From an uncultured Verrucomicrobiota bacterium (lineage in GTDB: Bacteria > Verrucomicrobiota > Kiritimatiellia > CAIKKV01 > CAITUY01): a stretch of DNA of 64,000 nucleotides. The stretch covers positions 7,694 through 71,693 of the forward strand of contig CAZSSA010000001.1 of assembly GCA_964609375.1 (NCBI GenBank). Reading direction: 5' to 3'. The first letter of the stretch is position 1; every line of letters begins with the position of its first letter. Shown one piece after another: positions 1 through 64,000 of the stretch. The notes beneath the pieces are model-generated. The model was not told the DNA's origin, searched no databases, and was given only the letters and a program-made list of their open reading frames with translations. The position numbers were made by a program, and so were the translations under genes.

Positions 1-365
1 AGCCCATCCACAAGGGCAAAATCGCTCGCTGGCTTCACCCCCGCCAACGCCCGGCCCATGGCCAGATGCGTGGCCCGCAAGATGTTTCGGTCATCAATTT
101 CCTGGACGCTCGCCACTCCCACCGCAAAAGAAACACGGGAAGATCCCGTCAGGAATCCATAGAGATCTTCGCGCTGAGTTACGGAAAGTCGCTTAGAGTC
201 ATTAACCCCCTTGAGTAAGCCATATTGCTCATCCTCAAGGAAATCACGCTCGAACACCAACGCCGCAGCGACAACGGGACCCGCTAAGGGGCCCCGCCCG
301 GCCTCGTCCACTCCTGCCAGTCGCCGATGCCCCTGCTCCCAAGCCTGACGCTCGAACTGGAGCAA
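1..365 (-). CDS. rnhB: Ribonuclease HII, N-terminal ~121 codons; 3' end lies beyond the window start
   Basis: Minus-frame translation reads LQFERQAWEQGHRRLAGVDEAGRGPLAGPVVAAALVFERDF...DSKRLS...EIDDRNILRATHLAMGRALAG, the RNase HII N-terminal signature. TTG start 11 nt after the rplS stop. Not in the ORF track because it is truncated. Confidence 0.75.
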   Translation of the reverse strand, partial: MLQFERQAWEQGHRRLAGVDEAGRGPLAGPVVAAALVFERDFLEDEQYGLLKGVNDSKRLSVTQREDLYGFLTGSSRVSFAVGVASVQEIDDRNILRATHLAMGRALAGVKPASDFALVDG

Positions 366-376
366 TCCAAATCTCC

Positions 377-743
377 TCAGGCTTCCGCCATCTTGGATTT
401 TTCGCGCAGCTTTGCGCTCTTTCCTGACCGGTCGCGCAGGTAATACAACTTGGCACGACGCGCCTTGCCGGAACTTTCAACCTCAAGTTTGGCAATATTC
501 GGCGAATGCACGGGAAAAACCCTTTCCACCCCAACGCCATGCGAAACTCTCCGAACGGTAAAGGTTTCGGTAGCCGCATGCCCGTCACGGGCAATCACAG
601 TTCCAGTGTAGGCCTGCAAACGTTCCTTGCCGCCTTCGCGGATCCGGACCTGTATCTTGACAGTGTCCCCTACGTTGAACGGCGGCAGAACATCCTGCCT
701 CAGGTTTTCCTTATGAATCATGGCCAATGCTTTAGCAATCATA
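377..743 (-). CDS. rplS: 50S ribosomal protein L19
   Basis: Protein reads MIAKALAMIHKENLRQDVLPPFNVGDTVKIQVRIREGGKERLQAYTGTVIARDG...RRVSHGVGVERVFPVHSPNI, typical L19. Start moved to the internal ATG at 743; the track ORF extends to 811. Confidence 0.9.
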
Positions 744-750
744 GTCACCT

Positions 751-1428
751 CTATTCCAACAAGTCCGGTCTTTTCTCCCGGGTCCGACTTTGCGCCTGCT
801 CGCGCCTCCACCGGGCAATTTCCTCATGGTCCCCCGAGACCAGAATTTCGGGAACCCTCAACCCTCTAAACTCCTTCGGTCGCGTATACTGCGGATACTC
901 CAACATACCACCCGCAAACGACTCCTCCTTCGTGGCGCTATCATTCCCCAAAACACCAGGCACCAACCGGACCACAGCATCAATCACAACCGCCGCCGGC
1001 AGAACCCCGTTGGTCAACACATAGTCGCCAATCGAAATCTCTTCATTCACCAAGTGGGTTCGAACCCTCTCGTCCACCCCCTCATAGTGACCACAGACAA
1101 AGATCAAATGCGATTCCTGCGCCAACTGCGCCGCCATCGCCTGCTCAAAACGCCGCCCTTGCGGCGTCATCAATATCACCTTCGATGCCGGTCTCCTCAC
1201 CGACTCCACCGCTTCAAACAAAGGCTCCGGCTTCATCACCATTCCCGGCCCGCCGCCAAACGGCCTATCATCCGTCGTCTGATGCCGATCCCTGGTAAAC
1301 CGGCGAAGATCCACAGCCTGAATCGTCGCCAACCCCTTCTGAGCCGCCCGCTTCAGGATGCTTTCATCAAGAAAGCCTTTCAACATACCCGGAAAAATCG
1401 TAACGACATCAATCTGTAACGGCTCCAT
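751..1428 (-). CDS. trmD: tRNA (guanine37-N1)-methyltransferase
   Basis: [15 protein letters not shown]...[13 protein letters not shown]...LMTPQGRRF...[15 protein letters not shown] matches the TrmD family. Start placed at the conserved ME..IDVVT motif. Confidence 0.9.
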
Positions 1429-1435
1429 GGCCTGC

Positions 1436-1666
1436 TTATTCCGCCACTTCCAAAACCGCACGACGCCCCTCTTTAGACGCCAGATTGCTCAGTAACACCC
1501 GAAGGGCACTGATCGTCTTTCCACTTCGGCCAATCAGCCGCCCCACATCTTTGGGATGGCACCGAAGCTCAAGAATTGTCGTTTGCTTCCCTGTCACCTC
1601 GGTGACGGCCACATCGCCCGGATGATCAAGCAATGCACGGGTTATATACAATACAAACGGCTTCAT
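1436..1666 (-). CDS. khpA: KH-domain RNA-binding protein (KhpA/YlqC-like) in the slot usually holding rimM
   Basis: 76 aa, [18 protein letters not shown] is a KH-domain GxxG loop. Located between rpsP and trmD. Confidence 0.7.
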
Positions 1667-1920
1667 GCGCTGGTCTTGGCCGAAGCACGGAACTTGCGCA
1701 ACAGGCTCTTCACGGTATCACTAACTTGAGCGCCTTTGCTCGTCCAGTACTCAATCCGATCCATTTTAAGACTGAAATTGACACCCTTCTTCTTCGGGTC
1801 ATACCACCCAATGACTTCCAGGTTCTTCCCGTCTCGCGGGCTTCGACTATCTGCGGCGACCACACGGTAAGCTATATCCTTGTTCGCTCCCGTTCGGGTC
1901 ATTCTGATTTTAACTGACAT
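1663..1920 (-). CDS. rpsP: 30S ribosomal protein S16
   Basis: MSVKIRMTRTGANKDIAYRVVAADSRSPRDGKNLEVIGWYDP is a typical S16 N-terminus. Confidence 0.9.
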   Translation of the reverse strand: MSVKIRMTRTGANKDIAYRVVAADSRSPRDGKNLEVIGWYDPKKKGVNFSLKMDRIEYWTSKGAQVSDTVKSLLRKFRASAKTSA

Positions 1921-1999
1921 CCCGTCCTCCCTTGAAATATGGCCTGCAGGGCAAAGTCCACCCTGAGTACAGGCGTAAAAAGTGGGTCACTATTTCACA

Positions 2000-3334
2000 T
2001 TATCGTCGAGGGCGCAACCTCTTTTGTAACGCCCCCATCCTTTTAGCCATCTGCCGCGCCTGGTCAAACTGCCTGAGCAATTCGTTGACATCCTGAACTT
2101 GTGTGCCGCTCCCCATCGCAATACGACGCTTGCGTCCAGCATTGAGAATCTCTGGCCGCCTCCGTTCCTTCCGCGTCATGCTCAGAATAATGGCCTCAGC
2201 CCGCCTTGAAAAACGCTCAAAATCGCGCCCCGCACTGGCGGCATCTCTCATTTTCGCCTTTACCTGACCACCCATTGGCAACATCTCGAGCAAATTTTCA
2301 AAGGGCCCCATTTTGCGTAACTGCGCCAACTGACCAAGAAAATCCTCCAAATCCAACCGACTTCCCCGAATTTTCTTTTCAACATCTGCCACCTGCTCGA
2401 TATCAACCGTCAGTTGAACCTTCTCCACCAAACTGACAATATCACCCATGCCAAGAATTCGGGAAGCCATGCGTTCAGGGTAAAAGGCATCAAGATCTCC
2501 CGTGTGCTCTCCGGTTCCTGTAAACAGGATCGGACATCCAGTAACCGACTGAATAGATAGAGCTGCACCACCCCTCGCATCACCATCCAGCTTCGTCAGT
2601 ATCAACCCCTTGAGATCAAGCGCTTTATGAAAAACATCTGCAACATGAACCGACTCCTGCCCGATCGCCGCATCCACCACCAGAAGGGTGTTCCGGCACT
2701 TCACGACTTCCCGTAACTCTTTCAACTCCTGGACTAATTCCTCATCAATCTGGAAACGCCCACCCGTATCAAACAAGACAACATCACGTCCGCTCCGTTC
2801 TGCCATGTCCATGGCCCGGTGACCCAAGGCGGGCACTTTCTCGTCTTTTCCCGGTCCCAACATCTCAACACCAACTTGACCAGCCAACACACGCAACTGA
2901 TCAACAGCCGCTGGCCGCCGAATATCGGCACCCACCAACAAAACGTTTTTCCCATCCTTTTTCCACATCGCCGCCAGCTTTGCAGAGGATGTTGTCTTGC
3001 CCGAACCGTGTAACCCCACCAGCATCACAGGCGCCGGCTTTGGATTCAGCTCCAAACGCCGGTTCCGCCCTCCGCCAAGCAGGCTGACCAACTCGTCATG
3101 CACCCGCTTAATCACCTGCTGCCCGGGAGTAATGCTATCCAATACTTCCTGCCCCACGCATTGCGCACTCACCTTGGACACAAAGTCACGAGCCACCTCA
3201 TAATTGACATCCGCCTCAAGCAATGCCATGCGCACCTCGCGCATGGCATCGCGTATATTGTCTTCTGAAAGGCGACCATATCCGCGAAGCTTGCGGAATA
3301 CCTGTTCCAACGAATGGGTCAACGATTCAAACAC
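2000..3334 (-). CDS. ffh: Signal recognition particle protein Ffh
   Basis: SRP54 N and G domains (GLHGSGKTTSSAKLA, DTGGR, TKLDGDARGGAA) plus a Met-rich M domain. Probable GTG start at 3334, with GGGAGG 6 nt upstream. Confidence 0.95.
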   Translation of the reverse strand: MFESLTHSLEQVFRKLRGYGRLSEDNIRDAMREVRMALLEADVNYEVARDFVSKVSAQCVGQEVLDSITPGQQVIKRVHDELVSLLGGGRNRRLELNPKPAPVMLVGLHGSGKTTSSAKLAAMWKKDGKNVLLVGADIRRPAAVDQLRVLAGQVGVEMLGPGKDEKVPALGHRAMDMAERSGRDVVLFDTGGRFQIDEELVQELKELREVVKCRNTLLVVDAAIGQESVHVADVFHKALDLKGLILTKLDGDARGGAALSIQSVTGCPILFTGTGEHTGDLDAFYPERMASRILGMGDIVSLVEKVQLTVDIEQVADVEKKIRGSRLDLEDFLGQLAQLRKMGPFENLLEMLPMGGQVKAKMRDAASAGRDFERFSRRAEAIILSMTRKERRRPEILNAGRKRRIAMGSGTQVQDVNELLRQFDQARQMAKRMGALQKRLRPRR

Positions 3335-3355
3335 GTTTCCTCCCGAAAATCACAT

Positions 3356-3376
3356 GCGCGCCACGGGACGGCGCGC
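3356..3376 (-). terminator. GC hairpin (GCGCGCC-N7-GGCGCGC) between clpC and ffh. On the minus strand it is followed by a GATTTT segment, then the GGGAGG Shine-Dalgarno and the GTG start of ffh. Possible partial terminator or attenuator.
   Basis: Inverted repeat read directly from the sequence; the T-run after the stem is short. Confidence 0.3.
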
Positions 3377-3432
3377 ACAAACACTCGACCTTCACCTAAT
3401 TTAACCTTTGCCAAAACCAGCGCCTTTCAGTC

Positions 3433-5913
3433 TCAGGCGTTTACTTCAACCCCTGCCACAACCCGGAACGCCAACCCTCCATCGGCTTTCACAACCTCAA
3501 CTTTTTTGGCCCCATGTAAATCTCCCCTGAGAATCTCTTCGGCTAAAGGATCCTCCAAATAACGCTGCACGGCACGTCGAAGCGGACGAGCACCCATGGC
3601 CACATCAAACCCCTTGTCCAGCAGGAACTCCCGCGCGTCGGGGATCAGCACCAACTCGATCCCCTTGGCGGCCACACGTTTCTGGACCTTGGCCACTTCG
3701 AGTCCAAGGATCTTAATCGTATCATCCCTGGATAACTGGCGGAACACAACAATTTCATCCAACCGGTTGATGAATTCCGGCTTGAACATCCGCTTAACGT
3801 CCTCAAGCATCCTCTGCTTCAACATCTCATAATCCAGCGCTCCGCTGGTTTCCGTAAATCCCAATCCCGCTTTCCGACCGAAATCAGCGCCCAGGTTTGT
3901 AGTCAGAATAATCACCGTATTCCGGAAATCAATGGGACGCCCAAAGCTATCCGTCAACCGCCCTTCCTCCATAATCTGAAGGAGCATGTGCATCACATCC
4001 GGATGCGCCTTCTCAATCTCATCAAACAAAACCACGGAATAGGGACGGCGCCGAACCTTTTCCGTCAACTGCCCCCCCTCCTCGTAACCCACATATCCCG
4101 GCGGAGATCCCACCAACCGTGAAACGGTAAATTTCTCCATGTATTCGGACATATCAAGCTGGATCAGGGCATTCGGATCATCAAACATGAACTCCGCCAG
4201 CGCTTTCGCCAACAAGGTTTTCCCAACCCCCGTCGGTCCTAGAAAAACAAACGAACCGATCGGGCGCTTGGGGTCCTTCAGATCCGCACGCGACCTCCGA
4301 AGCGCTTTTGATATCGCCAAAATGGCAGGATCCTGCCCTACCACCGTCTTCCCAAGCTCCTCCTCCATCTGAAGAAGGCGGGCAAGCTCCTTGCCCTCCA
4401 TTTTTTTCAGGGGAACCCCCGTCCATTTGGACACAACGGCCATCACTTCTTCCGCTGTCACCTTAACTTTTTTCTTCTGGGACACTTCCCGCCACTTCTT
4501 CACGCTCTCTTCAAGCGCTTCACGTTCCCTGCGTTCCAAATCACGCAATTGAGCCGCATCTTCAAACTTCTGGGCTTTAATCGCCGCTTCTTTCTGAATC
4601 CGGATCTTCTCGATACCCTGTTCTTTCTTGCGCAGGTCGGGAGATCGGGTGGTCGCTTGAATCCGCGCACGGGACCCAGCCTCATCAATGGTATCAATAG
4701 CCTTGTCCGGAAGACGCCTCCCGGATAGATACCGGTCAGTCAACCGGGCCGCCGCTTCAATGGCATCATCAGTAATTTTGACCCCGTGATGCTCCTCGTA
4801 TTTATAACGAATACCTTTCAAAATCCGAATGGCTTCATCCACGGTCGGCTCATTGACCTGTACCGTCTGGAACCGCCGCTCCAATGCACTGTCTTTCTCA
4901 ATATGCTTGCGATACTCATCGAGCGTCGTTGCACCAATACATTGCAACTCCCCGCGCGCCAAGGCGGGCTTAATAATATTCGAGGCATCCATCGTACCCT
5001 CAGCCGACCCCGCCCCCACAATCGTATGCAATTCATCAACAAATAACATGACATTCCCAGACCGGCGTATCTCGTCCATGACCGCCTTAATTCTCTCCTC
5101 AAACTGTCCGCGATACTTGGTCCCTGCAATCATAAGGGCTAAATCCAACGCAATAACACGTTTATTCCTCAAGATATCAGGCACCAGCCCTTGCACGATC
5201 ACTTGGGCAAGACCCTCGGCAATGGCCGTCTTGCCAACCCCAGCTTCACCAAGCAAAACAGGATTGTTTTTGGTTCTACGGCAAAGGATCTGAATGACGC
5301 GCTCCAACTCAGGCTCTCGCCCAATCATCGGATCTAACGCTCCCTTTTTCGCCATTTCCGTTAAATCCCTCCCAAAAGCGTTTAAAGCGGGGGTCTTCTG
5401 CTTGGTGGCAGCCGGTGGCGTTTGCTTTGTCTTTGGCTCCGGAGTCTCGGATTCCTCTCCAGGCTCAAAATTCGGATCAAGCTCCTTCATGACTTCGACT
5501 CGCGTCGTGTCAACATCAACATTCAGCGCCCGTAATACTTGAGCGGCCACCCCTTCTCCTTCCCGCAACAACCCCAACAAGATATGCTCAGTCCCGATAT
5601 AGGAATGATTCAAGGTGCGAGCCTCAGTCGCCGCCAATTGCAGGACTTTTTTCGCACGGGGAGTAAAGGGAACGTTGCCGACTGTCTTGGTTTCCGGCCC
5701 CTGACCAACCAGTTTCTCCACCTCTAACCGCATGGACTCCAACGAGATACCCATGCGATCAAGCACCGTCACAGCCACCCCGGATCCCAGCGCCACCAAC
5801 CCGAGCAGAATATGCTCCGTCCCAACATAAGGATGGTTGAACCGTTCCGCCTCAGAGCGAGCCAGTTGAATAACCTGCTGGGCTCGCGGTGTATAATTTC
5901 CTGAATTTGCCAT
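3433..5913 (-). CDS. clpC: ATP-dependent Clp protease ATP-binding subunit ClpC
   Basis: 826 aa. Two Clp_N repeats at the N-terminus, two AAA+ modules ([30 protein letters not shown]), a UVR-like middle region and a ClpB-D2 small domain. Confidence 0.95.
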
Positions 5914-5934
5914 ATAAAAACCAATCCTTGCGGG

Positions 5935-6996
5935 TTAACCAACCAATGTAGCCCGCCTTACAACTTCTCTCACTCGCGCCGCCCGCAACTCATCCCGCTC
6001 CTCAGGCTTCACAAACTGCCCCGCCGATTTCTGCAAGTGACCGGGCTGCGAACACAGCGTTAACCGGTTAATATCCGCCATCTCCAATCCCTCAATCATA
6101 CCAAGATCAAATCCAAGGCGCAACCCGGAGAGCAAGTCCAGTGTTTCACGCGATGTCAACACCCTCGCATGACACAAGACACCATAGGCCCTTCCAACAA
6201 AATCCCGGATCCGGCTTTCCCGCTGCTCCATCAGCCGAATTCTGGCATTTCGCTCGTGATTGGCAATTTCATTCACAATTTGAGCGAGTCGCTCAATAAT
6301 AGCCGCTTCCGATTCACCCAATGTAGTCTGGTTCGAGACCTGAAACATATTCCCCGTCGCCTCCGTCCCCTCACCCAGAAGCCCCCGAACCATCAGACCA
6401 ATCTTGCTCAACCCCTTGATAATTGGCTCGATTTCATTCGCCAATCGCAATGCCGGCACATGCAACATCACACTAGCTCGGAGCCCTGTGCCTACATTCG
6501 TCGGACATGCCGTCAAATACCCAAGCCTCGGCGAAAACGCATAATGAACTTTCTCCTCAATTTCGGAGTCCATCATGTCAATTTCTCGCCATAGTTCATT
6601 AAGTAATAATCCCGGACGCATCGCTTGTAACCGAAGATGATCCTCCTCATTCACCATGACCCCAAGAATCTCGTCCGGCCGCACCACAAGGCAACTCCCC
6701 CGCGACTTCCGGACCAGTTCCATACTGATCAAATGCCGCTCATGAAGAAAATCCTTGTCCTGCAATGGGATATCCCCCATGTCAACACCCATGGCAGAAT
6801 CAAGCGATTTCACCGTTCCAAGAACGTCCTCCATCTGACGTTGAACCCGAAGACACTCCTCCTCGCCAGCCCAACCAGGAAAGGCAATGCCATGGAGATT
6901 CCTCGCCAACCGGATACGACTGCTGATAACAATCATATTACGCCCGTCTTCAGGCAACCATGAGCCGGGTTTACTTACTAAATCATCCAGCTTCAT
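5935..6996 (-). CDS. mcsB: Protein arginine kinase McsB (ATP:guanido phosphotransferase family)
   Basis: 353 aa. SSRIRLARNL, CPTNVGTGLRASVMLHVPAL and EATGNMFQVSNQ motifs of phosphagen-kinase-like McsB. Lies immediately upstream of clpC. Confidence 0.9.
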   Translation of the reverse strand: MKLDDLVSKPGSWLPEDGRNMIVISSRIRLARNLHGIAFPGWAGEEECLRVQRQMEDVLGTVKSLDSAMGVDMGDIPLQDKDFLHERHLISMELVRKSRGSCLVVRPDEILGVMVNEEDHLRLQAMRPGLLLNELWREIDMMDSEIEEKVHYAFSPRLGYLTACPTNVGTGLRASVMLHVPALRLANEIEPIIKGLSKIGLMVRGLLGEGTEATGNMFQVSNQTTLGESEAAIIERLAQIVNEIANHERNARIRLMEQRESRIRDFVGRAYGVLCHARVLTSRETLDLLSGLRLGFDLGMIEGLEMADINRLTLCSQPGHLQKSAGQFVKPEERDELRAARVREVVRRATLVG

Positions 6997-7474
6997 GCCC
7001 CGCCTCCCGAATCAAATCCCGCACTTGCGCCGCTCGCTCATAGTCTTCACACTTGATGGCATCATCAAGGTCTCCTTGAAGCTTCACCACCCTCGACTTC
7101 ACCCCCACCACTTGACGGACAGTCCTTGGAACCTTTCCTTTGTGTGTCACGCCTTTATGCATCGCCGCCAACATCGGTTTAAGGTCTTCACCAAACGACT
7201 CATAACAACGTTCACACCCAAGACGCCCCGTTTTTTTAAAATCCGTTCCCCGAAGGTGGCAGTAAGGACAACGGCGATTCAAGAACCCAGAAGCATCATC
7301 ACCACCCGCCAGTCCAAAAAGAATCTCCGGAATGGACATGACATTCTGAACATTCAGTCCGCTTTCCTCTGCGCACTCCTCGCATAAGTGCAATTCCCTG
7401 CTATTACCGTCAATCACTTGCGATACATGAATGGAGGCTTCACTCTGATGACAGCTATCACAAAGCATACTCAC
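6983..7474 (-). CDS. mcsA: McsA-like activator of McsB (Cys4 zinc fingers plus UvrB/C-like motif)
   Basis: CDSCHQ...LCEECAEE and RCPYC...CERC cysteine pairs, and a C-terminal DYERAAQVRDLI UVR-like motif. Overlaps mcsB by 14 nt. Confidence 0.75.
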   Translation of the reverse strand: MSMLCDSCHQSEASIHVSQVIDGNSRELHLCEECAEESGLNVQNVMSIPEILFGLAGGDDASGFLNRRCPYCHLRGTDFKKTGRLGCERCYESFGEDLKPMLAAMHKGVTHKGKVPRTVRQVVGVKSRVVKLQGDLDDAIKCEDYERAAQVRDLIREAGHEAG

Positions 7475-7692
7475 ACACCCTTCTCAAAACACGCCTTGAA
7501 CACTTTTGGAAGCTGGGCAGTACAAAGTCGTACCGTACACCGCACCATCAAAACAAAGGTCCGCAGGTGAAGCATCCATAGTAGTGACGCCCCCTCCGTA
7601 AAACAACCTGATTTTAAAAACAGCTCCTTATTTATTTGAAACAGACCCTTCTCGTCGTGTTTTTTAACGAACATTATTTACAAACACACCGA

Positions 7693-7721
7693 TTGACATC
7701 CATCCGCACTTCGAGTATCCT
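7693..7721 (+). promoter_or_regulatory. Candidate sigma70-type promoter (TTGACA, 17 nt spacer, TATCCT) upstream of the 7781 gene
   Basis: Hexamers and spacer read directly. Position fits a transcription start about 50 nt before the ATG. Confidence 0.35.
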
Positions 7722-7780
7722 GAGTGTAGAGTTGAAGTGAGATGTTTTTATATCTATTTGTATTCAATGGGGTGAATAAA

Positions 7781-9208
7781 ATGAAAAAAATGATTGGAAT
7801 ATTAGCGGCTTCTGTTCTGGCTCAGCTGGCATACGCTCAGGCGACTTCTTCTGTCCCCTATCAAATCACGTTTGAGAATTACGGCGCAGGGTCTTCGATC
7901 CTGAGCAACGCCAATAATGACGGCTGGTTTGGCACCGAGGGCACGGTGGCTGTCGTGACAAACATCCAGTACACACCTGCTATGCAGTCTTATCTGACAA
8001 ACTCCGTAAGCCACTCCAATGTGCTGAAGTTCTCGGACGGAACCATTTCCAATATGTTCGATGGCAGCGGCCTGTCGGACATCGTTATAGACACAATGAT
8101 CCAGCCGGTCCGCAGCGAGGCACCCACCTCGCAGACGATGCTCGCTGTCAGTAATTCACAAGTCTCTCTCTACTTCGATACGAATGGTTACATCAATGTG
8201 TATCATGGTGTAATGACAAATGCGGATTATGGCAATCCTCCCCATTCCGCACAATGGAGCGTACTAAGCAATGGATTTGGTGCCGCTGAATCGGGAGCTT
8301 GGGTACGCGTCACCGTCAATATGAAGCATGACGGCGATTCATCAATGTCGTACTTTAAAATGAAAATAAACAATACGGAGTTCGTGAACCCTCTGGCATA
8401 TTCAGACACAGCTGGCTCATTGACACCAACGGGTTCATGGTTCCTGTGCGCCAATTACAATCAAAACAAGTTGAACCAGATCGCCATAAATGGCAGCGGC
8501 ATGCTGGATGACTTCGTCGTGGCCACTACCGAAGGAAGCTATGTAGCCGCCGCTCCTACCGTCTATGTAATGATTGCCGGCAACGGAGGCAGCGTCACTC
8601 CTCCTGGACCCGTCGTTTTCACAGCCAGCCCCGGTGAGACAAACTTTGTCATTCTCGCTTCAAACTACTACCAGATTTCCTCGGTTTATACCGGCGCTTA
8701 TCAGGGAGTTTCAAACCTTGTCGCCACAGAGGAGGGTGCTGTAAGCAATAGTTTTGTTTGGGCGAATATCACAGGAAACTCCTCTTTGTTTGTGACGTTT
8801 GCCCCTATGTTGGCTGCAAGCAACGTGCCGCTTTACTGGATGGCTGACAGGTCCCCGACCAACGGAGATTACCCAACGTGGGACAGCGTGTCCCTGAGCG
8901 ACGTGGACGGCGACGGCATGGTGACTTGGAAGGAGTATATCGCCCGAACTCATCCCGGCAACTCCAACTCCGTGCTGAGAATCTTAAGCCAGACGTTCAG
9001 CAACGGTTTGCCGCGTATCGTCTGGTCCGGCAGCACAGAACCTGATCGCCCCGCCTCCATGATTCAACTGTCGACGAATCTGGTCGACATCGACTCTTGG
9101 ACCGCCATTAGCAACAATATTCCTGCTGACGCCAGCGGGACCAATGAGTGGAAGGCCTCTGCGCCTGCTCCAACGCCAGCGTTCTACCGGGTGTCAGTCA
9201 CAAACTGA
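7781..9208 (+). CDS. Secreted hypothetical protein. Signal peptide, a beta-rich region with InlB-B-repeat-like segments, a DVDGDGM calcium-binding-like motif, and a C-terminal module shared with the 1716-aa subtilase
   Basis: Start placed at MKKMIGILAASVLAQLAYAQA (GGGGTGA Shine-Dalgarno 6 nt upstream); the track ORF starts at 7742. The C-terminus ...PAFYRVSVTN aligns with ...VRFYRITVEKP of the 51186 protein. Confidence 0.8.
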   Translation: MKKMIGILAASVLAQLAYAQATSSVPYQITFENYGAGSSILSNANNDGWFGTEGTVAVVTNIQYTPAMQSYLTNSVSHSNVLKFSDGTISNMFDGSGLSDIVIDTMIQPVRSEAPTSQTMLAVSNSQVSLYFDTNGYINVYHGVMTNADYGNPPHSAQWSVLSNGFGAAESGAWVRVTVNMKHDGDSSMSYFKMKINNTEFVNPLAYSDTAGSLTPTGSWFLCANYNQNKLNQIAINGSGMLDDFVVATTEGSYVAAAPTVYVMIAGNGGSVTPPGPVVFTASPGETNFVILASNYYQISSVYTGAYQGVSNLVATEEGAVSNSFVWANITGNSSLFVTFAPMLAASNVPLYWMADRSPTNGDYPTWDSVSLSDVDGDGMVTWKEYIARTHPGNSNSVLRILSQTFSNGLPRIVWSGSTEPDRPASMIQLSTNLVDIDSWTAISNNIPADASGTNEWKASAPAPTPAFYRVSVTN

Positions 9209-9224
9209 TCACTGGGTCATATTA

Positions 9225-9265
9225 AAAAAGAAAAACCGCCTAATAAAGGCGGTTTTTCTTTTTTA
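9225..9265. terminator. Bidirectional rho-independent terminator serving the convergent 7781..9208 and 9286..10542 genes
   Basis: AAAAAAGAAAAACCGCC-TAATAAA-GGCGGTTTTTCTTTTTT: a perfect 8-bp GC-rich stem flanked by an A-run and a T-run. Confidence 0.85.
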
Positions 9266-9285
9266 GACGGAACCCCCACTTCGGC

Positions 9286-10542
9286 TTAATGCTTAAAGCA
9301 CCGTTGCCCGGTAAACACCATGGCAACATCCGCCTCATTACACGCCTCAATAACCTCAAAGTCCCGTTCAGACCCCCCGGGCTGAATAACCGCGGTAATC
9401 CCCTCGCGGATCCCCACCTCAACTCCATCGCGAAACGGGAAAAAGGCGTCCGATACCATGCATGCCCCTGTCAGACCACCTTTGCAGTCCGCCGTGTCTT
9501 TCTCAATGGCCACCTTCTTAACCTCATCCGTCAAAGCGCCATAAGGGACCCCATGGCGTGTCCAGCATAGTCGGTCGGCAAAGTTCCGATACGCCTTGTC
9601 ACGGGCGTACTGGGCCATGCCAACACGATCCTGACCGCCTGCTCCAATGCTGATAGTCACCCCATCCTTCACATACAGGACAGAATTGCTGGTCACGCCA
9701 CATTCAACCAACCAGCCAAACATCAAATCCTCATATTCCTTTTCCGTCGGCTGCCGTCCTATTTTGTACTCCCTGCCTTTGTAAGTGGCCTCAGCCTGGG
9801 TCAACCCCGAGACTGCTCGCGTCAAGGGAACAAACGACGTTTGAACAATCATGCCCCCGTCCACCAACGACTTTATATCAAGTGTGACCGCCCCTGCAAA
9901 CGCATGGAGCTTTGCCATATTTCCAATCCGCATCACCCGCAGGTTCTTCTTTTTTGAAAAAACATCCATGACCCCATCATTAAAATCTGGAGCCACAACA
10001 ACCTCAGCATAATTTTCAACAATGAGCCTCGCCGTATCAAGATCAACAGCCCTGTTGAGCGCAATAGCACCACCAAACGCAGCAACCCGATCTGCCATGT
10101 TCGCCTTACGGTACGCTTCAGCCAGTGAATCATCCCGCGCCGCACCACAAGGATTATTGTGCTTAACAATCACAGCACAGGGTTTATCCGTCAAATACCG
10201 CATGATGTTAAGGGCATTGTCTGCATCCGTGATATTCGTCTTGCCTGGATGCTTTCCGGACTGCAGTAATTCCACGTCCGAGGCAAGATAACGGCCCGGA
10301 TGGATGCACTGCACTTCACCTAGTGTAAGGTTGCCACCCGTCAGCTTAAACAGAGCGGCTTCCTGGCCGGGATTCTCTCCATAGCGCAATCCCTTGCGTA
10401 CATTATCAATCAGCCAAGAGACTTTTTCATAGGTCAGCGTCTGCCGTCGACCGTCCTCATCGATGAAGGCTATCTCCATGCGGGGCGGAAAATGATCATC
10501 CATGATGGTCTTATATGCCGACTTGAAATCTTGTGTAGCCAT
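9286..10542 (-). CDS. purH: AICAR transformylase-domain protein (PurH C-terminal domain only; no IMP cyclohydrolase/MGS domain)
   Basis: LRYGENPGQEAALF, CAVIVKHNNPCGAA, AFGGAIALNRAVD, DGGMIVQTSF and MVSDAFFPFRDG...VIQPGGSERD match the PurH AICARFT domain. Only 418 aa. Start at MATQDF with GGGAGAA 6 nt upstream. Confidence 0.8.
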   Translation of the reverse strand: MATQDFKSAYKTIMDDHFPPRMEIAFIDEDGRRQTLTYEKVSWLIDNVRKGLRYGENPGQEAALFKLTGGNLTLGEVQCIHPGRYLASDVELLQSGKHPGKTNITDADNALNIMRYLTDKPCAVIVKHNNPCGAARDDSLAEAYRKANMADRVAAFGGAIALNRAVDLDTARLIVENYAEVVVAPDFNDGVMDVFSKKKNLRVMRIGNMAKLHAFAGAVTLDIKSLVDGGMIVQTSFVPLTRAVSGLTQAEATYKGREYKIGRQPTEKEYEDLMFGWLVECGVTSNSVLYVKDGVTISIGAGGQDRVGMAQYARDKAYRNFADRLCWTRHGVPYGALTDEVKKVAIEKDTADCKGGLTGACMVSDAFFPFRDGVEVGIREGITAVIQPGGSERDFEVIEACNEADVAMVFTGQRCFKH

Positions 10543-10652
10543 GCCGATTCTCCCGTTATAAACAACCAAACAAGGCGCCCGACAAACACTACACCAGGCG
10601 CCCCTAACACGGTCGGCACAATACCCTACTTTCTCATCAGAAACAACAACAC

Positions 10653-11537
10653 TTACAACCTGTGCGCCCGCTTTGCAGACTCAACGGTGTTGTAAAGGAG
10701 CATTGTGATCGTCATGGGACCCACTCCACCGGGAACCGGAGTGATCATTCGTGCCTTTTCCTTGCAACCCTCAAAATCCACATCACCGACAAGCCGGAAG
10801 CCCTGCTTTTTGGTGGCATCTTCAACCCTGTTAACTCCAACATCAACCACCACGGCGCCATCCCGTATCATATCCGCTGTTACGGTATTGGGCCGCCCCA
10901 CCGCCGCAATCACAATATCAGCTTGCCTGGTAAGGGAGGCAATATCCTTGGTCCGCGTATGACATACCGTAACGGTCGCATTGGCATGCTTCCCTTTTGC
11001 GATCAGCATATTCGCCAAGGGTTTACCAACAATGTTGCTGCGGCCCACAATCACCACATGCGCCCCATCAATCTGAACTCCGCTGCGGGCGAGCATCTGC
11101 ACTACACCATGCGGCGTACAAGGCAAAAACGCTTTTTCCCCAATCACCATGCGTCCCACATTCATGGGATGAAATCCATCCACATCCTTATCCGGATCAA
11201 TGGCCAGAAGCACCTCCGACTCGTCTAGATGCTTCGGCAAAGGCAACTGCACGAGAATGCCGTTAATCTTCGGATCCGCATTCATTTTTTTAACCAATGC
11301 AATCAAATCCTGCTGACGGGTAGTCGCTGGTAGACGGTTGTCATCCGAAAAAATACCAATCTCGTGACACGCTTTTTCTTTGGCAGTCACGTAAGATCTT
11401 GAGGCCGGATCCTCGCCCACCAATATAACGCCAAGACCAGGCGTCACCCCCTGTGCTTTCATGCGCTGAACTTCAATCACCAATTCATCCCGAATCGCCT
11501 TGGCGATTTCTTTCCCGTCAATCACAGCAGCCGTCAT
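10653..11537 (-). CDS. folD: Bifunctional 5,10-methylene-THF dehydrogenase / methenyl-THF cyclohydrolase
   Basis: GLGVILVGEDPASRSYV, ILVQLPLP, DVDGFHP, GRSNIVGKP and PGGVGPMTI motifs. Start at MTAAVIDGKEI with GGGAGGG Shine-Dalgarno. Confidence 0.9.
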   Translation of the reverse strand: MTAAVIDGKEIAKAIRDELVIEVQRMKAQGVTPGLGVILVGEDPASRSYVTAKEKACHEIGIFSDDNRLPATTRQQDLIALVKKMNADPKINGILVQLPLPKHLDESEVLLAIDPDKDVDGFHPMNVGRMVIGEKAFLPCTPHGVVQMLARSGVQIDGAHVVIVGRSNIVGKPLANMLIAKGKHANATVTVCHTRTKDIASLTRQADIVIAAVGRPNTVTADMIRDGAVVVDVGVNRVEDATKKQGFRLVGDVDFEGCKEKARMITPVPGGVGPMTITMLLYNTVESAKRAHRL

Positions 11538-11590
11538 GAATTCCCTCCCGCCCATATGGATTAATTACCTAACGCACGGAACATGCAGAT

Positions 11591-12385
11591 TTAATTCCAA
11601 TGCCCTTTTAACAAAGGCAACTGTGTCTTATGCCCCACCATGGCCAGGTACATACCACAGCCGGCATAGGTTGTCTGCAACGCCTTGAGATTCGCCATCG
11701 GATCGTAAGGCACATCTTCTGGGATTGTGTACCCCACACATTCGGAAAGAAGGTGAAGTTTCTTTGACATCCAGCACTCGACAAACACTGGTATTCCGTG
11801 CTTCAGAAGACCCATCACCCGCTCATCCTTTCCAAGTACCGGTTGCGTACAGATAAACTGTGCGCCCGCTTCGATCTTGCGATGAAGCTTGTCCACTTCG
11901 TGGTCCTGTGGCTCATAGGGATTAAAAGCCACTCCCAGAGTGAACACACCAGGATAGGTCTTGTGAATATAGGCCACCAGTTCAACAGCAGTCACGGCAT
12001 TACATGATAATCCAATCGCTTGAGGTTGAAGCCGGGGCAACCGCTCGTTGCCATCGCCAGAAACAACAAGAATGTCTTTCGCACCCAGTGCAGCACACGT
12101 ATCCAGAATCTTATGCAAGTCATCCTTTGTGTGAAAGGTGTTCAAGTGAACAGAAAGTTGCCCGGGTTTGACCTCCAGCCCAAGCTCAGGAATGATATCC
12201 GTCGCCTGAAAACTCAAATGCCCCATCGGATTATCCGTAATACAGGCAACATGCCCCCCCTCCATCACCTGATTAAACTTGATCGCAAACTTCTCAAGAT
12301 CACCTTCTAAATCTTCGGTGCTCTGTTTCGGGGTCACGACCTCAATGTGGTAAACTTTATTTTTAATATCGTCATGAATCGCCAT
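11591..12385 (-). CDS. metF: Methylenetetrahydrofolate reductase family protein (short, MetF-like)
   Basis: 264 aa. DNPMG, ILVVSGDG, GVAFNPYEP and AGAQFICTQPV resemble the MetF TIM-barrel. Clustered with fhs and folD. Confidence 0.65.
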   Translation of the reverse strand: MAIHDDIKNKVYHIEVVTPKQSTEDLEGDLEKFAIKFNQVMEGGHVACITDNPMGHLSFQATDIIPELGLEVKPGQLSVHLNTFHTKDDLHKILDTCAALGAKDILVVSGDGNERLPRLQPQAIGLSCNAVTAVELVAYIHKTYPGVFTLGVAFNPYEPQDHEVDKLHRKIEAGAQFICTQPVLGKDERVMGLLKHGIPVFVECWMSKKLHLLSECVGYTIPEDVPYDPMANLKALQTTYAGCGMYLAMVGHKTQLPLLKGHWN

Positions 12386-12416
12386 TGTTGATTCCTCACT
12401 ACTGTTGTTATCCGGC

Positions 12417-14193
12417 TTAGAATAAACCGCGAACTCTCCCTGTCTTTACATCAATATCGATGTTGGTAAAGGCCGGTTCTGATGCCATTCCCGGCATTAG
12501 CTTGATATCCCCCGCCACCGGCACAACAAACCCGGCACCCCTGTAAACCAAGATATCGCGAATCGGCAACGTCCACCCTTTTGGCCGTCCTTTGACATCA
12601 GGCTCGTGCGAAAGGCTCAGATGCGTTTTGACCATACAGGTCCCTAATGCCGCCGTAGCCGGCTCCGACTCAAACCGCTTCGCCTTTTCAAGCGCCACAT
12701 CGCTATACGTCACACCATCCGCCCCGTAGATCTCCTTCGCAATCCGCTCAATGCGAACACGAAGTGGCGTGTCAAGGTCATAGAGAAACTTGAAGTTGTT
12801 TTTTTCAGCCGCCGCCGCCACGACCGTCTCCGCCAATTCTCGGGCACCCTCCCCGCCTTTGAGCCAATGCTGCGAAAGTGCAGCATACGCCCCATTGGCT
12901 TCGGCAACTTTACGAACTAAAGCCACTTCATTGGGCGTGTCAGTATGAAACCCATTGATGCACACCACTGGCCGCACGCCGCTCTTCTTGACAATCTCGA
13001 TATGCGCCGCAAGATTCTCACATCCCTTCTCAAGAAGACCGAGATTCTCGCGCGTGTAAGCTTCATCAAGCTTTGCCCCGGGCTTCACCGCTGGACCGCC
13101 ACCATGCATCTTGAGGGCCCGAATCGTGGCTACAATAACAACGGCACTCGGCTTGAGTCCCGAAACGCGGCACTTCAAGTTCCAGAATTTCTCAAACCCA
13201 ATGTCAGCGGCAAAACCACTCTCAGTAACATGGTACTCCGCTAGACGCGTGCCAATTTCATCGGCAATGATGGAACTCTGACCAATGGCGATATTGGCAA
13301 ACGGTCCGGCATGCACGAAGATCGGCTGCCCTTCGATCGTCTGGAGCAAATTCGGATTGATCGCATCCACGAGCCACGCCGCCATGGCGCCATCTACCTT
13401 TAGATCCGCTGTGGTAATTTCGTTCCCCTCCTTGTCGGAAGCGACGACCATCTTCGCCAAGCGCTCCCTTAAATCGCGCAGATCCTTGGCCACGGCGAGA
13501 ATTGCCATCACCTCGCTGCCAACCGAAATCTGGAACCCAGACTCCATCTCAAAACCATCCATCTTTCCGCCGCGACCGATGATGATGTTTCGCAGACTCT
13601 GGGCGCACAAATCAATACACCACTTGATCGCCACTCGCTTGGGATCAACATTAAGTCGCCGAATCCCCGTTCGAGCCAGCCGGGCATCATCGTAGTTGCG
13701 CTCATGCTGCATCCTTGACGTCAATGCAACCATGGCTAAGTTATGGGCATTAGTAATGGAGTCAATATCCCCCGTCAGGCGAATCGAAAAGGGAGCCAGA
13801 GGAATGCATTGCGCCAGCCCACCCCCGGCAGCAGACCCCTTAATATTAAATGTTGGCCCACCGCTCGGCTGGCGGATGGCTCCGATAACCGTTTTGCCAA
13901 TCTTCCCAAGCCCCTGAACCAACCCTATCGTGGTGGTAGTCTTTCCCTCCCCAAGGGGCGTCGGCGTAATGGCTGTAACATCAATGTACTTCCCGCACGG
14001 AAACTGATGTATACGCTCCATGACCATGCGTTGGTCCACCTTCGCCAAGTTCCGGCCCATGGGAATCACTTCATCAGGCAATAAGCCCATGTTTGAAGCC
14101 AAGACCGAAATCGGCTTCATGAAAGGCTCCGCGGCCTCCGCAATCTGCCAATCCTTCATCCGTGTCGGGTCCAGAATTACTCTATTCGTCATG
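12417..14193 (-). CDS. fhs: Formate--tetrahydrofolate ligase
   Basis: [33 protein letters not shown] and the FTHFS family signature throughout. Start at MTNRVILDP with GGAAGGA Shine-Dalgarno. Confidence 0.9.
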
Positions 14194-14246
14194 ATTCCAT
14201 CCTTCCTGCTTTCGCACTCACGATCCTCGGCTCGTAAAACCAACCG

Positions 14247-15269
14247 CTATTCGACTCCCAAACGGCCTTCCCGGTGCGCCGTAATGTATTCCACCCCGTA
14301 AAGATCTTCTCCGGTTAACAACGCCTTCGCTAATGCAAACGCCTCGGTGGTTGTATCCACCCCGGCGAGAATCTTGCTGTTCATCTGAAGCGGGTCCAGT
14401 ATCCCACTGTCAGCCCCTGCTTCCACCGCGAGCCATGTGAACACCTGATTAATGAGTTTTCTGCCCGGCATGCCAAAGGAGACATTACTCAAGCCGCCGG
14501 TGATATGAATGTCAGGACCATACTGCTTTCGAATGGCCGCCACCGCATCGATAAACCCCTTGGCATTATTTGAGTCCGTGGCCACTGGAAAAACCAATGG
14601 ATCAATGTAGACATCTCCACCACGAATCCCTGCGGCCTCCAACGCTGGCATCAACCGCGCAATATTCACCAACCGCTGTTCTGTGTCCGATGGTAGATCC
14701 TTCTCTCCTGCCGCCGAGGCAATAACCACGGCCTTAAATTCAGCCGCAACTCGAATCGAATCTTGCCGCTCTAATGACACGGAGTTAACCATTGGACGCC
14801 CACGCCCCATATCGCAGGCTTCAAGACCAGCACGCAATATCTCAGGGTTGGATGAATCGATACTTAGCGGCAATCGGCTTTTCCCTTGAACCACTTTCGC
14901 CACCCACCGAATCCCCCGGCACCGCTCCTGAATATCCGTACTAAACTCATCAACATTAATATCAAGAAACGATGCATCCGACGCCTCTTGGCGTTGCGCC
15001 AAATAGGAAAGGTAATCCGCCGCCGCCGATTTGCCATTGGCATCACCATACAATCCTTGCCACACGGCGACAGCACAATGCTTAACCTTGCCATTTTCCC
15101 AATCGGCTGTTTTAAGAAACGCATCGGGAATTGGCAAATACCGTGTATCCCCCTTCCCTCCATACACAATGGCGAACCCTCCCCCATCCGCAGGCTTGAC
15201 GAAATTTCCGCCAACTTTGTAAACACGGGTGCAATGGATATTCTCGCCAACAACAATCAGTTTTTTCAT
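14247..15269 (-). CDS. Pterin-binding domain protein (MetH folate-binding domain / MtrH/AcsE-like methyl-THF methyltransferase) with a ~60-aa insertion after the GENIH motif
   Basis: VVGENIH, LSIDSSNPE, NSVSLE, DPLVFP and GGLSNVSFGMPGR match the Pterin_bind barrel. AAGGGAG Shine-Dalgarno 8 nt upstream of the ATG. Confidence 0.75.
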   Translation of the reverse strand: MKKLIVVGENIHCTRVYKVGGNFVKPADGGGFAIVYGGKGDTRYLPIPDAFLKTADWENGKVKHCAVAVWQGLYGDANGKSAAADYLSYLAQRQEASDASFLDINVDEFSTDIQERCRGIRWVAKVVQGKSRLPLSIDSSNPEILRAGLEACDMGRGRPMVNSVSLERQDSIRVAAEFKAVVIASAAGEKDLPSDTEQRLVNIARLMPALEAAGIRGGDVYIDPLVFPVATDSNNAKGFIDAVAAIRKQYGPDIHITGGLSNVSFGMPGRKLINQVFTWLAVEAGADSGILDPLQMNSKILAGVDTTTEAFALAKALLTGEDLYGVEYITAHREGRLGVE

Positions 15270-15293
15270 GAACGAATCTCCCTTAAGCCAATA

Positions 15294-16202
15294 TTACCGA
15301 TTTTTACTCTTAACATTTTGAAGCCGCTTCAACACAGATCCAATAGCCCGTATATGTTCAGGGGTAGTGCCGCAGCAACCACCTATAATCGATGCGCCTG
15401 CTTTAACCATGGCCGGAATCCACCCCGCTGACACTTCCGGGACTTCCGGAAACACATCCATTCCGTCTATATTCTTCGGCAGTCCGGCATTCGCCTGAAC
15501 CATGATCGGCACATCAGGAACGGCAACCCGTATCTCCCTCACTATCGCCACCATCTGCTCCATTCCCTGTCCACAGTTTGCACCCACAATATGCGCACCG
15601 GCGTCCACTGCCGCTCGCGCCGCGTCAGCCGGTGTCACGCCCATCATCGTATGGTAACCTCCGTCCGCCGTGTGCTGAAAGGTGAACGTGCATAGGATCT
15701 CTAGAGAGCCTTGCTCCTTTGCCGCCTTGACAGCCAAACAAGCCTCGTCAATTGCAGACATGGTCTCTATGCATACCGCATCCGCCCCTCCAGCCGCCAG
15801 GGCATCTATCTGCTCTTGAAACGCTTCATAAATCTCTTCCTCTGTGACATCGCCCATTAGAAGCATCTTACCTGTCGGTCCCACGGACGCAATAACATGC
15901 CGGTCGACGCCAGCCGCTTCACGGGAGATTGCCGCTGCAGCCCTGTTCAATTCCACCACCCGTCCCTGCAATCCAAAATACTCCAACTTGAACCGAGTCC
16001 CTCCGAAACTGTTTGTTTCAATCATGTCGCATCCTGCTTGAACATAGCGACACGCCACGTCCAATACTTCATCACGATGCTCAACGCACCACAATTCTGG
16101 ACACTCCCCTGGCTTGAGTCCCTTCTTCTGCAAAAAAGTCCCCCATGCTCCATCAGATAAAAGTAACTCGCCGGCTCTTACTCGCTGGGCTATCGGTTTC
16201 AC
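15294..16202 (-). CDS. Homocysteine S-methyltransferase domain protein (MetH Hcy-binding domain / MmuM-like, zinc thiol methyltransferase)
   Basis: LLLSDGAWGTFL, IETNSFG and IIGGCCGTTPEHIRAI are hallmark motifs. Start set to the GTG at 16202, which has a perfect AAGGAGG 7 nt upstream; the track ORF extends to a TTG at 16256. Confidence 0.8.
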   Translation of the reverse strand: MKPIAQRVRAGELLLSDGAWGTFLQKKGLKPGECPELWCVEHRDEVLDVACRYVQAGCDMIETNSFGGTRFKLEYFGLQGRVVELNRAAAAISREAAGVDRHVIASVGPTGKMLLMGDVTEEEIYEAFQEQIDALAAGGADAVCIETMSAIDEACLAVKAAKEQGSLEILCTFTFQHTADGGYHTMMGVTPADAARAAVDAGAHIVGANCGQGMEQMVAIVREIRVAVPDVPIMVQANAGLPKNIDGMDVFPEVPEVSAGWIPAMVKAGASIIGGCCGTTPEHIRAIGSVLKRLQNVKSKNR

Positions 16203-16260
16203 ACGCCATCCTCCTTCACCGAATAAATATGGACATTCTGCCTGTTTATATTCCAAAATA

Positions 16261-16288
16261 TTGTACTTTGTCGCATTTTTTTTGTACT
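16261..16288. promoter_or_regulatory. Direct repeat TTGTACT-N14-TTGTACT (21-bp register) in the divergent region between the C1 operon and the AraC/PocR regulator; candidate operator
   Basis: Repeat read from the sequence. AraC-family proteins commonly bind direct repeats spaced about two helical turns apart. Confidence 0.3.
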
Positions 16289-16298
16289 GTTAAGCAAA

Positions 16299-17690
16299 GT
16301 GAAATCCGCCTCTCAAAACAATAAGATTTCAGCTGTTCTTGATAATATCGGCAGAACCTCCGGACAAGGCGCTGTTTATCACGGGCTACATGATCAGACA
16401 ATGTTGCTCAACAACAGAGTCTGCTCCTTTTGCGTCCATGCCCTCAACCACGCGGTGTCAGCCCCCCTATGCCGTTACTCATGCTGCAATGCCACCGTTC
16501 ACGCCATGGCTTCTGGTGAACCCTATTTCTACCAATGCTGGGCAGGCCTCCTGTTTATAACGATCCCAGTTGCCCCCCAAAACCACTGTTCAGGGGGCAT
16601 AACCATGGGTGGATTTCACACCCCTGAGCAACATCAGGATATTCGCGATACAATCGAACAAGCACTTAAAACATGGCCGACAATTGATGCAAACCCTTTC
16701 CTTGCCAAACTGACCTCGCTCCATTCAATATCCACAAGCGCCCTGAGGGGCCTCGGTCACTTAGCCATGGAATCAACTTTTTCAAGTGGCTTAAACTCCA
16801 GCGGCTTCTTCCTCGCTCAAAATGAGAAGTACAACCAACAACGTCGCATCGCTGAAGCATTTGAAGACCTTCGCACACAGAATGTTTCCACATCGGACCT
16901 GTTGAGTGATGCCTACCAATTAGTCACCTTCCTGAGCCGCAATGATCGAACCAATGCCATGGAATTCGTTTCTCGCTATCTCGCCAAATTACTCATGGCC
17001 AGCAACTGGGATCTTATAAAATTGAAAGCCCACGTCCGGATATTATTAGCCGTAATCACAAGCCACGACATCTTAAATGGTATTCCTTGGGCGGTAGCCA
17101 CCAGTCGCGAGTTGCGACATATGGCAAGACTTGAACAGGCGTCAACCACCGAAGAAAGTTGCTATGAAGTATCTGAATGGATCCTTCAATATTTCCGAAA
17201 ACCTGAGCGCATTTTCATTGATGGCCGTCGTCTTGGCGATCGGATTCTGAGCTGGATGCAGGCGCATTATCAGGAAACAGTCACCCTGTCAGTCGCCTCA
17301 AAAGCAATCGGCGTGAGCACCTCAACCCTGGTCCATCGCCTACCCAGTGAAACGGGAAAAACATTCAAGCAGTTACTTCAGGAAATACGGATTACCGAGG
17401 CCAAGAAGCTTCTGGCAACCAGCGCTTTGGACATCAGCACTGTGGCAGAAAACTGCGGATTCTTTGACCAGAGTCACTTCACCCACGAGTTCAAACGAGC
17501 CATCAGCATCACGCCAGGACAATTCCGCAAGTTACTCGCTATTCCGGAAATTGCCCTGCGGACTCCTAATACCATCAGCCTTGACGAACCCTTCATCTCA
17601 ACACGCGCACTTGACAAAAAGACGTCGGGTCGGAAATCCACCTGTCGCCGTGATAAGCACCCCCGCCATTCCCGGAAAGCATCACCATAA
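16299..17690 (+). CDS. AraC-family transcriptional regulator with an N-terminal PocR-like sensor domain
   Basis: The C-terminal region has the AraC helix-turn-helix (VSTSTLVHRL...ENCGFFDQSHFTHEFKRAISITPGQFRK). The N-terminus has a Cys/His-rich PocR-like segment (FCVHALNH...CRYSCCNATVH...YFYQCWAGLL). Start uncertain: GTG at 16299 or ATG at 16401. Confidence 0.75.
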   Translation: MKSASQNNKISAVLDNIGRTSGQGAVYHGLHDQTMLLNNRVCSFCVHALNHAVSAPLCRYSCCNATVHAMASGEPYFYQCWAGLLFITIPVAPQNHCSGGITMGGFHTPEQHQDIRDTIEQALKTWPTIDANPFLAKLTSLHSISTSALRGLGHLAMESTFSSGLNSSGFFLAQNEKYNQQRRIAEAFEDLRTQNVSTSDLLSDAYQLVTFLSRNDRTNAMEFVSRYLAKLLMASNWDLIKLKAHVRILLAVITSHDILNGIPWAVATSRELRHMARLEQASTTEESCYEVSEWILQYFRKPERIFIDGRRLGDRILSWMQAHYQETVTLSVASKAIGVSTSTLVHRLPSETGKTFKQLLQEIRITEAKKLLATSALDISTVAENCGFFDQSHFTHEFKRAISITPGQFRKLLAIPEIALRTPNTISLDEPFISTRALDKKTSGRKSTCRRDKHPRHSRKASP

Positions 17691-17718
17691 AAAAACCCGC
17701 CGTCTATTACGGCGGGCT
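17689..17718 (-). terminator. Rho-independent terminator after rplQ (end of the ribosomal supercluster)
   Basis: On the minus strand: GCCCGCCG-TAATAGA-CGGCGGGTTTTTTT. It also lies directly after the regulator stop on the plus strand. Confidence 0.7.
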
Positions 17719-17745
17719 CATGCAAGCGATCGCGAAACTCCTATT

Positions 17746-18210
17746 TTACTCTACTTTCTTCTCGTCGTCACCTTTGGTGCCGTCCGGAGTTTCACCTTCC
17801 GGCTTCGTTTTCCGTCGCTTATCGACCTGGGCGAGATCAACCCACTCCAAAACCACCATTTCAGAAGCATCGCCACCTCGCTGCCCAACCCGCACAATCC
17901 GAGTATAACCACCGGGCCTGTCCTTGTACTGCGGCGCAATCATCTCGAAAAGCCGCGTCACATGCTTTCGATGCCGAAGCACTTCCAATACCTTCCGCTT
18001 GGCATTCATCAAGTCCTCTGGCTTTCCAGAAACAAGGGCTTTCTTGGCAGTAGTCACGAGCTTCTCTGCAAGCTTTCTAGACAATCTAGCCTTCTGGATT
18101 GTCGTCTGGATCCTTTGCTCCTGAATAAAATTACTAACCAGCGAACTGAGCAAAGCCTTCCGCGCTTCCGGAGACCGACCAAGTTTTACACTATTCTTCC
18201 TGTGTCGCAT
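17746..18210 (-). CDS. rplQ: 50S ribosomal protein L17
   Basis: MRHRKNSVKLGRSPEARKALL...TTIQKA is the L17 signature. Confidence 0.9.
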   Translation of the reverse strand: MRHRKNSVKLGRSPEARKALLSSLVSNFIQEQRIQTTIQKARLSRKLAEKLVTTAKKALVSGKPEDLMNAKRKVLEVLRHRKHVTRLFEMIAPQYKDRPGGYTRIVRVGQRGGDASEMVVLEWVDLAQVDKRRKTKPEGETPDGTKGDDEKKVE

Positions 18211-18308
18211 ATCTAACTCCCAACAACCACTTACTACCCCACATTAGCTCTCAGGGCAATTACTGGCTTCTTCAACCCGTTAATAACATCGCCCGACAAA
18301 AACAGCAC

Positions 18309-19325
18309 TTACTCCTTGCCCGCCTCCGGGGCACTCAACATCTTCAGAAGCTCCTCGTCAAATTTCAAGCCAAGTCCCAATCCAAGTTCAGCCAGTTTCG
18401 CTTTAATTTCATTCAGCGACTTCTTTCCAAAATTACGGTACTTAAGCATCTCCGCTTCGCTCTTCTGCGCCAATTGCCCCACTGTCGTGATATTGGCATT
18501 ATTCAGGCAATTAGCCGCGCGAACGCTGAGTTCAATTTCGTTGACACTCATGTTGAGCACTTTCACCATCTGCTCACGCTCAAGATCAACCTGTGTTTCA
18601 GTGTCCTCAAACTCCACCACATTCTTGTCGTAATCAACAAAGACATCTAAATGGTGTCGCAATACAGCCGCCGAAACAGTCATGGCATCATCGGGGGTAA
18701 TCCGCCCGTCGGTCGTAACCTCCAGAACAAGTTTGTCATAGTCCGTTCGTTGCCCTACCCGAGTATTCTCAACAATAAAATTAACGCGCTTCACAGGTGA
18801 AAATATTGAGTCAATCGGAATGCGCCCAATATCCTGATTGTCTTTCTTATTCCAATCTGCAGGACAGAATCCACGACCAGTCTTGATTTCCAAGACAACA
18901 TCCAGTAAGCCATCCGATGCTAATGTCGCGATATGCTGCTTCGGATTAAGCACTTCGACCGTACCATCTGTCTGAATATCGCCTGCGGTCACTTCTTTGG
19001 CGCCTTTTACCTTGAGCGTCAAATAACGAGTCTCCCGTGACTGCATTCGCAACAGGACCTTTTTTAGATTTAAAATAATATCGGTCACGTCCTCCACAAC
19101 CCCTGGCAATGCACAAAACTCATGAGGAGCGCCTTCGATGCGAATCGAGGCAATGGCCGCACCCTCTAAAGACGACAGCAACACTCTTCGCAGAGAGTTT
19201 CCTATTGTCCGCCCATACCCCACCTCCAACGGCTCCGCGACAAACCGTGCAAACGTCGGGGTGCAAGACGTCTCATCTTTAACTAGTCGCTTCGGCATTT
19301 CAAATTTGCTCAATCTGATTGGCAT
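18309..19325 (-). CDS. rpoA: DNA-directed RNA polymerase subunit alpha
   Basis: N-terminal dimerisation domain and C-terminal domain (ELSVRAANCLNNANITTVGQL). Start at MPIRLSKFEMP; the track ORF is longer. Confidence 0.9.
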   Translation of the reverse strand: MPIRLSKFEMPKRLVKDETSCTPTFARFVAEPLEVGYGRTIGNSLRRVLLSSLEGAAIASIRIEGAPHEFCALPGVVEDVTDIILNLKKVLLRMQSRETRYLTLKVKGAKEVTAGDIQTDGTVEVLNPKQHIATLASDGLLDVVLEIKTGRGFCPADWNKKDNQDIGRIPIDSIFSPVKRVNFIVENTRVGQRTDYDKLVLEVTTDGRITPDDAMTVSAAVLRHHLDVFVDYDKNVVEFEDTETQVDLEREQMVKVLNMSVNEIELSVRAANCLNNANITTVGQLAQKSEAEMLKYRNFGKKSLNEIKAKLAELGLGLGLKFDEELLKMLSAPEAGKE

Positions 19326-19371
19326 GGATCTACCTTTCCCAAAAGAACTACTCCCGCATGGCGGGCTGCTG

Positions 19372-19998
19372 TTACTTGGAGTACAACTCCACAATCAACT
19401 GTTCGTTCACAAACGGCGCAATCTCCTCCTTGGTTGGAACGCGCAGTACTTCACCGCGCAAATTATCCTTATCCAAGGCAAGCCAAGAAGAAAGCTCTCG
19501 GCTCTGGGAATCCAGCGTCCGCTTAACGGCATCCTGACTTATCTTACGGCTTTTGACATCAATCCTATCTCCCGCCTTCAGGCACATCGATGCCACATCA
19601 GCTCGGCGGCCATTCACTGTCACATGCCCGTGCAACACAAGCTGTCTAGCCGTCCGCCGACTGGGCGCAAACCCTAGCCGATAGACTAAATTATCCAATC
19701 TCATTTCGAGCAACTGCAGCAACATCTCACCAGTAACACCTCGCTTACGCAAGGCGCGTTGGAATACCAGCTTGAACTGCCCCTCGCGCAAGCCATAAAA
19801 ACGACGCAAGCGCTGCTTCTCTCGCAACTGCACTCCATAGTCCGTTGTCTTTTTCGAAGGACGCGCCCCATGCATCCCTGGCGCCGGGCGCCCTGTTTCA
19901 ATCGGACACTTTGCCATCCGGCAACGATCACCCTTCAAGAAAAGCTTCATGCCCTCTCGGCGACAAAGCTTGCAGGCTGGCCCTGTATATCTGCCCAT
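19372..19998 (-). CDS. rpsD: 30S ribosomal protein S4
   Basis: MGRYTGPACKLCRREGMKLFLKGDRC and the S4 domain. Confidence 0.9.
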   Translation of the reverse strand: MGRYTGPACKLCRREGMKLFLKGDRCRMAKCPIETGRPAPGMHGARPSKKTTDYGVQLREKQRLRRFYGLREGQFKLVFQRALRKRGVTGEMLLQLLEMRLDNLVYRLGFAPSRRTARQLVLHGHVTVNGRRADVASMCLKAGDRIDVKSRKISQDAVKRTLDSQSRELSSWLALDKDNLRGEVLRVPTKEEIAPFVNEQLIVELYSK

Positions 19999-20032
19999 TC
20001 GAATTCTCCTCTTAGTTCAAAATCGTTTGCCG

Positions 20033-20515
20033 TTACACACGTCGACGTTTCCGAGCACGGCAACCATTATGCGGCATCGGCGTCACATCCTTAATCAAGC
20101 TCACATTTAATCCGGCCGCCTGTAGCGCACGAATCGCTGATTCACGCCCTGCCCCCGGCCCCTGAACACGAACTTCAACTTCCTGCATGCCGCGCCCAAC
20201 CGCTTGCCGCGCCACTTCCTGCGCAACAACACTTGCCGCAAACGCAGTACTTTTCCGCGACCCTTTGAATCCGGCGCGACCAGACGTACTCCAGGCAATC
20301 ACGCCGCCCTTGCTGTCAGTCACCGAAATAATCGTGTTGTTAAATGTCGCACGAATATGGACCACACCAAATGGCACCACGCGTCCTCCGCGTACCCGAG
20401 CTTGACGCGCCAGCTTGGCACCCTCAACTCCAATCGCCTCAGGCGTTGCCCCTTTGTTATCAACCGCCAACACATCGGCGCTAGCCTGCTCCGCTTTTTC
20501 TTTTACATCAGCCAT
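20033..20515 (-). CDS. rpsK: 30S ribosomal protein S11 (with an N-terminal extension)
   Basis: [30 protein letters not shown]...[11 protein letters not shown] matches the S11 core. Confidence 0.9.
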
Positions 20516-20557
20516 GACAAATCCATACCTCTCTGTAGCCTCTCGTGGTCTTTATCC

Positions 20558-20950
20558 TCACTTCGCAGACGCCCGCGCTTCTTTCCCGCGGACTGCACCA
20601 ACCGTCCGGCGCGGCCCTTTTCTGGTCCTGGCATTTGTACTTGTCCGCTGCCCGCGAACCGGTAAGCCACGCTTATGCCGGATACCCCGGTAACTTCCTA
20701 CACTGATCAATCGCCGTATGTTTTGCGCTATCTCACGGCGTAAATCGCCCTCAATACGATATTCACCCTGCAACACGTTGATGATCCGAGCTAACTCCTC
20801 ATCGGACAACTCATCGGCGCGCTTTGCGGGGTCAATCTTAGCTTTCGCTGTAACTTCTAGCGCCGTGGTCGGTCCAATCCCGTATAAATAGCGCAATGAA
20901 TACGAAATCTGTTTCTTACCGGGTATATCAACACCTAATATTCTTGGCAT
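20558..20950 (-). CDS. rpsM: 30S ribosomal protein S13
   Basis: MPRILGVDIPGKKQISYSLRYLYGIG. ATG at 20950 verified in the sequence. Confidence 0.9.
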   Translation of the reverse strand: MPRILGVDIPGKKQISYSLRYLYGIGPTTALEVTAKAKIDPAKRADELSDEELARIINVLQGEYRIEGDLRREIAQNIRRLISVGSYRGIRHKRGLPVRGQRTSTNARTRKGPRRTVGAVRGKEARASAK

Positions 20951-20961
20951 GAAAACGCTCC

Positions 20962-21075
20962 TCAACCTTGTCTCTGTTTGTGGCGCTGATTTGTGCAAAT
21001 CACCCGCACAACGCCTCGGCGACGCACAACCTTACACCGTTCACAAATTCTTTTAACCGAACTTCTGACCTTCAT
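20962..21075 (-). CDS. rpmJ: 50S ribosomal protein L36 (37 aa; not in the ORF track)
   Basis: Manual translation gives [37 protein letters not shown], a textbook L36 with the CxxC...C...H zinc motif. Confidence 0.85.
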
Positions 21076-21160
21076 CCGCTGTCTCCATTCCAAAAAGAGT
21101 TCGCCAAGTTACCAGTCGCTTGTCGTACTGTCCATATCAAAAAACATGCCGCATCCACCC

Positions 21161-21922
21161 CTAGATGGATACGCCTTCTCCTAACGTCAGGATCTCCGGC
21201 CCATCATCGCCAACCGCCACCGTATGCTCAAAATGCGCCGACGGCTTTCGATCTGCCGTCAACACCGTCCATCCATCAGCCTGCACCTCCACCGCAAATC
21301 CCCCCATATTCACCATGGGCTCGATCGCCAGTGTCATGCCAGCTTTTAATTTCGGCCCCCTGTTTGGGGCACCATAATTCGGAATCTGCGGATCCTCATG
21401 CATCCGCCGCCCAATTCCATGTCCAACAAAATCTCTTACCACGGAAAAACCGGCTTGCTTCGCCGTCCTCTCAATGGCATGTGAAATATCCGAAAGTCGC
21501 CCCCCGGACTTCGCCATACTCACTCCTGCAGCAAGCGCCCTCTCCGTCTCCTTCACAAGCCGTACCACATCTGGATCCGTCACCCCAACCATCACAGTCG
21601 TCGCTGTATCCCCAACAAATCCATCAACGATAACGCCAACGTCTATACTCACAATCTGCCCTAACGCTATCCGTCGCTGACATGGAATCCCATGAACAAC
21701 TTCATCGTCAATAGAAATGCATATGTTCCCGGGATATCCATGATATCCCAAAAAAGCACTACGCCCCCCCATCGCCTCAATCAACTTCGCCGCACACTCA
21801 TCTAACTGTTTAGTACAGACACCCGGCGTTACCATTCTTGCAATTTCATCACGAACACATGCCGCTACTCGACCGCTGTTACGCATCCGCTTTAGATCAT
21901 CGCGGTTCTTGATGACGATCAT
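21161..21922 (-). CDS. map: Methionine aminopeptidase type I
   Basis: 253 aa. M24A family motifs (GYHGYPGNICISIDDEVVHGIP, metal ligands D/D/H/E/E). Confidence 0.9.
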   Translation of the reverse strand: MIVIKNRDDLKRMRNSGRVAACVRDEIARMVTPGVCTKQLDECAAKLIEAMGGRSAFLGYHGYPGNICISIDDEVVHGIPCQRRIALGQIVSIDVGVIVDGFVGDTATTVMVGVTDPDVVRLVKETERALAAGVSMAKSGGRLSDISHAIERTAKQAGFSVVRDFVGHGIGRRMHEDPQIPNYGAPNRGPKLKAGMTLAIEPMVNMGGFAVEVQADGWTVLTADRKPSAHFEHTVAVGDDGPEILTLGEGVSI

Positions 21923-22578
21923 GTGGCCGTCAGTGCCTCCGTGGCACTTAACACTTCCTTCACGGTCTCTTGTCGTGGCTTTGATGAATCAACTTTAACA
22001 AGAACGCCTTTCTTCTCATAAAAAGAAATTAGGCTTTCCGTCTGCCTCACATATACATCCAGACGATTCAGAATGGTGCTTTCCTGGTCATCAGTCCTCT
22101 GATAAAGCTCTCCGCCACACAAGTCGCAAATTCCATTCTTCTTCGGTGGAATGTTAATCACATGATAACCCTGCCCACACTGGCGACAAATCCGCCGCCC
22201 CGTCAACCGAGCGATCAACAACTCCCTCGGCGCATCCAGCAAGAAAACAAAATCAACCTTCGCCCCACGACGTCCAAGGCTGTCATCCATCAATCGAGCC
22301 TGCTCTAGTGTCCGCGGAAATCCGTCAAACATATAGGCGGCATCGCTTTCCCCATGATCCAAACGCTCATCCACCAAATCTATAATTACACCATCCGGAA
22401 CAAGTTCTCCACGCTTCATGAAAGCTTCAGCTTTTTTTCCAACCGGGGAACCAGCCTTGACAGCTTCTCGCAACATGTCGCCCGTAGAGATGTGAACAAA
22501 TGGACTCGCGGCACGAATGCCTTCGGCAATCGTCCCTTTTCCCGCTCCCGGTGCTCCTAATAATATAATCGCCTTCAC
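21919..22578 (-). CDS. adk: Adenylate kinase (with Cys4 zinc-lid)
   Basis: ILLGAPGAGKGT P-loop. Lid has CRQCG...CDLCGG. Start set at the GTG near VVKAIILLG to avoid a 41-nt overlap with secY; exact start uncertain. Confidence 0.85.
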   Translation of the reverse strand: MKAIILLGAPGAGKGTIAEGIRAASPFVHISTGDMLREAVKAGSPVGKKAEAFMKRGELVPDGVIIDLVDERLDHGESDAAYMFDGFPRTLEQARLMDDSLGRRGAKVDFVFLLDAPRELLIARLTGRRICRQCGQGYHVINIPPKKNGICDLCGGELYQRTDDQESTILNRLDVYVRQTESLISFYEKKGVLVKVDSSKPRQETVKEVLSATEALTAT

Positions 22579-22609
22579 AACTTCACTTCCATCGGCGCCA
22601 ATCCTGCTG

Positions 22610-23959
22610 CTACCTTCTCGCCCGAATTCGCCCCTTCCGGAGAAAACCATCGTAGTGCCGCATCAATAAGTGCGACTCCACCTGCCGCATTGTATCCAGC
22701 ATCACGCCTACCACAATCAACAGGCTGGTCCCGCCAAAAAACGACGACACAAGCCACGGAACGCTGAACTGGCGGTACATGATCGTGGGAATAACCGCTA
22801 TCACCGTTAAGAAAATCGCTCCCGCAAGAGTAATCCGCGTCATCGTTGAATCCAAAAATTCAGCGGTCGGAGTGCCCGGACGTATGCCTGGCACATATCC
22901 GCCGTATTTCTTCAAATCATCAGCAATCTGCACGGGATTAAATTGCGTTGCCACCCAGAAGTAAGAGAAAAACAGAATCATGATTCCGTAAAGGATTAAG
23001 TACAATCCCGTGTCCATGGTTAACGCATTGCCCAGACGATGTGCAAAGTCATTAGGAATCCGATTCAATATCATCGCCGGGAACATCAGAATCGACTGCG
23101 CAAAAATGATAGGCATTACACCCGAATAATTAATCCGAAGAGGCATGTATGTACTCTGCCCACCATACACTTTCCGTCCAACCACGCGCTTTGCATACTG
23201 AATCGGTATTTTCCTCTGTCCCTGCGTCAGCGCTATTGTCCCCGCCACCACAAGAAACAGCATGACCAATAACCCAGCCAAATAAAAGGGCGAAAATTGG
23301 CGCGACCCATCCTCGGTTGCTCTGAACATGTATGACATGGCCATCACCGCCGCTGGAAGGCGACTCACAATACCCTCGGTGATAATCAGAGATATGCCGT
23401 TACCAATCCCCCGCTGCGTGATTTGTTCACCTAGCCACATGATCAGCATAGTGCCTGTCGTTGTGGTTAACACTGTCATCAGCCGGAATCCCCAACCAGG
23501 ATTCATCACGATTTGCCTTGTAATACCGAGAACTTCCGGGTTTTCCAATGTTCGCGCCAACGCATAACCCTGAATCAAACACAAGAAAACCGTCAGTAAC
23601 CTTCCGTATTGAGTGATTTTCTGACGCCCGGAATCCCCCTCGCGTGCCAGTCTCCCCAACGCAGGCACAATCGCCGTCATTAACTGAAGAATAATGGACG
23701 CACTGATGTAAGGCATGATGCCGAGCGCTCCCACAGCGCAATTGCTCATGGCGCCACCACTAAACATGTCAATCAGCCCAAGAAAGCCGCCCCCTGCTCG
23801 GCTTTGTATGTCATGAATAACCTGCTGCAGGGCAACCGGATCAACACCGGGTGTGGGCACATTTGCTACAAGACGGCAAATGAAGATCAACCCCATTGTA
23901 AACAAAATGCGCGCCCGTAACTCAGGGATTTTAAAGCTGTTAGTGAAAGCCGAAAGCAT
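22610..23959 (-). CDS. secY: Preprotein translocase subunit SecY
   Basis: 449 aa, 10 predicted transmembrane helices, SecY family motifs. Confidence 0.95.
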   Translation of the reverse strand: MLSAFTNSFKIPELRARILFTMGLIFICRLVANVPTPGVDPVALQQVIHDIQSRAGGGFLGLIDMFSGGAMSNCAVGALGIMPYISASIILQLMTAIVPALGRLAREGDSGRQKITQYGRLLTVFLCLIQGYALARTLENPEVLGITRQIVMNPGWGFRLMTVLTTTTGTMLIMWLGEQITQRGIGNGISLIITEGIVSRLPAAVMAMSYMFRATEDGSRQFSPFYLAGLLVMLFLVVAGTIALTQGQRKIPIQYAKRVVGRKVYGGQSTYMPLRINYSGVMPIIFAQSILMFPAMILNRIPNDFAHRLGNALTMDTGLYLILYGIMILFFSYFWVATQFNPVQIADDLKKYGGYVPGIRPGTPTAEFLDSTMTRITLAGAIFLTVIAVIPTIMYRQFSVPWLVSSFFGGTSLLIVVGVMLDTMRQVESHLLMRHYDGFLRKGRIRARR

Positions 23960-23972
23960 TTGAAGGGGATTC

Positions 23973-24422
23973 CTACGCCTTGTTGATCACTTCACAAACT
24001 CCACCAACCGCCTCAATCTTTGCCTTTGCTTCGGCACTGAACGCACTGGCCTTTACCGTCAGCTTCTTTGTCAAGCTTCCAACGCCAAGAATCTTGATCC
24101 CCGCACAGGAACCATTGGCCAAACCTTGCTTCTTGAGCATCTCAACAGTCACTTCAGCACCATTTTCAAAAGACTCTAACTGCCCCACATTAACAGGAAT
24201 ATACTCTTTGCGGCTGATATTCGTGAATCCTCGCTTCGGAATTCTCCGGATCAAACGCATCTGCCCACCCTCAAAACCCAACTTATGCTTGTGCCCCGAC
24301 CGCGCATACTGTCCTTTATGCCCCCGCCCTGATGTTTTCCCGAGCCCCGAAGCCATTCCACGCCCCAGACGCTTCTTCGTCTTCCGAGCACCCGATGTGT
24401 TTGTTAATGAATGAAGATTCAT
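23973..24422 (-). CDS. rplO: 50S ribosomal protein L15
   Basis: [22 protein letters not shown] motif. No rpmD (L30) between rpsE and rplO; the gap is 35 nt. Confidence 0.9.
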
Positions 24423-24457
24423 GTTTACCTACCCATTTCGTAAATCAAAACGATCGT

Positions 24458-24973
24458 TTAACCACGGGACGCCATGATGGCTTCTCGTGAACGTAACTGC
24501 TCCAAGGCATTTACTGTAGCTTTCACTACATTAACCTTGTTCCCACTGCCAAGAGACTTAGCCAAAATGTCGTGCACACCGGCCAATTCAAGAACCGCAC
24601 GCATTCCCCCGCCAGCAATAACTCCTGTTCCAGCTGATGCCGGTTTCAACAGTACGTACCCTCCATCACACTGCCCCATCACCTGATGGGGAATAGTACG
24701 ATCCTTCAAGGTCACCTGGAACATGTTTCGCCTGGCAATATCTCCACCTTTGCGAATTGCATCCGCGACTTCATTGGCTTTGCCAAACCCATATCCGACA
24801 AGGCCCTGACGATTGCCAACCACTACAATTGCGCTGAAACTGAAACGGCGGCCACCTTTGACCACCTTCGCACAGCGATTGACAAACACAACGCGCTCCT
24901 CGACATCCGAAGACGACGCCGACCCACCTTCAACCACTGTTCCTACTTTTGTCACTGCAGTCTGCCCTTTCAT
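24458..24973 (-). CDS. rpsE: 30S ribosomal protein S5
   Basis: [24 protein letters not shown] is the S5 signature. Confidence 0.9.
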
Positions 24974-24984
24974 ATCCTGCGGGC

Positions 24985-25338
24985 TTAAAACTTAAACCCA
25001 GCTTCACGTACCGCATCGGCAATCGCCTTAACCCGCCCGTGATACTTGAATCCACTCCGGTCAAAGACGATATCCTGAATGCCAATCTGTTTAGCCAACT
25101 CCGCCACACGTTGTCCGACCTGTTTGGCACCGTCAATATTCTTATGCCCAGAACCACCACTTCCAGACGAAGAGACAGCCACAAGTGTCCTTGCCGCCTC
25201 ATCGTCTACCAACTGTGCATAGATGTGCTTGTTCGAAATCATCACGCTCAATCTCGGCCGTGTCGCATTGCCGCTTAGAGATTTACGAACACGCGCATGC
25301 CGCCGCTGCCGACCAATTTTCCTATCAACTGTCTTCAT
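24985..25338 (-). CDS. rplR: 50S ribosomal protein L18
   Basis: [20 protein letters not shown] matches L18. Confidence 0.9.
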
Positions 25339-25341
25339 AGG

Positions 25342-25875
25342 TTAGGCCACCGTCTTCCCGGCCTTACGCCGTACATGTTCACCTTTGTATCGAATTCCTT
25401 TACCCTTATATGGCTCAGGCGGGTAATAGGAGCGCATCCGCGCCGCCACATCCCCAACCTGCTGCTTATCCGCCCCACTGACGGTTATCACGCTCTCCTT
25501 AACGGCCAGCGCTATCCCTTTTGGAGCCACAAATTCTACCGGGTTTGAATACCCGATCGTCATCGTTATTTTGCTGCCCTGCACAGCTGCACGGAAACCA
25601 ACCCCCTGCAATTCGAGATTGATCGAATACCCTTTCGATACTCCCTCAATCATGTTGGCGATAAGACTACGCCCTAATCCATGCCTGCTGCGACCAGTAG
25701 CCGAATCTTCGTCAACGGTGACTACAACAGACCCATCCTTCACCGCCGCCTCAATCAACTGTGGAAGCGTCATTTCAAGTTCACCTTTGGGTCCCTTGAC
25801 AGATACACGCCGACCAGCCACTTGAACGGTCACGCCCGCCGGAATAGCCACCGGTTTCTTGCCGATTCTTGACAT
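25342..25875 (-). CDS. rplF: 50S ribosomal protein L6
   Basis: MSRIGKKPVAIPAGVTVQV...; two L6 domains. Confidence 0.9.
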   Translation of the reverse strand: MSRIGKKPVAIPAGVTVQVAGRRVSVKGPKGELEMTLPQLIEAAVKDGSVVVTVDEDSATGRSRHGLGRSLIANMIEGVSKGYSINLELQGVGFRAAVQGSKITMTIGYSNPVEFVAPKGIALAVKESVITVSGADKQQVGDVAARMRSYYPPEPYKGKGIRYKGEHVRRKAGKTVA

Positions 25876-25955
25876 TCTCGTCCCCTGTTTAAAACCAATT
25901 TCTGGTCAAAGCCTCAAGGCCCCAACCATGCTCTTACCATACGGAAGACTTGCGC

Positions 25956-26354
25956 CTACCAAACTTGGCAAAGCAATTCTCCTCCAACACGCTTCTGACG
26001 TGCCTCCGTATCCGTCATAACGCCAGACGGCGTACTCAAAATCGCCACCCCCATTCCGCCCAGCACGCGAGGTATTTTATCAAACCCCACATACCGCCGC
26101 AACCCAGGGCGACTGATCCGTCTCAGTCCCGTTATCACAGGCTTCCGATCAGCGCCGTACTTCAGGGAAATCTGCAACGTCTTGTGGATCCCATCGCCCT
26201 CAATGGCAACATCCTTGACATAGCCTTCCCGCTTCAGTATGGCGGCAATTTCATTTTTTAGTATCGAATGATCAACCTCGGCTTTCTTCAATCCAGCCGA
26301 CGATGCATTCCGAATACGATTCAACATATCACTAATTGGATCCGACAAACTCAT
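25956..26354 (-). CDS. rpsH: 30S ribosomal protein S8
   Basis: DPISDMLNRIRNA and ILSTPSGVMTD match S8. Confidence 0.9.
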   Translation of the reverse strand: MSLSDPISDMLNRIRNASSAGLKKAEVDHSILKNEIAAILKREGYVKDVAIEGDGIHKTLQISLKYGADRKPVITGLRRISRPGLRRYVGFDKIPRVLGGMGVAILSTPSGVMTDTEARQKRVGGELLCQVW

Positions 26355-26366
26355 AGCCTCTCCATT

Positions 26367-26552
26367 TCACCAGCTCGCCTTAATCACTCCAGGAATCAGA
26401 CCATAAGAGGCCAACTCCCGGAAACATATGCGGCATACCTGGAACTTGCGCATGTAAGCATGTCGTCGTCCACAGCGCTTGCAGCGGTTATAGCGACGCG
26501 CACTAAACTTAGGCGTGCGGCTCGCCTTGACTTCCTGTGATTTCTTGGCCAA
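26367..26552 (-). CDS. rpsN: 30S ribosomal protein S14 type Z (61 aa, zinc-binding form); probable TTG start
   Basis: [61 protein letters not shown]. The track ORF is longer. The 61-aa form fits the gap to rplE. Confidence 0.8.
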
Positions 26553-26574
26553 ACGTGATCCCTCCTGACGTAAA

Positions 26575-27120
26575 TTACTTCTGCGACTTCGCGAACGGAA
26601 TACCCAGCAGCGTGAGCAACTCGCGCGCGCGCTTATCCGTCGCCGACGACGTGACAAGTGTCACGTTCATGCCTTGCACCTTCTTGCACTTATCCGGATC
26701 TATTTCCGGGAAAATTGTCTGCTCATGCAGACCAAATGTATAACTTCCGCGACCATCAAATCCTTTCGGATTCAAACCGCGAAAGTCATGAATGCGCGGG
26801 AGTGTAGCATGGATCAACCGCTCCATGAACTCATACATCATACTCCCTCGAAGTGTCACCTTCGCTCCCACCGGCATCCCCTGACGAAGCTTAAAGTTGG
26901 AAATGCTCTTTCTGGCCTTTGTAATAACCGGACGTTGCCCCGTGATGGCGGCCAAATCCTCCGACACCGCTTTGATTACGTCTTTTTCGACGGATGCGTT
27001 GAATCCCATGTTCACCGTTATTTTCAATAAACGGGGAACCTCCATCACATTCTTGCATCCCAGCGACTTCATCAGCGCCGGCACGATCTCACTCTTATAC
27101 TTTTCCTTAAGTCCAGTCAT
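26575..27120 (-). CDS. rplE: 50S ribosomal protein L5
   Basis: [17 protein letters not shown]... is the L5 signature. Confidence 0.9.
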
Positions 27121-27128
27121 AGACCACC

Positions 27129-27440
27129 TTACGATTCAAACGCCTGACCGCACCGTTTGCATTTACGAACACGTTTTCCACCCTCGACCACACGCTGGGT
27201 TCGCACAGCTTTCTTGCACTGTGCACAAAACAACATGAGATTCGCCAGTGCGATCGCCGCTTCCTTGCGAACAATCCCGCCCTGTTGATTATCCTGAGTC
27301 TTGCGCACATGCTTTGTTGCCAGGTTCACACCCTCAACAATCGCTCGGCCACTCGCGGTAATCACCTGCAGCACTTTACCCTGTTTGCCGCGCTCACGGC
27401 CCCTCAGAACAACAACAATATCATTACGTCGGATATTCAT
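27129..27440 (-). CDS. rplX: 50S ribosomal protein L24 with a C-terminal CxxC...CxxC ribbon
   Basis: KOW motif MNIRRNDIVVVLRGRERGKQGKV. C-terminus CAQCKK...CKRCG replaces the usual tail. Start at the conserved M. Confidence 0.85.
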   Translation of the reverse strand: MNIRRNDIVVVLRGRERGKQGKVLQVITASGRAIVEGVNLATKHVRKTQDNQQGGIVRKEAAIALANLMLFCAQCKKAVRTQRVVEGGKRVRKCKRCGQAFES

Positions 27441-27450
27441 AATCCCCTCA

Positions 27451-27816
27451 TTACAGCACCTCGGGTGCCAGCGAAACAATCTTCATATAATTCTTTTCCC
27501 GAAGTTCGCGTGCCACCGGCCCAAAAATACGAGTCCCCAGCGGATTTAACTTTTCATCCACCAACACTACCGCGTTGTTGTCAAACCTCAACGTAGACCC
27601 ATCCGGACGCCGGATGGGCTGCGCCGTCCTAACAATAATCGCCCGACACACCTGCCCCTTCTTGACAATGCCAGCCGGTTGGGCCTCTTTAATAGCGACA
27701 CGAATTACATCACCAATGTGTGCAAAGCGTTTGCGCTGCCCAATTAACCGGAAACACCGCGCCACTCTTGCACCCGTGTTATCCGCCACATCAAGATTTG
27801 TTTCTTCCTGAATCAT
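27451..27816 (-). CDS. rplN: 50S ribosomal protein L14
   Basis: [17 protein letters not shown]... matches L14. Confidence 0.9.
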
Positions 27817-27831
27817 GGTCTTTCTTCCGTG

Positions 27832-28107
27832 TTATTGGCCGCCGCCCGACTCTAGAATCTTGACCAAACGCCACCGCTTTAACTTACTGAGCGGCCTCGT
27901 CTCCGTAATCATGACCCTGTCACCAACTTTGGCCTCATTTTTTTCGTCATGCGCATGGAATTTATTATACTGCTTCATCTCCTTGCCGTACAAAGGATGA
28001 CGCTTCTTGAGTTCCACACGAACCACAATCGTCTTCTGCATCGCGGCGCTGACCACAACACCCGTGCGCTCTTTGCGAAGTCCGCGTTTATTTTCAGTGT
28101 CTGCCAT
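27832..28107 (-). CDS. rpsQ: 30S ribosomal protein S17
   Basis: [22 protein letters not shown]...HPLYGK is the S17 OB-fold. Confidence 0.85.
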
Positions 28108-28112
28108 AATGA

Positions 28113-28310
28113 TCAACCCCGTTGACTCTGGCGCTCTCTGGCAACCGTCTTGGCCCTGGCGATATCCCGCCGCAGACTCCGAATCCGAGACGGTTGTTCG
28201 ACCTGACTCGCCGACTTTCTAATGTTCAATACCCTCAGCTCCCGCTGCATATCTGAACATTGCTGTTCAATTTCATCTACACTCAATTCTCTCAATTTAG
28301 CGGCCTTCAT
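28113..28310 (-). CDS. rpmC: 50S ribosomal protein L29
   Basis: [17 protein letters not shown]...LRVLNIRK matches L29. Confidence 0.85.
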
Positions 28311-28341
28311 GGCTCACCGAATCCTTCTTTTTTCAGGCCCC

Positions 28342-28746
28342 TTAGCGGTGCCGCTTGACAAACATCGTCCGTATCGGCAGCTTTGCAGCTGCTAAGCGTA
28401 ACGCCTCACGCGCCATCACTTCTGGAATTCCATCCATCTCAAACAACATCGTTCCCGGACGCACAACGGCAACCCAAAACTCCGGCGCCCCTTTCCCTTT
28501 TCCTTGGCGGGTTTCCAACGGCTTCTTACTCACAGGCTTATCAGGGAATATCCTCATCCAGACCTTGCCACGCCGCTTCATATGGCGATTCATCGCCACG
28601 CGGCATGCCTCAATCTGAGTGGCTTTTACCCACGCCCGATCCAAAGCCTTCAAACCATATTCACCAAATGCCAGTGTATTCCCAGTCTGGGCATTTCCAC
28701 GACGGGAACCCCGCTGCACCATACGGTGCTTCACTCGTTTAGGCAT
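28342..28746 (-). CDS. rplP: 50S ribosomal protein L16
   Basis: [18 protein letters not shown] matches L16. Start at the conserved M. Confidence 0.9.
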
Positions 28747-29425
28747 AAGCGGCATTGGATCTTCCCCTTACTGCCTTTTCCGGCTCTTCCTTGTCCTTGC
28801 AAATCCAAACCTTGACGCCAATTTTTCCGGCCGTCGTATGGGCCTCGGCAAATCCGTAATCAATGTTGGCCCGAAGCGTATGCAAGGGAATCGTCCCCTC
28901 CTTATACTGCTCCGTTCTGGACAACTCAGCACCGCCCAATCGTCCCGCCACCTTGATACGAATACCCTTCACCCCGAGTTCCATCGCCATCTTAATGGCT
29001 CGCTTCATCGCACGACGAAATGAAACCCGTCTCTCCATCTGCACCGCAACACCTGCAGCAACTAACTGTGCATTGGTATCGGGGTTGCGTATCTCCCGAA
29101 TTTCAAGATAGATATCCTTGCCGCTCATTTTCGTAATCTCTTCACGAATACGGTCAAGGTCCTGCCCTTTGCGTCCAATAACTACACCAGGCCTGGCTGT
29201 ACATATTGTCACTCGAACGCGATTCGCATAGCGCTCAATGATAATATCCGCCACCGCGGCTGCTTCCAGTCGTTTTTTTACTAGATCGCGAATCTTGAGA
29301 TCTTCGATCAGCATTGGTCCACAGGTCTTCTTGTCAGCAAACCAGCGCGATTTCCACGCCTTGCTAACTGCAATCCGCAGCCCAATAGGATTGGTTTTCT
29401 GTCCCAAAACATCGCTCCTTTCCAC
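28739..29425 (-). CDS. rpsC: 30S ribosomal protein S3
   Basis: [23 protein letters not shown], plus KH and S3-C domains. Confidence 0.9.
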
Positions 29426-29444
29426 TCATCCGGCTCACAGCCGG

Positions 29445-29780
29445 TCACTTTTCATCAGTCAACACTACCGTAATATGGCTGGTCCGTTTCCGGATCCGGC
29501 TCACCATTCCTCGCGAACGCGCCCAAAACCTCTTCATCGCCGGTCCTTCACCGATCGTCGCTTGCTTGACCTTAAGGTCATCAGCCGAAAGTTTGGCGTT
29601 GTTTTCAGCATTAGCCACAGCCGAACGTAACGTCTTCTCCAACTGTTCAGCAACCTTACGCTCGCTAAATTGTGCAATCTTAAGCGCCTGCGCTACGGGC
29701 AAACCCTGTATCGCTCGCGCCATGTCCCTCGCTTTACGCGGTGACATTCGCACATACTTCGTTACTGCTTTAACTTCCAT
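29445..29780 (-). CDS. rplV: 50S ribosomal protein L22
   Basis: MEVKAVTKYVRMSPRKARDMARAIQG matches L22. Confidence 0.9.
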   Translation of the reverse strand: MEVKAVTKYVRMSPRKARDMARAIQGLPVAQALKIAQFSERKVAEQLEKTLRSAVANAENNAKLSADDLKVKQATIGEGPAMKRFWARSRGMVSRIRKRTSHITVVLTDEK

Positions 29781-29790
29781 TGCCTCGCTC

Positions 29791-30312
29791 CTACTCCTTC
29801 GAGCCGGTCGCCACTACCACCCGGTCTTTACTCCCGGGAAAATCCCGACCCGTCCGCTCAATCACTGCACCGGCGACCATCGGACGAACATCCACAATCC
29901 TGAGCCTGGCCACCACCCTCTCTCCCCGCATCACCGCCAACCGCATCCCCGGTCGCAACCCCTGCCGCCTCCCAGCGCTTAATACGGCCAGCCCCAGGTC
30001 CTCATTTACTTCCAAAATGCTGCATTCTTGTCCCTCGCGAATAACGTCACCCTCTGACGTTTTCGATCCCTGCCCCCCTGCTATCTCAACCGCATGCCTA
30101 TCCAACCTCGCCCGCAGCATGTCAACTTCAGCTCTGGCCACTGCCAGCGAATCCGCTAACCACTTCACCTGACTCTGCAACCTTGCCACTTCACCATCCG
30201 CTATCCCTGAAGCGGCAGAGACTCCACATACCATCGCCACTAGCCCCAATACCCACCCGGGACGCTTACCCTTACCCGGTCGGCAGCAACCGACTTGGCG
30301 ACTTATATTCAT
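29791..30312 (-). CDS. Hypothetical signal-anchored coiled-coil protein (173 aa) inserted between rpsS and rplV in the S10 operon
   Basis: ATG 5 nt after the rpsS stop and stop 10 nt before the rplV start; it exactly fills an otherwise unexplained 537-nt gap. Basic N-terminus, hydrophobic segment WVLGLVAMVCGVSAASG, then a coiled coil and a beta-rich C-terminal domain. Confidence 0.6.
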   Translation of the reverse strand: MNISRQVGCCRPGKGKRPGWVLGLVAMVCGVSAASGIADGEVARLQSQVKWLADSLAVARAEVDMLRARLDRHAVEIAGGQGSKTSEGDVIREGQECSILEVNEDLGLAVLSAGRRQGLRPGMRLAVMRGERVVARLRIVDVRPMVAGAVIERTGRDFPGSKDRVVVATGSKE

Positions 30313-30317
30313 CTGGT

Positions 30318-30602
30318 CTACTTCAACGCCACAGTCTTGTCCGTATGCACACCGTGCTTCCGGAATATACGAGTAGGCGCAAACTCACCAAGACGGTGCC
30401 CAACCATATGTTCCGAAATGTACACTGGCATGTGCTGCTTTCCATTATGAACCGCCACAGTATGCCCGACAAACTCGGGAATAATCATGGACCGGCGCGA
30501 CCAAGTCTTGATCACACGTTTCTCGCCGGAACGATTCATTTTTTCGACACGCTGTAACAGCTTGTCTTCAACGTACGGCCCCTTTTTGAGTGAACGGCCC
30601 AT
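30318..30602 (-). CDS. rpsS: 30S ribosomal protein S19
   Basis: [16 protein letters not shown]...[12 protein letters not shown] matches S19. Confidence 0.9.
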
Positions 30603-30605
30603 GGC

Positions 30606-31430
30606 TTATTTTCTCCGACTGATAATAAATTTACTCGACGACTTCCGCCCAGCTCTCGTCTTCTTGCCCTTGGTCAACTGCCCCCAGGGAGTTACCGGAT
30701 GCCCACCACCAGACGTGCGGCCTTCGCCACCTCCCATCGGATGATCCACCGGATTCATCGCTACACCTCGAACAGTAGGACGAATGCCAAGCCACCGCTT
30801 GCGTCCTGCCTTCCCAAGCTTCACACCATCATGCTCAGCATTACCAACTTGTCCAACCGTGGCCATGCAGTTCACGTTAATCAAACGGACTTCGCCGGAA
30901 GGCAATCTAACATTGGCAAAAGCCCCTTCACGCGACATGACCTGAGCCGATTGCCCAGCACTGCGCGCCAACTGCGCACCACCACCAACCGTCAACTCAA
31001 TATTGTGAACAACTAAACCAAGCGGTATCTTTCCAATCGGCAGGGCATTCCCGACAACAGGCTCCACATCCGGACCTGACATGACCATGGCTCCGACCTG
31101 CAAGCCAACGGGCGCAAGTATATACCGCTTCTCGCCGTCCTTATAATTCAACAATGCGATTCGCGCCGAACGATTGGGATCATACTCAATCGCCGCCACT
31201 TTAGCAGGAATTCCACTCTTGTCCCGCTTGAAATCTATCAGTCGGAACTGACGTCGGTGACCTCCACCACGATGCCGCACGGTAATGCGCCCAGCTGCGT
31301 TCCGACCGCCTGATTTACTCTTTACCTTTGTCAACGACCGTTCAGGCGTCGTCTTTGTAATTTCGTCAAACGCCGGCAACTGCGTGGAACGCAGGCTCGG
31401 TGTCGTCGGTTTGAATGTCTTCAAAGCCAT
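30606..31430 (-). CDS. rplB: 50S ribosomal protein L2
   Basis: 274 aa. L2 N- and C-domains ([22 protein letters not shown]). Confidence 0.95.
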
Positions 31431-31440
31431 ACCTTACTCC

Positions 31441-31722
31441 CTACTCAAGATCGATCTTATCGCCTTCCTTAAGCGTGACTATCGCCCGCTTCCAGTCCGG
31501 CTTCCTTCCGTAGTGAATCGTGCGCTCCCGGCGTTCCTTGCCAAGATAATTCATTGTGTGCACCTTCACCACTTTCACTTTAAAAAAATCTTCCACGGCC
31601 TTCTTGATCTCAAGCTTGTTCGCTGCCGGATCAACCTTGAACACATACTTGTTCAAGGCAGCCATCTGCGTTCCCTTTTCCGTGATATTAAGGCCTTTAA
31701 TCGCCGATAACGCGTTCTTCAT
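31441..31722 (-). CDS. rplW: 50S ribosomal protein L23
   Basis: YVFKVDPAANKLEIKKAVEDFFKVKV matches L23. Confidence 0.85.
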   Translation of the reverse strand: MKNALSAIKGLNITEKGTQMAALNKYVFKVDPAANKLEIKKAVEDFFKVKVVKVHTMNYLGKERRERTIHYGRKPDWKRAIVTLKEGDKIDLE

Positions 31723-32357
31723 TCTTTCCTCCCCGCCTTGCCCTCAAGTCGAGCACACAGCACATCCATCGCCGCTCGAGTGACCACGGCCACTGGGTAC
31801 CTTAACAGTTGATAGGTGCTGACCGATTGTGCCGTTGTCGCTTCAACACGCTTCAGGTTGCGAACCGCACAAATCAAATTCCTGTCCAACCGATCCACCA
31901 CGATCAATGCGCTTTCCAACCCCATCGACTTCATCACATTCATCGCCGCCTTCGTCTTTGGCTCAACCATTGTGAATTGGTCAACCACTCGAACCCGCCC
32001 TTCACGGACCAAATCACTCAACGCACGTCGAAACGCCAGTCGTGCCACTTTCAAAGGAACCTTTTTTTCATATGACCGTGGATGCGGACCATGCGCCACA
32101 CCACCACCGCGCCACACAGGTGACTGCTTATAGCCGGCTCGTGCCTGCCCCGTACCCTTTTGGCGCCACGGCTTCTTGCCACTACCATTAACCGCCCCTT
32201 TTCCCAACGTCGAAGCGGTACCGGCACGCATTCCGGCCTGATGAGCAACCACCACGTCATGCACAGCCTGCTGGCCCTGCTTTGTCAACAACGCTTCCGG
32301 GAAATCATAGTCCCCGAGAGTTGCGCCCTTCATGTCATAGACGGACACCTTACTCAT
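31719..32357 (-). CDS. rplD: 50S ribosomal protein L4
   Basis: QKGTGQARAGYKQSPVWRGGGVAHGP matches L4. Confidence 0.9.
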   Translation of the reverse strand: MSKVSVYDMKGATLGDYDFPEALLTKQGQQAVHDVVVAHQAGMRAGTASTLGKGAVNGSGKKPWRQKGTGQARAGYKQSPVWRGGGVAHGPHPRSYEKKVPLKVARLAFRRALSDLVREGRVRVVDQFTMVEPKTKAAMNVMKSMGLESALIVVDRLDRNLICAVRNLKRVEATTAQSVSTYQLLRYPVAVVTRAAMDVLCARLEGKAGRKE

Positions 32358-33001
32358 TTCGCCTGCCCCGCCTTCTTCAATGCTTTACGAACAACAACCA
32401 TCGCGCCTGCAGGCCCCGGAACGGCACCGCATACCAACAATAGATTCTCCGAGGCGCGCAACTGCACAACTTTCAGATTCTGCGTTGTCGCCCTCACTTG
32501 TCCCATATGACCAGGCATCCTCTTCCCCTTGTGAACCCGACCCGGATAGGAGCGGCAACCAATCGATCCGATTCGCCGCTTGGAATGACCACCATGGGTC
32601 ATGGGACCACCGCGCATCCCATGACGCCGCACAACTCCCTGAAAGCCACGCCCCTTGGTAATGCCCATGATGTCCACATAGGAGACACCTTCCAGTACCG
32701 CAGCCGTCACAGCATCTCCTGCCTTTAGAGACTCGGAAGTGTCTATGCGAAACTCGTGCAGATACTGCTGGGCCACCCCACCAAAACCCTTAACTTCTCC
32801 AGCTTCCGGCTTGTTGGCGCGTCCCGCCTTCTTCGGCCCAAGTCCGATTTTCAAGGCGTCGTAACCGTCTTTAGCCTTGGTCTTGCGCTGCACGACAACG
32901 CACGGACCGACTTCTATTACCGTCACAGGAATCTGGCGTCCCTCGTCGCCAAATACCCGCGTCATACCTATTTTTTTTCCAAGTATCCCTTGCATGGCCA
33001 T
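32354..33001 (-). CDS. rplC: 50S ribosomal protein L3
   Basis: [13 protein letters not shown]...[13 protein letters not shown] matches L3. Confidence 0.9.
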
Positions 33002-33005
33002 CCAC

Positions 33006-33326
33006 TCAAATCTTGATCGTTATGTCCACACCCGCCGGCATGTTGAGCTTCTTCAACTCATCCACCGTCTTTGCCGTCGGCTCCACTATATCCAGCAACC
33101 GTTTATGGGTGCGGATCTCAAACTGCTCCATCGACTTCTTGTCGGCATGCACACTGCGGTTGACACTATAGCGCTCAACACGCGTCGGCATCGGAATCGG
33201 ACCGACAACCCTCGCCCCTGTCCGCTTCGCGGTCTCAACAATGTCAGACACCGATTGGTCTAACACACGATAATCAAAAGCCTTCAAACGTATTCGTATG
33301 CGTTGTTTTTCCATGGTTCCACTCAC
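33006..33326 (-). CDS. rpsJ: 30S ribosomal protein S10
   Basis: [31 protein letters not shown] matches S10. 4-nt overlap with fusA, so there is no S10 leader. Confidence 0.9.
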
Positions 33327-35458
33327 CGTTCCAGAAGTTGCTGCTGAATCGCCGCCGGCACGACGTCAAAACAGGCCGGTTCCATCGTATAGCTCGCCCG
33401 CCCCCGCGTAAGAGAGCGAATGGCCGTAGAATATCCAAATAGCTCTGCCAGCGGCAATTTTGCGTGAATAACCTGTACGGTCTCCCGGCTGATCATGTCA
33501 TGCACATGCCCTCTCCGCGCGCTAATGTCGTTCAACACATCACCGAGATGCTCCGCCGGTAGAATAATTTCAAGCGACATGATAGGCTCAAGTATTACGG
33601 GGGCGGCATCTTTGGCCGCGGCACGTAGGGCCATATTGCCAGCTGTCCTAAACGCCATCTCAGTTGATTCTTGATCGTGATAGCTACCACCTATTATTCG
33701 CACACGTACATCGACTAGCGAATAGTTCGCCACAACACCCGTAAGTAAACCATCCCGAATGCCGTCCTCAATACTGGCCTTGAATTCAGAAGGAATACGA
33801 CTCGAGGGAACGTCAAATTCTATCGTAGTCCCCTCGCCTCTTGGCGCAGGCTCCACTTCAATAACCACTTCAGCAAATTGCCGCTGCCCGCCAATATCCC
33901 GCTCAAACTTGTGGTCCCCACGCCCCTTCGTGGATACACTCTCACGATACGCCACCATTGGCCGTCCAGCGTTCGCCTGCACCTTATACTCACGGAACAT
34001 GCGATCCTTCAATATTTCCAAATGCAACTCGCCCATTCCACTCAGCAAGGTCTGCCCCGTATCACCATCAATCGAAATTACACATGTCGGATCTTCAGCA
34101 GCCATTGCTGCCAGCGCCTCAGTCAATTTATCCCGATCGGCCTGGGATTTAGGCTCAACAGCCATTGACATGACAGGCTCGGGAAAGCGGATACGCTCAA
34201 GTTCAACCGGTAGATTTTCCGCACACAGGGTATCTCCCGTTGTGGCCTGCTTAAGACCCACCACCGCACCAATCTCACCGGCATGGATCGTTTCAACTTC
34301 TTGCCGATCATCGGCGTGCAGAAGAACAAGCTTCATGACCCGCTCCCGCTTCCGCAGGCGGGGGTTAAAAACGTTTTGTCCCTTTTTCAGTTGCCCCGAG
34401 TAAACCCTCACAAAACCCATCCGCCCCATGTAGGGATCATTCATCACTTTAAACACCAATGCACTCAAAGGCGCAAAGTCATCAGTCTCGCGAGTAACCT
34501 TTTCGTGAGTCTTTGGATGCACACCGTCCACCGGCGGAATATCCACCGGGGAGGGCAGGTAATCAACAACAGCATCCAATAACTGCTGAACTCCCTTGTT
34601 CCTCAACGAGGAGCCCACAAGCACCGGTGTAATCTTTTGCGCCAGCGTTGCCCGACGCAAACTATCCTTTAAAACAGCAGCTGGAACATCGGGATTCTCC
34701 AAGTAAGCATTCAGCATTGCCTCATCACGTTCAGCAAGGCATTCAATCATCTCCGCCCGAGCTTTTTCAGCCTGAACACCAAATTCCGCAGGAATCGCCG
34801 AGGTCACCACTTTGGCGCCGAGAGACGTATCATCGTACGAAATCGCTTCCATCGTGACCAGATCCACAACCCCAACAAACCGATCCTCAGCCCCCATTGG
34901 AATCTGAACCGCAACTGGCGTCGCCAGAAGTTTTTCACGCATCTGCTTAATCACAGAATCGAAATCAGCTCCAATACGATCCATCTTATTCACAAAAGCC
35001 AACCGGGGAACATGATAACGATCCGCTTGGCGCCAAACCGTCTCAGACTGCGGCTGGACGCCTCCCACCCCGCAAAACACCACAACAGCACCATCCAGCA
35101 CCCTTAAGGACCGCTCTACCTCAACGGTAAAATCGACATGCCCAGGGGTATCAATGATATTGATCTGATGATCTTTCCAAAAACAGGTTGTAGCGGCGCT
35201 TGTGATGGTAATGCCACGCTCTTTCTCCTGCGGCATCCAATCCATCGTCGCCGTACCTTCATGCACTTCGCCCATTCGGTGAACACGACCAGCGTAGAAC
35301 AGAATACGCTCGGTGGTCGTTGTCTTGCCAGCGTCGATATGGGCGATGATGCCAATATTTCGCAGGCTGACTAAAGAACGAGATCGATCCGCCGCTTCAC
35401 GCGTACGGACTTCTCCCGCCGAATCACCTTTTCGGTTCTGCTCCAAAATCGTTTCCAT
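33323..35458 (-). CDS. fusA: Elongation factor G
   Basis: [20 protein letters not shown] plus the G', II, III, IV and V domains. Start set at METILEQ; the track ORF extends to 35518. Confidence 0.95.
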
Positions 35459-35521
35459 TGGCGTTAATATCATGGGCGGACTCCGTCGCGCATTCGCACA
35501 CCGGCGCCAGCCCAACACCTT

Positions 35522-35995
35522 CTACCATCTGTAATGTGCAAATGCTTTGTTCGCCTGCGCCATCTTGTGCGTATCATCACGCTTCTTGATCGCATTTCCT
35601 TGCTCGGCATACGCATCCAGAATTTCCATCGCCAGTGCCCGACGCATGGGAACACCCTTGCGCGTCTTCGCATACTGGATAAGCCACCTCATGGCCAAAG
35701 CCGCCTGACGATCAGTACTCACCTCCACTGGCACCTGATAGGTGGCACCACCAACCCGTCGCGACTTGACTTCAACTCTAGGTTTTACATTGTCGATCGC
35801 CCGAAGCAAAATTTCAAGCGGATCGCCATCCGTATGCTTTTCCTGGATGACCTTCAAGGCATCGTAAACAATGCCTGTTGCCACCGATTTTTTACCCACC
35901 TTCATCAGGCGGTTGACCAAACGGCCGACCAGTTCGCTACCGTACTTGGGGTCTTGCCCAACCGCACGCCGTTCTGCTTTACGTCTTCGTCCCAT
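35522..35995 (-). CDS. rpsG: 30S ribosomal protein S7
   Basis: MGRRRKAERRAV..DPKYGS matches S7. Confidence 0.9.
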   Translation of the reverse strand: MGRRRKAERRAVGQDPKYGSELVGRLVNRLMKVGKKSVATGIVYDALKVIQEKHTDGDPLEILLRAIDNVKPRVEVKSRRVGGATYQVPVEVSTDRQAALAMRWLIQYAKTRKGVPMRRALAMEILDAYAEQGNAIKKRDDTHKMAQANKAFAHYRW

Positions 35996-36016
35996 GTTCT
36001 TGCGCCGTCCTAAGAC

Positions 36017-36391
36017 TTACTGCTTGGGCATTTTCACGCCATATTTGGAACGGCCTCGGTGCCGTCCATCCACACCCAGCGTATCCAGCGTCCCACGAAC
36101 TATGTGGTAACGCACGCCAGGCAAATCCTTCACACGACCACCACGCACAAGCACAACACTGTGCTCCTGCAAATTGTGCCCCTCGCCGGGAATATAAGCG
36201 GTAACTTCCTCGCCATTCGTCAACCGCACACGCGCAACTTTCCGCAGGGCCGAGTTGGGCTTCTTCGGCGTCTGTGTCTTTACAGAAAGACATACACCGC
36301 GCCGTTGCGGACAATTCTTTAATGCTGGCGACTTACTCTTATAGCGGACCTGCTTCCGCCCATACTTCACCAGCTGATTAATTGTTGGCAT
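36017..36391 (-). CDS. rpsL: 30S ribosomal protein S12
   Basis: [13 protein letters not shown]...[19 protein letters not shown] matches S12. Start at the conserved MPTINQL. Confidence 0.9.
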
Positions 36392-36455
36392 ACTATAACT
36401 CCTCCAAATCACAAAGCGCGCGATGATGCCGAAGCACCCCATGGTCTGTCAAGCA

Positions 36456-39400
36456 TTATCCAAGCAGCTCTTGTACTTTCTTCACCGCTTCGCTCTCCTG
36501 TCTGAGCTCTTCCTCAGGAATCGGCTCTGCTAGCGGCACGAGCTTGATGTTGCGGAACATCGGGAATCCGGTCCCCCCAGGGATCAGATGCCCCATAATA
36601 ACATTCTCCTTAAACCCATACAACGTGTCCACGCGTCCAAGCGTCGCCGCTTCCGTCAACACACGTGTCGTGTCCTGGAATGATGCAGCAGAAATAAAAC
36701 TCTCCGTCTCCAACGCCGCTTTCGTCACTCCTAGCAAGGCAGGAGAAGCCTCTGCGGGACGCTTGCCTTCAGCCGCTGCTTTAATGTTGACTTCCTGGAA
36801 TGTCTGCTTCTCAACTTGCTCACCCCAAAGGAAGTCTGTATCTCCCGGATCCGTGATGCGGACCTTACGAAGCATCTGCCGGACAATAATCTCAATATGC
36901 TTGTCGTTTATGTCCACACCTTGCAGGCGATAAACTTCCTGCACTTGGTTCACGAGATATTCCTGCAACTCTTGCGGTCCGCAGATTTCAAGAATTTCCT
37001 GCGGCACCACAGGACCTTCAGTCAACTGCTGCCCCTTCTGAACAAAGTCTCCCTTGTAAACAACAATATGCTTACCCATCGGGATCAGGTGCTGCTCCTC
37101 ATCACCCGTCACCGTGTCACGAATAATCAGACAGCGGCGGCCACGCTGATTCGGACCAAAATCAACCAAGCCGTCGATCTTGGCAATCTCTGCCGCATCC
37201 TTCGGTCGTCTCGCCTCAAACAGTTCTGCAACACGCGGCAGACCTCCGGTGATATCCTTCGTCTTGGATTCCTTGCGAGGCGTCTTGGCCAGCACTTCGC
37301 CCGCCATCACCTTCTTGCCATCCTTGACCATCACATGCGCTCCGGCAGGGATATTATACGCCGTGGGCTGCTCCTTCGTGCCTGCATAAGTGATGACAAT
37401 TTGCGGATGCAAATCCTCCTTGTGCTCAAGAACAACTGTCCCCATCAACCCTGTCGATTGATCAACATCCTTCTTAACCGTAACGTTCTCAATGAAGCCA
37501 TGGAAATGAACCACACCAGGACGCTCGGCAAGAATCGGAACACTGTACGGGTCCCACTCAATGAAGCTTTGTCCCTTCTTCACCCTGCCACCATCCTGCA
37601 AGGCGATAATGGCGCCAATCGCCATGGTATGCCGCTCCACCTCCCGGCCCGCATCATCAAAGACGCCAACGGAGCCGTTCTTGTTCAACACCACAAAATT
37701 TCCGGATTCATTCTGGACAACACGAAGATTCGTGTACTGAATCACACCGTCATGCTTTGCGATCACATGCGGTTGCTTGAAGACAGAACTTGCCGTTCCA
37801 CCAATATGGAACGTACGCATCGTCAACTGGGTCCCAGGCTCACCAATGGACTGGGCAGCGATAATCCCAACCGCACCGCCTATTTCAACAAGTCGCCCTG
37901 TCGCCAAATCACGCCCGTAGCATTTGGCACATACTCCGCGTCGCGATTCGCACGTCAACACACTCCGTATGCGAACTTTTTCCACATCCGCATCCATGAT
38001 CCGATCAGCCGTGTCCTCATCGATTTGACTTCCTGCCGGCGCAAGAACTTCACGCGTAATCGTATTGACGACATCAACCAGCGTCGTCCGACCAATGATC
38101 CGATCACGGAGGGACACCAGGCTTTCTTCGCTACCGCCGATACCCTTGACTTCAATTCCGTTCAGGGTATTGCAGTCCTGCTCAATCACGCGAACATCCT
38201 GAGATACGTCCACGAGTTTTCGCGTCAAATAACCGGCATCCGCTGTCTTTAATGCCGTATCCGCCAACCCCTTACGAGCACCGTGCGTACTGATGAAGTA
38301 TTCAAGTACACTCAACCCCTCCCGGAAGTTTGATAAAATCGGCCGCTCAATAATTTCGCCGGAGGGTTTGGCCATTAAGCCACGCATACCGGCCAACTGC
38401 CGGATCTGCTGTCGACTGCCACGAGCCTTGGAATCGACCATCATGAAAATGGGATTCGCCTCCTCGCTTCCCGCATTCTCCTCAATCGCCCTATACATGG
38501 CGTTCGAGGTCTCTTCGCTAGCATGCGTCCAAATATCAACAATCTTATTATATCGCTCGCCATCCGTGATGATACCGCGACGATATTGGCTCTCCACCTC
38601 GGCTACAGCCTTGCGCGCCTTGACGATGATTCCCTCTTTCTCGGCAGGTATAATCATGTCACCCAGCCCGATTGAAATGCCAGCCAAGGTGGCATTTTCA
38701 AACCCAATATTCTTAAGGCTATCCAAGACCCTGACCGTCTCTGCATTTCCGCTCACGCGGTAGCACTGCCAGATGATTTTTCCAAGAAATGACTTGTCAC
38801 AGCAACGATTGATATAGCCCAGCGTATTAGGCAGGATTTCGTTGAAAAATACACGACCAACCGTCGTCACCAGCATCCTGCTCGTGGAATCACCAAAAAC
38901 AGTGCTGCGCTTAAAATCAGGGTTCTTAAAGCGAAGCCTGTCGTGGATCTTTACCGCTCCATCATCATACGCCAGCCGCACTTCGCTTGCATCGCCAAAA
39001 ATAGGCAAATGCTCATGCTCAACGGCCTGATCAGCCGCCTTACGTTTGACGTCTTTTGCCCGATCCTTTTGTGCAGCAGAGGTTAAATAGTAGATTCCCA
39101 ACGCGATATCCTGCGTTGGCGTCATCACAGGCCTGCCGCTCGATGGAGAAAACACGTTGTTTACCGATAGCATCAGCAAACGGGATTCCAACTGCGCCTC
39201 AACCGACAACGGAACATGCACCGCCATCTGGTCACCGTCGAAGTCGGCATTGTATGCCGTACAGACCAACGGGTGTATCTGAATGGCTTCCCCCTCTACC
39301 AGGATAGGCTCAAACGACTGAATACTCAACCGATGCAACGTCGGCGCACGATTCAACATCACCGTTTTATCACGGGTGATCTCCTCAAGAATCGCCCACA

Positions 39401-40643
39401 CCTCGTCAGACTGCTTATCAATCAATTTCTTCGCACTGCGAACGGTGTGCGCCACACCCATCTCCTTCAGGCGGCGGATAATGAATGGCTCAAAGAGCAC
39501 CAACGCCATCTTCTTGGGTAACCCGCACTGATGGAGCTTGAGATCCGGCCCCACAACAATCACCGAGCGACCCGAGTAATCCACGCGCTTACCCAGCAGG
39601 TTCTGGCGGAAACGTCCACCTTTACCCTTCAGCATATCACTCAACGACTTCAACGGACGATTGCCCGCACCAGTCACTGCACGCCCATGCCGCCCATTAT
39701 CAATAACGGCGTCAACAGCTTCCTGCAGCATGCGTTTTTCGTTCCGGATAATCACATCCGGGGTCTTTAGTTGTAACAGGTTTTTCAACCGATTATTACG
39801 ATTGATAACGCGCCGATAGAGATCATTCAAATCCGACGTTGCAAACCGCCCGCCCTCTAGCGGCACCAATGGACGCAGATCCGGCGGAATCACAGGAAGC
39901 ACTTCAAATACCATCCACTCAGGACGCATATTGCTTGTCAGGAATCCCTCAAGGACTTTCATCCGCTTGGAAATCTTTTTTCGGTTCTGCTTGCTCCGCG
40001 TTGTCGCCATCTGCGCATCGAGCTCAACCAGGGTCTTCTCGATGTCAATCTTCTTCATTAAGTCGCGAATGGCTTCAGCACCAATTCGCGCCGTAAACGT
40101 GTCACCATATTTTTCCTGCGCTTCACGGTAATCCATCTCGCTCAGAAGCTGTTTTTCCTGAAGCGGTGTATCACCAGGATCAACGACAATATAATCCTCG
40201 TAATACAACACACGCTCCAGGGCCCGCGCCGTGATGTCCAGCACCAACCCGATACGGCTCGGGGTACACTTGAAAAACCAGATGTGCGAAACCGGTACCG
40301 CCAACTCAATGTGCCCCATGCGCTCACGACGCACTCGCGACAACGTAATTTCAACGCCGCAACGATCACATATCACACCTTTGTGTTTGATCCTCTTGTA
40401 CTTTCCGCAACTACACTCCCAGTCGCGCGTCGGACCAAAAATTCTCTCGCAGAAAAGGCCTCCCTTTTCCGGCTTGTACGTGCGATAATTGATCGTTTCC
40501 GGATTTTTCACCTCGCCGTTGCTCCACGACCGGATTGTCTCCGGCGAAGCCAGCGTGATGTTTACCGAATCAAACCCCTCGGCAAGGGGTACTCCCAGCC
40601 GTTCACGGACCGCTGCGTTCGTCAAGGTTCGTTCTACCGACAT
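36456..40643 (-). CDS. rpoC: DNA-directed RNA polymerase subunit beta'
   Basis: 1395 aa. Zn-finger CxxC...CxxC near the N-terminus, NADFDGDQM catalytic loop, bridge helix and trigger loop. Confidence 0.95.
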
Positions 40644-40670
40644 AATTCCTCGGCGTTGCCGCCGCCTCCC

Positions 40671-43600
40671 TTAAGCACGTTTCTCTTTTCGCTCAGCCCG
40701 CACGTCCAACCCAATGCTGCGAAGTTCATTAATCAGCACATTGAACGATTCGGGGCGTTCCGCTTCCAACACATTCTCGCCCTTTACGATCGATTCGTAA
40801 ATCCGGGTACGGCCTGCCACATCATCGCTCTTGACCGTCAGCAACTCCTGTAATGCGTAGGCGGCTCCATAGGCTTCCAGTGCCCAAACTTCCATTTCAC
40901 CCAACCGTTGACCACCATACTGCGCCTTGCCACCCAACGGCTGCTGGGTTACCAGCGAATACGGCCCCACCGCACGGGCATGAATCTTGTCACTAACCAA
41001 ATGGTGCAGTTTCAACATGTAAATGTAACCCACCACAACCTTCTGATCAAAGGGCTCTCCTGTCCGACCGTCGTAAAGACGGGTCTTCCCATCTCGGGGA
41101 AGCTTCGCGTCATCCAGCAGATCCTTAATGTGCTTTTCAGATATGCCGTCAAACACCGGAGTGCTTGCATACAACCCCAGCAACTTGCAGGCCCACCCTA
41201 GATGCGTCTCCAACACCTGCCCCACATTCATTCGCGAAGGTACGCCTAGCGGATTCAATACAATATCCACCGGTGTTCCATCCGGGAGAAAAGGCATGTC
41301 GGCCTCAGGAAGAATCCGGGCAACAACACCCTTGTTTCCATGACGTCCGGCCATCTTGTCACCCACCGACAGTTTCTTCTTGCTGGCAATGTAGACCCGC
41401 ACCTGCTTGATGATGCCTTGATCCACTTCATCACCACTCTCCAGACGATCCATGGCGTTTTCGCACTCATGATCGAGCTCCACAAACTTCTGCTGGAACT
41501 CGCCGATGATCTCCTGGATTTTGATCTGGATCGGGCTGCTCTCGATCTCAATGTGCGCACTCTCCGCCGCCAGTTTCCTTAGCAGCGTCTTTGTGATCTT
41601 CCTGTTGGCTGGAATGATAATCTCATTGGAATCAACGTTAACCACATCCAACGGGATCTTTTCACCCAATAGAATATTGCTCAGAGCCTCGGTTAACTGC
41701 TCAACAATTTCCTGCTTCTTCGTCTTGTGCTCCTCGGCAACATTCTTTGACTGCCGGCGACGTTCTGCTGGAGTCATCTTCTCGCGCTCAATATCCTTGT
41801 GCGCCGAAACCTTGACATCCATGACAATCCCGTACGTCCCACTGGGCACCGTCAATGAGGTGTCCCTCACATCTGCAGCCTTTTCACCGAAAATAGCCCT
41901 CAAAAGCCGTTCTTCAGGCGCAAGTTCCGTTTCGCTCTTCGGCGTAATCTTGCCAACAAGAATATCATCCGGCTTCACTTCAGCACCGATACGAATAACC
42001 CCGTCCGTACCCAGATTCCGCAAGGCATCTTCCCCGACATTCGGAATGTCACGGGTAATTTCCTCGGGCCCAAGTTTCGTGTCGCGCGCGCCAACTTCAA
42101 ACTCCTGAATATGAACGGACGTGAAGACATCATCACGGACAACACGCTCGCTGATCAAGATGGCGTCTTCAAAGTTAAATCCGCACCATGGCATGAAGGC
42201 CACCAGAACATTGCGCCCCAGTGATAGCTCACCTCCAGCTGTCGCAGGACCATCAGCCAGCACGTCGCCTTTTTTAACCTTCTGACCAACCTTCACAATT
42301 GGTTTCTGGTTTAAACACGTCCCGGCATTTGATCGCATAAACTTACGCAATTTGTAAGTGTGCTCATCCTTCTTGCCCTTGGACTTAATATCACTGTTAA
42401 CCACAATCTTGGTCGCGGCAGCATAAGTCACCACACCAGACTCTTCGGCCAGTGTCAGTACGCCGGAATCACGAGCAATACGGCCTTCCAGCCCTGTCGC
42501 CACGAAAGGACGCTCAGCCTCAAGTAACGGCACCGCCTGACGCATCATGTTCGAACCCATCAAGGCGCGGTTGGCATCATCATGCTCAAGGAATGGGATA
42601 AGGCCTGCTGCCACAGACACCACCTGCTTGGGCGAGACGTCCATGTAATCAACCTTCTCCTTGGGCACTTCCAGGAACTCGCCTCTATTCCGAACGGCAA
42701 TCGAGTCACGCGACATCCGACTCTTCGCATCCAATGGCGTGTTAGCCTGGGCAATAATATATTTTTCCTCGCGATCGGCGCTCAGGAACTCCACCTCGTC
42801 ACTGACAACCCCGTTCGACACCTTGCGGTAAGGCGTCTCAATGAACCCATACTCGTTCACCTTGGCGTAAATACCCATCGACGAGATCAATCCGATATTC
42901 GGCCCTTCAGGGGTCTCAATCGGACAAATGCGCCCATAATGGCTGCTATGAACGTCTCGCACTTCAAATCCAGCACGTTCACGGCTCAACCCGCCCGGCC
43001 CCAGTGCACTCAACCGTCTCTTATGTGCCAGCTCAGACAACGGATTCGTCTGGTCCATAAACTGACTTAGTTGACTGCGCCCAAAGAAGTCCTTAACCAC
43101 CGCTGAAAGCGTCTTGGGGTTGACCAATCGCTGCGGCGTCAATGTCCCAGTCTGCGGATCGAACAACGTCATCCGCTCCCGCACAAGGCGCTCTGCCCGA
43201 GCTAAACCAATTCGGCACTGATTCTCAACGAGTTCACCTATCGTCCTTAACCGGCGGCTTCCAAGATGATCAATGTCGTCAACCGTACCCTGCCCATTGC
43301 GAATGCTGATCAAGTACCGAATCGCCGCGATCAAATCAGCACCTTCCGGGGTCAATGTCCGCTCTGCGTCGTCCGTCACACCCCCAAAAGCTTCACGCTC
43401 ATCGGCATCCTTGGTCGCCATTACAGCCTTGATAAGGGCTAAAGCATCCTTAAGTTCACTGTCTAGCTTCTGGTTAATCTTATAGCGACCTACCCGTCCC
43501 AGATCATAGCGACGCGGATCGAAGAACAAACGCTTTAACAACTGACGGGCATTGGACACCGTCGCGGGATCACCAGGCCTCAACCGCAGGTAAATATCTT

Positions 43601-44495
43601 TCAATGCATCATCCGTGGAGTGAGTCGGGTCTTCCTTCACACTCTTCAACATGATCCCGCCATCCCAGGACACATCCACGACATCGGCTTCCTTGAAGCC
43701 CGCCGCCTTCATCTGGGACAATACATTCTCGGAAACCGGCTCGAATTTTCGCGACAGCACCGTCTGCGAATCCACATCGATCACGTCATCCCGGAATACA
43801 ATATTCGCCAAGGCGTCAGCACCAATGGATTCATTGAGTTTCAGCTTCCTGAAGGTGTAAAACAGACGCAGCAAGTCTTCATCAGATCCATAACCCAATG
43901 CACGAAGGAAGGTGGTTGCAAGGAATTTCCGGCGGCGATGGCGGCGATCAAGATAGATCCACAACAAATCCGATGCGTCAAACTGAACCTCAACCCATGA
44001 GCCTCGATCGGGAATGATCCGGAATGAGTACAGCATCGACCCGCTCGAATGCACCGACTGCTCGAAACAAATTCCGGGCGAGCGATGCAACTGACTGACA
44101 ATAACGCGCTCGGCACCATTGATCACAAAGGATCCCTGGTCGGTCATGAGCGGTATTTCCCCCATGTACACGCTCTCTTCACGCACTTCATCGCCTTCCT
44201 TAAGGCGGAAGGTCACCTGAAGCGTCCCGGCATATGTCAGTCCTTCACGAAGCACCTCGCATGGATCCGTTTTCGGCAGCGAGAACTCATACTTCACAAA
44301 ATCCAGCGCATATCGTCCATCATAGCTCTCAATCGGGAAAACCTCTTTGAACACGGCTTGCAATCCCATGTTCTTTCGGCTCCCCGGGGCCACATTCAGT
44401 TGGAGGAAATCCTTGTACGATACCGTCTGAATCTCAATAAGATTCGGCGGCTCGATGACCTCGACCAATTTCCCGTAGTTCGTTCTCTCAACCAT
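40671..44495 (-). CDS. rpoB: DNA-directed RNA polymerase subunit beta
   Basis: 1274 aa. Rif-cluster region, GGQRLGEMEVWALEAYGAA near the C-terminus. Confidence 0.95.
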   Translation of the reverse strand: MVERTNYGKLVEVIEPPNLIEIQTVSYKDFLQLNVAPGSRKNMGLQAVFKEVFPIESYDGRYALDFVKYEFSLPKTDPCEVLREGLTYAGTLQVTFRLKEGDEVREESVYMGEIPLMTDQGSFVINGAERVIVSQLHRSPGICFEQSVHSSGSMLYSFRIIPDRGSWVEVQFDASDLLWIYLDRRHRRRKFLATTFLRALGYGSDEDLLRLFYTFRKLKLNESIGADALANIVFRDDVIDVDSQTVLSRKFEPVSENVLSQMKAAGFKEADVVDVSWDGGIMLKSVKEDPTHSTDDALKDIYLRLRPGDPATVSNARQLLKRLFFDPRRYDLGRVGRYKINQKLDSELKDALALIKAVMATKDADEREAFGGVTDDAERTLTPEGADLIAAIRYLISIRNGQGTVDDIDHLGSRRLRTIGELVENQCRIGLARAERLVRERMTLFDPQTGTLTPQRLVNPKTLSAVVKDFFGRSQLSQFMDQTNPLSELAHKRRLSALGPGGLSRERAGFEVRDVHSSHYGRICPIETPEGPNIGLISSMGIYAKVNEYGFIETPYRKVSNGVVSDEVEFLSADREEKYIIAQANTPLDAKSRMSRDSIAVRNRGEFLEVPKEKVDYMDVSPKQVVSVAAGLIPFLEHDDANRALMGSNMMRQAVPLLEAERPFVATGLEGRIARDSGVLTLAEESGVVTYAAATKIVVNSDIKSKGKKDEHTYKLRKFMRSNAGTCLNQKPIVKVGQKVKKGDVLADGPATAGGELSLGRNVLVAFMPWCGFNFEDAILISERVVRDDVFTSVHIQEFEVGARDTKLGPEEITRDIPNVGEDALRNLGTDGVIRIGAEVKPDDILVGKITPKSETELAPEERLLRAIFGEKAADVRDTSLTVPSGTYGIVMDVKVSAHKDIEREKMTPAERRRQSKNVAEEHKTKKQEIVEQLTEALSNILLGEKIPLDVVNVDSNEIIIPANRKITKTLLRKLAAESAHIEIESSPIQIKIQEIIGEFQQKFVELDHECENAMDRLESGDEVDQGIIKQVRVYIASKKKLSVGDKMAGRHGNKGVVARILPEADMPFLPDGTPVDIVLNPLGVPSRMNVGQVLETHLGWACKLLGLYASTPVFDGISEKHIKDLLDDAKLPRDGKTRLYDGRTGEPFDQKVVVGYIYMLKLHHLVSDKIHARAVGPYSLVTQQPLGGKAQYGGQRLGEMEVWALEAYGAAYALQELLTVKSDDVAGRTRIYESIVKGENVLEAERPESFNVLINELRSIGLDVRAERKEKRA

Positions 44496-44581
44496 TCCAG
44501 CACCTGTTCAACAGGGTTCTTACGACCACGCGGCGGCTATAAAGGCCGCCGCCCGCCGGACACCGTCCCGCAAAAAGACGG

Positions 44582-44977
44582 TTACTTGACTTCAACTGTC
44601 GCGCCAGCCTTCTCAAGGACTTCCTTGATCTTGGCTGCTTCTTCCTTCGTGACAGCTTCCTTGACAGGCTTCGGAGCGCCTTCCACCAAATCCTTGGATT
44701 CCTTCAACCCCAACCCGGTGATGGTGCGTATTTCCTTAATCACACCAATCTTGTTGCTGCCAGCGCTGGCCAACACCACGGTAAATTCAGTCTTCTCCGC
44801 CGCCGGAGCCGCACCCGCTGCCGGTGCCGCCGCCATCATGGCCATCGGAGCCGCTGCAGTTACGCCCAACCGCTGCTCAAGGCCCTTCACAAGTTGCGAG
44901 AGCTCCAGAACAGTCATGCTCTCGATCGCCTTGACAATCTCTTCCATCTTGCCTTCCAATTTAACTTCGTCAGCCAT
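44582..44977 (-). CDS. rplL: 50S ribosomal protein L7/L12
   Basis: Ala-rich hinge and C-terminal domain (EKTEFTVVL...[16 protein letters not shown]). Confidence 0.9.
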
Positions 44978-45002
44978 TGTAGTCTCCTGTTTTATGAAAA
45001 AC

Positions 45003-45521
45003 TTACTTCGCCTCGTTCTTCTTGTTTTCGATTGCTTTCAACACATACACGACGCTTAACACCTTCTGATTCAACACGCCAACCAAGCGTGAGAGCGGCG
45101 CCGCGATCGTACCCACCACCTGTCCCAACAGCACTTCACGGGGAGGCAGTTCCGCCAGAGCATCAATCTGGGCGGCAGAAAGATACACATTCCCCATGTA
45201 TCCAACTTTCACCTGAGGCATCCCGCTTGCACCATTGAACATTTTTAGCGTCTTGGCCGCCTGAACAACATTCTTGCCCGTGACGATCGCTAATTGCCCC
45301 TTGAGCGATGGGTCCATCTTCTCCCATCCCTTCTCTCGGGCAATCAACCTCACAAGACGATTCTTCACAACCTGCATCCGCGCGCCCTCTTTACGGAGCT
45401 GGCGACGCAAGTCGCTGATCTGCTCGACTTTCAGCCCTTGGTATTCGGCAACCAAAAGGTATTCCGAATCGTTTACCCGGGCACTGATTTCGTCATAGAT
45501 TGATTTCTTTTCCGGTCTCAT
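45003..45521 (-). CDS. rplJ: 50S ribosomal protein L10
   Basis: L10 family, lies between rplA and rplL. Confidence 0.9.
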
Positions 45522-45535
45522 GGCCCCGTCCTGTC

Positions 45536-46219
45536 CTAGTCACGCACATCCACACGCAGGCCAACGCCCATCGTGGAACTCAGCGTGCACCGCTTAATAA
45601 ATACACCCTTCGTCGCCGCCGGCCGTGCCGACGCAATCGCATGAATGATCGACTTCACGTTTTCCAAAAGTTTATCCTCGTCAAAGGAAAGCTTCCCAAA
45701 CGGCACTTGGACGTTACCCGCTCGGTCCATGCGGAATTCAACACGCCCCGCCTTGCTTTCCCGCACTGCCGCCGCCGTATCATCCGTCACCGTCCCCGTC
45801 TTGGGATTAGGCATCAGACCACGCGGACCCAGGACTTTACCTAGTTTACGGACTTCTTTCATGGCATCCGGAGTGGCAATCGCCACATCAAACTCCGTCC
45901 ACCCCCCCTTGACCTTCTCAATCAAGTCCTCGTTGCCAACAACATCCGCTCCTGCTGCTCGTGCCGCATCGGCAGCCGCACCAGCAGCAAACACTGCAAC
46001 GCGAATTGACTTCCCTGTACCATGCGGCAGAACCACCGTTCCGCGAACCGTCTGGTCACTCTTCTTTGTATCCACACCAAGCCGTATCGCCAACTCGGCG
46101 GTTTCATCAAACTTAGCACTCTTGTGCGACTTCAAGAAACGGACAGCCTCGGCAAGATCATAGACCTTATCCTCAACGTCCTTCGCAATCTTCTGATATC
46201 GTTTTCCGTGCGTTGTCAT
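45536..46219 (-). CDS. rplA: 50S ribosomal protein L1
   Basis: GKRYQKIAKDVEDKVYDL...FDETAELAIRLGVD matches L1. Confidence 0.9.
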   Translation of the reverse strand: MTTHGKRYQKIAKDVEDKVYDLAEAVRFLKSHKSAKFDETAELAIRLGVDTKKSDQTVRGTVVLPHGTGKSIRVAVFAAGAAADAARAAGADVVGNEDLIEKVKGGWTEFDVAIATPDAMKEVRKLGKVLGPRGLMPNPKTGTVTDDTAAAVRESKAGRVEFRMDRAGNVQVPFGKLSFDEDKLLENVKSIIHAIASARPAATKGVFIKRCTLSSTMGVGLRVDVRD

Positions 46220-46221
46220 GG

Positions 46222-46647
46222 CTACCGAATCACCTCGATTCCCATGCTGCGAGCCGTACCCTCAACCATTCGGGCGGCGTGATTTTCATCCGTCGCATTC
46301 AGATCGTTCATCTTGGTGCGGACGATTTCAAGAACCTGCTGCGGCGTCACCTTCCCCACTTTATCCCGATTCGGTTGCGCCGACCCCTTGGCCAAGCCTG
46401 CCGCACGCTTCAACAACGAAGACGCTGGCGGACTCTTGGTAATAAACGTAAATGACCGATCTTGATACACAGTGATAACCACCGGAATCACAAGACCCGA
46501 CATCTTCTGCGTTGCCGCGTTGAATTGCTTGCAAAACTCCATAATATTGACACCGTGTTGACCCAACGCGGGTCCCACTGGCGGCGCCGGATTCGCTGCT
46601 CCGGCTGGAATCTGAAGCTTGATTTTTCCTGTTACTTTCTTTGCCAT
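46222..46647 (-). CDS. rplK: 50S ribosomal protein L11
   Basis: [38 protein letters not shown]. Start at the conserved MAKK. Confidence 0.9.
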
Positions 46648-46716
46648 ATCACTCCCCTGCCTGAGCTTCTGCGTTTTCACCGCAGCGCCAGAACCGGAAT
46701 CCGGTCCATCCAAGGC

Positions 46717-47268
46717 TTATTGCCGTTCCACCTGCCAGCATTCAAGTTCAACAGGCGCCGATCGCCCAAATATCGCAACCGACACCTTTAGCTTGCCGCG
46801 TTCAGCATCCACTTCCTCGACAAGCCCTGTAAAGTTCATGAAGGGCCCATCCGTAATCTTTACCGTCTCTCCACGGTCATAAATCACCTTAGGCTTAACC
46901 TTCTCCTTCTTCTCTTCCACCTGGAACAGAAGCACTTCCACCTCATCAGGCCGGAGAGGCGCCGGCCGATCACCACCTACAAATCCAATCACTCCGGGCG
47001 TCTCCCGGATAAAATACCAAACCTTCTCAACAACTTGCCGGGTCTCGTCATACAACCCGAGATTCACCAGCACGTAGCCAGGAAAAAACTTCCGCGTTAT
47101 AACGCTCTTGACGCCCTTCTTCGTTTCCGACACTTTCTCCGTCGGAATCAGAACTTGCCCCAGATAATCCCGCATTTCCTCCGCGTCAAGTCGCCGTTCA
47201 ATACTTTCCTTGACCTTGCCTTCTTGGCCGGTCAACGTATGCAGCACGAACCATTGTTTCAAAATCAT
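46717..47268 (-). CDS. nusG: Transcription termination/antitermination factor NusG
   Basis: WFVLHTLTGQEGKVKESI (NGN domain) and a C-terminal KOW (GETVKITDGPFMNFTGLVEEVD). Confidence 0.9.
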   Translation of the reverse strand: MILKQWFVLHTLTGQEGKVKESIERRLDAEEMRDYLGQVLIPTEKVSETKKGVKSVITRKFFPGYVLVNLGLYDETRQVVEKVWYFIRETPGVIGFVGGDRPAPLRPDEVEVLLFQVEEKKEKVKPKVIYDRGETVKITDGPFMNFTGLVEEVDAERGKLKVSVAIFGRSAPVELECWQVERQ

Positions 47269-47290
47269 GAAAACCCCGGCCTTGTGTTGA

Positions 47291-47497
47291 TTAACGGTGC
47301 GCGAGTACGCCAATCACCGCCCTCAGTACCTGGTCGCATGCCGCCACAAAAACGGCAAACAGTATTACAGACAATATCACCACTACCGTGGACTCCACCA
47401 ACTCGTTACGGGTCGGCCACGTCGATTTCCTCAATTCATTCCGGACTTCTCCGATAAAGAATTTCGTATGTCGCAGGCTATCCATTACTTTCTTCAC
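47291..47497 (-). CDS. secE: Preprotein translocase subunit SecE
   Basis: 68 aa. EVRNELRKSTWPTRNEL, then a single transmembrane helix. Canonical position upstream of nusG. Confidence 0.8.
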   Translation of the reverse strand: MKKVMDSLRHTKFFIGEVRNELRKSTWPTRNELVESTVVVILSVILFAVFVAACDQVLRAVIGVLAHR

Positions 47498-47520
47498 ACT
47501 ATCTCCCGTTCAACACTCGT

Positions 47521-47596
47521 ATGGCAGGCCAGGAGGGACTTGAACCCCCAACACCCGGTTTTGGAGACCGGTACTCTGCCAGTTGAGCTACTGGCC
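47521..47596 (-). tRNA. tRNA-Trp (anticodon CCA)
   Basis: Cloverleaf AGGCCAG-TA-GCTC...CTCCAAA...TTCAAGT...CTGGCCT-G-CCA read on the minus strand. Canonical position between rpmG and secE. Confidence 0.85.
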
Positions 47597-47605
47597 TGTA
47601 CTCAG

Positions 47606-47785
47606 GCTAACCCCCGCCTCCCGATCCCGGGACTAACGGGTCTCCTTATGAATCGTATGCTTCTTCTCCGACCGGCAGAACTTCTTGATCTCCATCCGGT
47701 CCGGTGTCAGACGCTTGTTCTTCGTCGTCGTATAATTACGCCGCTTGCACTCCGTGCACGCCAGAATGACCTGTTCCCTCGGCAT
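47606..47785 (-). CDS. rpmG: 50S ribosomal protein L33 (59 aa; not in the ORF track)
   Basis: Manual translation gives [48 protein letters not shown]..., with the L33 YTTTKNKR core. Confidence 0.75.
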
Positions 47786-47870
47786 GACAATCCATCCTTC
47801 GGTGCATCAGGCGGCATCCTTTCAGATGCCACCCTCACACACTTAAACGACCTTACGGCCGTATCGCTTG

Positions 47871-49079
47871 TTACTCGATAATTTCAACAACCGTACCGGC
47901 GCCAACCGTGCGGCCACCTTCACGAATGGCGAAGCGCATCGACTTCTCCATGGCAATCGGCGCAATCAGCGTCACCGTCATCCCAATGTTATCGCCAGGC
48001 ATCACCATTTCCACGCCTTCCGGCAGCATGACGTCACCTGTAACATCCGTCGTCCGGAAATAGAATTGCGGACGGTACCCCTTGAAGAACGGAGTATGAC
48101 GCCCACCCTCTTCCTTGCTCAACACATACACTTCACACTTGAACTTCGTGTGCGGTGTAATCGATCCGGGCTTCGCCAACACCTGGCCGCGTTCCACGTC
48201 CTCTTTCTTCGTGCTGCGCAGCAACACGCCAACATTGTCTCCGGCGCGACCTTCGTCCAGCAACTTTCGGAACATCTCAACACCAGTAGCCGTCGTCTTA
48301 ACCGTCGGACGTAATCCAACAATCTCAACTTCCTCGCCAACCTTGATGATTCCACGCTCAATACGACCCGTAACCACCGTCCCTCGACCTTCAATCGAAA
48401 ACACGTCTTCCACGGACAACAGGAACGGCTTATCCGTCACACGCACGGGTTCCGGAATGTAGTTGTCCAGCGCATTCATCAATTCCTTGATGCTGTTGCA
48501 GCCCGGATCATCCGCCGTCTTGGCCTGAATCGCCGCCAACGCGCTCCCGCGTATGATCGGCGTATCGTCACCAGGATACTCATACTTGGAAAGCAACTCG
48601 CGAATCTCAAGCTCAACCAAGTCCAGCAGCTCGGGATCATCCACGGTGTCAACCTTGTTCAGGAACACAACAACCGAAGGAACACCCACCTGACGCGCCA
48701 GAAGAATGTGCTCGCGCGTCTGGGGCATCGGACCATCCGAAGCACTCACCACGAGAATCGCACCGTCCATCTGGGCCGCACCGGTAATCATGTTCTTCAC
48801 GTAGTCAGCATGCCCCGGGCAGTCAACGTGCGCATAATGACGCTTTTCGGAACTATACTCAACATGCGAGGTCGCAATGGTTAAAATCTTGGTCGGATCC
48901 CGACGCCCCTGCGATTCGGACGCCTTCGCCACTTCATCATATTTGACATAGGTGCTCATCCCGCGCAACGACTGCACGTATGTAATGGCTGCTGTCAAAG
49001 TGGTCTTACCATGATCAACATGCCCAATCGTACCCACGTTCACATGCGGCTTTGTTCGACTAAACTGTTCTTTTGCCAT
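47871..49079 (-). CDS. tuf: Elongation factor Tu
   Basis: [35 protein letters not shown] at 49079 verified; the track ORF has a spurious 35-aa extension. Confidence 0.95.
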
Positions 49080-49139
49080 GTTCGTACTCCTATTACTGCT
49101 TTCCTGTCTATACCTGCTGAACCTGACTACACGTTCACC

Positions 49140-49215
49140 TGGAGCCCATGAGCGGGATTGAACCGCTGACCTCGTCCTTACCAAGGACGTGCTCTACCAA
49201 CTGAGCTACATGGGC
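49140..49215 (-). tRNA. tRNA-Thr (anticodon GGU)
   Basis: GCCCATG-TA-GCTCAGTTGGTAGAGC...CTTGGTAAG...TTCAATC...CATGGGC-T-CCA on the minus strand. Confidence 0.85.
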
Positions 49216-49219
49216 ATCG

Positions 49220-49248
49220 ATTCTATCCACGCAAAAATAAAACAACAA
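49220..49248 (-). promoter_or_regulatory. Candidate promoter for the tRNA-Thr/tuf transcription unit (TTGTTG, 17 nt, TAGAAT; -10 ends 4 nt before the tRNA 5' end), in an AT-rich 270-bp intergenic region
   Basis: Hexamers read on the minus strand; a T-rich UP-like tract lies upstream. Confidence 0.35.
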
Positions 49249-49487
49249 AAAGCTTCCTCCCTGTCTTTGCCTTTCTTAAGGAAAAACAGACAGAACAGCC
49301 TTTCGTCAAAGTTATGCACACCAACCTAATGGACTCAATCGCCCATGAACAGATCGCGAAAATTACCAGAAGCGCTACGAGAGTCAACATCTTTGTGTAT
49401 TTTTTTTCACCCCCGAGAATCCCCCTTGCGATTGGCCTGTAAATATCTATCATTCCACCGTCTCAATACCCATTAAATCCACTCCCA

Positions 49488-50141
49488 ATGAATCTCAAAA
49501 AAAACATCAATGTGCTCCTCGTGGATGACCATCAATTAATACGGGAAAGCTGCAAGGCTATTCTTTCCCTTGAATCGGATATCACCATCGTCGGGACTGC
49601 CGCCAACGGACGACAAGCGGTCCAACTCGCCAACGAACTACAGCCCGATCTCGTCATCATGGATGTTACCATGTCAGGCATGGGCGGCATCGAAGCAACC
49701 CGCCTGATAAAGAACTCTCTCCGCCAGACAAAAATCCTGGGGCTCTCCATGCACTCCAACCCTGCCCTGATAACCGCGATGCTGAATGCAGGCGCCTCCG
49801 GGTATGTTAGCAAAACCAGCAAAACAAGCGAACTGGTCGACGCCATACGCAAGGTGGCCGCCGGAATGTCCTACTTCTCCAAGGACATCGCCGACTCTTG
49901 CTCCATTGGCAATAAACCAAACAGCAATGCACTCACCCTCTACAGCCGCTTATCCGGAAGGGAAAAAGACATCCTTAGATTGGTTGCCGATGGTCACGAC
50001 ACCAAAGCCATCGCCGCCGAACTTGCAATCAGCGAAAAAACTGTGTTCAGTCACCGCGAAAGCCTGATGAAGAAACTTCAGATTGAAAGCATCGCCGGAT
50101 TGACCAAGTTTGCCATTCGCGAGGGCATTTCCACGGTCTGA
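49488..50141 (+). CDS. NarL/LuxR-family response regulator (REC plus HTH_LuxR), orphan
   Basis: VLLVDDHQLIRE..., D in DLVIMDVTM, GYVSK; C-terminal LSGREKDILRLVADGHDTKAIAAELAISEKTV. No sensor kinase adjacent. Confidence 0.85.
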   Translation: MNLKKNINVLLVDDHQLIRESCKAILSLESDITIVGTAANGRQAVQLANELQPDLVIMDVTMSGMGGIEATRLIKNSLRQTKILGLSMHSNPALITAMLNAGASGYVSKTSKTSELVDAIRKVAAGMSYFSKDIADSCSIGNKPNSNALTLYSRLSGREKDILRLVADGHDTKAIAAELAISEKTVFSHRESLMKKLQIESIAGLTKFAIREGISTV

Positions 50142-50170
50142 TCCGACCTGCAGGCCAACATCGCATCCTG

Positions 50171-51064
50171 CTATTCGGTCCGCCCCGCTGCATCCTGGCG
50201 CGGATATGCTTTTTGAAGCACCGCCAAATTGCGCTCCATGATCTCAAGGTACGCTTCAGCCTTTACCGGCCCGCTCACTACCGGATCCAGCATCAACACC
50301 CGCGCCCCCGTCTCCCTCGCAATCAATTCAGCCGAGGAAGACGGATACTGAGGCTCCGCAAAAACAACCCTAACCCCCCGTTTGCGAATTTCCCGAATGG
50401 CTCCCTTCAATTCCCGCGCATTGGGTTGCGACCCGGGATGGCGTTCCACCACCGCAATAACACTAAATCCGTACTCGCGCGCGAAATAGGGGAACGCATC
50501 GTGAAACGTCACCACTTCCCTTGCCTCACCCGCGCTGAACCCCGTCAAAAGTCTCCTGTTCAAGACCCGTAACCTTTCAGCATAGACCGACGCATTCGCG
50601 CGATAGGCCGATGCATGGTCTGGGTCCGCCACCGCAAGCCCTTCCGCTATGTGGTTCACCTGCCTAAGATGCAAACTTACACTTAACCAAACATGCGGAT
50701 TGACCTCCCCATTCACCACCATCGGCACAATCCCCTCGCTGGCATTAATAACCTTGAGATTCTCAAACCGCTTTATGGCGCCATCCATGAACCTCTCCGT
50801 TCCCAACCCGTTAACCACCAATATATCCGCCTTGGATAAATTGACCATGTCATCAGTCGAAAGCTGGTAATCGTGCAGGCACCCGGCACTGGGTGGCGCC
50901 ATCGCAACCACCTTCACCCCGGGAACATCCGCCGTTATATTTAAAACGGCAATATGGATCGGGTAAAAACTGGTTAATATGCTTTTCCCCACCGCTTGTC
51001 CCGCCCAAGTCCACATCACCAAAAGGCTTACCGCTCTATACAACATCATCCACTTTGTTTTCAT
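50171..51064 (-). CDS. Metal (Zn/Mn) ABC transporter substrate-binding protein, TroA/ZnuA family
   Basis: Signal peptide, then SBP family 9 motifs (PHVWLS, FHDAFPYFAREYG). No cognate permease or ATPase adjacent. Confidence 0.8.
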   Translation of the reverse strand: MKTKWMMLYRAVSLLVMWTWAGQAVGKSILTSFYPIHIAVLNITADVPGVKVVAMAPPSAGCLHDYQLSTDDMVNLSKADILVVNGLGTERFMDGAIKRFENLKVINASEGIVPMVVNGEVNPHVWLSVSLHLRQVNHIAEGLAVADPDHASAYRANASVYAERLRVLNRRLLTGFSAGEAREVVTFHDAFPYFAREYGFSVIAVVERHPGSQPNARELKGAIREIRKRGVRVVFAEPQYPSSSAELIARETGARVLMLDPVVSGPVKAEAYLEIMERNLAVLQKAYPRQDAAGRTE

Positions 51065-51185
51065 CCGTCACATCCCGACTTCACAGTTTTTATGACCCAG
51101 TCCATTAAGCATCGCCACCTCCTGCTTGAAGTCAATGACGAATTAACAACCTCTCGAATCACGTCATCTTCAGGCACCCGCAAGG

Positions 51186-54100
51186 TTGCATGCTCCTCTC
51201 TTCTCTACTCACAATCCTTTCGAGATAGCGCGAAGGCGAGCAATTCATTATTATACCAAGGTGAACAAACGTCTTCTATGGATCGTTACCGGATTAACCC
51301 TGTGGCTTATCATTGGACCCCAAAATCCTCTTTCGCGAGGCTCCAGACCAGCCACAGCTCCAACTGCCTCTCCTGCAAATCCACAAGCACTTCTTCCGCC
51401 TCCCCTCGGGATTTCCACAGCACCACCCACCCCCGCAATTCCCCCTCAGCATACATCATCTCCATTGCCTTCGCCCCCCGCCCGGCTCCCCCCTCCTGAT
51501 CCCGCCGCCCAAGGAATCACCCTCGCGTCCTCTTCCTATCCCGTCATGTCCTCATCCAATCTGTCCTGTATCACCAAAATCGTCCGGACAGACTTCAAAT
51601 ACCCTCTCCTGCGCATTGTCGAATGGCATCGCCAGGACAAACCAACCACTCCAGTCGTGGTCATGAGCCGCGACATCATGGTCGCCGACCACGTCATCAT
51701 CCGGACCCGCCCCAACATCACCGCGGCCAATCTCCAGGCACTCTGCACCCGCCACCACATCAGTATCCGCAAAACGCTCCGCTTACCCGGCTATTATCTT
51801 CTCGCCACCACAACCACCACCCCCGATTCCATCCCACGCCTGATCGCCAGCCTCTCCTCGGAAACCAATTCCATCCTCTTCGCCGAACCCGATCACATCC
51901 TTCACACCACACAAACCTTTCCCAATGACACAAGCTTCCCTACCCTCTGGGGCCTCCACAACACAGGCCAGTCCGGCGGCATCGCCGATGCCGATATCGA
52001 CGCCCCCGAAACCTGGGATATCACCACGGGCTCCCCCTCCGTCATCGTCGGCGTCATCGATTCCGGCGTGGATATCACCCATCCCGATCTCGCCTCGAAC
52101 ATCTGGGTCAACCCCTTGGAAAAACTCAACGGCATCGATGACGATGGCAACGGATACATCGATGACATCAACGGCTGGGACTTCCTCAGCGAAGACAACA
52201 ACCCCGCCGACGCCAACTCGCACGGCACCCACGTCGCCGGAACCATTGCCGCCATCGGCAACAACAGCCTGGGCATTGCCGGAATCACGTGGCAGTGCCG
52301 CATCATGCCTCTCCGATTTCTCGACGCCAACGGAAGCGGCTCCACGTCGGACGCCCTCGACGCGCTTCACTACGCCAACGATATGCGCAGACGTGGTGTC
52401 AATATCCGCCTGACCAGCAACAGTTGGGGCGGTGGCGGCGACCAGGCCCTTTCCAGCGCCATCAGGGAAAGCGGTGATGCCGGTCTCCTCTTCATCGCCG
52501 CCGCCGGAAATGCCGCCAATAATAACGACTACACCCCCTTCCTCCCCGCCAATTACCCCTGGTCCAACATCATCGCCGTGGCGTCAACGGATCGACGCGA
52601 CGCCCTTTCCAGTTTCTCCAACTACGGCGTTACATCCGTCGATCTCGCGGCACCCGGCTCGGAAATCTATAGCACCATCCCGGGCGGCTATGGCCTCAAA
52701 AACGGCACCTCAATGGCCACCCCGCACGTCTCCGGCGTCGCCGCCCTGCTCTGGAGTGAATGGCCCGATGCCGACTGGACCGAAATCCGCAACGCCATTC
52801 TCAACAGTGTCGATCACATCCCCTCCCTCACCGGAAAAACCGTCACCGGAGGTCGGCTGAACGCCTACAAAACCCTGGTCAACGCCTTCCATATCGCCCA
52901 CACCCCGCAACCGTACGACGTCAACTCCGGAACCCCCTATCCCATCACCGCCTCACTCACCCCTTCCTGCCTCGCTGATACCAATCAACTGTGGATCTTC
53001 TGGAACACCGACGGCTCCACCAACTTTACCTCAGCACCCCTCTCCCGCATCGGCACCAACCTTTATCAGGGTGACATCCCCTCCCAGCCGGAATGGACCA
53101 CCATCAACTACTGGCTCAAGGCAGGTTCCACCGTCGGAACCACCTCCACCCATCCCACCAACGCCCCGACCACCGTTCACCATTTCACCATCATGCCCTC
53201 CATCAATCTAACCGTCTCAGGATCCCCCGGTTCCCACGGATCCGTCACCCCGGCCTACGGAACACACACCTCCCCCTCAGGCCTCGTGATCTCAGCAAGC
53301 GCCTCCCTCCACAGCATTCCCGAAAACAACGCCCGCTGGGCCTGCCTCGGCTGGACCGGATCCGGCGGCACCCCCTCCTCGGGCACATCCAATTCCTTCA
53401 CTTTTGTACTGACAGAACCTTCCTCCATCAACTGGCTCTGGTCCCATGAATTCGCGCTGTCACAAAACTCATCCTTACCGGACGTCCAATTCACCACCAC
53501 CTGGTGGACTGCTTCCACCACAGGCGTCACCTTCACAGCCACCACAACCCTCTCCCTCAACGGCACCAATTACATCTTCGCCCATTGGCTGCTCGATGGC
53601 AACCGCCAACCCGATCCCTTCCAACCCGCTGTCAATCCTGTCTCAACTATTCCCATGACCCAACCTCATCAGGCCACCGCCATCTACCTGCCTGACCATC
53701 TTGATGCCGATAACGATGGAATGGACGACTGGTGGGAATACCACTACTTCGGCTCCACCAATACCGCCCCCGATTCCGACAACGACAACGACACCTTCTC
53801 CAACCTCGACGAGTTTCTCGACCGCACATCCCCTCACGACCGTGCCGACTTCCCCACCCCGCCCGTCCTCGAGCACACCCCTCTCCCCGACCCCCAGGAT
53901 CACCCTGCTCCATTTCCCGTGCAAGCCACCATCACCGATAACTACTCCATCGCCAATGTAACCCTTCAATGGTCAAAATCGGGGGACCCCACGCAATCCT
54001 CCGCCATGCTCACCACCGCAACCCCCGGTCTCTACCTCTCCGCACTCCCCCCGCCCGGAACCAACGGCGATGTCTTCACTTACCGGATCCTCGCCCGCGA

Positions 54101-56336
54101 CCCCCTCGGCCTTGTCGCCACCAACGGCCCTTATACCGTCCACGTCACTTACCCATTCCTTCACATCTCCCCACCCTCCCTGCATCAAATCGTGCACCCC
54201 CTCTCGAGTACCAACCGACCCCTCATCCTCGCCAACCTCGGCAACACCAACATGGTTGCCTCCATCAGCCTCATCCCGCCCGGCTACTCCAACACCTTCG
54301 ACGGCACCGTCACCGGATGGACCTCCTCCGGCACCGGAAATCTCTGGAACCTCTCCACCAACCGCTCCGCCTCCCCCCCCACCTCCTGGTACAATGGCGA
54401 CTCCTCCCTCGGCCTCTACACCAGCAACATGCACGCCTGCCTCGACACTCCTCCACTCTACCTCGGCTCCAACTCCTGGATGTCATTCACCCACTGGATC
54501 AACTCCGAACTCGATACCCGATATTGGATCGGCTGGCGCCCCATGCACGCCTGGGATGGCGGCATCATCGAAATATCCACCAACAGCGGACGCTCCTTTC
54601 ACCAAATCACTCCCGTCGGCGGCTATCCCTACTCCATCTCCGGCTGGGAGGAGTCCCCCTGGCCCGATGAAACACCCTGCTTCGCCGGCGACGGCATCTG
54701 GCGCCAGACCACCGTTGATCTCTCCCCCTTCGCCAACCACCTTGTCATCATCCGTTTCCATTTCGGATCCGATTCAAACACAGAAAGAGAAGGCTGGTAC
54801 ATTGACAACCTCGTTATCTCCCCCACCCCCGCCGTCGAACCCTGGCTCACATGGAGCACAACCAATCTGACCATTCCGCCCGCCTCCACCTCCACCGTTA
54901 ACGTCACCTTCACCAGTGGGTCCATCCCCACCGGCGACCGCGAAGCGGCACTCCTCGTCGCCTGTAATGACCCCACCGTACCCCTGACCCTCATTCCCCA
55001 ATACATGCGGGTCCGGTCCCACCCCATCCTCTCCTGGCTGGGCGCTTCCCAAACCTCAACCAATGGCGAAGGATGGGTAACCCTCTCCAACACCATCTAT
55101 GATGCCGATGGTGAACTCTGCAGCCTCGATCTCAACTGGACCACCAATGGCACCACATGGGCCAGCGCCTGGATACGCGCCGCCACCGCCGCCGCGGGAG
55201 CACCCTCTTCCCATTTTGCATCCACCCCCCAAGTCGACAACATCACAACCACCAATACTTCCTCCCCCTTCACCAACTCACTAGCCACCTCATGGGACAC
55301 CTCCCCCTCCGGAAACAACCTCGGATACTCAACCTCCACACGCATGCGCGCCCGCCTGTGGGACGGCCTGCTCTGGAGCCAATGGACCACCAGCCAACCC
55401 TTTACCGTCGATAACATCCCTCCTCCCCCCCCTGTCCGCTTCACCAACATGACCCACGCCATCAACACCTGGTCAACCAATCCCGTCATGACACTGGTCT
55501 GGCGCCGCATCACTGAACCCGGCCTCGCCGGCTATTCGTTCAGCGTCTGGACTAACACCCCCGGCGATGCCTTCACCTTTCCCTCCTCAGGCACCTCCGT
55601 CAACACCCCACCCCTCACCGACAGCCCCACCTGGTGGGCATCCGTCCAATCCCGCGACACCTACGGCAACCTCAGTTCCATGCTCACCCTCGGCCCCTTC
55701 AAAATCGATACCTCCCCTCCCTCTCCCTCCGGAGCCACCCTCACCCTCTCCCTCGACTCCTTCGGCTCCTACCTCATTGGCACCACCAACATCACCGCCT
55801 CATGGACCGGCTTCACCGACGCCGGTTCCGGCATCGCCTGCTACTTTTGCGCCCTCACCAACCGCTCGCCATCCACCAAGGGCCAAGTCACCCTTACCCC
55901 GTCCGCCACCCTAACCGGCCTCCTCCTTGACGCCACCAACACCTTCAACGTCTGGGCCATGGACAACGCCGGCCTCGTCGGTCCCGCCGCCAGCACCTCA
56001 TTCCTCGCCCTCAGCGCCAGCGGCGATTGGGATCACGATGGCATGATCAACTCCGCCGAAAACACCGCTGGCACCGACCCCGCTCACGCCGCCAGCCTGT
56101 TCCTCCTCGACCTTCAGACACCCCGCACCAATGGCATCATGATCCTCCGCTGGCCCTCATCCACCAATCGACTTTACACCCTCTCCCACAGTGATACCCT
56201 ACTCCCGCCCGGAACAAATTGGGCAACCATGACAAACTGGACAAGAGTCCCCGGCGTTGAGGGCAGCATGTCCTGCACCGATCAGGTACAGAACATCCCT
56301 GTCCGCTTCTACCGGATAACCGTGGAGAAACCATGA
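51186..56336 (+). CDS. Giant membrane-anchored/secreted subtilisin-family (S8) serine peptidase with a long beta-rich C-terminal extension and a C-terminal sorting-like module
   Basis: Catalytic triad motifs VGVIDSGVD (Asp codon 52058..52060), HGTHVAG (His 52221..52223), GTSMATPHVSG (Ser 52710..52712). I9-like propeptide, Pro-rich linker. Likely true start is the GTG at 51259, giving MNKRLLWIVTGLTLWLIIG. Confidence 0.85.
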   Translation: MHAPLFSTHNPFEIARRRAIHYYTKVNKRLLWIVTGLTLWLIIGPQNPLSRGSRPATAPTASPANPQALLPPPLGISTAPPTPAIPPQHTSSPLPSPPARLPPPDPAAQGITLASSSYPVMSSSNLSCITKIVRTDFKYPLLRIVEWHRQDKPTTPVVVMSRDIMVADHVIIRTRPNITAANLQALCTRHHISIRKTLRLPGYYLLATTTTTPDSIPRLIASLSSETNSILFAEPDHILHTTQTFPNDTSFPTLWGLHNTGQSGGIADADIDAPETWDITTGSPSVIVGVIDSGVDITHPDLASNIWVNPLEKLNGIDDDGNGYIDDINGWDFLSEDNNPADANSHGTHVAGTIAAIGNNSLGIAGITWQCRIMPLRFLDANGSGSTSDALDALHYANDMRRRGVNIRLTSNSWGGGGDQALSSAIRESGDAGLLFIAAAGNAANNNDYTPFLPANYPWSNIIAVASTDRRDALSSFSNYGVTSVDLAAPGSEIYSTIPGGYGLKNGTSMATPHVSGVAALLWSEWPDADWTEIRNAILNSVDHIPSLTGKTVTGGRLNAYKTLVNAFHIAHTPQPYDVNSGTPYPITASLTPSCLADTNQLWIFWNTDGSTNFTSAPLSRIGTNLYQGDIPSQPEWTTINYWLKAGSTVGTTSTHPTNAPTTVHHFTIMPSINLTVSGSPGSHGSVTPAYGTHTSPSGLVISASASLHSIPENNARWACLGWTGSGGTPSSGTSNSFTFVLTEPSSINWLWSHEFALSQNSSLPDVQFTTTWWTASTTGVTFTATTTLSLNGTNYIFAHWLLDGNRQPDPFQPAVNPVSTIPMTQPHQATAIYLPDHLDADNDGMDDWWEYHYFGSTNTAPDSDNDNDTFSNLDEFLDRTSPHDRADFPTPPVLEHTPLPDPQDHPAPFPVQATITDNYSIANVTLQWSKSGDPTQSSAMLTTATPGLYLSALPPPGTNGDVFTYRILARDPLGLVATNGPYTVHVTYPFLHISPPSLHQIVHPLSSTNRPLILANLGNTNMVASISLIPPGYSNTFDGTVTGWTSSGTGNLWNLSTNRSASPPTSWYNGDSSLGLYTSNMHACLDTPPLYLGSNSWMSFTHWINSELDTRYWIGWRPMHAWDGGIIEISTNSGRSFHQITPVGGYPYSISGWEESPWPDETPCFAGDGIWRQTTVDLSPFANHLVIIRFHFGSDSNTEREGWYIDNLVISPTPAVEPWLTWSTTNLTIPPASTSTVNVTFTSGSIPTGDREAALLVACNDPTVPLTLIPQYMRVRSHPILSWLGASQTSTNGEGWVTLSNTIYDADGELCSLDLNWTTNGTTWASAWIRAATAAAGAPSSHFASTPQVDNITTTNTSSPFTNSLATSWDTSPSGNNLGYSTSTRMRARLWDGLLWSQWTTSQPFTVDNIPPPPPVRFTNMTHAINTWSTNPVMTLVWRRITEPGLAGYSFSVWTNTPGDAFTFPSSGTSVNTPPLTDSPTWWASVQSRDTYGNLSSMLTLGPFKIDTSPPSPSGATLTLSLDSFGSYLIGTTNITASWTGFTDAGSGIACYFCALTNRSPSTKGQVTLTPSATLTGLLLDATNTFNVWAMDNAGLVGPAASTSFLALSASGDWDHDGMINSAENTAGTDPAHAASLFLLDLQTPRTNGIMILRWPSSTNRLYTLSHSDTLLPPGTNWATMTNWTRVPGVEGSMSCTDQVQNIPVRFYRITVEKP

Positions 56337-56683
56337 TCAGGAAAGCAAACCAGATGGAAACCGAAGTCCGCACCGCCATGCGCGGCGGCACCGGCAACGT
56401 CACCCTTCAACACTTCTTCAAGTCGGACGAAATCACGGCAAAATCCCGCCTCTGCGCCCGGCTAACCCTCCCCCCCGGCACCAGCATCGGCATGCATCAG
56501 CACTCCGGCGAGGACGAAGTCTATATCATCACCAAGGGCTCCGGCACCCTCGACGATGGCCAAACCAAAACCGTTGTCTCCGCCGGCGATGCCGTCCTCA
56601 CCGGCAAAGACGAATCCCACGCCATCCTCAATACAGGCTCAACCGACCTCGAAATCATTGCCGTCATCATGTGCTATGCCTAA
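56333..56683 (+). CDS. Cupin-domain protein
   Basis: 116 aa. GMHQHSGEDEVYIITKGSG and ESHAIL match the cupin_2 two-motif pattern. ATGA overlap with the subtilase stop. Confidence 0.7.
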   Translation: MIRKANQMETEVRTAMRGGTGNVTLQHFFKSDEITAKSRLCARLTLPPGTSIGMHQHSGEDEVYIITKGSGTLDDGQTKTVVSAGDAVLTGKDESHAILNTGSTDLEIIAVIMCYA

Positions 56684-57797
56684 CCCCATTCTGCCCGAAA
56701 CCCTTATCCTCCCCGAAAAGACCCTCTCCGGTCGCGGCGCCATTCAAGGACTGCTACAGGAATGCTCCCGCTTTGGAAACCGTGGCATTCTCCTGCACGG
56801 CAAGGCGCTCCAAACCTCGTCCGTCCTTGCGGATATCCTTAGCCGAAACCCAACCCATTCAGAGGTATTCACCATCCGCCATCAAGGCAATGAACCAACC
56901 CTCGCCCAGCTTTCAGACCTCCTGAAACAGGCACATAACTTCAAAGCCCGATGGATAGCCGGGGTCGGCGGCGGCAGTGTCATCGATCTCGCCAAGGCCG
57001 CCGCCGCCCTCTTCAACTCAACACATCCCCCGTCCCGCTACCACGATGGGGCCCCCCTCGAGTTCCCCGGTATTCCCTTCGTGGCCGCCCCTACTACCGC
57101 CGGAACCGGCTCCGAAGCCACCATCAATTCCGTCCTCACCAACGAAACCACCGGCGCCAAGAAATCCATCCGCGACACCAGCATGATGGCAAAAACCGTT
57201 ATCCTGGACCCCGCCCTTCTCGCCTCCTGTCCCCCGTCTGTCATTGCCGCCTCAGGAATGGACGCCCTGACCCAGGCCATCGAAGCCTTCACCAGTCGCC
57301 ACGCGACCTGGCTCAGCGATGAACTTGCCATCAACGGCATCCGCCTCATCACCGCCAATCTACCCCTTGTCTACCGCCATCCCGCAACCGAAGAAGCCAA
57401 TGCCCTCCTCACAGGCAGTTATTTCGCAGGCATGGCTCTATCCTTCGCCCGTCTCGGCGTCGTTCATGGCATCGCACATCCGCTTGGTTCCCTCTACCAC
57501 CAGCCCCACGGCTTGGTCTGTGCCGCCTGCCTTCCTCTGGCCATTGAGTTGAATCGGAAGGCGATCGGGGACAAATACACCCGAATGAGTCAGGCCGTCG
57601 GCCAGGACTTGCTCGATCACGTCAAGGAACTGATGGTGACCCTCAATATCCGTTCCCCTTTCGCCGGAAAACCGTGCCCCGAAAAAGAACGGATTATTGG
57701 CGAAACGCTGGCCTCCGGCTCAACCAAAGCCAATCCCAAGACCATCACAAGGCAAGACGCGGAATGGCTGCTAGCCCAACTCTTCGCCAGCCAATAA
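56676..57797 (+). CDS. Iron-containing alcohol dehydrogenase family protein
   Basis: GGGSVIDLAKAAA, AAPTTAGTGSE and the Fe-ligand His cluster (HGIAHPLGSLYHQPHG). ATG 56676 overlaps the cupin stop (ATGCCTAA); the track ORF has an N-terminal extension. Confidence 0.8.
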   Translation: MPNPILPETLILPEKTLSGRGAIQGLLQECSRFGNRGILLHGKALQTSSVLADILSRNPTHSEVFTIRHQGNEPTLAQLSDLLKQAHNFKARWIAGVGGGSVIDLAKAAAALFNSTHPPSRYHDGAPLEFPGIPFVAAPTTAGTGSEATINSVLTNETTGAKKSIRDTSMMAKTVILDPALLASCPPSVIAASGMDALTQAIEAFTSRHATWLSDELAINGIRLITANLPLVYRHPATEEANALLTGSYFAGMALSFARLGVVHGIAHPLGSLYHQPHGLVCAACLPLAIELNRKAIGDKYTRMSQAVGQDLLDHVKELMVTLNIRSPFAGKPCPEKERIIGETLASGSTKANPKTITRQDAEWLLAQLFASQ

Positions 57798-57862
57798 CCA
57801 CACCACGATGTGTCCCGGATAAACACAGGGTGCCCCCGTTAATGTCCGAGAGCCAATGGAAA

Positions 57863-57886
57863 TCCCGACCGCATAGCGAGTCGGGA
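57863..57886. terminator. Hairpin TCCCGAC-N10-GTCGGGA between the alcohol-dehydrogenase gene and tRNA-Arg; weak possible bidirectional terminator
   Basis: 7-bp GC-rich stem, but the flanking A/T runs are short. Confidence 0.25.
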
Positions 57887-57894
57887 TGAAAAAC

Positions 57895-57971
57895 TGGTGC
57901 GCCTGGCAAGGATCGAACTTGCAACCTTCAGCTTCGGAGGCTGACGCTCTATCCAATTGAGCTACAGGCGC
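57895..57971 (-). tRNA. tRNA-Arg (anticodon CCG)
   Basis: GCGCCTG-TA-GCTCAATTGGATAGAGC...CTCCGAAG...TTCGATC...CAGGCGC-A-CCA on the minus strand. Confidence 0.85.
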
Positions 57972-58064
57972 GAAAAGGCGCTATCAGTTATCAGGTATTG
58001 GTTATTTGGACAAGCCTCAAAACCTCGCTCACAAAAAAACAAGCCATCCAGTCACCCTTGACCA

Positions 58065-59141
58065 TTAACCGTTTTTCGCTTCAAACTCCTTCATGAACGA
58101 CACCAAGGCATCTACCCCCGCCACCGGGAACGCATTGTAAATCGAGGCGCGAACACCACCCACGGAACGATGCCCCTTGAGCCCCTTCATCCCCGCCTTC
58201 GACGCCTCCTTGATGAACTGCTCCTCCAACGCCTCACTCGGCAACCGGAACGTGATGTTCATATCGGACCGGAATTCCTTCACAGCCGTCCCTTTGTAGA
58301 ACGAGCCGCTATCCAGCGCCTGATAGATCTTGGCCGCCTTGTCCACGTTCTGCTTGTACAGGTTCGCCTGGCCCATCTTCATCATCCACCGCGTCACCAA
58401 CATCAGAATGTAGATGCCAAACGTCGGCGGAGTGTTGTACAGGGAGTTTTCCTCCATGTGCGTCTTGTACTTGAGCATCGTCGGCGTCTGCACCGGCACC
58501 CGCTCCGCCAAATCCTTCCTCATCACCACCAACGCCAATCCAGACGGACCAAGATTCTTCTGCGCCCCGGCATAAATCAACCCGAACTGGTTGATATCAA
58601 ACGAACGGGACAGAATGTCGGACGACATATCCGCCACCAGCGGCGCTTCAGTCGTCGGAAAAACCTTCCATTGTGACCCGGCAATGGTTTCATTGGACGT
58701 GATGTGAACATAAGCCGCACCCTTGGTGAGCTTCAAATCCTCGTTCCTGGGCATCCGGGTGGGAATATCCTTGCCGGTATTGGCCGCCACATTCACATTC
58801 CCGATCAACTTGGCTTCCTTGACCGCCTTGTCGGCCCAGGCCCCGGAGTTGACATAATCCGCCGTCTGCCCCGCTCCCAGCAAATTCATCGGAACCATGG
58901 CAAACTGCATGCTCGCGCCACCCTGGATGAACAGAACCGTGTAATCATCGGAAAGCCCGAGTAGCTTGCTGAGGTTGGCCACCGCTTCCAGATGGACAGC
59001 ATCATATTCCTTGCCGCGATGACTATGCTCCATAATGGACATGCCGGACCCCTTGAAATCCAGCAACTCTTTCTGAGCCTCTTCCAGTACTTCCTCAGGC
59101 AACGTTGCAGGACCCGCTCCAAAATTGAATACTCGCGCCAT
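58065..59141 (-). CDS. serC: 3-phosphoserine/phosphohydroxythreonine aminotransferase
   Basis: MARVFNFGAGPATLPEEVL... and class-V aminotransferase motifs. Confidence 0.9.
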   Translation of the reverse strand: MARVFNFGAGPATLPEEVLEEAQKELLDFKGSGMSIMEHSHRGKEYDAVHLEAVANLSKLLGLSDDYTVLFIQGGASMQFAMVPMNLLGAGQTADYVNSGAWADKAVKEAKLIGNVNVAANTGKDIPTRMPRNEDLKLTKGAAYVHITSNETIAGSQWKVFPTTEAPLVADMSSDILSRSFDINQFGLIYAGAQKNLGPSGLALVVMRKDLAERVPVQTPTMLKYKTHMEENSLYNTPPTFGIYILMLVTRWMMKMGQANLYKQNVDKAAKIYQALDSGSFYKGTAVKEFRSDMNITFRLPSEALEEQFIKEASKAGMKGLKGHRSVGGVRASIYNAFPVAGVDALVSFMKEFEAKNG

Positions 59142-59364
59142 AATCAATTCCTCCCTTTGGTGGTTACCGCTGACTGCCCCGCTCCGGCGGGATCCTCAGC
59201 GGCGCTCTTTCTCAAGACTCCGGCAGAGTGTAGACTTTATCCGCCCCCGTTCAATCCGAAATTCCATCCACCCCGAAATTCCATACTCCCCTTTCTCAAA
59301 AGATTGACCTTGCCCCGTCTCTTCCGTAATAATGTGCCGATACAAACGGAGGACACTCCCGATC

Positions 59365-59817
59365 ATGCGTTGCCCACGATGCGGTCATACAGAAGATAAG
59401 GTTATCGACAGCCGCGCTTCCCGCGCCGGCGATATCATTCGCCGTCGCCGCTCATGCGAAAGCTGCAACCATCGCTTTACCACCCGCGAGGAAGTGGTCA
59501 AAGTGGAACTCCACGTCATTAAGCGTGATGGACGTCACGAGGAGCTCTCCCGCGAAAAGCTGATCAACGGCGTGGGGCGCGCTTGCGAAAAACGCCCCGT
59601 CAGCCCCGAGCAAATCGAAATGCTTGTGGATGGCATCATCACCGAACTCGAAAACGAATTCGAACGCGAAGTCCCCAGCGAAACCATTGGCGAGAAAGTC
59701 ATGGAACGCCTGGAAAAACTGGATGATGTCGCCTATGTGCGCTTCGCTTCCGTTTACCGCCGATTCAAGGACGTGAATCAGTTCCTCAACGCCATCCAGG
59801 GAATGGTCAACAAGTGA
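59365..59817 (+). CDS. nrdR: Transcriptional repressor NrdR
   Basis: MRCPRCGHTEDKVIDSR...CESCNHRFTTREE Zn-ribbon plus ATP-cone. Start at the conserved MRCP. Confidence 0.9.
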   Translation: MRCPRCGHTEDKVIDSRASRAGDIIRRRRSCESCNHRFTTREEVVKVELHVIKRDGRHEELSREKLINGVGRACEKRPVSPEQIEMLVDGIITELENEFEREVPSETIGEKVMERLEKLDDVAYVRFASVYRRFKDVNQFLNAIQGMVNK

Positions 59818-60443
59818 TTTTTTCATCCACGACTCCCAAACCATCCGAAACGTGGCGCAACGACCTGGCCGACCGCCTGCTGGATCAGGCTCCCGCCTTG
59901 TGCGGCAACCCCGGGCTTGCCGCCTCTCACACCCTGTGCGAAGCCGCTCAAGGCGTCGCCGCTGTTCTTCGCGAACAGGAAACGTTTCCACACGAATTGG
60001 ACGCCCACACCTCCTGCACCCTTATGTCCCGTGCCTTGGAAGCCGCCGGCGAAACCTCGCTGGCACGTCGCCTCCTCCTCGCTGGCACATCCTCCGTCTA
60101 TGCTTCATCCTGGATCACCGCCGGTCAGGACTCCGTCTGGACGCTCGATATCAAAAAGCTGACCTCCAGCAACACCCCATGCATGGAACTCACCCTTTTC
60201 GACCACCTGCACAGTATGATTGATGATTATGCCGATGTATGGGATGCCACCAGCGGACGCGGCATCATGGGACTCAAGGGACTCAACGACGTTACCGCTT
60301 CCATTCTCGGATCACATGCCACCCCTCTGGAAACACGGCTACTGACCGACGAAGTGCGCGATTATTGCGCACGGCACCTTGACCAAAAACGCCAGCAACG
60401 CGGATGGAATTCAACGCCAATCATCATGAGTGTCGAGGCATAA
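59814..60443 (+). CDS. Hypothetical protein (209 aa), translationally coupled to nrdR by a GTGA overlap
   Basis: Alternative frames give Arg-rich nonsense typical of GC-rich coding regions, which supports this frame. No recognisable motif. Confidence 0.45.
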   Translation: MIFSSTTPKPSETWRNDLADRLLDQAPALCGNPGLAASHTLCEAAQGVAAVLREQETFPHELDAHTSCTLMSRALEAAGETSLARRLLLAGTSSVYASSWITAGQDSVWTLDIKKLTSSNTPCMELTLFDHLHSMIDDYADVWDATSGRGIMGLKGLNDVTASILGSHATPLETRLLTDEVRDYCARHLDQKRQQRGWNSTPIIMSVEA

Positions 60444-60450
60444 CCTCCCC

Positions 60451-61113
60451 ATGAAGCTTTTACAGGCAAACCAACTCTCATCACCCTCTCTCAACCGGCG
60501 CGAGGCCATGCTCCTCGGTCTTGGCGCCATCGCCACCGCCTTCCTCCCGTCCATCGCCAACGCCCTCCCCAGCCGGACCCTGCGGCCCGCCACAATTCTC
60601 GATGCCATCTCCACCGAAATGACCCTCATCCGCCGTTCCTCATGGGACCGAACCCCACCCAACCGGGATCGACTCAACCCTGCCGGCCGCTACTCTCGCA
60701 TCACCATCCATCACGAAGGCACCAATCCGTTCTATGCCACCTCCCATACCTATGTTGCGCGCGAACTTCACACCGTCCTCAGTTCACACCGCGCCCGCCG
60801 CTACGGCGATATAGCCTATCATCTGGCAGTTGACTATATCGGACGCGTCTGGGAAGCACGCTCGCTTTCCTACGAAGGCGCCCACGTCATGAGCAACAAC
60901 GAAGGCAATATCGGCGTCCTGCTTCTGGGCAACTTCGAGCGCCAACGTCCATCCACGTCCCAACTCGCCGCCATGAACGACCTGATCGTCGTGCTGCGGC
61001 GTACCTGCGGCATCCGCAGTTCCCGCGTCTACGGGCATCGCGACCTGAGCCCCAGCGCCTGCCCCGGACGTCAACTCTACCCCTACGTCGCCCAGTTACG
61101 ACACCCCGCATGA
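60451..61113 (+). CDS. N-acetylmuramoyl-L-alanine amidase (Amidase_2/PGRP fold) with a Tat signal peptide
   Basis: NRREAMLLGLGAIATAFL twin-arginine signal. ITIHHEG, AYHLAVDYIGRVWEAR, GAHV..NNEGNIGVLLLGNF, GHRDL...ACPG. Start likely M8 at 60451; the track starts at 60430. Confidence 0.8.
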   Translation: MKLLQANQLSSPSLNRREAMLLGLGAIATAFLPSIANALPSRTLRPATILDAISTEMTLIRRSSWDRTPPNRDRLNPAGRYSRITIHHEGTNPFYATSHTYVARELHTVLSSHRARRYGDIAYHLAVDYIGRVWEARSLSYEGAHVMSNNEGNIGVLLLGNFERQRPSTSQLAAMNDLIVVLRRTCGIRSSRVYGHRDLSPSACPGRQLYPYVAQLRHPA

Positions 61114-61169
61114 GTCTTCCCTTTGATTTAAACAATCTCCATAGTATCGACTAACGAAAGGACAACACC

Positions 61170-62135
61170 ATGATTCCGGAAGCCCGCATTAAAGCTGAAC
61201 TGAAACGCACCTTGGACTCCACCTCGTTCGAAGGCCTCGGCGAACGACACCAGGGAAAAGTCCGCGAAAGCTACATTCAAGGCGATCGCCGAATCCTGAT
61301 TACCACCGACCGGGTATCGGCATTCGACTGCATCATCGGCACCATTCCCTTCAAGGGGCAGGTCCTTAACCAGCTCGCCGCCTTCTGGTTCGAAAAGACA
61401 AAATCCATCGTCCCAAACCACATCGTCTCCATCCCCGATCCCTGCGTCATGGTTGTCCACGAATGCGAGCAGCTCCCCCTGGAGTTCATCGTCCGTGGTT
61501 ATATCACCGGCGTCACCAAAACCTCCGCCTGGTACAACTACGAACGCGGCGTCCGCCACTTCTGCGGCAACATGCTCGCCGAAGGCCTCCGCAAGGATCA
61601 AAAACTGGACCGGCCCATCCTCACCCCCACCACCAAGCACGAAAAACACGACCGCCCCATCTCTCGCGAGGAAGCCATCAAGGAAGGACTCATCGATGCG
61701 CGAACCTTTGATGACGCCGCGGATATTTGCTTCCATCTGTTCGACGCCGGCGTAAAACACGCCGCCTCACGCGGCTTGATCCTTGTGGATACCAAATATG
61801 AGCTCGGAAAACTCAACGGGAAATTGGTGGTTTCGGACGAAATCCACACCCCCGATTCCTCCCGGTACTGGTTCTCAGACACCTACGAGGAACTATTCGC
61901 CGCCCAAAAGGACCAGCGCAAGATCGACAAGGAATATGTCCGCGAATGGCTCGTTTCCCAAGGCTTCCGTGGCGATGGACAGCCACCCGCCCTGACCGAC
62001 GAAGTTCGCATCGAAGCCGCCAAGCGCTACATCCAAGCCTACGAAACCGTCACCGGCCTGGAATTCAAAATCAGCGACGAGCCCGCCGAGACAAGAATCA
62101 CCAATAACCTCCGCAAAGCCGGCTTATTGGCATAA
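61170..62135 (+). CDS. purC: Phosphoribosylaminoimidazole-succinocarboxamide synthase (SAICAR synthetase, long form)
   Basis: LGERHQGKVRESY, ILITTDRVSAFD and GLILVDTKYELG. Confidence 0.9.
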   Translation: MIPEARIKAELKRTLDSTSFEGLGERHQGKVRESYIQGDRRILITTDRVSAFDCIIGTIPFKGQVLNQLAAFWFEKTKSIVPNHIVSIPDPCVMVVHECEQLPLEFIVRGYITGVTKTSAWYNYERGVRHFCGNMLAEGLRKDQKLDRPILTPTTKHEKHDRPISREEAIKEGLIDARTFDDAADICFHLFDAGVKHAASRGLILVDTKYELGKLNGKLVVSDEIHTPDSSRYWFSDTYEELFAAQKDQRKIDKEYVREWLVSQGFRGDGQPPALTDEVRIEAAKRYIQAYETVTGLEFKISDEPAETRITNNLRKAGLLA

Positions 62136-62254
62136 AACACCAACACTCCCTCTCGTCCTCACATTCCCCGTGATAGGGGCGCTACGCGCCGCGACTCTTC
62201 CCCCCCCCATTAACCCTCAACCATTAACCATTCCCCCCCCCCTCCCCGCCTCCC

Positions 62255-62884
62255 CTACCCCCTCGCCATCAGCCCATCAATAGAGTCCAGACAGATCTGC
62301 GACCACGTCTCCATTCGCTCCCTCATCCCCCGTAACTCATCCAGCGTCCGGAAACCAGACTCCGTAATGACCCCCTCCCGCTTCACCACATTCGGCGTGG
62401 AGGCCCTCAGGATATGAATCACCCCCAGATGAACACGCCCGACCGGCGTCTCGTCATCATTCAGCAACGCCACCACCTTCTGCTGGTAAGCCCCCTCAAT
62501 CTTGACTTCCTCTTCAAGCTCCCTCAATGCCGCCGTGGAATAAACATCCCCAAAGAGATTGATGTCCTCATTATTGATGTGCCCGCCAATCCCCATGGAC
62601 GCCTTGGCCACCAACCGCTCTTCCCCGGACTTCTTCCCGCGCACATAGCACCAGATCTTGTGGTCATGACAGATCAGGAAGTAAGGAATCAACTGCTTGA
62701 GCGATTCATCATTTTCCGCCTTATGCCGCGGCACAAACCGGTAATGGCGGGGATTCAGCAATTCCGCCAGATAGCGGTCCGCATCCAGCTTCAATCCCTG
62801 AAACATACCCAGCCGCTCGACCAGCGAGCGCTCCACCACCAAAATTTCTTCATTGTCGTTCTTCATGGTGAGCGATGCTATCAC
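62255..62884 (-). CDS. Hypothetical protein; possible degenerate Nudix-like hydrolase
   Basis: The GGHINNE...RELEEEV segment loosely resembles a Nudix box but breaks the canonical spacing. 209 aa. Confidence 0.45.
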   Translation of the reverse strand: MIASLTMKNDNEEILVVERSLVERLGMFQGLKLDADRYLAELLNPRHYRFVPRHKAENDESLKQLIPYFLICHDHKIWCYVRGKKSGEERLVAKASMGIGGHINNEDINLFGDVYSTAALRELEEEVKIEGAYQQKVVALLNDDETPVGRVHLGVIHILRASTPNVVKREGVITESGFRTLDELRGMRERMETWSQICLDSIDGLMARG

Positions 62885-62982
62885 ACCCGATCCCCGCAGA
62901 ACAACCTCTTCATCTTTGGAGTGCGCGGACTTGACCGCTCTTTTTCACGAACCGGCTTGACGATCCGCCTTACATCCGAACT

Positions 62983-63729
62983 TCAATGCGGATGCGGATG
63001 CCGCAAACTGTGCGGACGCTCCAACCCATGCTTCACCATAAGCGCCTCATCATTCAGGATGTCCGCCGCCGGCCCCTCCGCCACAATCTTCCCGCCATCC
63101 ATCACCATGACGCGCGAACACACCTCCACCACCATCTCCAAATCATGGGTCGCAATGATCTTGGTATGCTGAAACGACTTTAACCACTCGATCAACCGCC
63201 GCCGCCCCCGCGGATCCAGATTCGTCGAGGGCTCATCCATCACCAGCACATCCGGCTCCATCGCCAACACCGTGGCAATGGCCGCCCCGCGCTTCTCCCC
63301 TGCCGACAACTTGTACGGCGGCCGGTGCGCCACATGCTCCATCCCCACTTGCTCCAACGCCACCCGAACACGCCGATCCACCTCATCCACCGGCAATCCC
63401 GCATTCAACGGCCCAAAGGCCACATCCTCGTACACCGTCGGCATGAACAACTGATCGTCCGGATCCTGAAACACCATCCCCACCGCACGCCTGACCGACA
63501 CCGCTGTCTCGCGCGTCAACGGTACATCCCCGATCCGCACTTCCCCGCTGGTCGGCATCAGGTATCCGTTCAGATGCATCAACAGCGTGGACTTTCCCGT
63601 GCCATTCGCCCCGATGATCGCCACCGCCCCCCCATGGGTAATCCGGAACGAAACGCCACGCAAGGCGTCTGTCCCGTCAGGATACGCAAAACAAAGATCA
63701 CGCACTTCCACCACATGATGACTCATCAT
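62983..63729 (-). CDS. ecfA: ECF/cobalt-type ABC transporter ATP-binding protein (EcfA/CbiO)
   Basis: GANGTGKST Walker A, LSAGEKRGAAIA signature, VLVMDEPSTNLD Walker B. Confidence 0.85.
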   Translation of the reverse strand: MMSHHVVEVRDLCFAYPDGTDALRGVSFRITHGGAVAIIGANGTGKSTLLMHLNGYLMPTSGEVRIGDVPLTRETAVSVRRAVGMVFQDPDDQLFMPTVYEDVAFGPLNAGLPVDEVDRRVRVALEQVGMEHVAHRPPYKLSAGEKRGAAIATVLAMEPDVLVMDEPSTNLDPRGRRRLIEWLKSFQHTKIIATHDLEMVVEVCSRVMVMDGGKIVAEGPAADILNDEALMVKHGLERPHSLRHPHPH

Positions 63730-64000
63730 CCACCCCCCACAAATATACGCCCAAGCCAATCAGCCAAATTCAAACACCGCGCCATAACAAAGAAACCCAC
63801 CCACCCCAACAAATATACCGCATCCGTCCATTGGAAAGGCCGCGCCCTCAACACTCGAATCTCCCCGTCAAATCCCCGCGCCAGCATGGCCCGGTAAACC
63901 CGCTGGGCCCGATCCATCGACCGAATCAGCAAATGCCCGATCAGGGAGGCATAGACTCCATAACTCAACGTGCGCCGCTCCCCCGCCCTCATCGCCACCC
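63726..64000 (-). CDS. ecfT: ECF transporter transmembrane T component (CbiQ/EcfT), C-terminal part; 5' end beyond the window
   Basis: RSMDRAQRVYRAMLARGF is the conserved CbiQ C-terminal motif. Overlaps the ecfA start. Confidence 0.7.
   Translation of the reverse strand, partial: VAMRAGERRTLSYGVYASLIGHLLIRSMDRAQRVYRAMLARGFDGEIRVLRARPFQWTDAVYLLGWVGFFVMARCLNLADWLGRIFVGGG

Follow-up and report, generated by a model that had tools for sequence, protein, structure and literature searches.

Bacteria of the Planctomycetes-Verrucomicrobia-Chlamydiae (PVC) superphylum, among them Pontiella, Lentisphaera and relatives of Akkermansia, play a major part in breaking down polysaccharides in oceans, soils and guts and deploy hundreds of extracellular enzymes; to our knowledge, it is largely unknown how these enzymes cross the outer membrane or are retained on it. 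Among described systems, the C-terminal domains (CTDs) of the T9SS in Bacteroidota (type A, TIGR04183/PF18962; type B, TIGR04131) are beta-sandwiches of about 80–100 residues at the extreme C-terminus of Sec-exported proteases (C25 gingipain-like, C10), glycosidases and adhesins, and they occur in many copies per genome that diverge within that genome. We know of no T9SS outside the Bacteroidota/FCB group. The signals of the PEP-CTERM/exosortase, LPXTG/sortase and GlyGly-CTERM/rhombosortase systems are also C-terminal tags common to diverse secreted proteins. Literature searches for a C-terminal sorting domain of PVC bacteria brought up only a remark on Akkermansia: the sulfatase Amuc0953 of A. 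muciniphila is surface-located, its terminal CTD has been likened to T9SS CTDs, and the authors propose "a comparable system", that is, a T9SS-like one, that targets the enzyme to the surface (PMC13524802, Nat Microbiol 2026). In size, terminal position, cargo types, copy number and divergence within a genome, T9SS CTDs resemble the module treated here, which concludes two proteins encoded in the window, the whole stretch of 64,000 nt that was analysed.

Two homologous C-terminal modules in the window

An earlier note on this DNA had singled out two open reading frames, and both exist as described there, with the quoted tail sequences reproduced exactly by the translation (ORF list; Table 1). 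For protein 1, an alternative in-frame ATG lies upstream at 7742 and would give 488 aa (ORF list); the start at 7781 yields the predicted signal peptide MKKMIGILAASVLAQLAYA, and MKK[MT]IG is the N-terminus of the orthologues of protein 1. A Pfam search with aa 1–361 gave no match, leaving the N-terminal ~360 aa of this protein without a Pfam family. The translation of the subtilase contains a hydrophobic N-terminal segment, LLWIVTGLTLWLIIG, and the D/H/S motifs DSGVD, HGTHVAG and GTSMATPH. Immediately before their stop codons, the two proteins read FYRVSVTN (protein 1) and FYRITVEKP (subtilase).

Table 1. Position of the two genes and of their parts in the window.
Feature	Position	Strand	Basis or remark
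Protein 1 gene	7781..9208	+	475 aa from ATG 7781 (ORF list)
Predicted Sec signal peptide MKKMIGILAASVLAQLAYA, protein 1	7781..7837	+	Read from translation; conserved in orthologues
Module copy 1 (protein 1 tail)	8870..9205	+	HMM envelope aa 379–490 of stop-to-stop ORF
TSP3/EF-hand-like Ca2+ loop and short helix DVDGDGMVTWKEYIARTHPGNSNS, copy 1	8900..8971	+	
FN3-like beta-sandwich, copy 1	8972..9205	+	AF2 model, pLDDT 75.6, six strands
FYRVSV, last strand of copy 1	9182..9199	+	Stop codon two residues further
Subtilase gene	51186..56336	+	1716 aa (ORF list)
Peptidase_S8 catalytic domain, subtilase aa 285–542	52038..52811	+	Pfam E 4.9e-56
Internal TSP3-type repeats of subtilase, DADNDGMDDWWEYHYFG...DSDNDNDTFSNLDEFLDRTSP	53703..53855	+	BLASTP second HSP
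Module copy 2 (subtilase tail)	56013..56333	+	HMM envelope; hhalign; tblastn
TSP3-like Ca2+ loop and helix DWDHDGMINSAENTAGTDPAHAAS, copy 2	56025..56096	+	
FN3-like beta-sandwich, copy 2	56097..56333	+	
FYRITV, last strand of copy 2	56307..56324	+	Stop codon three residues further

Compared directly by BLASTP, protein 1 and the subtilase show only borderline similarity (28% identity, 75 aa aligned, E 0.011), and on this E value the resemblance might be read as a chance or compositional one between Thr/Ser/Asn-rich tails. Against this reading, profile A1, which consists of 17 sequences, all of them tails of protein-1 orthologues, and is independent of the subtilase, aligned end to end with the subtilase tail in hhalign (probability 94.9%, E 4.7e-8, 97 columns); furthermore, the family has thousands of members and the fold model is confident. 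Chance similarity is already refuted by the profile match, the family size and the fold model, and we regard its probability as negligible. When the subtilase tail alone was used in tblastn, it matched tails in unrelated genome loci with E values of about 1e-8. The two tails are homologous copies of one large protein-domain family, and the alignment that the earlier note had called convincing is thus established by profile comparison, tblastn and the family consensus. The motifs it had pointed out recur as the consensus of 231 modules (D.DGDGm.nWQEYiAGTDPTN.aSvFkI...W.s....Y.v..sTNL....W....gTN....FYRv.v), and the Ca2+ loop at the start and the terminal FYR[IV] strand are present in both tails. 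The stretches 8864..9208 and 55983..56336 of that note correspond to the two module envelopes given in Table 1. A six-frame HMM scan detected exactly two copies of the module in the window, and copy 1 is kept in 24 orthologues of protein 1.

The module of about 105 residues comprises one TSP3/EF-hand-like Ca2+ loop-helix with the pattern D.D.DG..nW.EY.AGT.P.N..S and an FN3-like beta-sandwich, the last strand of which, FYR[IV]x[IV], lies 2–6 residues ahead of the stop; in the tails inspected, 0–6 residues follow it. In the AF2 models, the helix is located at residues 16–21 of copy 1 and 17–23 of copy 2. The loop-helix is packed against the sandwich, so that each copy is one integrated module. 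In the PDB, the module profile matches EF-hand loops, and profile A5, which is restricted to the sandwich, finds the Fn3-like protein 3mpc_A with an E value of 2e-5. The topology of the sandwich is of the FN3 type, and Trp in strand B and Tyr in strands C and F are conserved, as expected for the FN3 superfamily. Judging from the models, it may possibly lack the FN3 G strand, because the module appears to end at the strand aligned with FN3 strand F and the models contain six substantial strands. The loop region of copy 1 produced weak matches to EF-hand_1 (E 0.14) and to Amuc_1099_fam (Pfam, NCBIfam), and that of copy 2 matched TSP3_bac with E 0.009 and 16.2 bits against a cut-off of 25 (Pfam). 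Amuc_1099_fam also matches aa 860–891 of the subtilase (NCBIfam). No module-family sandwich follows the internal TSP3 repeats of the subtilase, and the module HMM matches this ORF once only.

A widespread family at the C-termini of exported proteins

Restriction to the two proteins, an outcome with which the earlier note had reckoned, did not occur: a profile search retrieved 15,883 protein clusters (defined at 50% identity) at E<=1e-3 and 1,466 at E<=1e-10. No model of the sandwich was found in Pfam (newest models from 2025) or NCBIfam (release 20.0, June 2026), and the module is a real and widespread C-terminal family absent from the curated libraries searched. A genome scan, for which the tighter A4 alignment served as the query, yielded 436 confirmed loci. 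The best 80 of these 436 loci belong almost entirely to PVC bacteria (Kiritimatiellia, Lentisphaerota and Verrucomicrobiota), some genomes contributing as many as 10 loci or more, and include one Acidobacteriota-labelled MAG; as these 80 were chosen by similarity to a Kiritimatiellales-like query, they under-sample the breadth of the family beyond PVC bacteria. A word-indexed search with the 114-aa tail alone gave no match, the family being too divergent for this tool. The same kind of search with profile A2 returned mostly short 3' fragments without useful annotation.

The module is predominantly terminal. The best-scoring stretch ends no more than 10 aa from the C-terminus in 117 of 137 cases, and in genome loci, where the stop codons are known, the stop follows within 12 residues for 80 of the 84 modules. 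The non-terminal cases amount to 20 of the 137 stretches, most of which are accompanied by a second, terminal copy, and to four of the 84 modules in genome loci. Overall, some 5–15% of the copies are tandem or internal, and such copies would be uncommon if the module were purely an export signal. Proteins of 114–176 aa on long contigs that seemed to consist of the module alone were rejected: their genes had been called too short and encode beta-helix/choice-of-anchor-Q proteins that lack signal peptides.

The carriers are multi-domain proteins exported through the Sec pathway, among them proteases, glycoside hydrolases, adhesins and lectin-like and beta-helix proteins, and their passengers include Peptidase_C25, C1, C10 and S8, Laminin_G_3, Beta_helix, PKD/Big, apiosidase, melibiase and BNR. 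Signal-peptide-like N-termini, recognised by a home-made heuristic, are enriched among them (48/62 carriers vs 88/226 other ORFs of the same loci, p 6e-8). Together with the 66 Pfam families found across 50 carriers, this agrees with the initial claim that secreted proteins which are unrelated in other respects share a conserved C-terminal domain. Within one genome, modules that are 77–79% identical are attached to proteins without detectable passenger similarity; many within-genome carriers also have passenger repeats in common. Eleven of the 50 carriers contain choice-of-anchor Q, J, D or C domains (for the term, see bioRxiv 10.1101/2023.03.06.531300), and a gingipain-like carrier consists of Propeptide_C25, Peptidase_C25 and Ig, followed by the module in place of a T9SS CTD. 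From these two kinds of carriers it follows that the module occupies the position taken by sorting signals in other phyla.

Comparison with described domains and signals

As a beta-sandwich at the extreme C-terminus of Sec-exported cargo, the module is positioned just as T9SS CTDs are, and one might regard it as a divergent bona fide T9SS CTD in host bacteria that possess a T9SS. Size, beta-sandwich class, terminal position and cargo types are similar, and the Akkermansia paper (PMC13524802) likens a verrucomicrobial CTD to T9SS CTDs. However, neither the two window proteins nor any of 65 members of the family match Por_Secre_tail (PF18962), TIGR04183 or TIGR04131 at E<=0.1 (Pfam, NCBIfam), and PorU/T9SS-sortase matches in carriers were rejected because they cover the generic C25 catalytic domain only (87 bits against a cut-off of 420). 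The confinement of T9SS, as far as we know, to the Bacteroidota/FCB group also speaks against this identity. In contrast to T9SS CTDs, the module is FN3-like, and T9SS CTDs are not among the structural neighbours listed; it has an obligatory N-terminal TSP3 Ca2+ loop, is occasionally tandem or internal, and occurs in PVC bacteria rather than Bacteroidota, and no machinery is known for it. At the sequence level, identity with T9SS CTDs is largely refuted, and we consider it very improbable.

Amuc0953 resembles the module carriers in being a verrucomicrobial, Sec-exported enzyme with a small terminal beta-domain. The module profiles A2 and A5 did not retrieve from the PDB, at E<=10, the 1263-aa sulfatase chain 9s8x_A of the Akkermansia study, which from its length and domain order we take to be Amuc0953, and the Akkermansia CTD may therefore be another family. 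An Akkermansiaceae sulfatase tail, used as a link between the module and the Amuc0953 CTD, gave no match either.

The earlier assertion that the tails carry no T9SS CTD, PEP-CTERM or LPXTG motif was borne out by the Pfam and NCBIfam searches and by the lack of a hydrophobic helix. PEP-CTERM, LPXTG and GlyGly-CTERM signals and the module follow the same "choice-of-anchor" passenger domains, but the former are composed of a short motif, a transmembrane helix and a basic tail, whereas the module is a folded, soluble domain. None of the 83 tails inspected contains a hydrophobic helix; with neither such a helix nor a basic tail, the module is not a membrane-spanning or sortase-type signal.

Parts of the module are covered by existing models. 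In its first ~25 residues the module has the pattern of one canonical bacterial TSP3 repeat (PF18884; D.D.DG...E...GT.P.N..S), and TSP3_bac matches 25 of the 65 members (best E 4.6e-8), with no match on protein 1 (Pfam). Amuc_1099_fam (NF042425) matches 51 of the 65, in the loop-helix only (positions ~124–155 of the 321-position model), and at 26.7 and 12.7 bits the two proteins of the window fall short of the cut-off of 50 and of a full-length match. Both models thus cover only the loop-helix, while the sandwich lies outside them and the window copies stay below the curated cut-offs. For the sandwich, a sequence relationship is detectable with the Fn3 module of C. thermocellum CtXyl5A (PDB 3mpc/5g56), with which it has in common the conserved Trp of strand B, the Tyr of strand C and the aromatic "YYxV" strand. 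PF00041 was not detected in any of the 65 members (Pfam), and classical Fn3 modules are internal spacers, whereas the PVC module is terminal. Assignment to a known adhesion fold without a sorting role, which the earlier note had named as an adverse outcome, did not occur in simple form; yet an FN3-like fold and a TSP3 repeat are ordinary, generic extracellular/adhesion modules.

Possible roles of the module

The gene context in the window is housekeeping, and so is the neighbourhood of the gingipain-like carrier. Conserved neighbours across the 80 loci are sulfatases and the synteny of protein-1 orthologues only, and the envelope machinery for which the earlier note had suggested looking was conserved neither across these loci nor found in the window or at the gingipain-like locus.

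As the best explanation we infer, with moderate confidence, that this terminal PVC domain family serves its diverse carriers, once they have been exported by Sec, as a shared handle for localisation. A component of the envelope, be it a protein or a surface glycan, would recognise the sandwich that Ca2+ stabilises at the free C-terminus, and the module-bearing cargo would thereby reach the cell surface or be retained there. The module would be a functional analogue of T9SS CTDs or dockerins, but from a different sequence family. For the sorting or attachment role first proposed, the terminal position, the diverse exported cargo, the placement in the slot of sorting signals, the closely similar modules on dissimilar passengers within a genome and the proposal made for Akkermansia speak in favour, while the generic fold, the tandem and internal copies, the low identity (28%) of the two window copies and the lack of conserved neighbouring machinery speak against; a role as a sorting/anchoring tag is plausible but unproven. 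More specifically, the module could be the recognition tag of an undescribed PVC system for outer-membrane translocation or surface attachment, possibly including Akkermansia, an idea that we put forward tentatively and regard as rather unlikely. Such a tag would do in these bacteria what the T9SS CTD does in others, through machinery of its own, and recognition might use the exposed final strand with its conserved F-Y-R, in a sandwich that may lack the FN3 G strand.

Fold and Ca2+ loop alike are generic components of extracellular proteins, so that a plain binding or stabilising role for a terminal FN3 domain is also conceivable. The module would then be a CBM-like or adhesin-like ligand binder or a folding/stability cap without any sorting role, and gene duplication and domain shuffling would account for its spread among extracellular PVC proteins. 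This is a sizeable possibility, though not the one that we favour: the FN3 fold, the similarity in sequence to the Fn3-like module of a xylanase from a cellulosome, the common occurrence of TSP3 repeats in surface proteins, the tandem and internal copies, the passenger repeats common to many within-genome carriers, which are consistent with duplication, and the lack of linked machinery across the loci examined are all compatible with it. On the other hand, nothing would require a spacer or CBM to come last in the protein in 85–95% of cases, 2–6 residues ahead of the stop, the passengers are too diverse for a single common substrate, and in choice-of-anchor and gingipain-like architectures the module stands where known anchors do. 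A dockerin-like assembly module, in which Ca2+ loop and sandwich plug enzymes into the scaffold of a cellulosome-like surface complex, would fit the Ca2+ loop with its helix, the C-terminal location on many glycan-degrading enzymes, the many copies per genome and the origin of the closest solved sequence relative from a cellulosomal enzyme. We consider it improbable, since Dockerin_1 (PF00404) matches none of the 65 members at E<=0.1, the module has one Ca2+ loop whereas dockerins have two tandem F-hand repeats, the 3mpc match concerns an Fn3 spacer and not a dockerin or cohesin, and no scaffoldin-like partner was seen.

Should the module indeed be a tag, one HMM would define the surface/secreted proteome of the whole superphylum, help to trace the machinery through phylogenetic profiling and supply a portable surface-display tag; it would also connect with the T9SS-like route suggested in Akkermansia (PMC13524802). 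Even as a mere binding domain, it represents a very large family (over 15,000 clusters at 50% identity) that the Pfam and NCBIfam libraries searched do not contain.

Homology of the two tails and extent of the family

The open reading frames of protein 1 and of the 1716-residue subtilase exist as an earlier note had described them, and the two tail sequences quoted there are exact. Orthologues of protein 1 start at an internal methionine, position 7781 (MKKMIG...), which gives a protein of 475 residues with an N-terminus predicted to be a typical Sec signal peptide. The Peptidase_S8 domain of the subtilase covers residues 285–542 (Pfam, E 4.9e-56) and the catalytic D/H/S motifs are readable in its translation. 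As pairwise BLASTP of the two proteins was marginal (28% identity over 75 residues, E 0.011), we built an independent profile test. The tail is kept in all 24 homologues found with full-length protein 1, and A1, an alignment of 17 protein-1-homologue tails only, without that of the subtilase, matched the subtilase tail in hhalign with a probability of 94.9% and an E-value of 4.7e-8 over 97 aligned columns reaching the last residues. In tblastn the subtilase tail in turn matches tails from unrelated genomes, with E-values near 1e-8. Judged by these profile and tblastn comparisons, the two tails are homologous, as the alignment in the earlier note had suggested. A regular-expression scan of the window in six frames for a DxDxDG[MLIV] loop plus a terminal [FYW][FYW][RK][IVLA]x[IVLA] ending returned these two ORFs only, and a six-frame HMM scan found exactly two module copies.

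A search of 1.84 billion cluster representatives with the A1 profile retrieved 15,883 proteins at E≤1e-3, of which 1,466 reach E≤1e-10, so that the module is not confined to the two proteins from which the earlier note had proposed to start a profile scan. Full-module matches make up 137 of the best 150 hits; in 117 of these 137 the module ends at most 10 residues from the C-terminus, in proteins of 112 to 5,872 residues, while most of the other 20 match in more than one stretch and carry a further copy at the C-terminus, and a few are truly internal. Because predicted protein ends can be artefacts, the position test was repeated on DNA. A genome scan by pattern and tblastn, with one genome per species, yielded 436 confirmed loci, of which 80 were kept; a local HMM scan of their stop-to-stop ORFs detected 86 full modules, 84 with a known stop codon. 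The module ends at most 12 residues before the stop in 80 of the 84, the tails reading [FY][YF][RKQ][IV]x[IV], then 0–6 residues, then stop. Of the four copies that are not terminal, two stand in tandem with a terminal one. Short 'stand-alone' module proteins from a word-indexed search were rejected as truncated calls of the 3' parts of genes.

Coordinates of features in the window and in the genome loci (L numbers, each in its own coordinates)
Feature	Position	Strand
Protein 1, ORF	7742..9208	+
Protein 1, passenger	7781..8863	+
Module copy, protein 1	8870..9205	
Subtilase, 1716 aa	51186..56336	+
Internal TSP3-type repeats of subtilase	53703..53855	+
Module copy, subtilase	56013..56333	
Overlapping ORFs inside subtilase gene	51783..55096	both
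clpC-mcsB-(UVR-domain mcsA-like)	3433..7474	-
rpoB/rpoC	36456..44495	
tRNA-Trp	47522..47597	-
tRNA-Thr	49140..49215	-
L006, gingipain-like carrier	3085..6312	+
L013, weak internal copy plus terminal copy	1327..6315	+
L014, two modules about 280 residues apart	1..6309	+
L058, single internal module, then ~190 residues	3..1844	+
L063, single internal module, then ~180 residues	1962..3554	+

Fold, conserved residues and passengers

The module consists of a TSP3-type Ca2+ loop and an FN3-like sandwich. An AlphaFold2 model of the subtilase tail, calculated with 65 family members (mean pLDDT 86.9), shows a short helix (residues 17–23) followed by a beta-sandwich; a shallower model of the protein-1 tail and Foldseek agree with it. 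The full-module profile matches Fn3-like 3mpc and EF-hand Ca2+ loops in the PDB, and the sandwich-only profile A5 matches 3mpc (E 2e-5). For the loop only, TSP3_bac matches 25 of the 65 members and the TSP3-like segment of Amuc_1099_fam 51; no curated Pfam or NCBIfam model, fn3 included, covers the sandwich in any of them. In a consensus of 231 modules conservation is highest in the loop-helix (D9, D11, D13, G14, E20, G24, T25, P27, S32), with strong conservation also at W50, L66 and the F-Y-R of the final strand. Since the final FYRV strand lies opposite FN3 strand F ('YYYVV') in the 3mpc alignment and both tail models show six substantial strands only, the module may be without a canonical FN3 G strand, its edge being covered by the conserved helix or by a partner.

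Many family members have a 'P..W[LM]..YGL' motif upstream of the module, and the conserved unit of many carriers, though not of the subtilase, may begin some 15–20 residues ahead of the Ca2+ loop. Inside the subtilase lie TSP3-type repeats with a 'DGMDDWWEYHYFG' motif. Many long ORFs (150–266 aa) overlap its gene in the remaining frames of either strand; their translations, rich in Pro, Thr, Ser and Gly, are typical of frame artefacts of a long, compositionally biased gene, and they are not extra genes. The passenger of protein 1 (~360 residues) is conserved at 27–91% identity in about 24 metagenomic or MAG proteins and has no match in Pfam or NCBIfam; it may contain a LamG/ConA-like domain, to judge by strand motifs such as 'GSGMLDDFVV'. 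A ~390-residue subgroup of relatives is without the middle 'GNGGSVTPPG...' Ig-like segment, and proteins of one Kiritimatiellia and one Verrucomicrobiota MAG are 52–53% identical to protein 1, which assigns the window to the PVC superphylum and probably to Kiritimatiellia.

Carriers and possible role of the module

Among 50 carriers, 66 different Pfam families were counted, including peptidases (C25, C1, C10), Laminin_G_3, InlB-B-repeat-like domains, PKD/Big, right-handed beta-helix, BNR, apiosidase, melibiase and DUF2961; a pectate lyase and an M6 protease domain were recognised in addition by NCBIfam. Signal-peptide-like N-termini are present in 48 of 62 carriers versus 88 of 226 other ORFs of the same loci (Fisher p 6e-8) according to a home-made heuristic, not SignalP. 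Apart from one MAG labelled Acidobacteriota, the best 80 of the 436 loci come from Kiritimatiellales/Pontiella/Tichowtungia, from Lentisphaerota/Victivallales and, within Verrucomicrobiota, from Limisphaerales, Akkermansiaceae, Opitutales and Luteolibacter, and as many as 10 or more loci can lie in one genome. The family is very large and uncurated, and among the genome loci examined the module is nearly restricted to the PVC superphylum. Rare carriers lie in bins labelled Candidatus Acidoferrum (Acidobacteriota, L045) and Candidatus Binatia (P0275); they could stem from horizontal transfer or mis-binning, or the module could really be more widely distributed. Within genomes, module identity reaches 77–79% between proteins without detectable passenger similarity, in a sample chosen by similarity in which many pairs also share passenger repeats; such identity hints at exchange of modules or at their co-evolution.

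The tail fits no T9SS, PEP-CTERM or LPXTG signal, in agreement with the earlier note. Por_Secre_tail, TIGR04183 and TIGR04131 match none of the 65 members, and the structural and PDB-profile neighbours that were listed include no T9SS CTD. PEP-CTERM, LPXTG and GlyGly-CTERM were rejected, as the tails have neither hydrophobic helix nor basic tail, and dockerin because there is a single loop and Dockerin_1 is unmatched. Choice-of-anchor domains, named from proteins that end in LPXTG, PEP-CTERM or T9SS signals depending on lineage (bioRxiv 10.1101/2023.03.06.531300), are present in 11 of the 50 carriers (type Q in 8; J, D and C in 1 each), where the module sits in the slot of known anchors. The L006 protein from a PVC genome (uncultured bacterium LaPlata_bin-2000) combines Propeptide_C25, Peptidase_C25 and an Ig-like domain as in T9SS-secreted gingipains, but ends in the module; this protein, P0101 and P0108 form a group of gingipain-like carriers (Propeptide_C25, Peptidase_C25 and He_PIG). 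Matches of gingipain-like carriers to models of the T9SS sortase PorU are weak and limited to the catalytic domain, and a 'PorU' identity of two carriers was rejected on this ground (87 bits, cut-off 420). Should the module be processed, an obvious candidate for the enzyme would be a peptidase of the C25 family.

We found no account of the module as a described family in the literature. The study on the Akkermansia muciniphila sulfatase Amuc0953 (PMC13524802), a surface-located enzyme with a CTD for which a T9SS-like system was proposed, is directly relevant. A 1263-residue sulfatase chain from that study, 9s8x_A, is in the PDB and, by length and order of domains, is taken to be Amuc0953; the module profiles failed to recover it at E≤10, and the module-bearing tail of an Akkermansiaceae sulfatase did not match it.

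A plain binding or structural domain is a possible but less likely reading of the module; its building blocks are generic, the fold is a common adhesion or spacer fold, and tandem and internal copies occur. In favour of a localisation or anchor role are the strictly terminal position, the wide range of cargo, the many copies per genome in a restricted lineage, the Sec signals on carriers, the slot of known anchors that the module takes on choice-of-anchor and gingipain-like proteins, and the 77–79% identity of modules on otherwise dissimilar proteins of one genome. We lean slightly towards a localisation handle of some kind, serving delivery to or retention at the surface; that such a handle would belong to a dedicated translocation or attachment system, as yet undescribed, appears unlikely. 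The sorting or anchoring domain of the earlier note is thus consistent with position, cargo, taxonomy and the analogy with known anchors; its role stands as a proposal, and the fold is a common one. Sulfatase-only neighbours, the housekeeping context and the 28% identity between the window copies are neutral or speak against an anchor.

Gene neighbourhoods

The co-occurring envelope machinery that the earlier note had suggested looking for did not emerge: sulfatases were the only recurrent family next to module genes in the 80 loci. Both window genes lie among housekeeping genes (ffh, clpC, mcsB, purH, folD, fhs, tuf, rpoBC, Fe-ADH). The clpC-mcsB genes lie directly upstream of protein 1, and flanking genes are found again beside its orthologues in three other MAG loci (L011, L024, L065); the protein-1 gene therefore keeps synteny with an operon for housekeeping protein quality control. 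Arginine-kinase systems of the McsB/ClpC type are known above all from Firmicutes. The listed EF-Tu ORF, with a TTG start at 49184, shares its 5' end with the tRNA-Thr gene, and tuf must therefore really begin further downstream. The tRNA-Trp gene is followed by ORFs and then by rpoB/rpoC, and this order conforms to the classic arrangement tRNA-tuf-tRNA-secE/nusG-rpl-rpoBC.

Follow-up and report, generated by a model that had tools for sequence, protein, structure and literature searches.

The locus analysed here is probably an anabolic C1 operon from an uncultured PVC-group bacterium; it would encode two components of a cobalamin-dependent methionine synthase whose catalytic machinery is split into three. 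A known three-part split MetH thus appears to be packaged here with the enzymes leading from formate to methyl-THF. The two methyltransferases are linked to a corrinoid protein in relatives and the pterin-binding one resembles MeTr and MT-II, and therefore they most likely belong to a PVC-group three-part split MetH. In the proposed route, Fhs would convert formate to 10-formyl-THF, FolD would convert this to 5,10-methylene-THF, and an MTHFR-fold protein would reduce it to 5-methyl-THF. A 340-aa pterin-binding TIM-barrel protein would then methylate the Co(I) of a corrinoid protein (about 211 aa) whose gene lies elsewhere, and a 302-aa Zn enzyme would pass the methyl group from the resulting methyl-Co(III) protein to homocysteine, yielding methionine. 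Purine synthesis would be fed from this 10-formyl-THF pool as well, through an AICARFT-only PurH. The first-pass annotation had proposed these assignments and the route from formate to homocysteine, together with the AICARFT branch, and the domain evidence agrees with it. The pairing of two anabolic consumers (the homocysteine enzyme and AICARFT) with Fhs and FolD was counted in favour of flux in the anabolic direction.

We checked the open reading frames of the window (the whole 64-kb stretch of DNA analysed) and found six co-directional genes on the minus strand between 9286 and 16202, in the order first claimed and, according to Pfam and NCBIfam, with the domains first claimed (Table 1). 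The first gene begins with a GTG at 16202, and an AAGGAGG Shine-Dalgarno sequence stands 7 nt before it. This gene lies directly 5' of the pterin gene with a gap of 24 nt, and the intergenic gaps among the first five genes range from 24 to 54 nt. The start of Fhs was placed at ATG 14192 by the gene caller and the longest ORF begins at TTG 14243; the length of FolD is likewise counted from an ATG start. The description of the locus as a compact six-gene operon holds for the first five genes, but the sixth is possibly uncoupled in part by a stable hairpin with a U-rich tail (z -2.82, with 0 of 200 shuffles folding equally well), which may act as a partial terminator or attenuator; across the whole region, terminator-like sites were not more frequent than expected by chance. 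Downstream of the sixth gene, the transcription unit is closed by a strong bidirectional terminator, a perfect 19-bp stem with a run of A on one side and of U on the other (-33.5 kcal/mol, z -5.24).

Table 1. Positions in the window of the operon genes, their regulator and the associated signals
Feature	Position	Strand	Details
Hcy-methyltransferase domain protein	15294-16202	-	302 aa from GTG 16202
Pterin-binding methyltransferase	14247-15269	-	340 aa; PF00809
Fhs	12417-14192 (longest ORF to 14243)	-	591 aa; PF01268
MTHFR-like protein	11591-12385	-	264 aa; PF02219
FolD	10653-11537 (longest ORF to 11555)	-	294 aa; PF00763 + PF02882
AICARFT-only PurH homologue	9286-10569	-	PF01808
Hairpin with U-rich tail, between folD and purH-like gene	10572-10604	-	terminator-like site and shuffle test
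Bidirectional intrinsic terminator	about 9225-9272	both	between operon end and convergent gene 7742-9208
Divergent control region, 96 nt	16203-16298		between first operon gene and regulator gene
PocR-sensor/AraC-HTH regulator	16299-17690	+	PF10114, PF12833/PF00165

Fhs matched its Pfam family at an E-value of 1e-225 and the NCBIfam model PRK13507 with 1023 bits (cutoff 938). FolD carries both of its domains and matches many FolD models of NCBIfam at about 1e-118, so that it is a predicted bifunctional methylene-THF dehydrogenase/methenyl-THF cyclohydrolase. The match of the 264-aa protein to PF02219 was weaker (E-value 5e-12, 46 bits) and was confined to positions 9-180 of the 287-position model, its N-terminal two thirds. 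Its family profile nonetheless hit MTHFR structures (E-value 1e-9), and its AlphaFold2 model (pLDDT 89.7) returned MTHFRs in Foldseek (TM 0.65-0.71, 17-20% identity). Residues E15, D111, and Q181 are invariant in the family alignment and are presumably the equivalents of E28, D120, and Q183 in the folate site of E. coli MetF, as placed by motif alignment. This protein is therefore best described as a short, divergent, MetF-like protein with a predicted MTHFR fold. It shares the TIM barrel with MTHFRs of the MetF and MetVF types, and its TDNxxG motif resembles the MetV-associated MetF proteins of two other loci (L011 and L061), but it differs from the solved MTHFRs in its small size, low identity, and lack of a MetV partner. 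The gene for this MTHFR-like protein is followed by etfB and etfA in other lineages, an arrangement for which a full-text literature search found no description. The PurH-like protein carries PF01808 at residues 57-325 and aligns only to positions 209-510 of the 510-position model for bifunctional PurH, in agreement with the earlier claim that the IMP cyclohydrolase domain is missing. A lone AICAR formyltransferase domain without the IMP cyclohydrolase (MGS-like) domain is also characteristic of the PRK07106 type; however, the protein has its own unrelated 55-aa N-terminal extension and reached only 137 bits with the PRK07106 model (cutoff 415). It is therefore assigned to another lineage, to which the C-terminal half of bifunctional PurH is nearer.

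The first gene encodes a homocysteine-binding-domain protein (PF02574, E-value 1.9e-66) with the Zn motif that had been noted in the first reading: it contains IIGGCCGTTPEHI, and its three Zn cysteines (GANCG, GGCCGT) are invariant across homologues. From its sequence, we classify it as a stand-alone, Zn-dependent, MtgE/Bmt-like methyltransferase resembling the homocysteine domain of MetH. A quite improbable alternative is that the first two genes are unrelated neighbours, in which case the Zn enzyme would act as a homocysteine methyltransferase of the BHMT/MmuM/Bmt type, independent of a cofactor and with betaine, DMSP, S-methylmethionine, or SAM as the donor, and the pterin protein would serve another corrinoid process. 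The NCBIfam scores lean in that direction, since the YitJ N-terminal (249.5 bits) and bacterial betaine-homocysteine methyltransferase (245.9 bits) models exceed MetH (147.8 bits), but all of them fall under the curated cutoffs (338, 453). Among solved structures, by contrast, the nearest is the homocysteine domain of T. maritima MetH (E-value 5.9e-43), far ahead of BHMT (6.5e-21) and the MmuM-type HMT (2.6e-10). Experimental data on the homologue from Phaeobacter inhibens point both ways. On the one hand, it methylated homocysteine in vitro directly from DMSP or betaine (bioRxiv 10.1101/2024.06.19.599700), which was counted against the split-MetH reading. On the other hand, the same gene (PGA1_c13370, Bmt) is needed for methionine prototrophy together with pterin (PGA1_c16040) and corrinoid (MtbC) proteins as a three-part MetH (PF02574, PF00809, and corrinoid proteins; PMC5764234, Price 2018).

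The second protein was described in the first-pass annotation as a MetH-derived piece. Its pterin-binding domain is indeed present (PF00809, E-value 3.9e-21; NCBIfam PRK07535, 185.6 bits), but it is nearer to stand-alone methyltransferases than to the folate domains of MetH. Its best sequence matches in the PDB are Desulfitobacterium hafniense MT-II (4o0q) and MeTr/AcsE (1f6y, 2e7f, 2yck), and its AlphaFold2 model (pLDDT 93.9) retrieved 2yck, 4o0q, and 2e7f as the top Foldseek matches, followed by MetH folate domains. With MeTr/AcsE and MT-II it shares the TIM barrel, the Asn motif SNVSF(G), and the use of a separate corrinoid partner, whereas identity is only 26-31% and the protein has an additional, conserved, family-specific N-terminal insert of about 60 residues (residues about 15-85). 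SNVSFG and DPL motifs are invariant in its family. These matches of sequence and predicted fold identify it as a putative stand-alone methyl-THF:corrinoid-protein methyltransferase (MtgD/MeTr/MT-II-like). All of its nearest relatives, MetH included, use a corrinoid protein as the donor or acceptor of the methyl group.

No B12-binding, RamA/RACo, or MetH activation domain was detected by Pfam scans of the non-ribosomal ORFs of the 64-kb window, nor any reactivation protein (RACo/RamA, DUF1638, PF02965) or cobamide gene, and tblastn of the window with corrinoid protein, RACo, and URO-D methyltransferase queries gave a best E-value of only 0.18. The earlier statement that the missing modules are not in the window was thus correct, and this absence was counted against the split-MetH reading. 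In relatives whose pterin protein is 57-83% identical, a 211-aa corrinoid-protein gene with its own AraC regulator lies directly upstream of the same genes; its product combines PF02607 (B12 cap) and PF02310 (B12-binding) with the motif GDLHDIGKN (DxHxxG). For example, in locus L013 (pterin protein 83% identical), an AraC gene (AraC2) diverges from the corrinoid-protein gene and a PocR-AraC gene diverges from a series encoding the homocysteine enzyme, pterin protein, Fhs, MetF-like protein, FolD, and PurH-like protein. Among 37 non-redundant PVC loci with a pterin protein at least 55% identical, the corrinoid protein lies within 6 kb in 14; the homocysteine enzyme does so in 14 (pterin identity 55-84%) and is absent in 23, and both are present in eight. 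Many loci contain only one of the two genes, as would be expected of unrelated neighbours, but the 14 adjoining pairs and the eight with a corrinoid protein alongside argue against that explanation. A candidate for the missing protein is P0177, which shares 86% identity with the corrinoid protein of L013; the gene upstream of it shares 50-54% with AraC2 in L013 and L014. P0177 occurs in the metagenome samples 3300059473 (on a 107-kb contig), 3300045131, and SRR35365923. Of these three samples, the first and third have a record of the window's pterin protein, and the second and third of its MTHFR-like protein. From this co-occurrence and synteny we infer that P0177 may belong to the same genome. 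Tetranucleotide composition fails to discriminate on this point, and the same sample also contains a further corrinoid protein, P0175. Of the two options raised at first, that the modules are encoded elsewhere is therefore strongly favoured by the upstream gene in close relatives and the syntenic AraC-corrinoid module in the same samples, and a reactivation system would presumably also be supplied from outside the window. The idea of a pair working without a corrinoid gained no support, and the linkage in relatives points the other way. In its specific form, the pair alone would be a cobalamin-independent methionine synthase in which pterin-bound methyl-THF directly methylates Zn-activated homocysteine. 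We regard this as highly improbable: its sole support is the absence of B12 modules from the window, whereas Co(I) corrinoid is the methyl acceptor for every characterised relative of the pterin protein, no neighbour is better conserved in relatives than the corrinoid protein, of which the same samples contain a syntenic copy, and established enzymology shows N5-methyl-THF to be a poor methyl donor that depends on either Co(I) or the active site of the unrelated MetE.

The comparison with split MetH systems made at the outset was correct, and the novelty that it implied is lower, as three-part systems have already been characterised genetically: besides that of P. inhibens (PMC5764234), MtgE/MtgD/MtgC of Ruegeria pomeroyi is needed for methionine prototrophy (PMC12478193, Mausz 2025). 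In domains and gene arrangement, the operon resembles these Roseobacter systems in having separate PF02574, PF00809, and PF02607+PF02310 proteins, a corrinoid protein encoded apart from one or both methyltransferases, no MetH activation domain, and, in R. pomeroyi, a metF paralogue adjoining the pterin gene (PMC12478193). It differs in its host (an anaerobe-type, Kiritimatiellia-like PVC MAG instead of an aerobic marine Alphaproteobacterium), in the adjacency of the homocysteine and pterin genes in one operon with fhs, folD, and the AICARFT gene, in the AraC-type regulators that flank the modules, and in that the window scan found no RamA-like or DUF1638 partner. With canonical MetH (E. coli, T. 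maritima, Thermus thermophilus) it shares the chemistry and the Zn and pterin motifs of the homocysteine and folate modules, but these are two polypeptides here, and the locus encodes neither the cobalamin domain nor the AdoMet activation domain.

The Roseobacter systems also inspire a rather unlikely alternative, in which the operon is a methyl hub, working catabolically or in both directions, comparable to MtgBCD(E) or the anaerobic O-/N-demethylases. A substrate-specific methyltransferase would load the corrinoid protein, the pterin protein would move the methyl to THF, and the MTHFR-like protein, FolD, and Fhs would oxidise it to formate with a gain of ATP, leaving the homocysteine enzyme as a mere side branch that catches some methyl as methionine. 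R. pomeroyi MtgD is bidirectional, its corrinoid protein also serves a glycine betaine methyltransferase, and the metF paralogue beside mtgD oxidises methyl-THF (PMC12478193). In addition, Fhs, FolD, and MTHFR are reversible, the best PDB match of the pterin protein (4o0q) is the methylcorrinoid:THF methyltransferase of an O-demethylase, and family members outside the PVC phyla (41-44% identity) occur in demethylase clusters with URO-D MT-I, corrinoid protein, and RACo. Since most PVC loci also have no homocysteine enzyme adjoining the pterin gene, the family is not specific to methionine synthesis. In two Kiritimatiellia loci (L018 and L019), the homocysteine-pterin pair stands beside a two-part classical MetH, which argues against simple redundancy and was counted both for a methyl hub and against a split MetH. 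However, no MT-I (URO-D, MttB/MtgB) or RACo is encoded in the window, and no RACo or MT-I within 10 kb in any PVC locus examined. Likewise, in contrast to acetogens and O-demethylases, no CODH/ACS, CFeSP, or O-demethylase MT-I is found near the operon, and the gene adjoining the pterin gene encodes a homocysteine methyltransferase. The operon moreover includes two biosynthetic consumers, one of them as its first gene, and for a fermenter the oxidation of methyl-THF is thermodynamically hard unless it has a dedicated electron acceptor; no such acceptor is encoded here.

Transcription of the anabolic operon would be under the ligand-responsive control of the PocR-AraC protein. The divergent gene said to head the operon was recovered at the expected place, with PF10114 (PocR) at residues 8-152 and the AraC HTH (PF12833/PF00165) at the C-terminus. 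RNA structure in the control region did not exceed chance in the shuffle test (z +0.38), and no Rfam riboswitch was found in 7000-19000. In L012 and L013, an orthologue of the regulator (67-68% identity) stands at the same place and is likewise divergent.

All six minus-strand open reading frames of the operon at 9286-16202 occur in the order proposed by the first-pass annotation, and profile searches confirmed the assignment of each. The upper coordinate was also correctly placed, as it equals a GTG start located 7 nt past an AAGGAGG motif. The first five genes are separated by 24-54 nt, with a gap of 24 nt between those of the homocysteine (Hcy) enzyme and the pterin protein. A stable hairpin with a U-rich tail (z -2.8) lies between folD and the purH-like gene, and therefore this sixth gene may be partly uncoupled from the other five. 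The operon ends at a bidirectional terminator with a perfect stem of 19 bp (z -5.2). Convergent with the operon and downstream of it, a 488-aa predicted secreted protein without a Pfam match is encoded at 7742-9208 (+), and its homologues hold the same place in the genomes of four relatives (loci L008 and L012-L014). At the opposite end, the divergent gene predicted to be a PocR-AraC regulator does encode a PocR sensor domain followed by an AraC helix-turn-helix (HTH) and is the putative regulator of the operon. The 96-nt region between the divergent starts does not fold above chance, and a search of 7000-19000 for SAM, cobalamin or THF riboswitches returned no Rfam match at permissive E-values, with terminator-like noise only (9200-9290); thus control by a riboswitch was rejected. 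Likewise, counts of sigma-70 promoter and terminator patterns in the operon region were not above those of shuffled sequence, so no promoter is claimed.

Genes and signals of the operon and its divergent regulator
Feature	Position	Strand	Evidence
Homocysteine S-methyltransferase domain protein	15294-16202	-	PF02574, E 1.9e-66
Pterin-binding protein	14247-15269	-	PF00809, E 3.9e-21
Formate-THF ligase (Fhs)	12417-14192	-	PF01268; NCBIfam PRK13507 above cutoff
MTHFR-like protein, 264 aa	11591-12385	-	PF02219, 46 bits, N-terminal two thirds of model
FolD	10653-11537	-	both FolD domains matched
PurH homologue, AICARFT only	9286-10569	-	positions 209-510 of 510-position bifunctional model
folD/purH-like hairpin	10572-10604		z -2.8
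Bidirectional terminator	~9225-9272		z -5.2
PocR-AraC regulator	16299-17690		PocR sensor domain, AraC HTH

The locus most probably encodes a route from formate to methionine through a split corrinoid-dependent methionine synthase. In the putative direction of flux, Fhs would convert formate to 10-formyl-THF, FolD would take this to methylene-THF, and the MTHFR-fold protein would reduce the latter to methyl-THF. The pterin protein would then transfer the methyl group of methyl-THF to a Co(I) corrinoid protein, from which the zinc enzyme would pass it on to homocysteine, while AICARFT would draw on the same 10-formyl-THF pool.

The three zinc-ligand cysteines of the Hcy enzyme (in GANCG and GGCCGT) are invariant among 12 homologues, and its nearest relatives are the Hcy domains of MetH (5.9e-43 for Thermotoga maritima, versus 6.5e-21 for BHMT and 2.6e-10 for MmuM-type enzymes). 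Against the NCBIfam Bmt model PRK07534 it scored 245.9 bits and did not reach the cutoff of 338. The closest matches of the pterin protein were an O-demethylase MT-II of Desulfitobacterium (4o0q, 3.2e-27) and MeTr/AcsE. Its AlphaFold2 model (pLDDT 93.9) retrieved 2yck, 4o0q and 2e7f first in Foldseek (probability 1.00), with MetH after them. By sequence and predicted fold, the protein is thus nearer to stand-alone methyl-THF:corrinoid methyltransferases than to the folate domains of MetH. It has the TIM barrel of MeTr/AcsE and MT-II, along with their conserved Asp residues and the catalytic Asn in the SNVSF motif. Four of these residues, N262 (the Asn of SNVSFG) and the pterin-binding D103, D138 and D223, do not vary across 44 sequences. 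It scored 185.6 bits against NCBIfam PRK07535, below the curated cutoff of 259, and represents a distinct subfamily that carries an N-terminal insert. This conserved insert of about 60 residues (approximately 15-85) consists of beta hairpins and short helices, contains the motifs GENIHCT and GK(V/I)KH, and has no counterpart in MeTr/AcsE or MetH structures. A metal site formed by its His-Cys pairs (H12-C13 and H64-C65) was discarded: beyond the Kiritimatiellia clade, A, V, M, F or I stands in place of C65, and one member has T instead of C13; since the cysteines are not conserved across phyla no metal site is claimed. It is improbable that the Hcy and pterin proteins are unrelated neighbours, the former being a Bmt/BHMT-type enzyme, as the NCBIfam scores might suggest together with a preprint report that Bmt, the Hcy component of the Phaeobacter inhibens system, can also take DMSP or betaine directly in vitro (bioRxiv 10.1101/2024.06.19.599700): the adjacency of the two genes is conserved, and the Hcy enzyme is more similar to MetH.

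Compared with canonical MetH, the Hcy domain and its zinc cysteines are present and the pterin domain is found in a separate ORF instead of the same polypeptide, but the B12 cap, B12-binding and activation domains are missing. Neither protein carries PF02607, PF02310 or PF02965, and these domains occur nowhere in the window. The claim that the window holds no B12 modules was upheld by Pfam scans of the non-ribosomal ORFs and by tblastn, in which the queries were a corrinoid protein, a URO-D methyltransferase and an activase of the RACo/RamA type (a corrinoid reactivation protein) and the best match had E = 0.18. The remainder of the window consists of the ribosomal-protein/rpoBC/secY super-operon and housekeeping genes that include trmD, ffh, clpC-mcsB-mcsA, a zinc-binding protein, purC and nrdR.

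An alignment of the pterin protein was scanned against 185,579 species genomes, and at least 581 loci encode a relative. Among the matches listed, the hosts were Kiritimatiellia, Victivallales, other Verrucomicrobiota MAGs, Spirochaetota, Planctomycetota, Dehalococcoidia and Alphaproteobacteria (the alphaproteobacterial members at 41-44% identity). The closest relatives among them (80-85%) were Kiritimatiellia/Verrucomicrobiota MAGs, so the window can be assigned to the PVC group. Open reading frames were called and clustered in 80 of these loci plus seven others, and cluster representatives were annotated with Pfam. The most telling neighbour of the pterin gene was a corrinoid protein of 211-250 aa (PF02607 and PF02310, with a GDLHDIGKN motif). 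Among the PVC loci, 37 non-redundant ones have a pterin protein with at least 55% identity. In 14 of these the corrinoid protein is encoded no more than 6 kb from the pterin gene, the same holds for the Hcy enzyme in 14, and eight have both. In L013, where the pterin protein is 83% identical, a divergent AraC gene (AraC2) and a corrinoid protein gene are followed by a divergent PocR-AraC gene and then the Hcy, pterin, Fhs, MetF-like, FolD and PurH-like genes; this locus is the operon of the window plus its missing corrinoid module. These neighbourhoods agree with the split-MetH reading, and they make it unlikely that the pair functions differently without B12, as had also been considered. A two-protein synthase that dispenses with a corrinoid, which would account for the absence of B12 modules from the window and for that only, is contradicted by every comparative line and is extremely improbable. 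For the second regulator, next to the corrinoid protein, Pfam identified nothing but an AraC HTH in two loci (L013 and L039), and a PocR match, a weak one, was obtained in L011. In this last locus (Kiritimatiellia; 8671-9990), the corrinoid gene is separated from the pterin-Fhs-FolD genes by that of an MFS transporter, which could be a carrier of formate or a C1 substrate. A search of annotated plasmids for named homologue context yielded two distant MetH-like matches only and was uninformative.

The position of the corrinoid module of L013 is occupied in the window by rplQ-rpoA, therefore a corrinoid module of this organism would be encoded elsewhere. A database search with the L013 corrinoid protein returned many proteins at 80-94% identity. 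Among them, P0177 (86% identical) is carried by a 107-kb contig in JGI/NCBI sample 3300059473 and by short contigs in two others, 3300045131 and SRR35365923. Metagenomes are the sole source of the organism of the window; its pterin protein is recorded in two of these samples (3300059473 and SRR35365923), as is its MTHFR-like protein (3300045131 and SRR35365923). Upstream of P0177 lies a divergent gene for a 409-aa AraC protein, and comparison of its N-terminal fragment with AraC2 of L013 and L014 gave 50-54% identity. The pair is the syntenic AraC2-corrinoid module, probably relocated, and this candidate partner likely belongs to the genome of the window. Tetranucleotide composition was of no use for assigning corrinoid contigs, as their correlations of 0.81-0.89 fell inside the range found within the window, and those of unrelated PVC loci did so too. 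A second corrinoid protein in sample 3300059473, P0175 (85% identical to P0177; L093 1429-4467), is flanked by a HEAT-repeat protein of 546 aa and by a HAD hydrolase, with a group II intron reverse transcriptase adjoining.

The novelty of this arrangement had been overstated. Fitness data have shown that MetH of Phaeobacter inhibens is split over three genes, one for a protein with PF02574, one for a protein with PF00809 and one for the corrinoid protein MtbC, and that DUF1638 and a RamA-like protein serve in reactivation (Price et al. 2018, PMC5764234). [quoted passage not shown] 2025, PMC12478193). Stand-alone PF02574 and PF00809 proteins, and probably the three-part logic, are shared with these Roseobacter systems, so the design was already known. 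On the other hand, the window differs in its host lineage, in the adjoining Hcy and pterin genes, in the presence of fhs, folD, MTHFR-like and AICARFT genes in the same operon, and in its AraC/PocR regulators. It also differs in reactivation, since a RACo/RamA-like (DUF4445) or DUF1638 partner was found neither in the window nor within 10 kb in the PVC loci. Recurring upstream genes in PVC loci encode SAM-methyltransferase-like and poly(A) polymerase/CCA-adding-enzyme-like proteins (judged by reading the sequences) and an MFS transporter (Pfam), none of which is a plausible reactivation protein.

The MtgBCD precedent raises the alternative of a bidirectional or catabolic methyl hub, which we consider unlikely. 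The pterin gene lacks an Hcy gene nearby in 23 of the 37 PVC loci, and its family serves other pathways: in Alphaproteobacteria, Spirochaetia and Phycisphaerae (L071, L079, L082-L085 and L087; 41-44% identity), the homologue is clustered with a 209-aa protein without a Pfam match, a URO-D methyltransferase, a corrinoid protein and a RACo/RamA-type activase, a complete corrinoid demethylase set. Moreover, two Kiritimatiellia/Verrucomicrobia MAGs (L018 574-7849 and L019 9995-17366) hold the split pair, with identities of 60-63% for the pterin protein and 49-52% for the Hcy enzyme. Two genes away lies a classical MetH in two parts, a 307-aa Hcy domain and an 818-845-aa pterin-B12-activation protein, so the pair may not be simply redundant with MetH. 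However, no PVC locus has a substrate methyltransferase or RACo nearby, and the content of the operon is anabolic. A further proposal, that the corrinoid protein and the pterin and Hcy methyltransferases of PVC anaerobes form not simply a methionine synthase but a regulated methyl-distribution hub whose direction is switched by PocR/AraC sensors, is quite unlikely. If true, methyl groups of methylated substrates (e.g., osmolytes or methylated sugars) would be directed to methionine, or to formate with a gain of ATP by way of FolD, Fhs and a new class of MTHFR that is linked to Etf or non-canonical in some other manner; this would extend the MtgBCDE logic of Roseobacters to fermentative polysaccharide degraders and link it to an uncharacterised methylene-THF reductase type. 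In Dehalococcoidia/Chloroflexi (L069-L070, L075-L077, L081 and L086), the pterin homologue (42-43% identical) follows homoserine kinase-, aspartokinase- and glycosyltransferase-like proteins (sequences read by eye), and the surrounding 10 kb contain neither a corrinoid nor an Hcy-methyltransferase gene.

As for the reductase of the preferred formate-to-methionine route, the MTHFR-like protein matched only positions 9-180 of the 287 of PF02219 (46.2 bits, gathering score 24), and its family profile reached solved MTHFRs only at E 1e-9. Its model (pLDDT 89.7) retrieved MTHFRs as all top Foldseek matches (TM 0.65-0.71, 17-20% identity), and scores against the NCBIfam NAD(P)H-dependent MetF equivalog models were 32-34 bits versus cutoffs of 294-310. 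Residues E15, D111 and Q181 are invariant in the family, and we take them to correspond to E28, D120 and Q183 of Escherichia coli MetF. Homologues with 53-62% identity are directly followed by etfB-etfA in Spirochaetota, Verrucomicrobiota and Planctomycetota and, where the identity is 62%, in a Clostridium thermosuccinogenes-type genome (in all, L043, L053, L054, L058-L060, L078 and L106 10001-12825). A class of methylene-THF reductases that depends on Etf and may be bifurcating is suggested by this order. No etf genes occur in the window, and a full-text literature search found no description of the MTHFR-like/etfB/etfA cluster. The PurH homologue, unlike bifunctional PurH, is an AICAR formyltransferase that lacks the IMP cyclohydrolase (MGS-like) domain, as first noted; residues 1-55 match nothing in Pfam or NCBIfam.

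Under automated annotation, the organism of the window would count as devoid of methionine synthase, as would many MAGs of the PVC group, Spirochaetota and Dehalococcoidia, or the split pieces would be labelled 'dihydropteroate synthase' or 'hypothetical', names seen in database records. Recognition of the three-part system would close this false auxotrophy gap and make these bacteria obligate cobamide users. The number of loci that encode a pterin-protein relative indicates that the split design is widespread outside Proteobacteria. The operon also provides a clean genetic context for two little-understood components, the divergent 264-aa MTHFR family, found elsewhere with EtfAB, and the AraC/PocR regulators of C1/corrinoid genes.

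Other features of the window were also recorded. An apparent operon at 3433-7474 (-) encodes a ClpC ATPase, a McsB-type ATP:guanido phosphotransferase and a McsA-like UVR-motif protein, a protein-arginine-kinase quality-control module best known from Firmicutes. A 1716-aa subtilase-domain protein is encoded at 51186-56336 (+) in a stretch with a GC content of 0.60-0.62 (about 0.52 in the remainder of the window) that may have been horizontally acquired. Finally, GC skew is strongly negative throughout the window (-0.15 to -0.43 per 2 kb) and nearly all genes lie on the minus strand, an unusually strong strand and coding bias.

Follow-up and report, generated by a model that had tools for sequence, protein, structure and literature searches.

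The gene of interest occupies 9286..10542 on the minus strand of the window (the whole 64-kb stretch of DNA analysed), within an open reading frame spanning 9286..10569 (−) whose ATG at 10542 gives a product of 418 aa; a GGGAG Shine–Dalgarno-like motif lies 8 nt 5′ of this ATG. From Pfam matches, alignments and predicted fold we designate it purV, a stand-alone AICAR formyltransferase (AICARFT) gene equivalent to the C-terminal half of a split PurH. PF01808 was the sole Pfam domain of the translation (profile positions 75–311 of 311, residues 48–316, E 6e-60) and PF02142 (MGS) had no Pfam match in it, bearing out a preliminary description of this DNA that had read the gene as encoding an AICARFT-only protein of about 418 aa without an MGS domain. 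The AICARFT motifs quoted there were likewise all recovered from the translation: LRYGENPGQ (residues 52–60), VIVKHNNPCGAA (124–135), DGGMIVQ (228–234), SDAFFPFRDG and VIQPGGSERD. The identity of the window gene as an AICARFT-only PurH homologue is confirmed.

Upstream of purV, on the same strand, lies a cluster of C1-folate genes. Beginning with the first gene of the cluster, these encode a homocysteine S-methyltransferase-domain protein (15294..16256, −; PF02574, E 2e-66), a pterin-binding, MeTr/MetH-Fol-like methyltransferase (14247..15269, −; PF00809, E 4e-21; NF005719, 186 bits, below cut-off), formate–tetrahydrofolate ligase (fhs; 12417..14243, −; PF01268, E 1e-225; NF010032, 1023 bits against a cut-off of 938), a short, 264-aa MetF-like methylene-THF reductase homologue (11591..12385, −; PF02219, 46 bits, partial model) and methylene-THF dehydrogenase/methenyl-THF cyclohydrolase (folD; 10653..11555, −; PF00763 and PF02882, with several NCBIfam FolD models). 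The predicted product of Fhs, 10-formyl-THF, is the co-substrate of PurV. The two methyltransferase domains of the cluster resemble the N-terminal half of MetH, and no corrinoid (B12-binding) protein gene was found in the cluster. Divergent from these genes is one for a PocR-sensor/AraC-type protein (16299..17690, +; PF10114 PocR with PF12833/PF00165), a candidate regulator of the C1 cluster. The other side of purV is occupied by a gene for a 488-aa secreted protein (+), then by mcsA-mcsB-clpC-ffh. The mcsA-mcsB-clpC genes (UVR-motif protein, protein arginine kinase and ClpC; 3433..7474, −), best known as a Gram-positive stress module, here lie beside ffh in a PVC-type bacterium.

Further along the window, purC (SAICAR synthetase; 61170..62135, +; PF01259, E 3e-61) stands alone, about 50 kb from purV. 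Its presence indicates that the organism has de novo purine genes, and its distance from purV that these are scattered in the genome. A ribosomal-protein operon includes a 173-aa ORF (29791..30312, −) with a signal-peptide-like N-terminus and no Pfam match, and a 1716-aa subtilase-family ORF (PF00082) extends over 51186..56336 (+); GC content rises from about 0.52 to 0.60–0.62 across 52–56 kb, over the latter ORF. Throughout the window GC skew is strongly negative, and the minus strand holds nearly all genes.

The motifs of window PurV align with their counterparts in PurH of M. tuberculosis and T. maritima (PDB sequences), the putative catalytic pair Lys127-His128 falling within VIVKHNNPCG. 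Across 40 homologues, K127/H128 (KHxNPCG), LRYGENP, SDAFFPF and QPGGS were invariant; the roles that we presume for K127/H128 and for the AICAR- and folate-binding residues are those of the ATIC literature. Against curated models the protein scored 239 bits for TIGR00355 purH (cut-off 528), 279 bits for NF002049 (cut-off 402) and 137 bits, in three fragments, for the 390-aa short AICARFT model NF005492 (cut-off 415), alignments to the NCBIfam purH models beginning at approximately model position 205–210. Since it falls below the cut-offs of all three purH-type models, no curated equivalog backs its function, and we know of no bacterial PurV of this subfamily that has been assayed. The short AICAR formyltransferases of NF005492/PRK07106 are also AICARFT-only, but form a separate lineage from window PurV; we take that family to be usually paired with PurO-type cyclohydrolases.

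Relative to canonical PurH/ATIC (TIGR00355, NF002049; PDB 3ZZM, 1ZCZ, 4EHI, 1G8M), window PurV has the same transformylase fold and catalytic motifs but lacks the N-terminal MGS domain and carries two extra insertions, one of about 20 aa and one helical. Residues 52–418 correspond to E. coli PurH 226–529 at 36% identity. Alignment with bacterial PurH, the check that the preliminary description had proposed for the domain boundary, places the gene break in the interdomain linker: in the multiple alignment HFPPRMEIAFI of window PurV matches the E. coli linker strand RFPRTLNLNFI, and the 20-aa insertion follows. The protein does not, however, begin directly in the transformylase domain, as had been stated, a conserved segment of around 50 residues coming before the catalytic core. 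The second insertion (about 33 aa, residues 318–350 or thereabouts) is not present in bacterial PurH, which for that reason aligns to window PurV in two pieces. An AlphaFold model of window PurV (pLDDT 75, pTM 0.76, with low confidence in the N-terminal 60 residues) found PurH/ATIC chains in all 21 of its best PDB matches (E 1e-26 to 1e-20, TM about 0.6–0.66). On the alignment, the proposed fission point would have the cyclohydrolase protein, PurJ, ending after the AAYDxxIxxY helix and PurV beginning just ahead of the FPxxhxhxF strand.

NCBI and JGI annotation pipelines give such proteins the bifunctional name or ‘IMP cyclohydrolase’, as might suit a purH that had been truncated, whether as a pseudogene, by a frameshift or through an assembly artefact. 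That reading has a negligible chance of being correct and is ruled out by conservation data. A search of 5.8 billion proteins returned at least 120 homologues at 70–100% identity, 109 of the 120 listed being 417–418 aa long, and the recurrence of this length in more than 100 independent assemblies also disposes of the frameshift that the preliminary description had named as a possible undoing of its own reading. Residues 1–51 are conserved among the homologues, and a separate purJ gene is conserved too. Nor does the DNA upstream hold the in-frame MGS extension raised in the same description: the nearest upstream stop in the purV frame is a TGA at 10683..10681, within the 3′ end of folD, and with folD filling 10653..11555 in another frame no in-frame N-terminal domain is possible there. 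Window PurV is neither a chance ORF nor a truncation.

A survey of 1,403 complete genomes (Cruz et al. 2019, Genome Biol Evol, PMC6486802) gave the name purV to the stand-alone AICARFT gene and purJ to the stand-alone IMP cyclohydrolase (IMPCH) gene; PurH1/PurH2 is an alternative naming (Brown et al. 2011; Hunter et al. 2019, PMC6797443). The two genes occurred together in 44 of 1,266 bacterial genomes (about 3%) from several phyla, replacing purH and anticorrelating with it (PMC6486802), so the split is not mainly archaeal, as the preliminary description had supposed. The pattern was found in all eight Desulfobacterales analysed and in all examined Desulfovibrionales, Thermodesulfobacteria, Prevotellaceae and Fervidobacteriaceae; the main text of the survey names no PVC phyla (PMC6486802). 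In that survey 63% of purV/purJ genes were not beside other pur genes, the commonest pur-gene neighbours being purD and purN (PMC6486802). For a PurH2-type IMPCH that is unfused in nature, both activity and complementation of E. coli have been demonstrated (Hunter et al. 2019, PMC6797443). Like these systems, the window gene encodes a stand-alone AICARFT, presumably acting with a separate MGS-type IMPCH in place of bifunctional PurH, and it is a further case of the bacterial purV/purJ split described in 2019, in a PVC lineage; it differs in being unlinked from purJ and placed behind fhs-metF-folD rather than near purD or purN. Archaeal PurV-N/PurO (Halobacteria) and PurP/PurO also divide the last two purine steps between separate polypeptides, but these have PurO as the partner or use PurP, which depends on formate and ATP, as the transformylase; neither PurO nor PurP was seen among the window ORFs scanned.

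A chimeric query, composed of a PurJ consensus and window PurV residues 1–234, was run against 185,579 species genomes and yielded 597 confirmed stretches, the best 80 of which were taken into ORF analysis. In one Verrucomicrobiota-labelled MAG (loci L007/L008), whose PurV is 73% identical to that of the window, a 228-aa PurJ gene lies directly upstream of purV. This PurJ consists of PF02142 (MGS) plus PF01808 positions 1–59 and, as window PurV covers positions 75–311 of the latter, the two proteins tile the PurH model; residues 15–212 of PurJ correspond to E. coli PurH 7–194 at 45% identity. The 228-aa protein keeps VKTL, NLYPF, NIDIGGP and AAKN, which we take, again from the ATIC literature, to be cyclohydrolase-site motifs. 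The PurJ family has at least 120 members of 224–254 aa, those named by taxon coming from Kiritimatiellota, Lentisphaerae and Verrucomicrobiota MAGs. Two PVC MAGs carry purJ and purV on different contigs: JAPLSY01 (purJ in L035, purV in L040) and JAQBFJ01 (purJ in L065, purV in L039). The expectation in the preliminary description that the cyclohydrolase would be supplied by another gene agrees with the finding of the PurJ family beside relatives’ purV or in the same MAG. In one PVC lineage (L009/L010, 8001–10760) an unlinked purJ sits between a TsaD-family gene (PF00814) and genes for PTPS (QueD-like), radical-SAM and QueC proteins, suggestive of 7-deazaguanine (queuosine precursor) synthesis, another purine-derived pathway.

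Within the 64-kb window, tblastn with PurJ gave chance matches only, no second purH was found, and Pfam scans of 17 window ORFs detected no PurO (PF07826-type) or MGS domain. A window without purJ leaves some room for a different partner, a PurO-type or still unknown IMP cyclohydrolase, alongside a correctly identified transformylase. The purV/purO combination does exist, in 19 bacterial genomes (PMC6486802), and the nearest MAGs (CAZDUS01, CAYWKN01 and CAMBRF01) had no purJ locus among the best 80 of 597, although this absence carries little weight because the best 80 favour longer matches. Many Kiritimatiellota, Lentisphaerae and Verrucomicrobiota MAGs, however, carry PurJ, which co-occurs with the window PurV subfamily wherever both are visible, and the window ORFs scanned include no PF07826-type protein. 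We consider a partner other than PurJ highly improbable; PurO, which the preliminary description had listed among the genes to look for, is not likely, since relatives carry PurJ.

Among the best 80 of 597 loci, at least about 55 outside the PVC group (Desulfobacterota, Anaerolineae, Spirochaetota and Myxococcota) held purJ and purV as neighbouring but distinct genes. Spacers between them ranged from −11 to 458 nt and included all three relative frames, identifying them as separate genes, and a Shine–Dalgarno-like sequence often lay inside the end of purJ. The PVC loci among these 80 had only one of purJ and purV within 10 kb. In the flanks of purJ-purV from one Desulfosarcinaceae and one Spirochaetia genome, no other pur genes were found beside the pair. 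Two apparent fusions were rejected: a PurJ-PurV ORF in L031, in which the two halves are joined only by X residues translated from masked N, and a long PurH in Desulfobacterota suggested by ‘1-461’ scan matches, which ORF analysis resolved into two genes with stops and variable spacers and frames. MshEN-domain genes lie 1–3 kb upstream of purV/purJ in different phyla (L001, 4816–5709; L005, 6200–7099; L013, 5432–8065), which may be chance.

The closest PurV match among the best 80 of 597 stretches was 85% identical (L032), and the purJ-adjacent purV of present-day Desulfobacterales MAGs matched window PurV over its full length at 60–70% identity. A neighbour-joining tree placed the PVC PurV cluster beside the Desulfobacterota cluster, with all of these distant from the E. 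coli C-domain. In a set of 1.84 billion proteins reduced to 50%-identity representatives, the full-length best matches were mostly stand-alone proteins of 403–431 aa, and canonical PurH (500–540 aa) entered the match list only from about 200 bits. Two relatives belonging to the PurV lineage are fused (P0261, 600 aa; P0297, 550 aa).

The C1-folate context of purV is recurrent but lineage-specific. The whole order, comprising regulator, C1 genes, purV, secreted protein and mcsA-mcsB-clpC-ffh, is kept in L032–L034, the PocR/AraC gene included, and partly in L003/L004 (PurV 80–85% identical). L005 and L001 (PurV 77–80% identical) have no C1 genes upstream, L005 retaining mcsA-clpC downstream. The Latescibacterota locus L036 and locus L041, from a Verrucomicrobiota single-cell genome, also have Fhs-FolD-PurV, and a spirochaete (L037) has the order FolD-PurJ-PurV; linkage to folD or fhs was absent from all Desulfobacterota loci examined. 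The same folD/fhs linkage arose independently in the Latescibacterota/Verrucomicrobiota branch and in the spirochaete. The preliminary description had taken the placement of purV to mean that its product is the dedicated formyl acceptor of the operon: co-regulation with formyl-THF supply is plausible, but with linkage confined to certain lineages ‘dedicated’ overstates the case. As separate observations, the mcsA-mcsB-clpC module keeps its place downstream of purV in L003, L005, L032 and L034, and in L036 (2135–2812) a 225-aa ORF lies between folD and purV.

The spacer between folD and purV (10543..10652, −; 110 nt) is the longest of the cluster. It contains a GC-rich hairpin at 10604..10572 (−), GGGGCGCC...GGGCGCC, followed by GTTTGGTTGT. 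The U-tract is poor, and the hairpin could act as a weak terminator, as an attenuator or in mRNA stability. This was the best terminator-like site in a scan of the region, although such sites were no more numerous overall than in shuffled sequence; the spacer had a fold z-score of −0.97. L032 keeps the hairpin, L003/L004 have an altered form of it, and L034, with a spacer of about 20 nt, lacks it. Given the shuffle-level count, this z-score and the poor conservation, we make no claim for the hairpin as a functional element. An Rfam scan of the whole window at gathering thresholds returned three tRNAs only, with no ZTP or other riboswitch. A 110-nt spacer containing a hairpin makes co-transcription of purV with folD uncertain.

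The position of purV, unlinked from purJ and behind fhs-metF-folD under a possible PocR/AraC regulator, could be that of a specialised paralogue in a genome that also has a canonical purH or a purJ-adjacent purV. Such a protein might serve folate/ZMP homeostasis, for example by consuming ZMP when formyl-THF is supplied or by catalysing the reverse reaction, from FAICAR to formyl-THF. In its favour, FolD or Fhs linkage appeared separately in three parts of the PurV tree, and 17 bacterial genomes have both purH and purV (PMC6486802). Against it, window PurV has no long branch of its own and groups with PVC purV including the purJ-adjacent L007; its catalytic and binding motifs are all invariant; relatives at 77–80% identity lack the C1 context; and each PVC MAG showed a single purV locus among the best 80 of 597. 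A specialised paralogue is accordingly improbable. Somewhat less doubtful, though still unlikely, is that purV became detached from purJ and was captured by a PocR/AraC-controlled fhs-metF-folD cluster, making formyl-THF output and the use of ZMP (AICAR) one regulated unit. Were this so, the captured purV would be a protein-regulator counterpart of the ZTP riboswitches found elsewhere, and PurV might, in addition to its part in purine synthesis, buffer ZMP and formyl-THF.

The window gene is best read as that of an ordinary purine-pathway transformylase now located behind C1-folate genes. Judged from sequence, its product is very probably a housekeeping AICAR transformylase with 10-formyl-THF as co-substrate, acting alongside an IMP-forming PurJ from a separate gene. 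PurV would transfer the formyl group from 10-formyl-THF to AICAR (ZMP), giving FAICAR, and is probably a homodimer by analogy with solved PurH/ATIC structures; a PurJ of about 227 aa, an MGS-fold IMP cyclohydrolase presumably encoded outside the 64-kb window, would then close the ring to IMP. In PurH the equilibrium of the transformylase reaction is unfavourable and is drawn forward by the cyclohydrolase step, and the two activities do not channel their intermediate. The PurJ step would be expected to exert the same pull. In the PVC clade of the window (Kiritimatiellota or relatives) purV would have parted from purJ and come to lie downstream of fhs-metF-folD, a position in which it is probably expressed with the enzymes making its folate co-substrate. 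We infer the enzymatic activity, the dimer, a purJ in the window’s own genome and co-transcription with folD from these comparisons.

Annotation of the two halves is at present misleading. NCBI names the transformylase-only proteins P0056, P0067, P0072, P0092 and P0120 ‘IMP cyclohydrolase’, and the cyclohydrolase-only proteins P0143, P0148, P0154 and P0158 ‘hypothetical protein’; with such names, metabolic reconstructions based on Kiritimatiellota and Lentisphaerota MAGs can score the final two steps of purine synthesis wrongly. The locus extends the published purV/purJ split to PVC phyla, and one PurV subfamily, characterised by a length of about 418 aa, the N-terminal segment and the helical insertion, is common to Desulfobacterota, Anaerolineae, Spirochaetota and PVC bacteria. 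That purV lies behind folD/fhs in several lineages hints that AICAR formylation is co-regulated with formyl-THF supply, which would be no surprise for a folate-dependent enzyme.

Follow-up and report, generated by a model that had tools for sequence, protein, structure and literature searches.

The gene order of the S10 operon is among the most conserved in bacteria, and rpsS and rplV form one of its most stable adjacent gene pairs. The protein described here is encoded between these two genes, and the barrels of its top structural relatives pack laterally into rings or arrays, or dock periplasmic partners. MreC (PF04085; structures 2j5u, 2qf4, 6zlv, 7eft and 9a5z) possesses two tandem barrels and its gene lies together with mreB and mreD. 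FlgT of the Vibrio H-ring (PF16538; 3w1e, 8z5n) is a flagellar protein of ~350-380 aa that comprises the domains FlgT_N, FlgT_M and FlgT_C and has no coiled coil. TsaP, which is associated with the type IV pilus secretin (3jc8, 6ve2), carries a LysM domain and likewise has no coiled coil. FtsB, FtsL and DivIC are bitopic proteins of about 100-125 aa without a beta-barrel. A full-text search of the literature retrieved no description of a gene located between rpsS and rplV. A PVC-specific conserved protein without assigned function has been published, namely the signature protein CT421.2 of C. trachomatis, for which Gupta et al. (2012; PMC3444138) mention no link to rpsS or rplV. With 53 to about 80 aa it is different from the protein reported here, and an identity of the two was ruled out.

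The window that we analyzed is a 64-kb stretch of DNA. Its minus strand harbors the str-S10-spc-alpha ribosomal super-operon, which extends from EF-G to secY, adk, map and rpoA. The whole S10 operon therefore lies on the minus strand, including an additional open reading frame that we term gene X, while the remaining gene order is intact (rpsJ-rplC-rplD-rplW-rplB-rpsS-X-rplV-rpsC-rplP...). The upstream neighbor is rpsS, encoding S19 (30318..30602, minus strand; Pfam Ribosomal_S19, E 6.3e-38), and the downstream neighbor is rplV, encoding L22 (29445..29780, minus strand; Pfam Ribosomal_L22, E 6.1e-36, supported by synteny). Between them gene X occupies positions 29791..30312 of the minus strand, stop codon included, and encodes 173 aa from an ATG start; its sequence in the list of open reading frames is identical to that of the original prediction. 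The description of a 537-nt gap that is exactly filled turned out to be precise when read from the sequence. The rpsS stop codon TAG (30318-30320) is followed by the 5 nt ACCAG (30313..30317) and the ATG of gene X (30310-30312). The gene X stop codon TAG (29791-29793) is followed by 10 nt (GAGCGAGGCA) and the rplV ATG (29778-29780). A 130-aa open reading frame on the plus strand (29780..30172) overlaps gene X and is its shadow.

Tight packing on the same strand had been taken as a sign that the frame is not spurious, and comparison with orthologues corroborates this. Homologues comprised five proteins with 90-49% identity from a word-indexed search and three from species-representative genomes. 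In all 8 orthologous ORFs the frame and the length are kept, and dN/dS was 0.31-0.43 at dS values of up to 1.5 (Nei-Gojobori). Orthologous rpsS-rplV junctions have thus retained a coding frame instead of diverging as non-coding sequence. An enlarged intergenic spacer with a non-functional frame, or an artefact of assembly, would be compatible with the absent annotation, since the homologues are named "hypothetical protein" in their sources. However, frame, length and domain structure persist across dS > 1 with dN/dS of about 0.3-0.45, hundreds of homologues come from independent assemblies and sources, and the predicted fold is confident. We regard this explanation, including the artefact, as refuted. 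Gene X is a genuine protein gene.

The GC content over gene X is ~0.59 compared to ~0.52 in the adjoining genes, which is due to the Ala/Arg/Gly-rich composition of the product. Synonymous codons are used in the native manner, with a log-likelihood ratio of +0.054 for ribosomal-protein-type usage that falls inside the range of the ribosomal genes, while the subtilase gene of the window scores -0.37 on the same ratio. Homologues in plasmids or phages were searched for and none was found. Together with the native codon usage, this rules out a mobile-element origin. A regulatory RNA in the rpsS-rplV gap was also ruled out, because Rfam gave no RNA family match there and the gap evolves in a coding-type manner.

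An exhaustive HMMER profile search over 1.84 billion 50%-identity representatives yielded 856 proteins at E <= 1e-3, most of them 140-290 aa long; 209 of these pass E <= 1e-10 and 14 pass E <= 1e-30. Word-indexed searches recovered far less: the single sequence gave 5 matches, a 25-sequence profile gave 7 and was swamped by coiled-coil words, and a barrel-only profile gave short fragments only. For analysis of the genomic context we used the window and 26 loci, which represent about 22 distinct proteins with identities down to about 25%. Members that are only ~25-35% identical to gene X are included (P0098, P0127, P0156, P0146, P0050 and P0072). Gene X lies directly upstream of rplV at 26/26 related loci, wherever the contig reaches downstream. 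Hence, gene X is not the one-off insert it was initially read as, and the comparison of the rpsS-rplV junction in related genomes found it at rplV in every locus fetched. Likewise, rpsS precedes gene X wherever the contig reaches upstream, with the exception of one lineage (L011-L013). Here, the break in the S10 operon falls immediately upstream of gene X and a divergent HTH_17/PTS_EIIA_2 gene takes the place of rpsS. Gene X then heads the rplV-rpsC-rplP... unit and is still located directly before rplV.

Every neighbor of gene X in its operon context is a ribosomal protein gene, and none of them is therefore informative about its function. Across the loci, the flanking proteins fall to 51% (L22) and 64% (S19) identity with those of the window, and the rpsS-X-rplV arrangement must therefore be old. 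Gene X itself evolves much faster than its ribosomal neighbors: where its product shows 49% identity, S19 retains 88% and L22 79%. The only other context seen was that of P0149 and its neighbor (L027). These proteins have a different architecture with two barrel copies each and are encoded outside ribosomal operons beside a BNR_2 gene. Consequently, the barrel domain also occurs outside the operon, whereas the family with signal, coil and barrel is confined to it. Organism labels of the relatives read "uncultured Verrucomicrobiota bacterium" in two cases and "PVC group bacterium" in one, and the extent of the clade is known from these three labels alone. On the best reading of these data, gene X was inherited vertically within a deep Verrucomicrobiota/PVC clade and has a fixed place in the S10 operon. 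Such a stable departure from a gene order that is among the most conserved in bacteria is rare.

The N-terminus of the gene X product (residues 1-36; 30205..30312, minus strand) was interpreted from its sequence, as AF2 confidence is low in this part. A basic n-region spanning residues 1-19 (R5, R11, K14, K16, R17) is followed by an h-region of 12 residues, W20-V31 (WVLGLVAMVCGV), and by the c-region SAASG. AXA-type cleavage sites occur at residues 33-36, and the acidic stretch IADGE follows. Such an arrangement is that of a Sec signal peptide whose N-terminus stays inside, and the signal looks cleavable. The feature is shared across the family: an uncharged hydrophobic run near the N-terminus, with a basic n-region before and an acidic stretch after it, was found in 104/105 full-length members. 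Applying crude sequence rules, which are a heuristic and not a trained predictor, we counted 68 members with short h-regions typical of cleavable signals and 12 members with canonical lipoboxes (e.g., LLVAGGC/S in P0072, also IIGLAGC/G and LLVVAC/A, the slash marking the cleavage point). Uncharged runs of >= 19 residues occur in 24 members under the same rules, and some of these are clear anchors (P0098, P0109). The type-II bitopic topology proposed originally is therefore not a rule of the family: the window copy, with its 12-residue h-region and SAASG, looks cleavable, and relatives possess lipoboxes, plain signals or long anchors. What seems to be constant is that coil and barrel are placed outside the cytoplasm, in the periplasm, while the mode of attachment varies.

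For the remainder of the protein we built an AF2 model with a 110-sequence alignment (mean pLDDT 80.9). Residues 38-79 (30076..30201, minus strand) form a single long helix with pLDDT 94-98. Its a/d heptad core has regular 3-4 spacing and consists of L45, V49, L52, L56, A59, V63, L66 and L70. Several positions of the helix are well conserved (L45 82%, L52 88%, L56 93%, A57 90%, D64 95%), and the motif LAxARAExD is its most conserved part in the family alignment. A variable linker of low occupancy and conservation follows (residues 80-96; 30025..30075, minus strand; pLDDT about 51). In members of 250-290 aa, a Pro/Ala/Glu-rich spacer of 60-120 residues additionally separates the anchor from the coil. 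Residues 97-167 (29812..30024, minus strand) fold into a six-stranded beta-barrel of the FlgT_C / MreC / TsaP / ATPase-crown type with pLDDT 92-97. The barrel is the best conserved part of the family. G114 and R143 are invariant, G118, G122, V142, G148, P159 and D163 reach a conservation of 90% or more, and N103 (89%), R164 (88%), R138 and D141 are also highly conserved. Among these residues, R138, D141, R143, D163 and R164 make up a conserved charged face. The confident prediction of one helix and a single six-stranded barrel shows the fold class at the level of the model. Together with the N-terminal features it bears out the proposed succession of basic N-terminus, hydrophobic export segment, coiled coil and beta-rich C-terminal domain. 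All members examined combine a signal, the LAxARAExD coiled coil and one FlgT_C-like barrel, and their genes lie immediately 5' of rplV; these features define a new family.

Neither Pfam (2025) nor NCBIfam (2026) gave a significant match for gene X, and no model in these collections covers the family. Homologues carried only the name "hypothetical protein" also in the cluster look-up. The view that the product is non-ribosomal and belongs to no named family thus holds. Foldseek, which scored the helix as well, placed MreC first (9a5z_B, E 5e-4, 153 columns), followed by FlgT (8z5n, 3w1e) and further MreC chains, and a first, shallower AF2 model gave the same ranking. Against PDB sequences, the family profiles produced only non-significant matches, to MreC (9dvb, E 0.029, second-ranked) and TsaP (E 0.59). 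In Pfam, the most recurrent sub-threshold match was FlgT_C (PF16538), which was seen in 17/110 members at E <= 0.1 and reached at best 26.5 bits against a gathering score of 27. Gene X itself had no PF16538 match. The remaining Pfam matches of the members belonged to generic coiled-coil families.

Fold and layout would agree with the idea that gene X is the true MreC orthologue of this clade, reduced to one barrel and relocated to the S10 operon, where it would serve the elongasome by docking and activating a class B PBP and RodA. However, gene X did not match PF04085 at E <= 1, and this model was not among the 25 most frequent Pfam matches in the 110 members. The best PF04085 score among the relatives scanned, 22.5 bits against a gathering score of 28, belonged to P0149, the multi-barrel protein from outside the operon. 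The gene X product has one barrel in place of two, is about half as long as MreC and ends at residue 173. Many members of its family are lipoproteins or have cleavable signals, and in the window and the 26 loci the gene is found at rpsS-rplV or as the first gene of the rplV unit and not in an mreB-mreC-mreD cluster. Membership in the MreC family was therefore ruled out, and an orthologue in the wider sense appears unlikely. Of the MreC-like architecture suggested initially, the likeness in fold remains and the family relationship does not.

Similar arguments apply to the other structural relatives. FlgT was ruled out because PF16538 stays below threshold, because gene X combines one barrel with a coiled coil and lacks the N and M domains, and because its context is a ribosomal operon and not a flagellar one. 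TsaP was ruled out because the LysM domain is absent, and gene X has no pilus context either. More generally, Pfam revealed no LysM or OmpA_C peptidoglycan-binding motif in gene X or in the 110 members.

A divisome zipper protein of the FtsB/FtsL/DivIC type would fit weak matches on the signal-plus-zipper part, namely NCBIfam FtsL_COG5462 for gene X (E 0.028; 14.1 bits against a cut-off of 50) and Pfam DivIC (PF04977) for 7/110 members (best E 0.0075). These matches are far below threshold, and they occur amid matches to generic coiled-coil families (TPR, Csm1_N, ZapB). Furthermore, the conserved 70-residue barrel is foreign to such proteins, and a cleavable signal or a lipobox frequently stands in for the membrane span, which the 12 lipobox and 68 short-h-region members show not to be obligatory in this family. 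Membership in these families was therefore ruled out, and we hold a divisome role of this kind to be very improbable. The FtsB/DivIC resemblance noted at the outset comes down to a generic signal-plus-zipper similarity at E 0.01-0.03.

The junctions with the neighboring genes suggest how gene X is expressed. On the minus strand, no coding-strand terminator-like site was detected in the rpsS-X or X-rplV junction, and promoter-like matches in both junctions did not exceed shuffled expectation. The rpsS-X junction offers no good Shine-Dalgarno sequence before the gene X start. The anti-SD duplex of gene X has -2.4 kcal/mol and is among the weakest in the operon. Most ribosomal protein genes range from -6 to -10 kcal/mol, with rplV at -6.6, while the non-ribosomal genes secY (-3.9) and adk (-1.7) are comparable to gene X. 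Gene X is most likely translated by reinitiation after rpsS. In one locus (L025) the rpsS TGA even overlaps the gene X ATG (TGATG). At the other end (29781..29799, minus strand), the Shine-Dalgarno region of rplV is composed of the last gene X codons AAG GAG (29794-29799), the TAG and the 10-nt spacer, GAGCGAGG, and this arrangement is kept throughout the close clade. In two further loci (L014, L015) there is an 11-nt overlap between the gene X stop and the rplV start. Co-transcription and translational coupling of gene X with rplV are well supported by inference from these sequences. A simple reason can then be offered for why gene X stays with rplV after the operon break: its coding sequence overlaps the rplV ribosome-binding site. 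Given the weak Shine-Dalgarno sequence, amounts equimolar with the ribosomal proteins are not implied, and the output of gene X could be much lower than theirs. Coupling thus survives from the original claim of co-translation, whereas the stoichiometry asserted with it overreaches.

The same overlap is relevant for the possibility that the product stays in the cytoplasm or tethered to the membrane and acts at the ribosome, either as a lineage-specific ribosomal protein or as an assembly factor for L22 and the exit tunnel, in which case the N-terminus would be no export signal. Linkage to rplV is more simply explained by the overlapping ribosome-binding site than by such a function. The N-terminal signals obey the positive-inside rule and continue into acidic residues, and 12 of them are canonical lipoboxes. 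In addition, FlgT, MreC and TsaP score above the translation barrels in the fold comparison, and gene X changes much faster than S19 and L22. This explanation has little to recommend it. That gene X is a ribosomal protein proper was ruled out by the missing match to any ribosomal protein family in Pfam and NCBIfam, by the family-wide export signal and by the fast evolution.

A position in the middle of the operon and tight coupling would also suit a protein made in high, growth-proportional amounts. Gene X might accordingly encode a very abundant periplasmic tether or spacer functionally analogous to Braun's lipoprotein Lpp, with an N-terminal anchor, a coil across the gap and the barrel on peptidoglycan or the outer membrane, kept in the S10 operon for ribosome-like copy numbers. 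Lipobox or anchor forms are common in the family, the heptad core is conserved, and the Pro/Ala/Glu-rich spacers of the longer members would fit a distance-setting element. On the other side, the majority of members appear to have a cleavable signal and no anchor, probably including the window copy, and the weak Shine-Dalgarno sequence speaks against a very high output. Neither a peptidoglycan-binding motif of the LysM/OmpA_C type nor homology to Lpp was detected. We consider an Lpp-like role doubtful, although marginally less so than MreC orthology.

We favor a different explanation, to which we assign a probability of roughly 60%: gene X encodes an exported, oligomeric coiled-coil/barrel protein that serves in the periplasm as a scaffold or as a docking module similar to FlgT, MreC and TsaP, with production of the protein tied to the S10 operon and through it to growth rate. 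According to this model, gene X would be transcribed on the S10 polycistron, its translation would start by reinitiation behind rpsS, and its 3' codons would supply or overlap the ribosome-binding site of rplV. Translational coupling within the operon would let the supply of the protein track ribosome synthesis and growth rate, as for secY in the spc operon. Sec would export the product to the periplasm, where the signal is probably cleaved in the window copy, while relatives may be lipid-anchored or anchored by their N-terminus. The heptad helix of ~40 residues would drive homo-oligomerization. The C-terminal barrel would be the module for side-by-side packing in rings or arrays or for partner docking, as in FlgT, TsaP, MreC and ATPase crowns, and it would present its conserved charged face to a putative partner.

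A bolder version can be formulated, which we put forward as speculation that is unlikely in its entirety. Gene X could be a synapomorphy of ancient origin in a large Verrucomicrobiota/PVC clade. It would hard-wire a protein that builds or spaces the envelope into a core ribosomal operon, such that envelope growth is set by ribosome synthesis, and co-translational export would tether the S10 mRNA, and with it the production of ribosomal proteins, to the membrane. If true, the hard-wired envelope protein and the mRNA tether would together link translation capacity to envelope architecture in a novel manner. Members of the Verrucomicrobiota/PVC group have unusual cell plans, and the envelope biology of Verrucomicrobiota is poorly known.

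Irrespective of this, the persistence of a predicted exported, non-ribosomal gene at rpsS-rplV points to strong selection for co-expression with ribosomal proteins, at least with rplV. The linkage spans hundreds of 50%-identity clusters and persists after the operon break. Gene X is a clean genomic marker of its clade, and the unannotated family deserves a Pfam/NCBIfam model. Annotation and phylogenomic pipelines that assume rpsS-rplV contiguity should take this exception into account. For Verrucomicrobiota, gene X lends itself to study as a candidate envelope factor that is coupled to growth rate.

The barrel fold is already known, and so are non-ribosomal genes in ribosomal operons such as secY, adk, map and rpoA. 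New are the signal-coil-barrel architecture, the mid-operon position and the strict conservation at this position. That an envelope gene is tied to ribosome synthesis had been called unusual, but this holds only in part, as secY in the spc operon of the same window is a precedent. Like gene X, the genes secY, adk, map, infA and rpoA of the spc and alpha operons are non-ribosomal, stably embedded and tied to growth rate. Of these, secY encodes a membrane protein, and secY and adk share a weak Shine-Dalgarno sequence with gene X in this window. However, these genes reside at operon ends and are near-universal in bacteria, whereas gene X is flanked on both sides by ribosomal protein genes inside the S10 operon and belongs to one clade.

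The ribosome-binding site of rplV overlaps the end of gene X, the 173-aa ORF that precedes it. Its Shine-Dalgarno region (29781-29799, minus strand) consists of the final two X codons (AAG GAG), the TAG stop codon of X and the spacer. It is therefore probably the ribosome-binding site, and not the protein, that constrains the C-terminal [KR]-E conserved among the close relatives of X. Across the family as a whole, conservation of the C-terminal E is only 27%.

Complementarity to the anti-Shine-Dalgarno sequence differs along the operon (24458-33311, minus strand). Most of its ribosomal protein genes reach -6 to -10 kcal/mol. Very weak complementarity was found for the non-ribosomal genes X, secY and adk and for a few ribosomal genes, namely rplC, rpsE and rplN. 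On sequence grounds, these uneven strengths suggest graded translational coupling along the polycistron. As to start codons, the mechanically called ORFs of EF-Tu (47871-49184), EF-G (33323-35518) and rpsC (28739-29425), all on the minus strand, begin too far upstream. In the case of EF-Tu, the listed ORF overruns into tRNA-Thr (49140-49215), the EF-G ORF comprises 731 aa compared to 710-711 aa in relatives, and rpsC has candidate starts at GTG 29425 or TTG 29407. The true starts of all three probably lie inside the listed ORFs.

In the lineage carrying the X homologue P0098, the S10 operon is broken exactly upstream of gene X (L011 6205-8229; also L012 and L013). At these loci a divergent HTH_17/PTS_EIIA_2 gene takes the place of rpsS, X heads the rplV-rpsC-...-secY unit, and L22 is longer (131 aa). 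The barrel domain of X was also found outside any ribosomal operon, in two adjacent genes of a further locus (L027 3-2358) that encode P0149 (a partial sequence of 378 aa) and a neighbor of 398 aa. Each contains the barrel twice, and the pair, which adjoins a BNR_2 (sialidase-like repeat) gene, represents a paralogous multi-barrel architecture. This architecture might point to the binding partner of the barrel.

Elsewhere in the window, a 1716-aa subtilase (Peptidase_S8; 51186-56336, plus strand; GC3 0.74, codon log-likelihood ratio -0.37) and the Fe-alcohol dehydrogenase next to it (56556-57797, plus strand; 0.67 and -0.25) are clearly atypical in composition and codon usage compared to the rest of the window and may have been acquired horizontally. 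A contiguous one-carbon/folate cluster (9286-16256, minus strand) comprises AICARFT/IMPCHase, FolD (THF dehydrogenase/cyclohydrolase), an MTHFR-like protein, formate-THF ligase, a pterin-binding protein and a homocysteine S-methyltransferase domain protein, and is followed by a divergent PocR/AraC regulator (16299-17690, plus strand). A plus-strand ORF of 488 aa (7742-9208), opposite in direction to the folate cluster, had no Pfam match at E <= 1e-5. Finally, an 826-aa ClpC-type AAA+ chaperone (Clp_N + AAA + AAA_2) is preceded by a McsB-like ATP:guanido phosphotransferase (353 aa) and a 163-aa ORF (all within 3433-7474, minus strand). This is an mcsA/mcsB-clpC-like arrangement, which is best known from Firmicutes.
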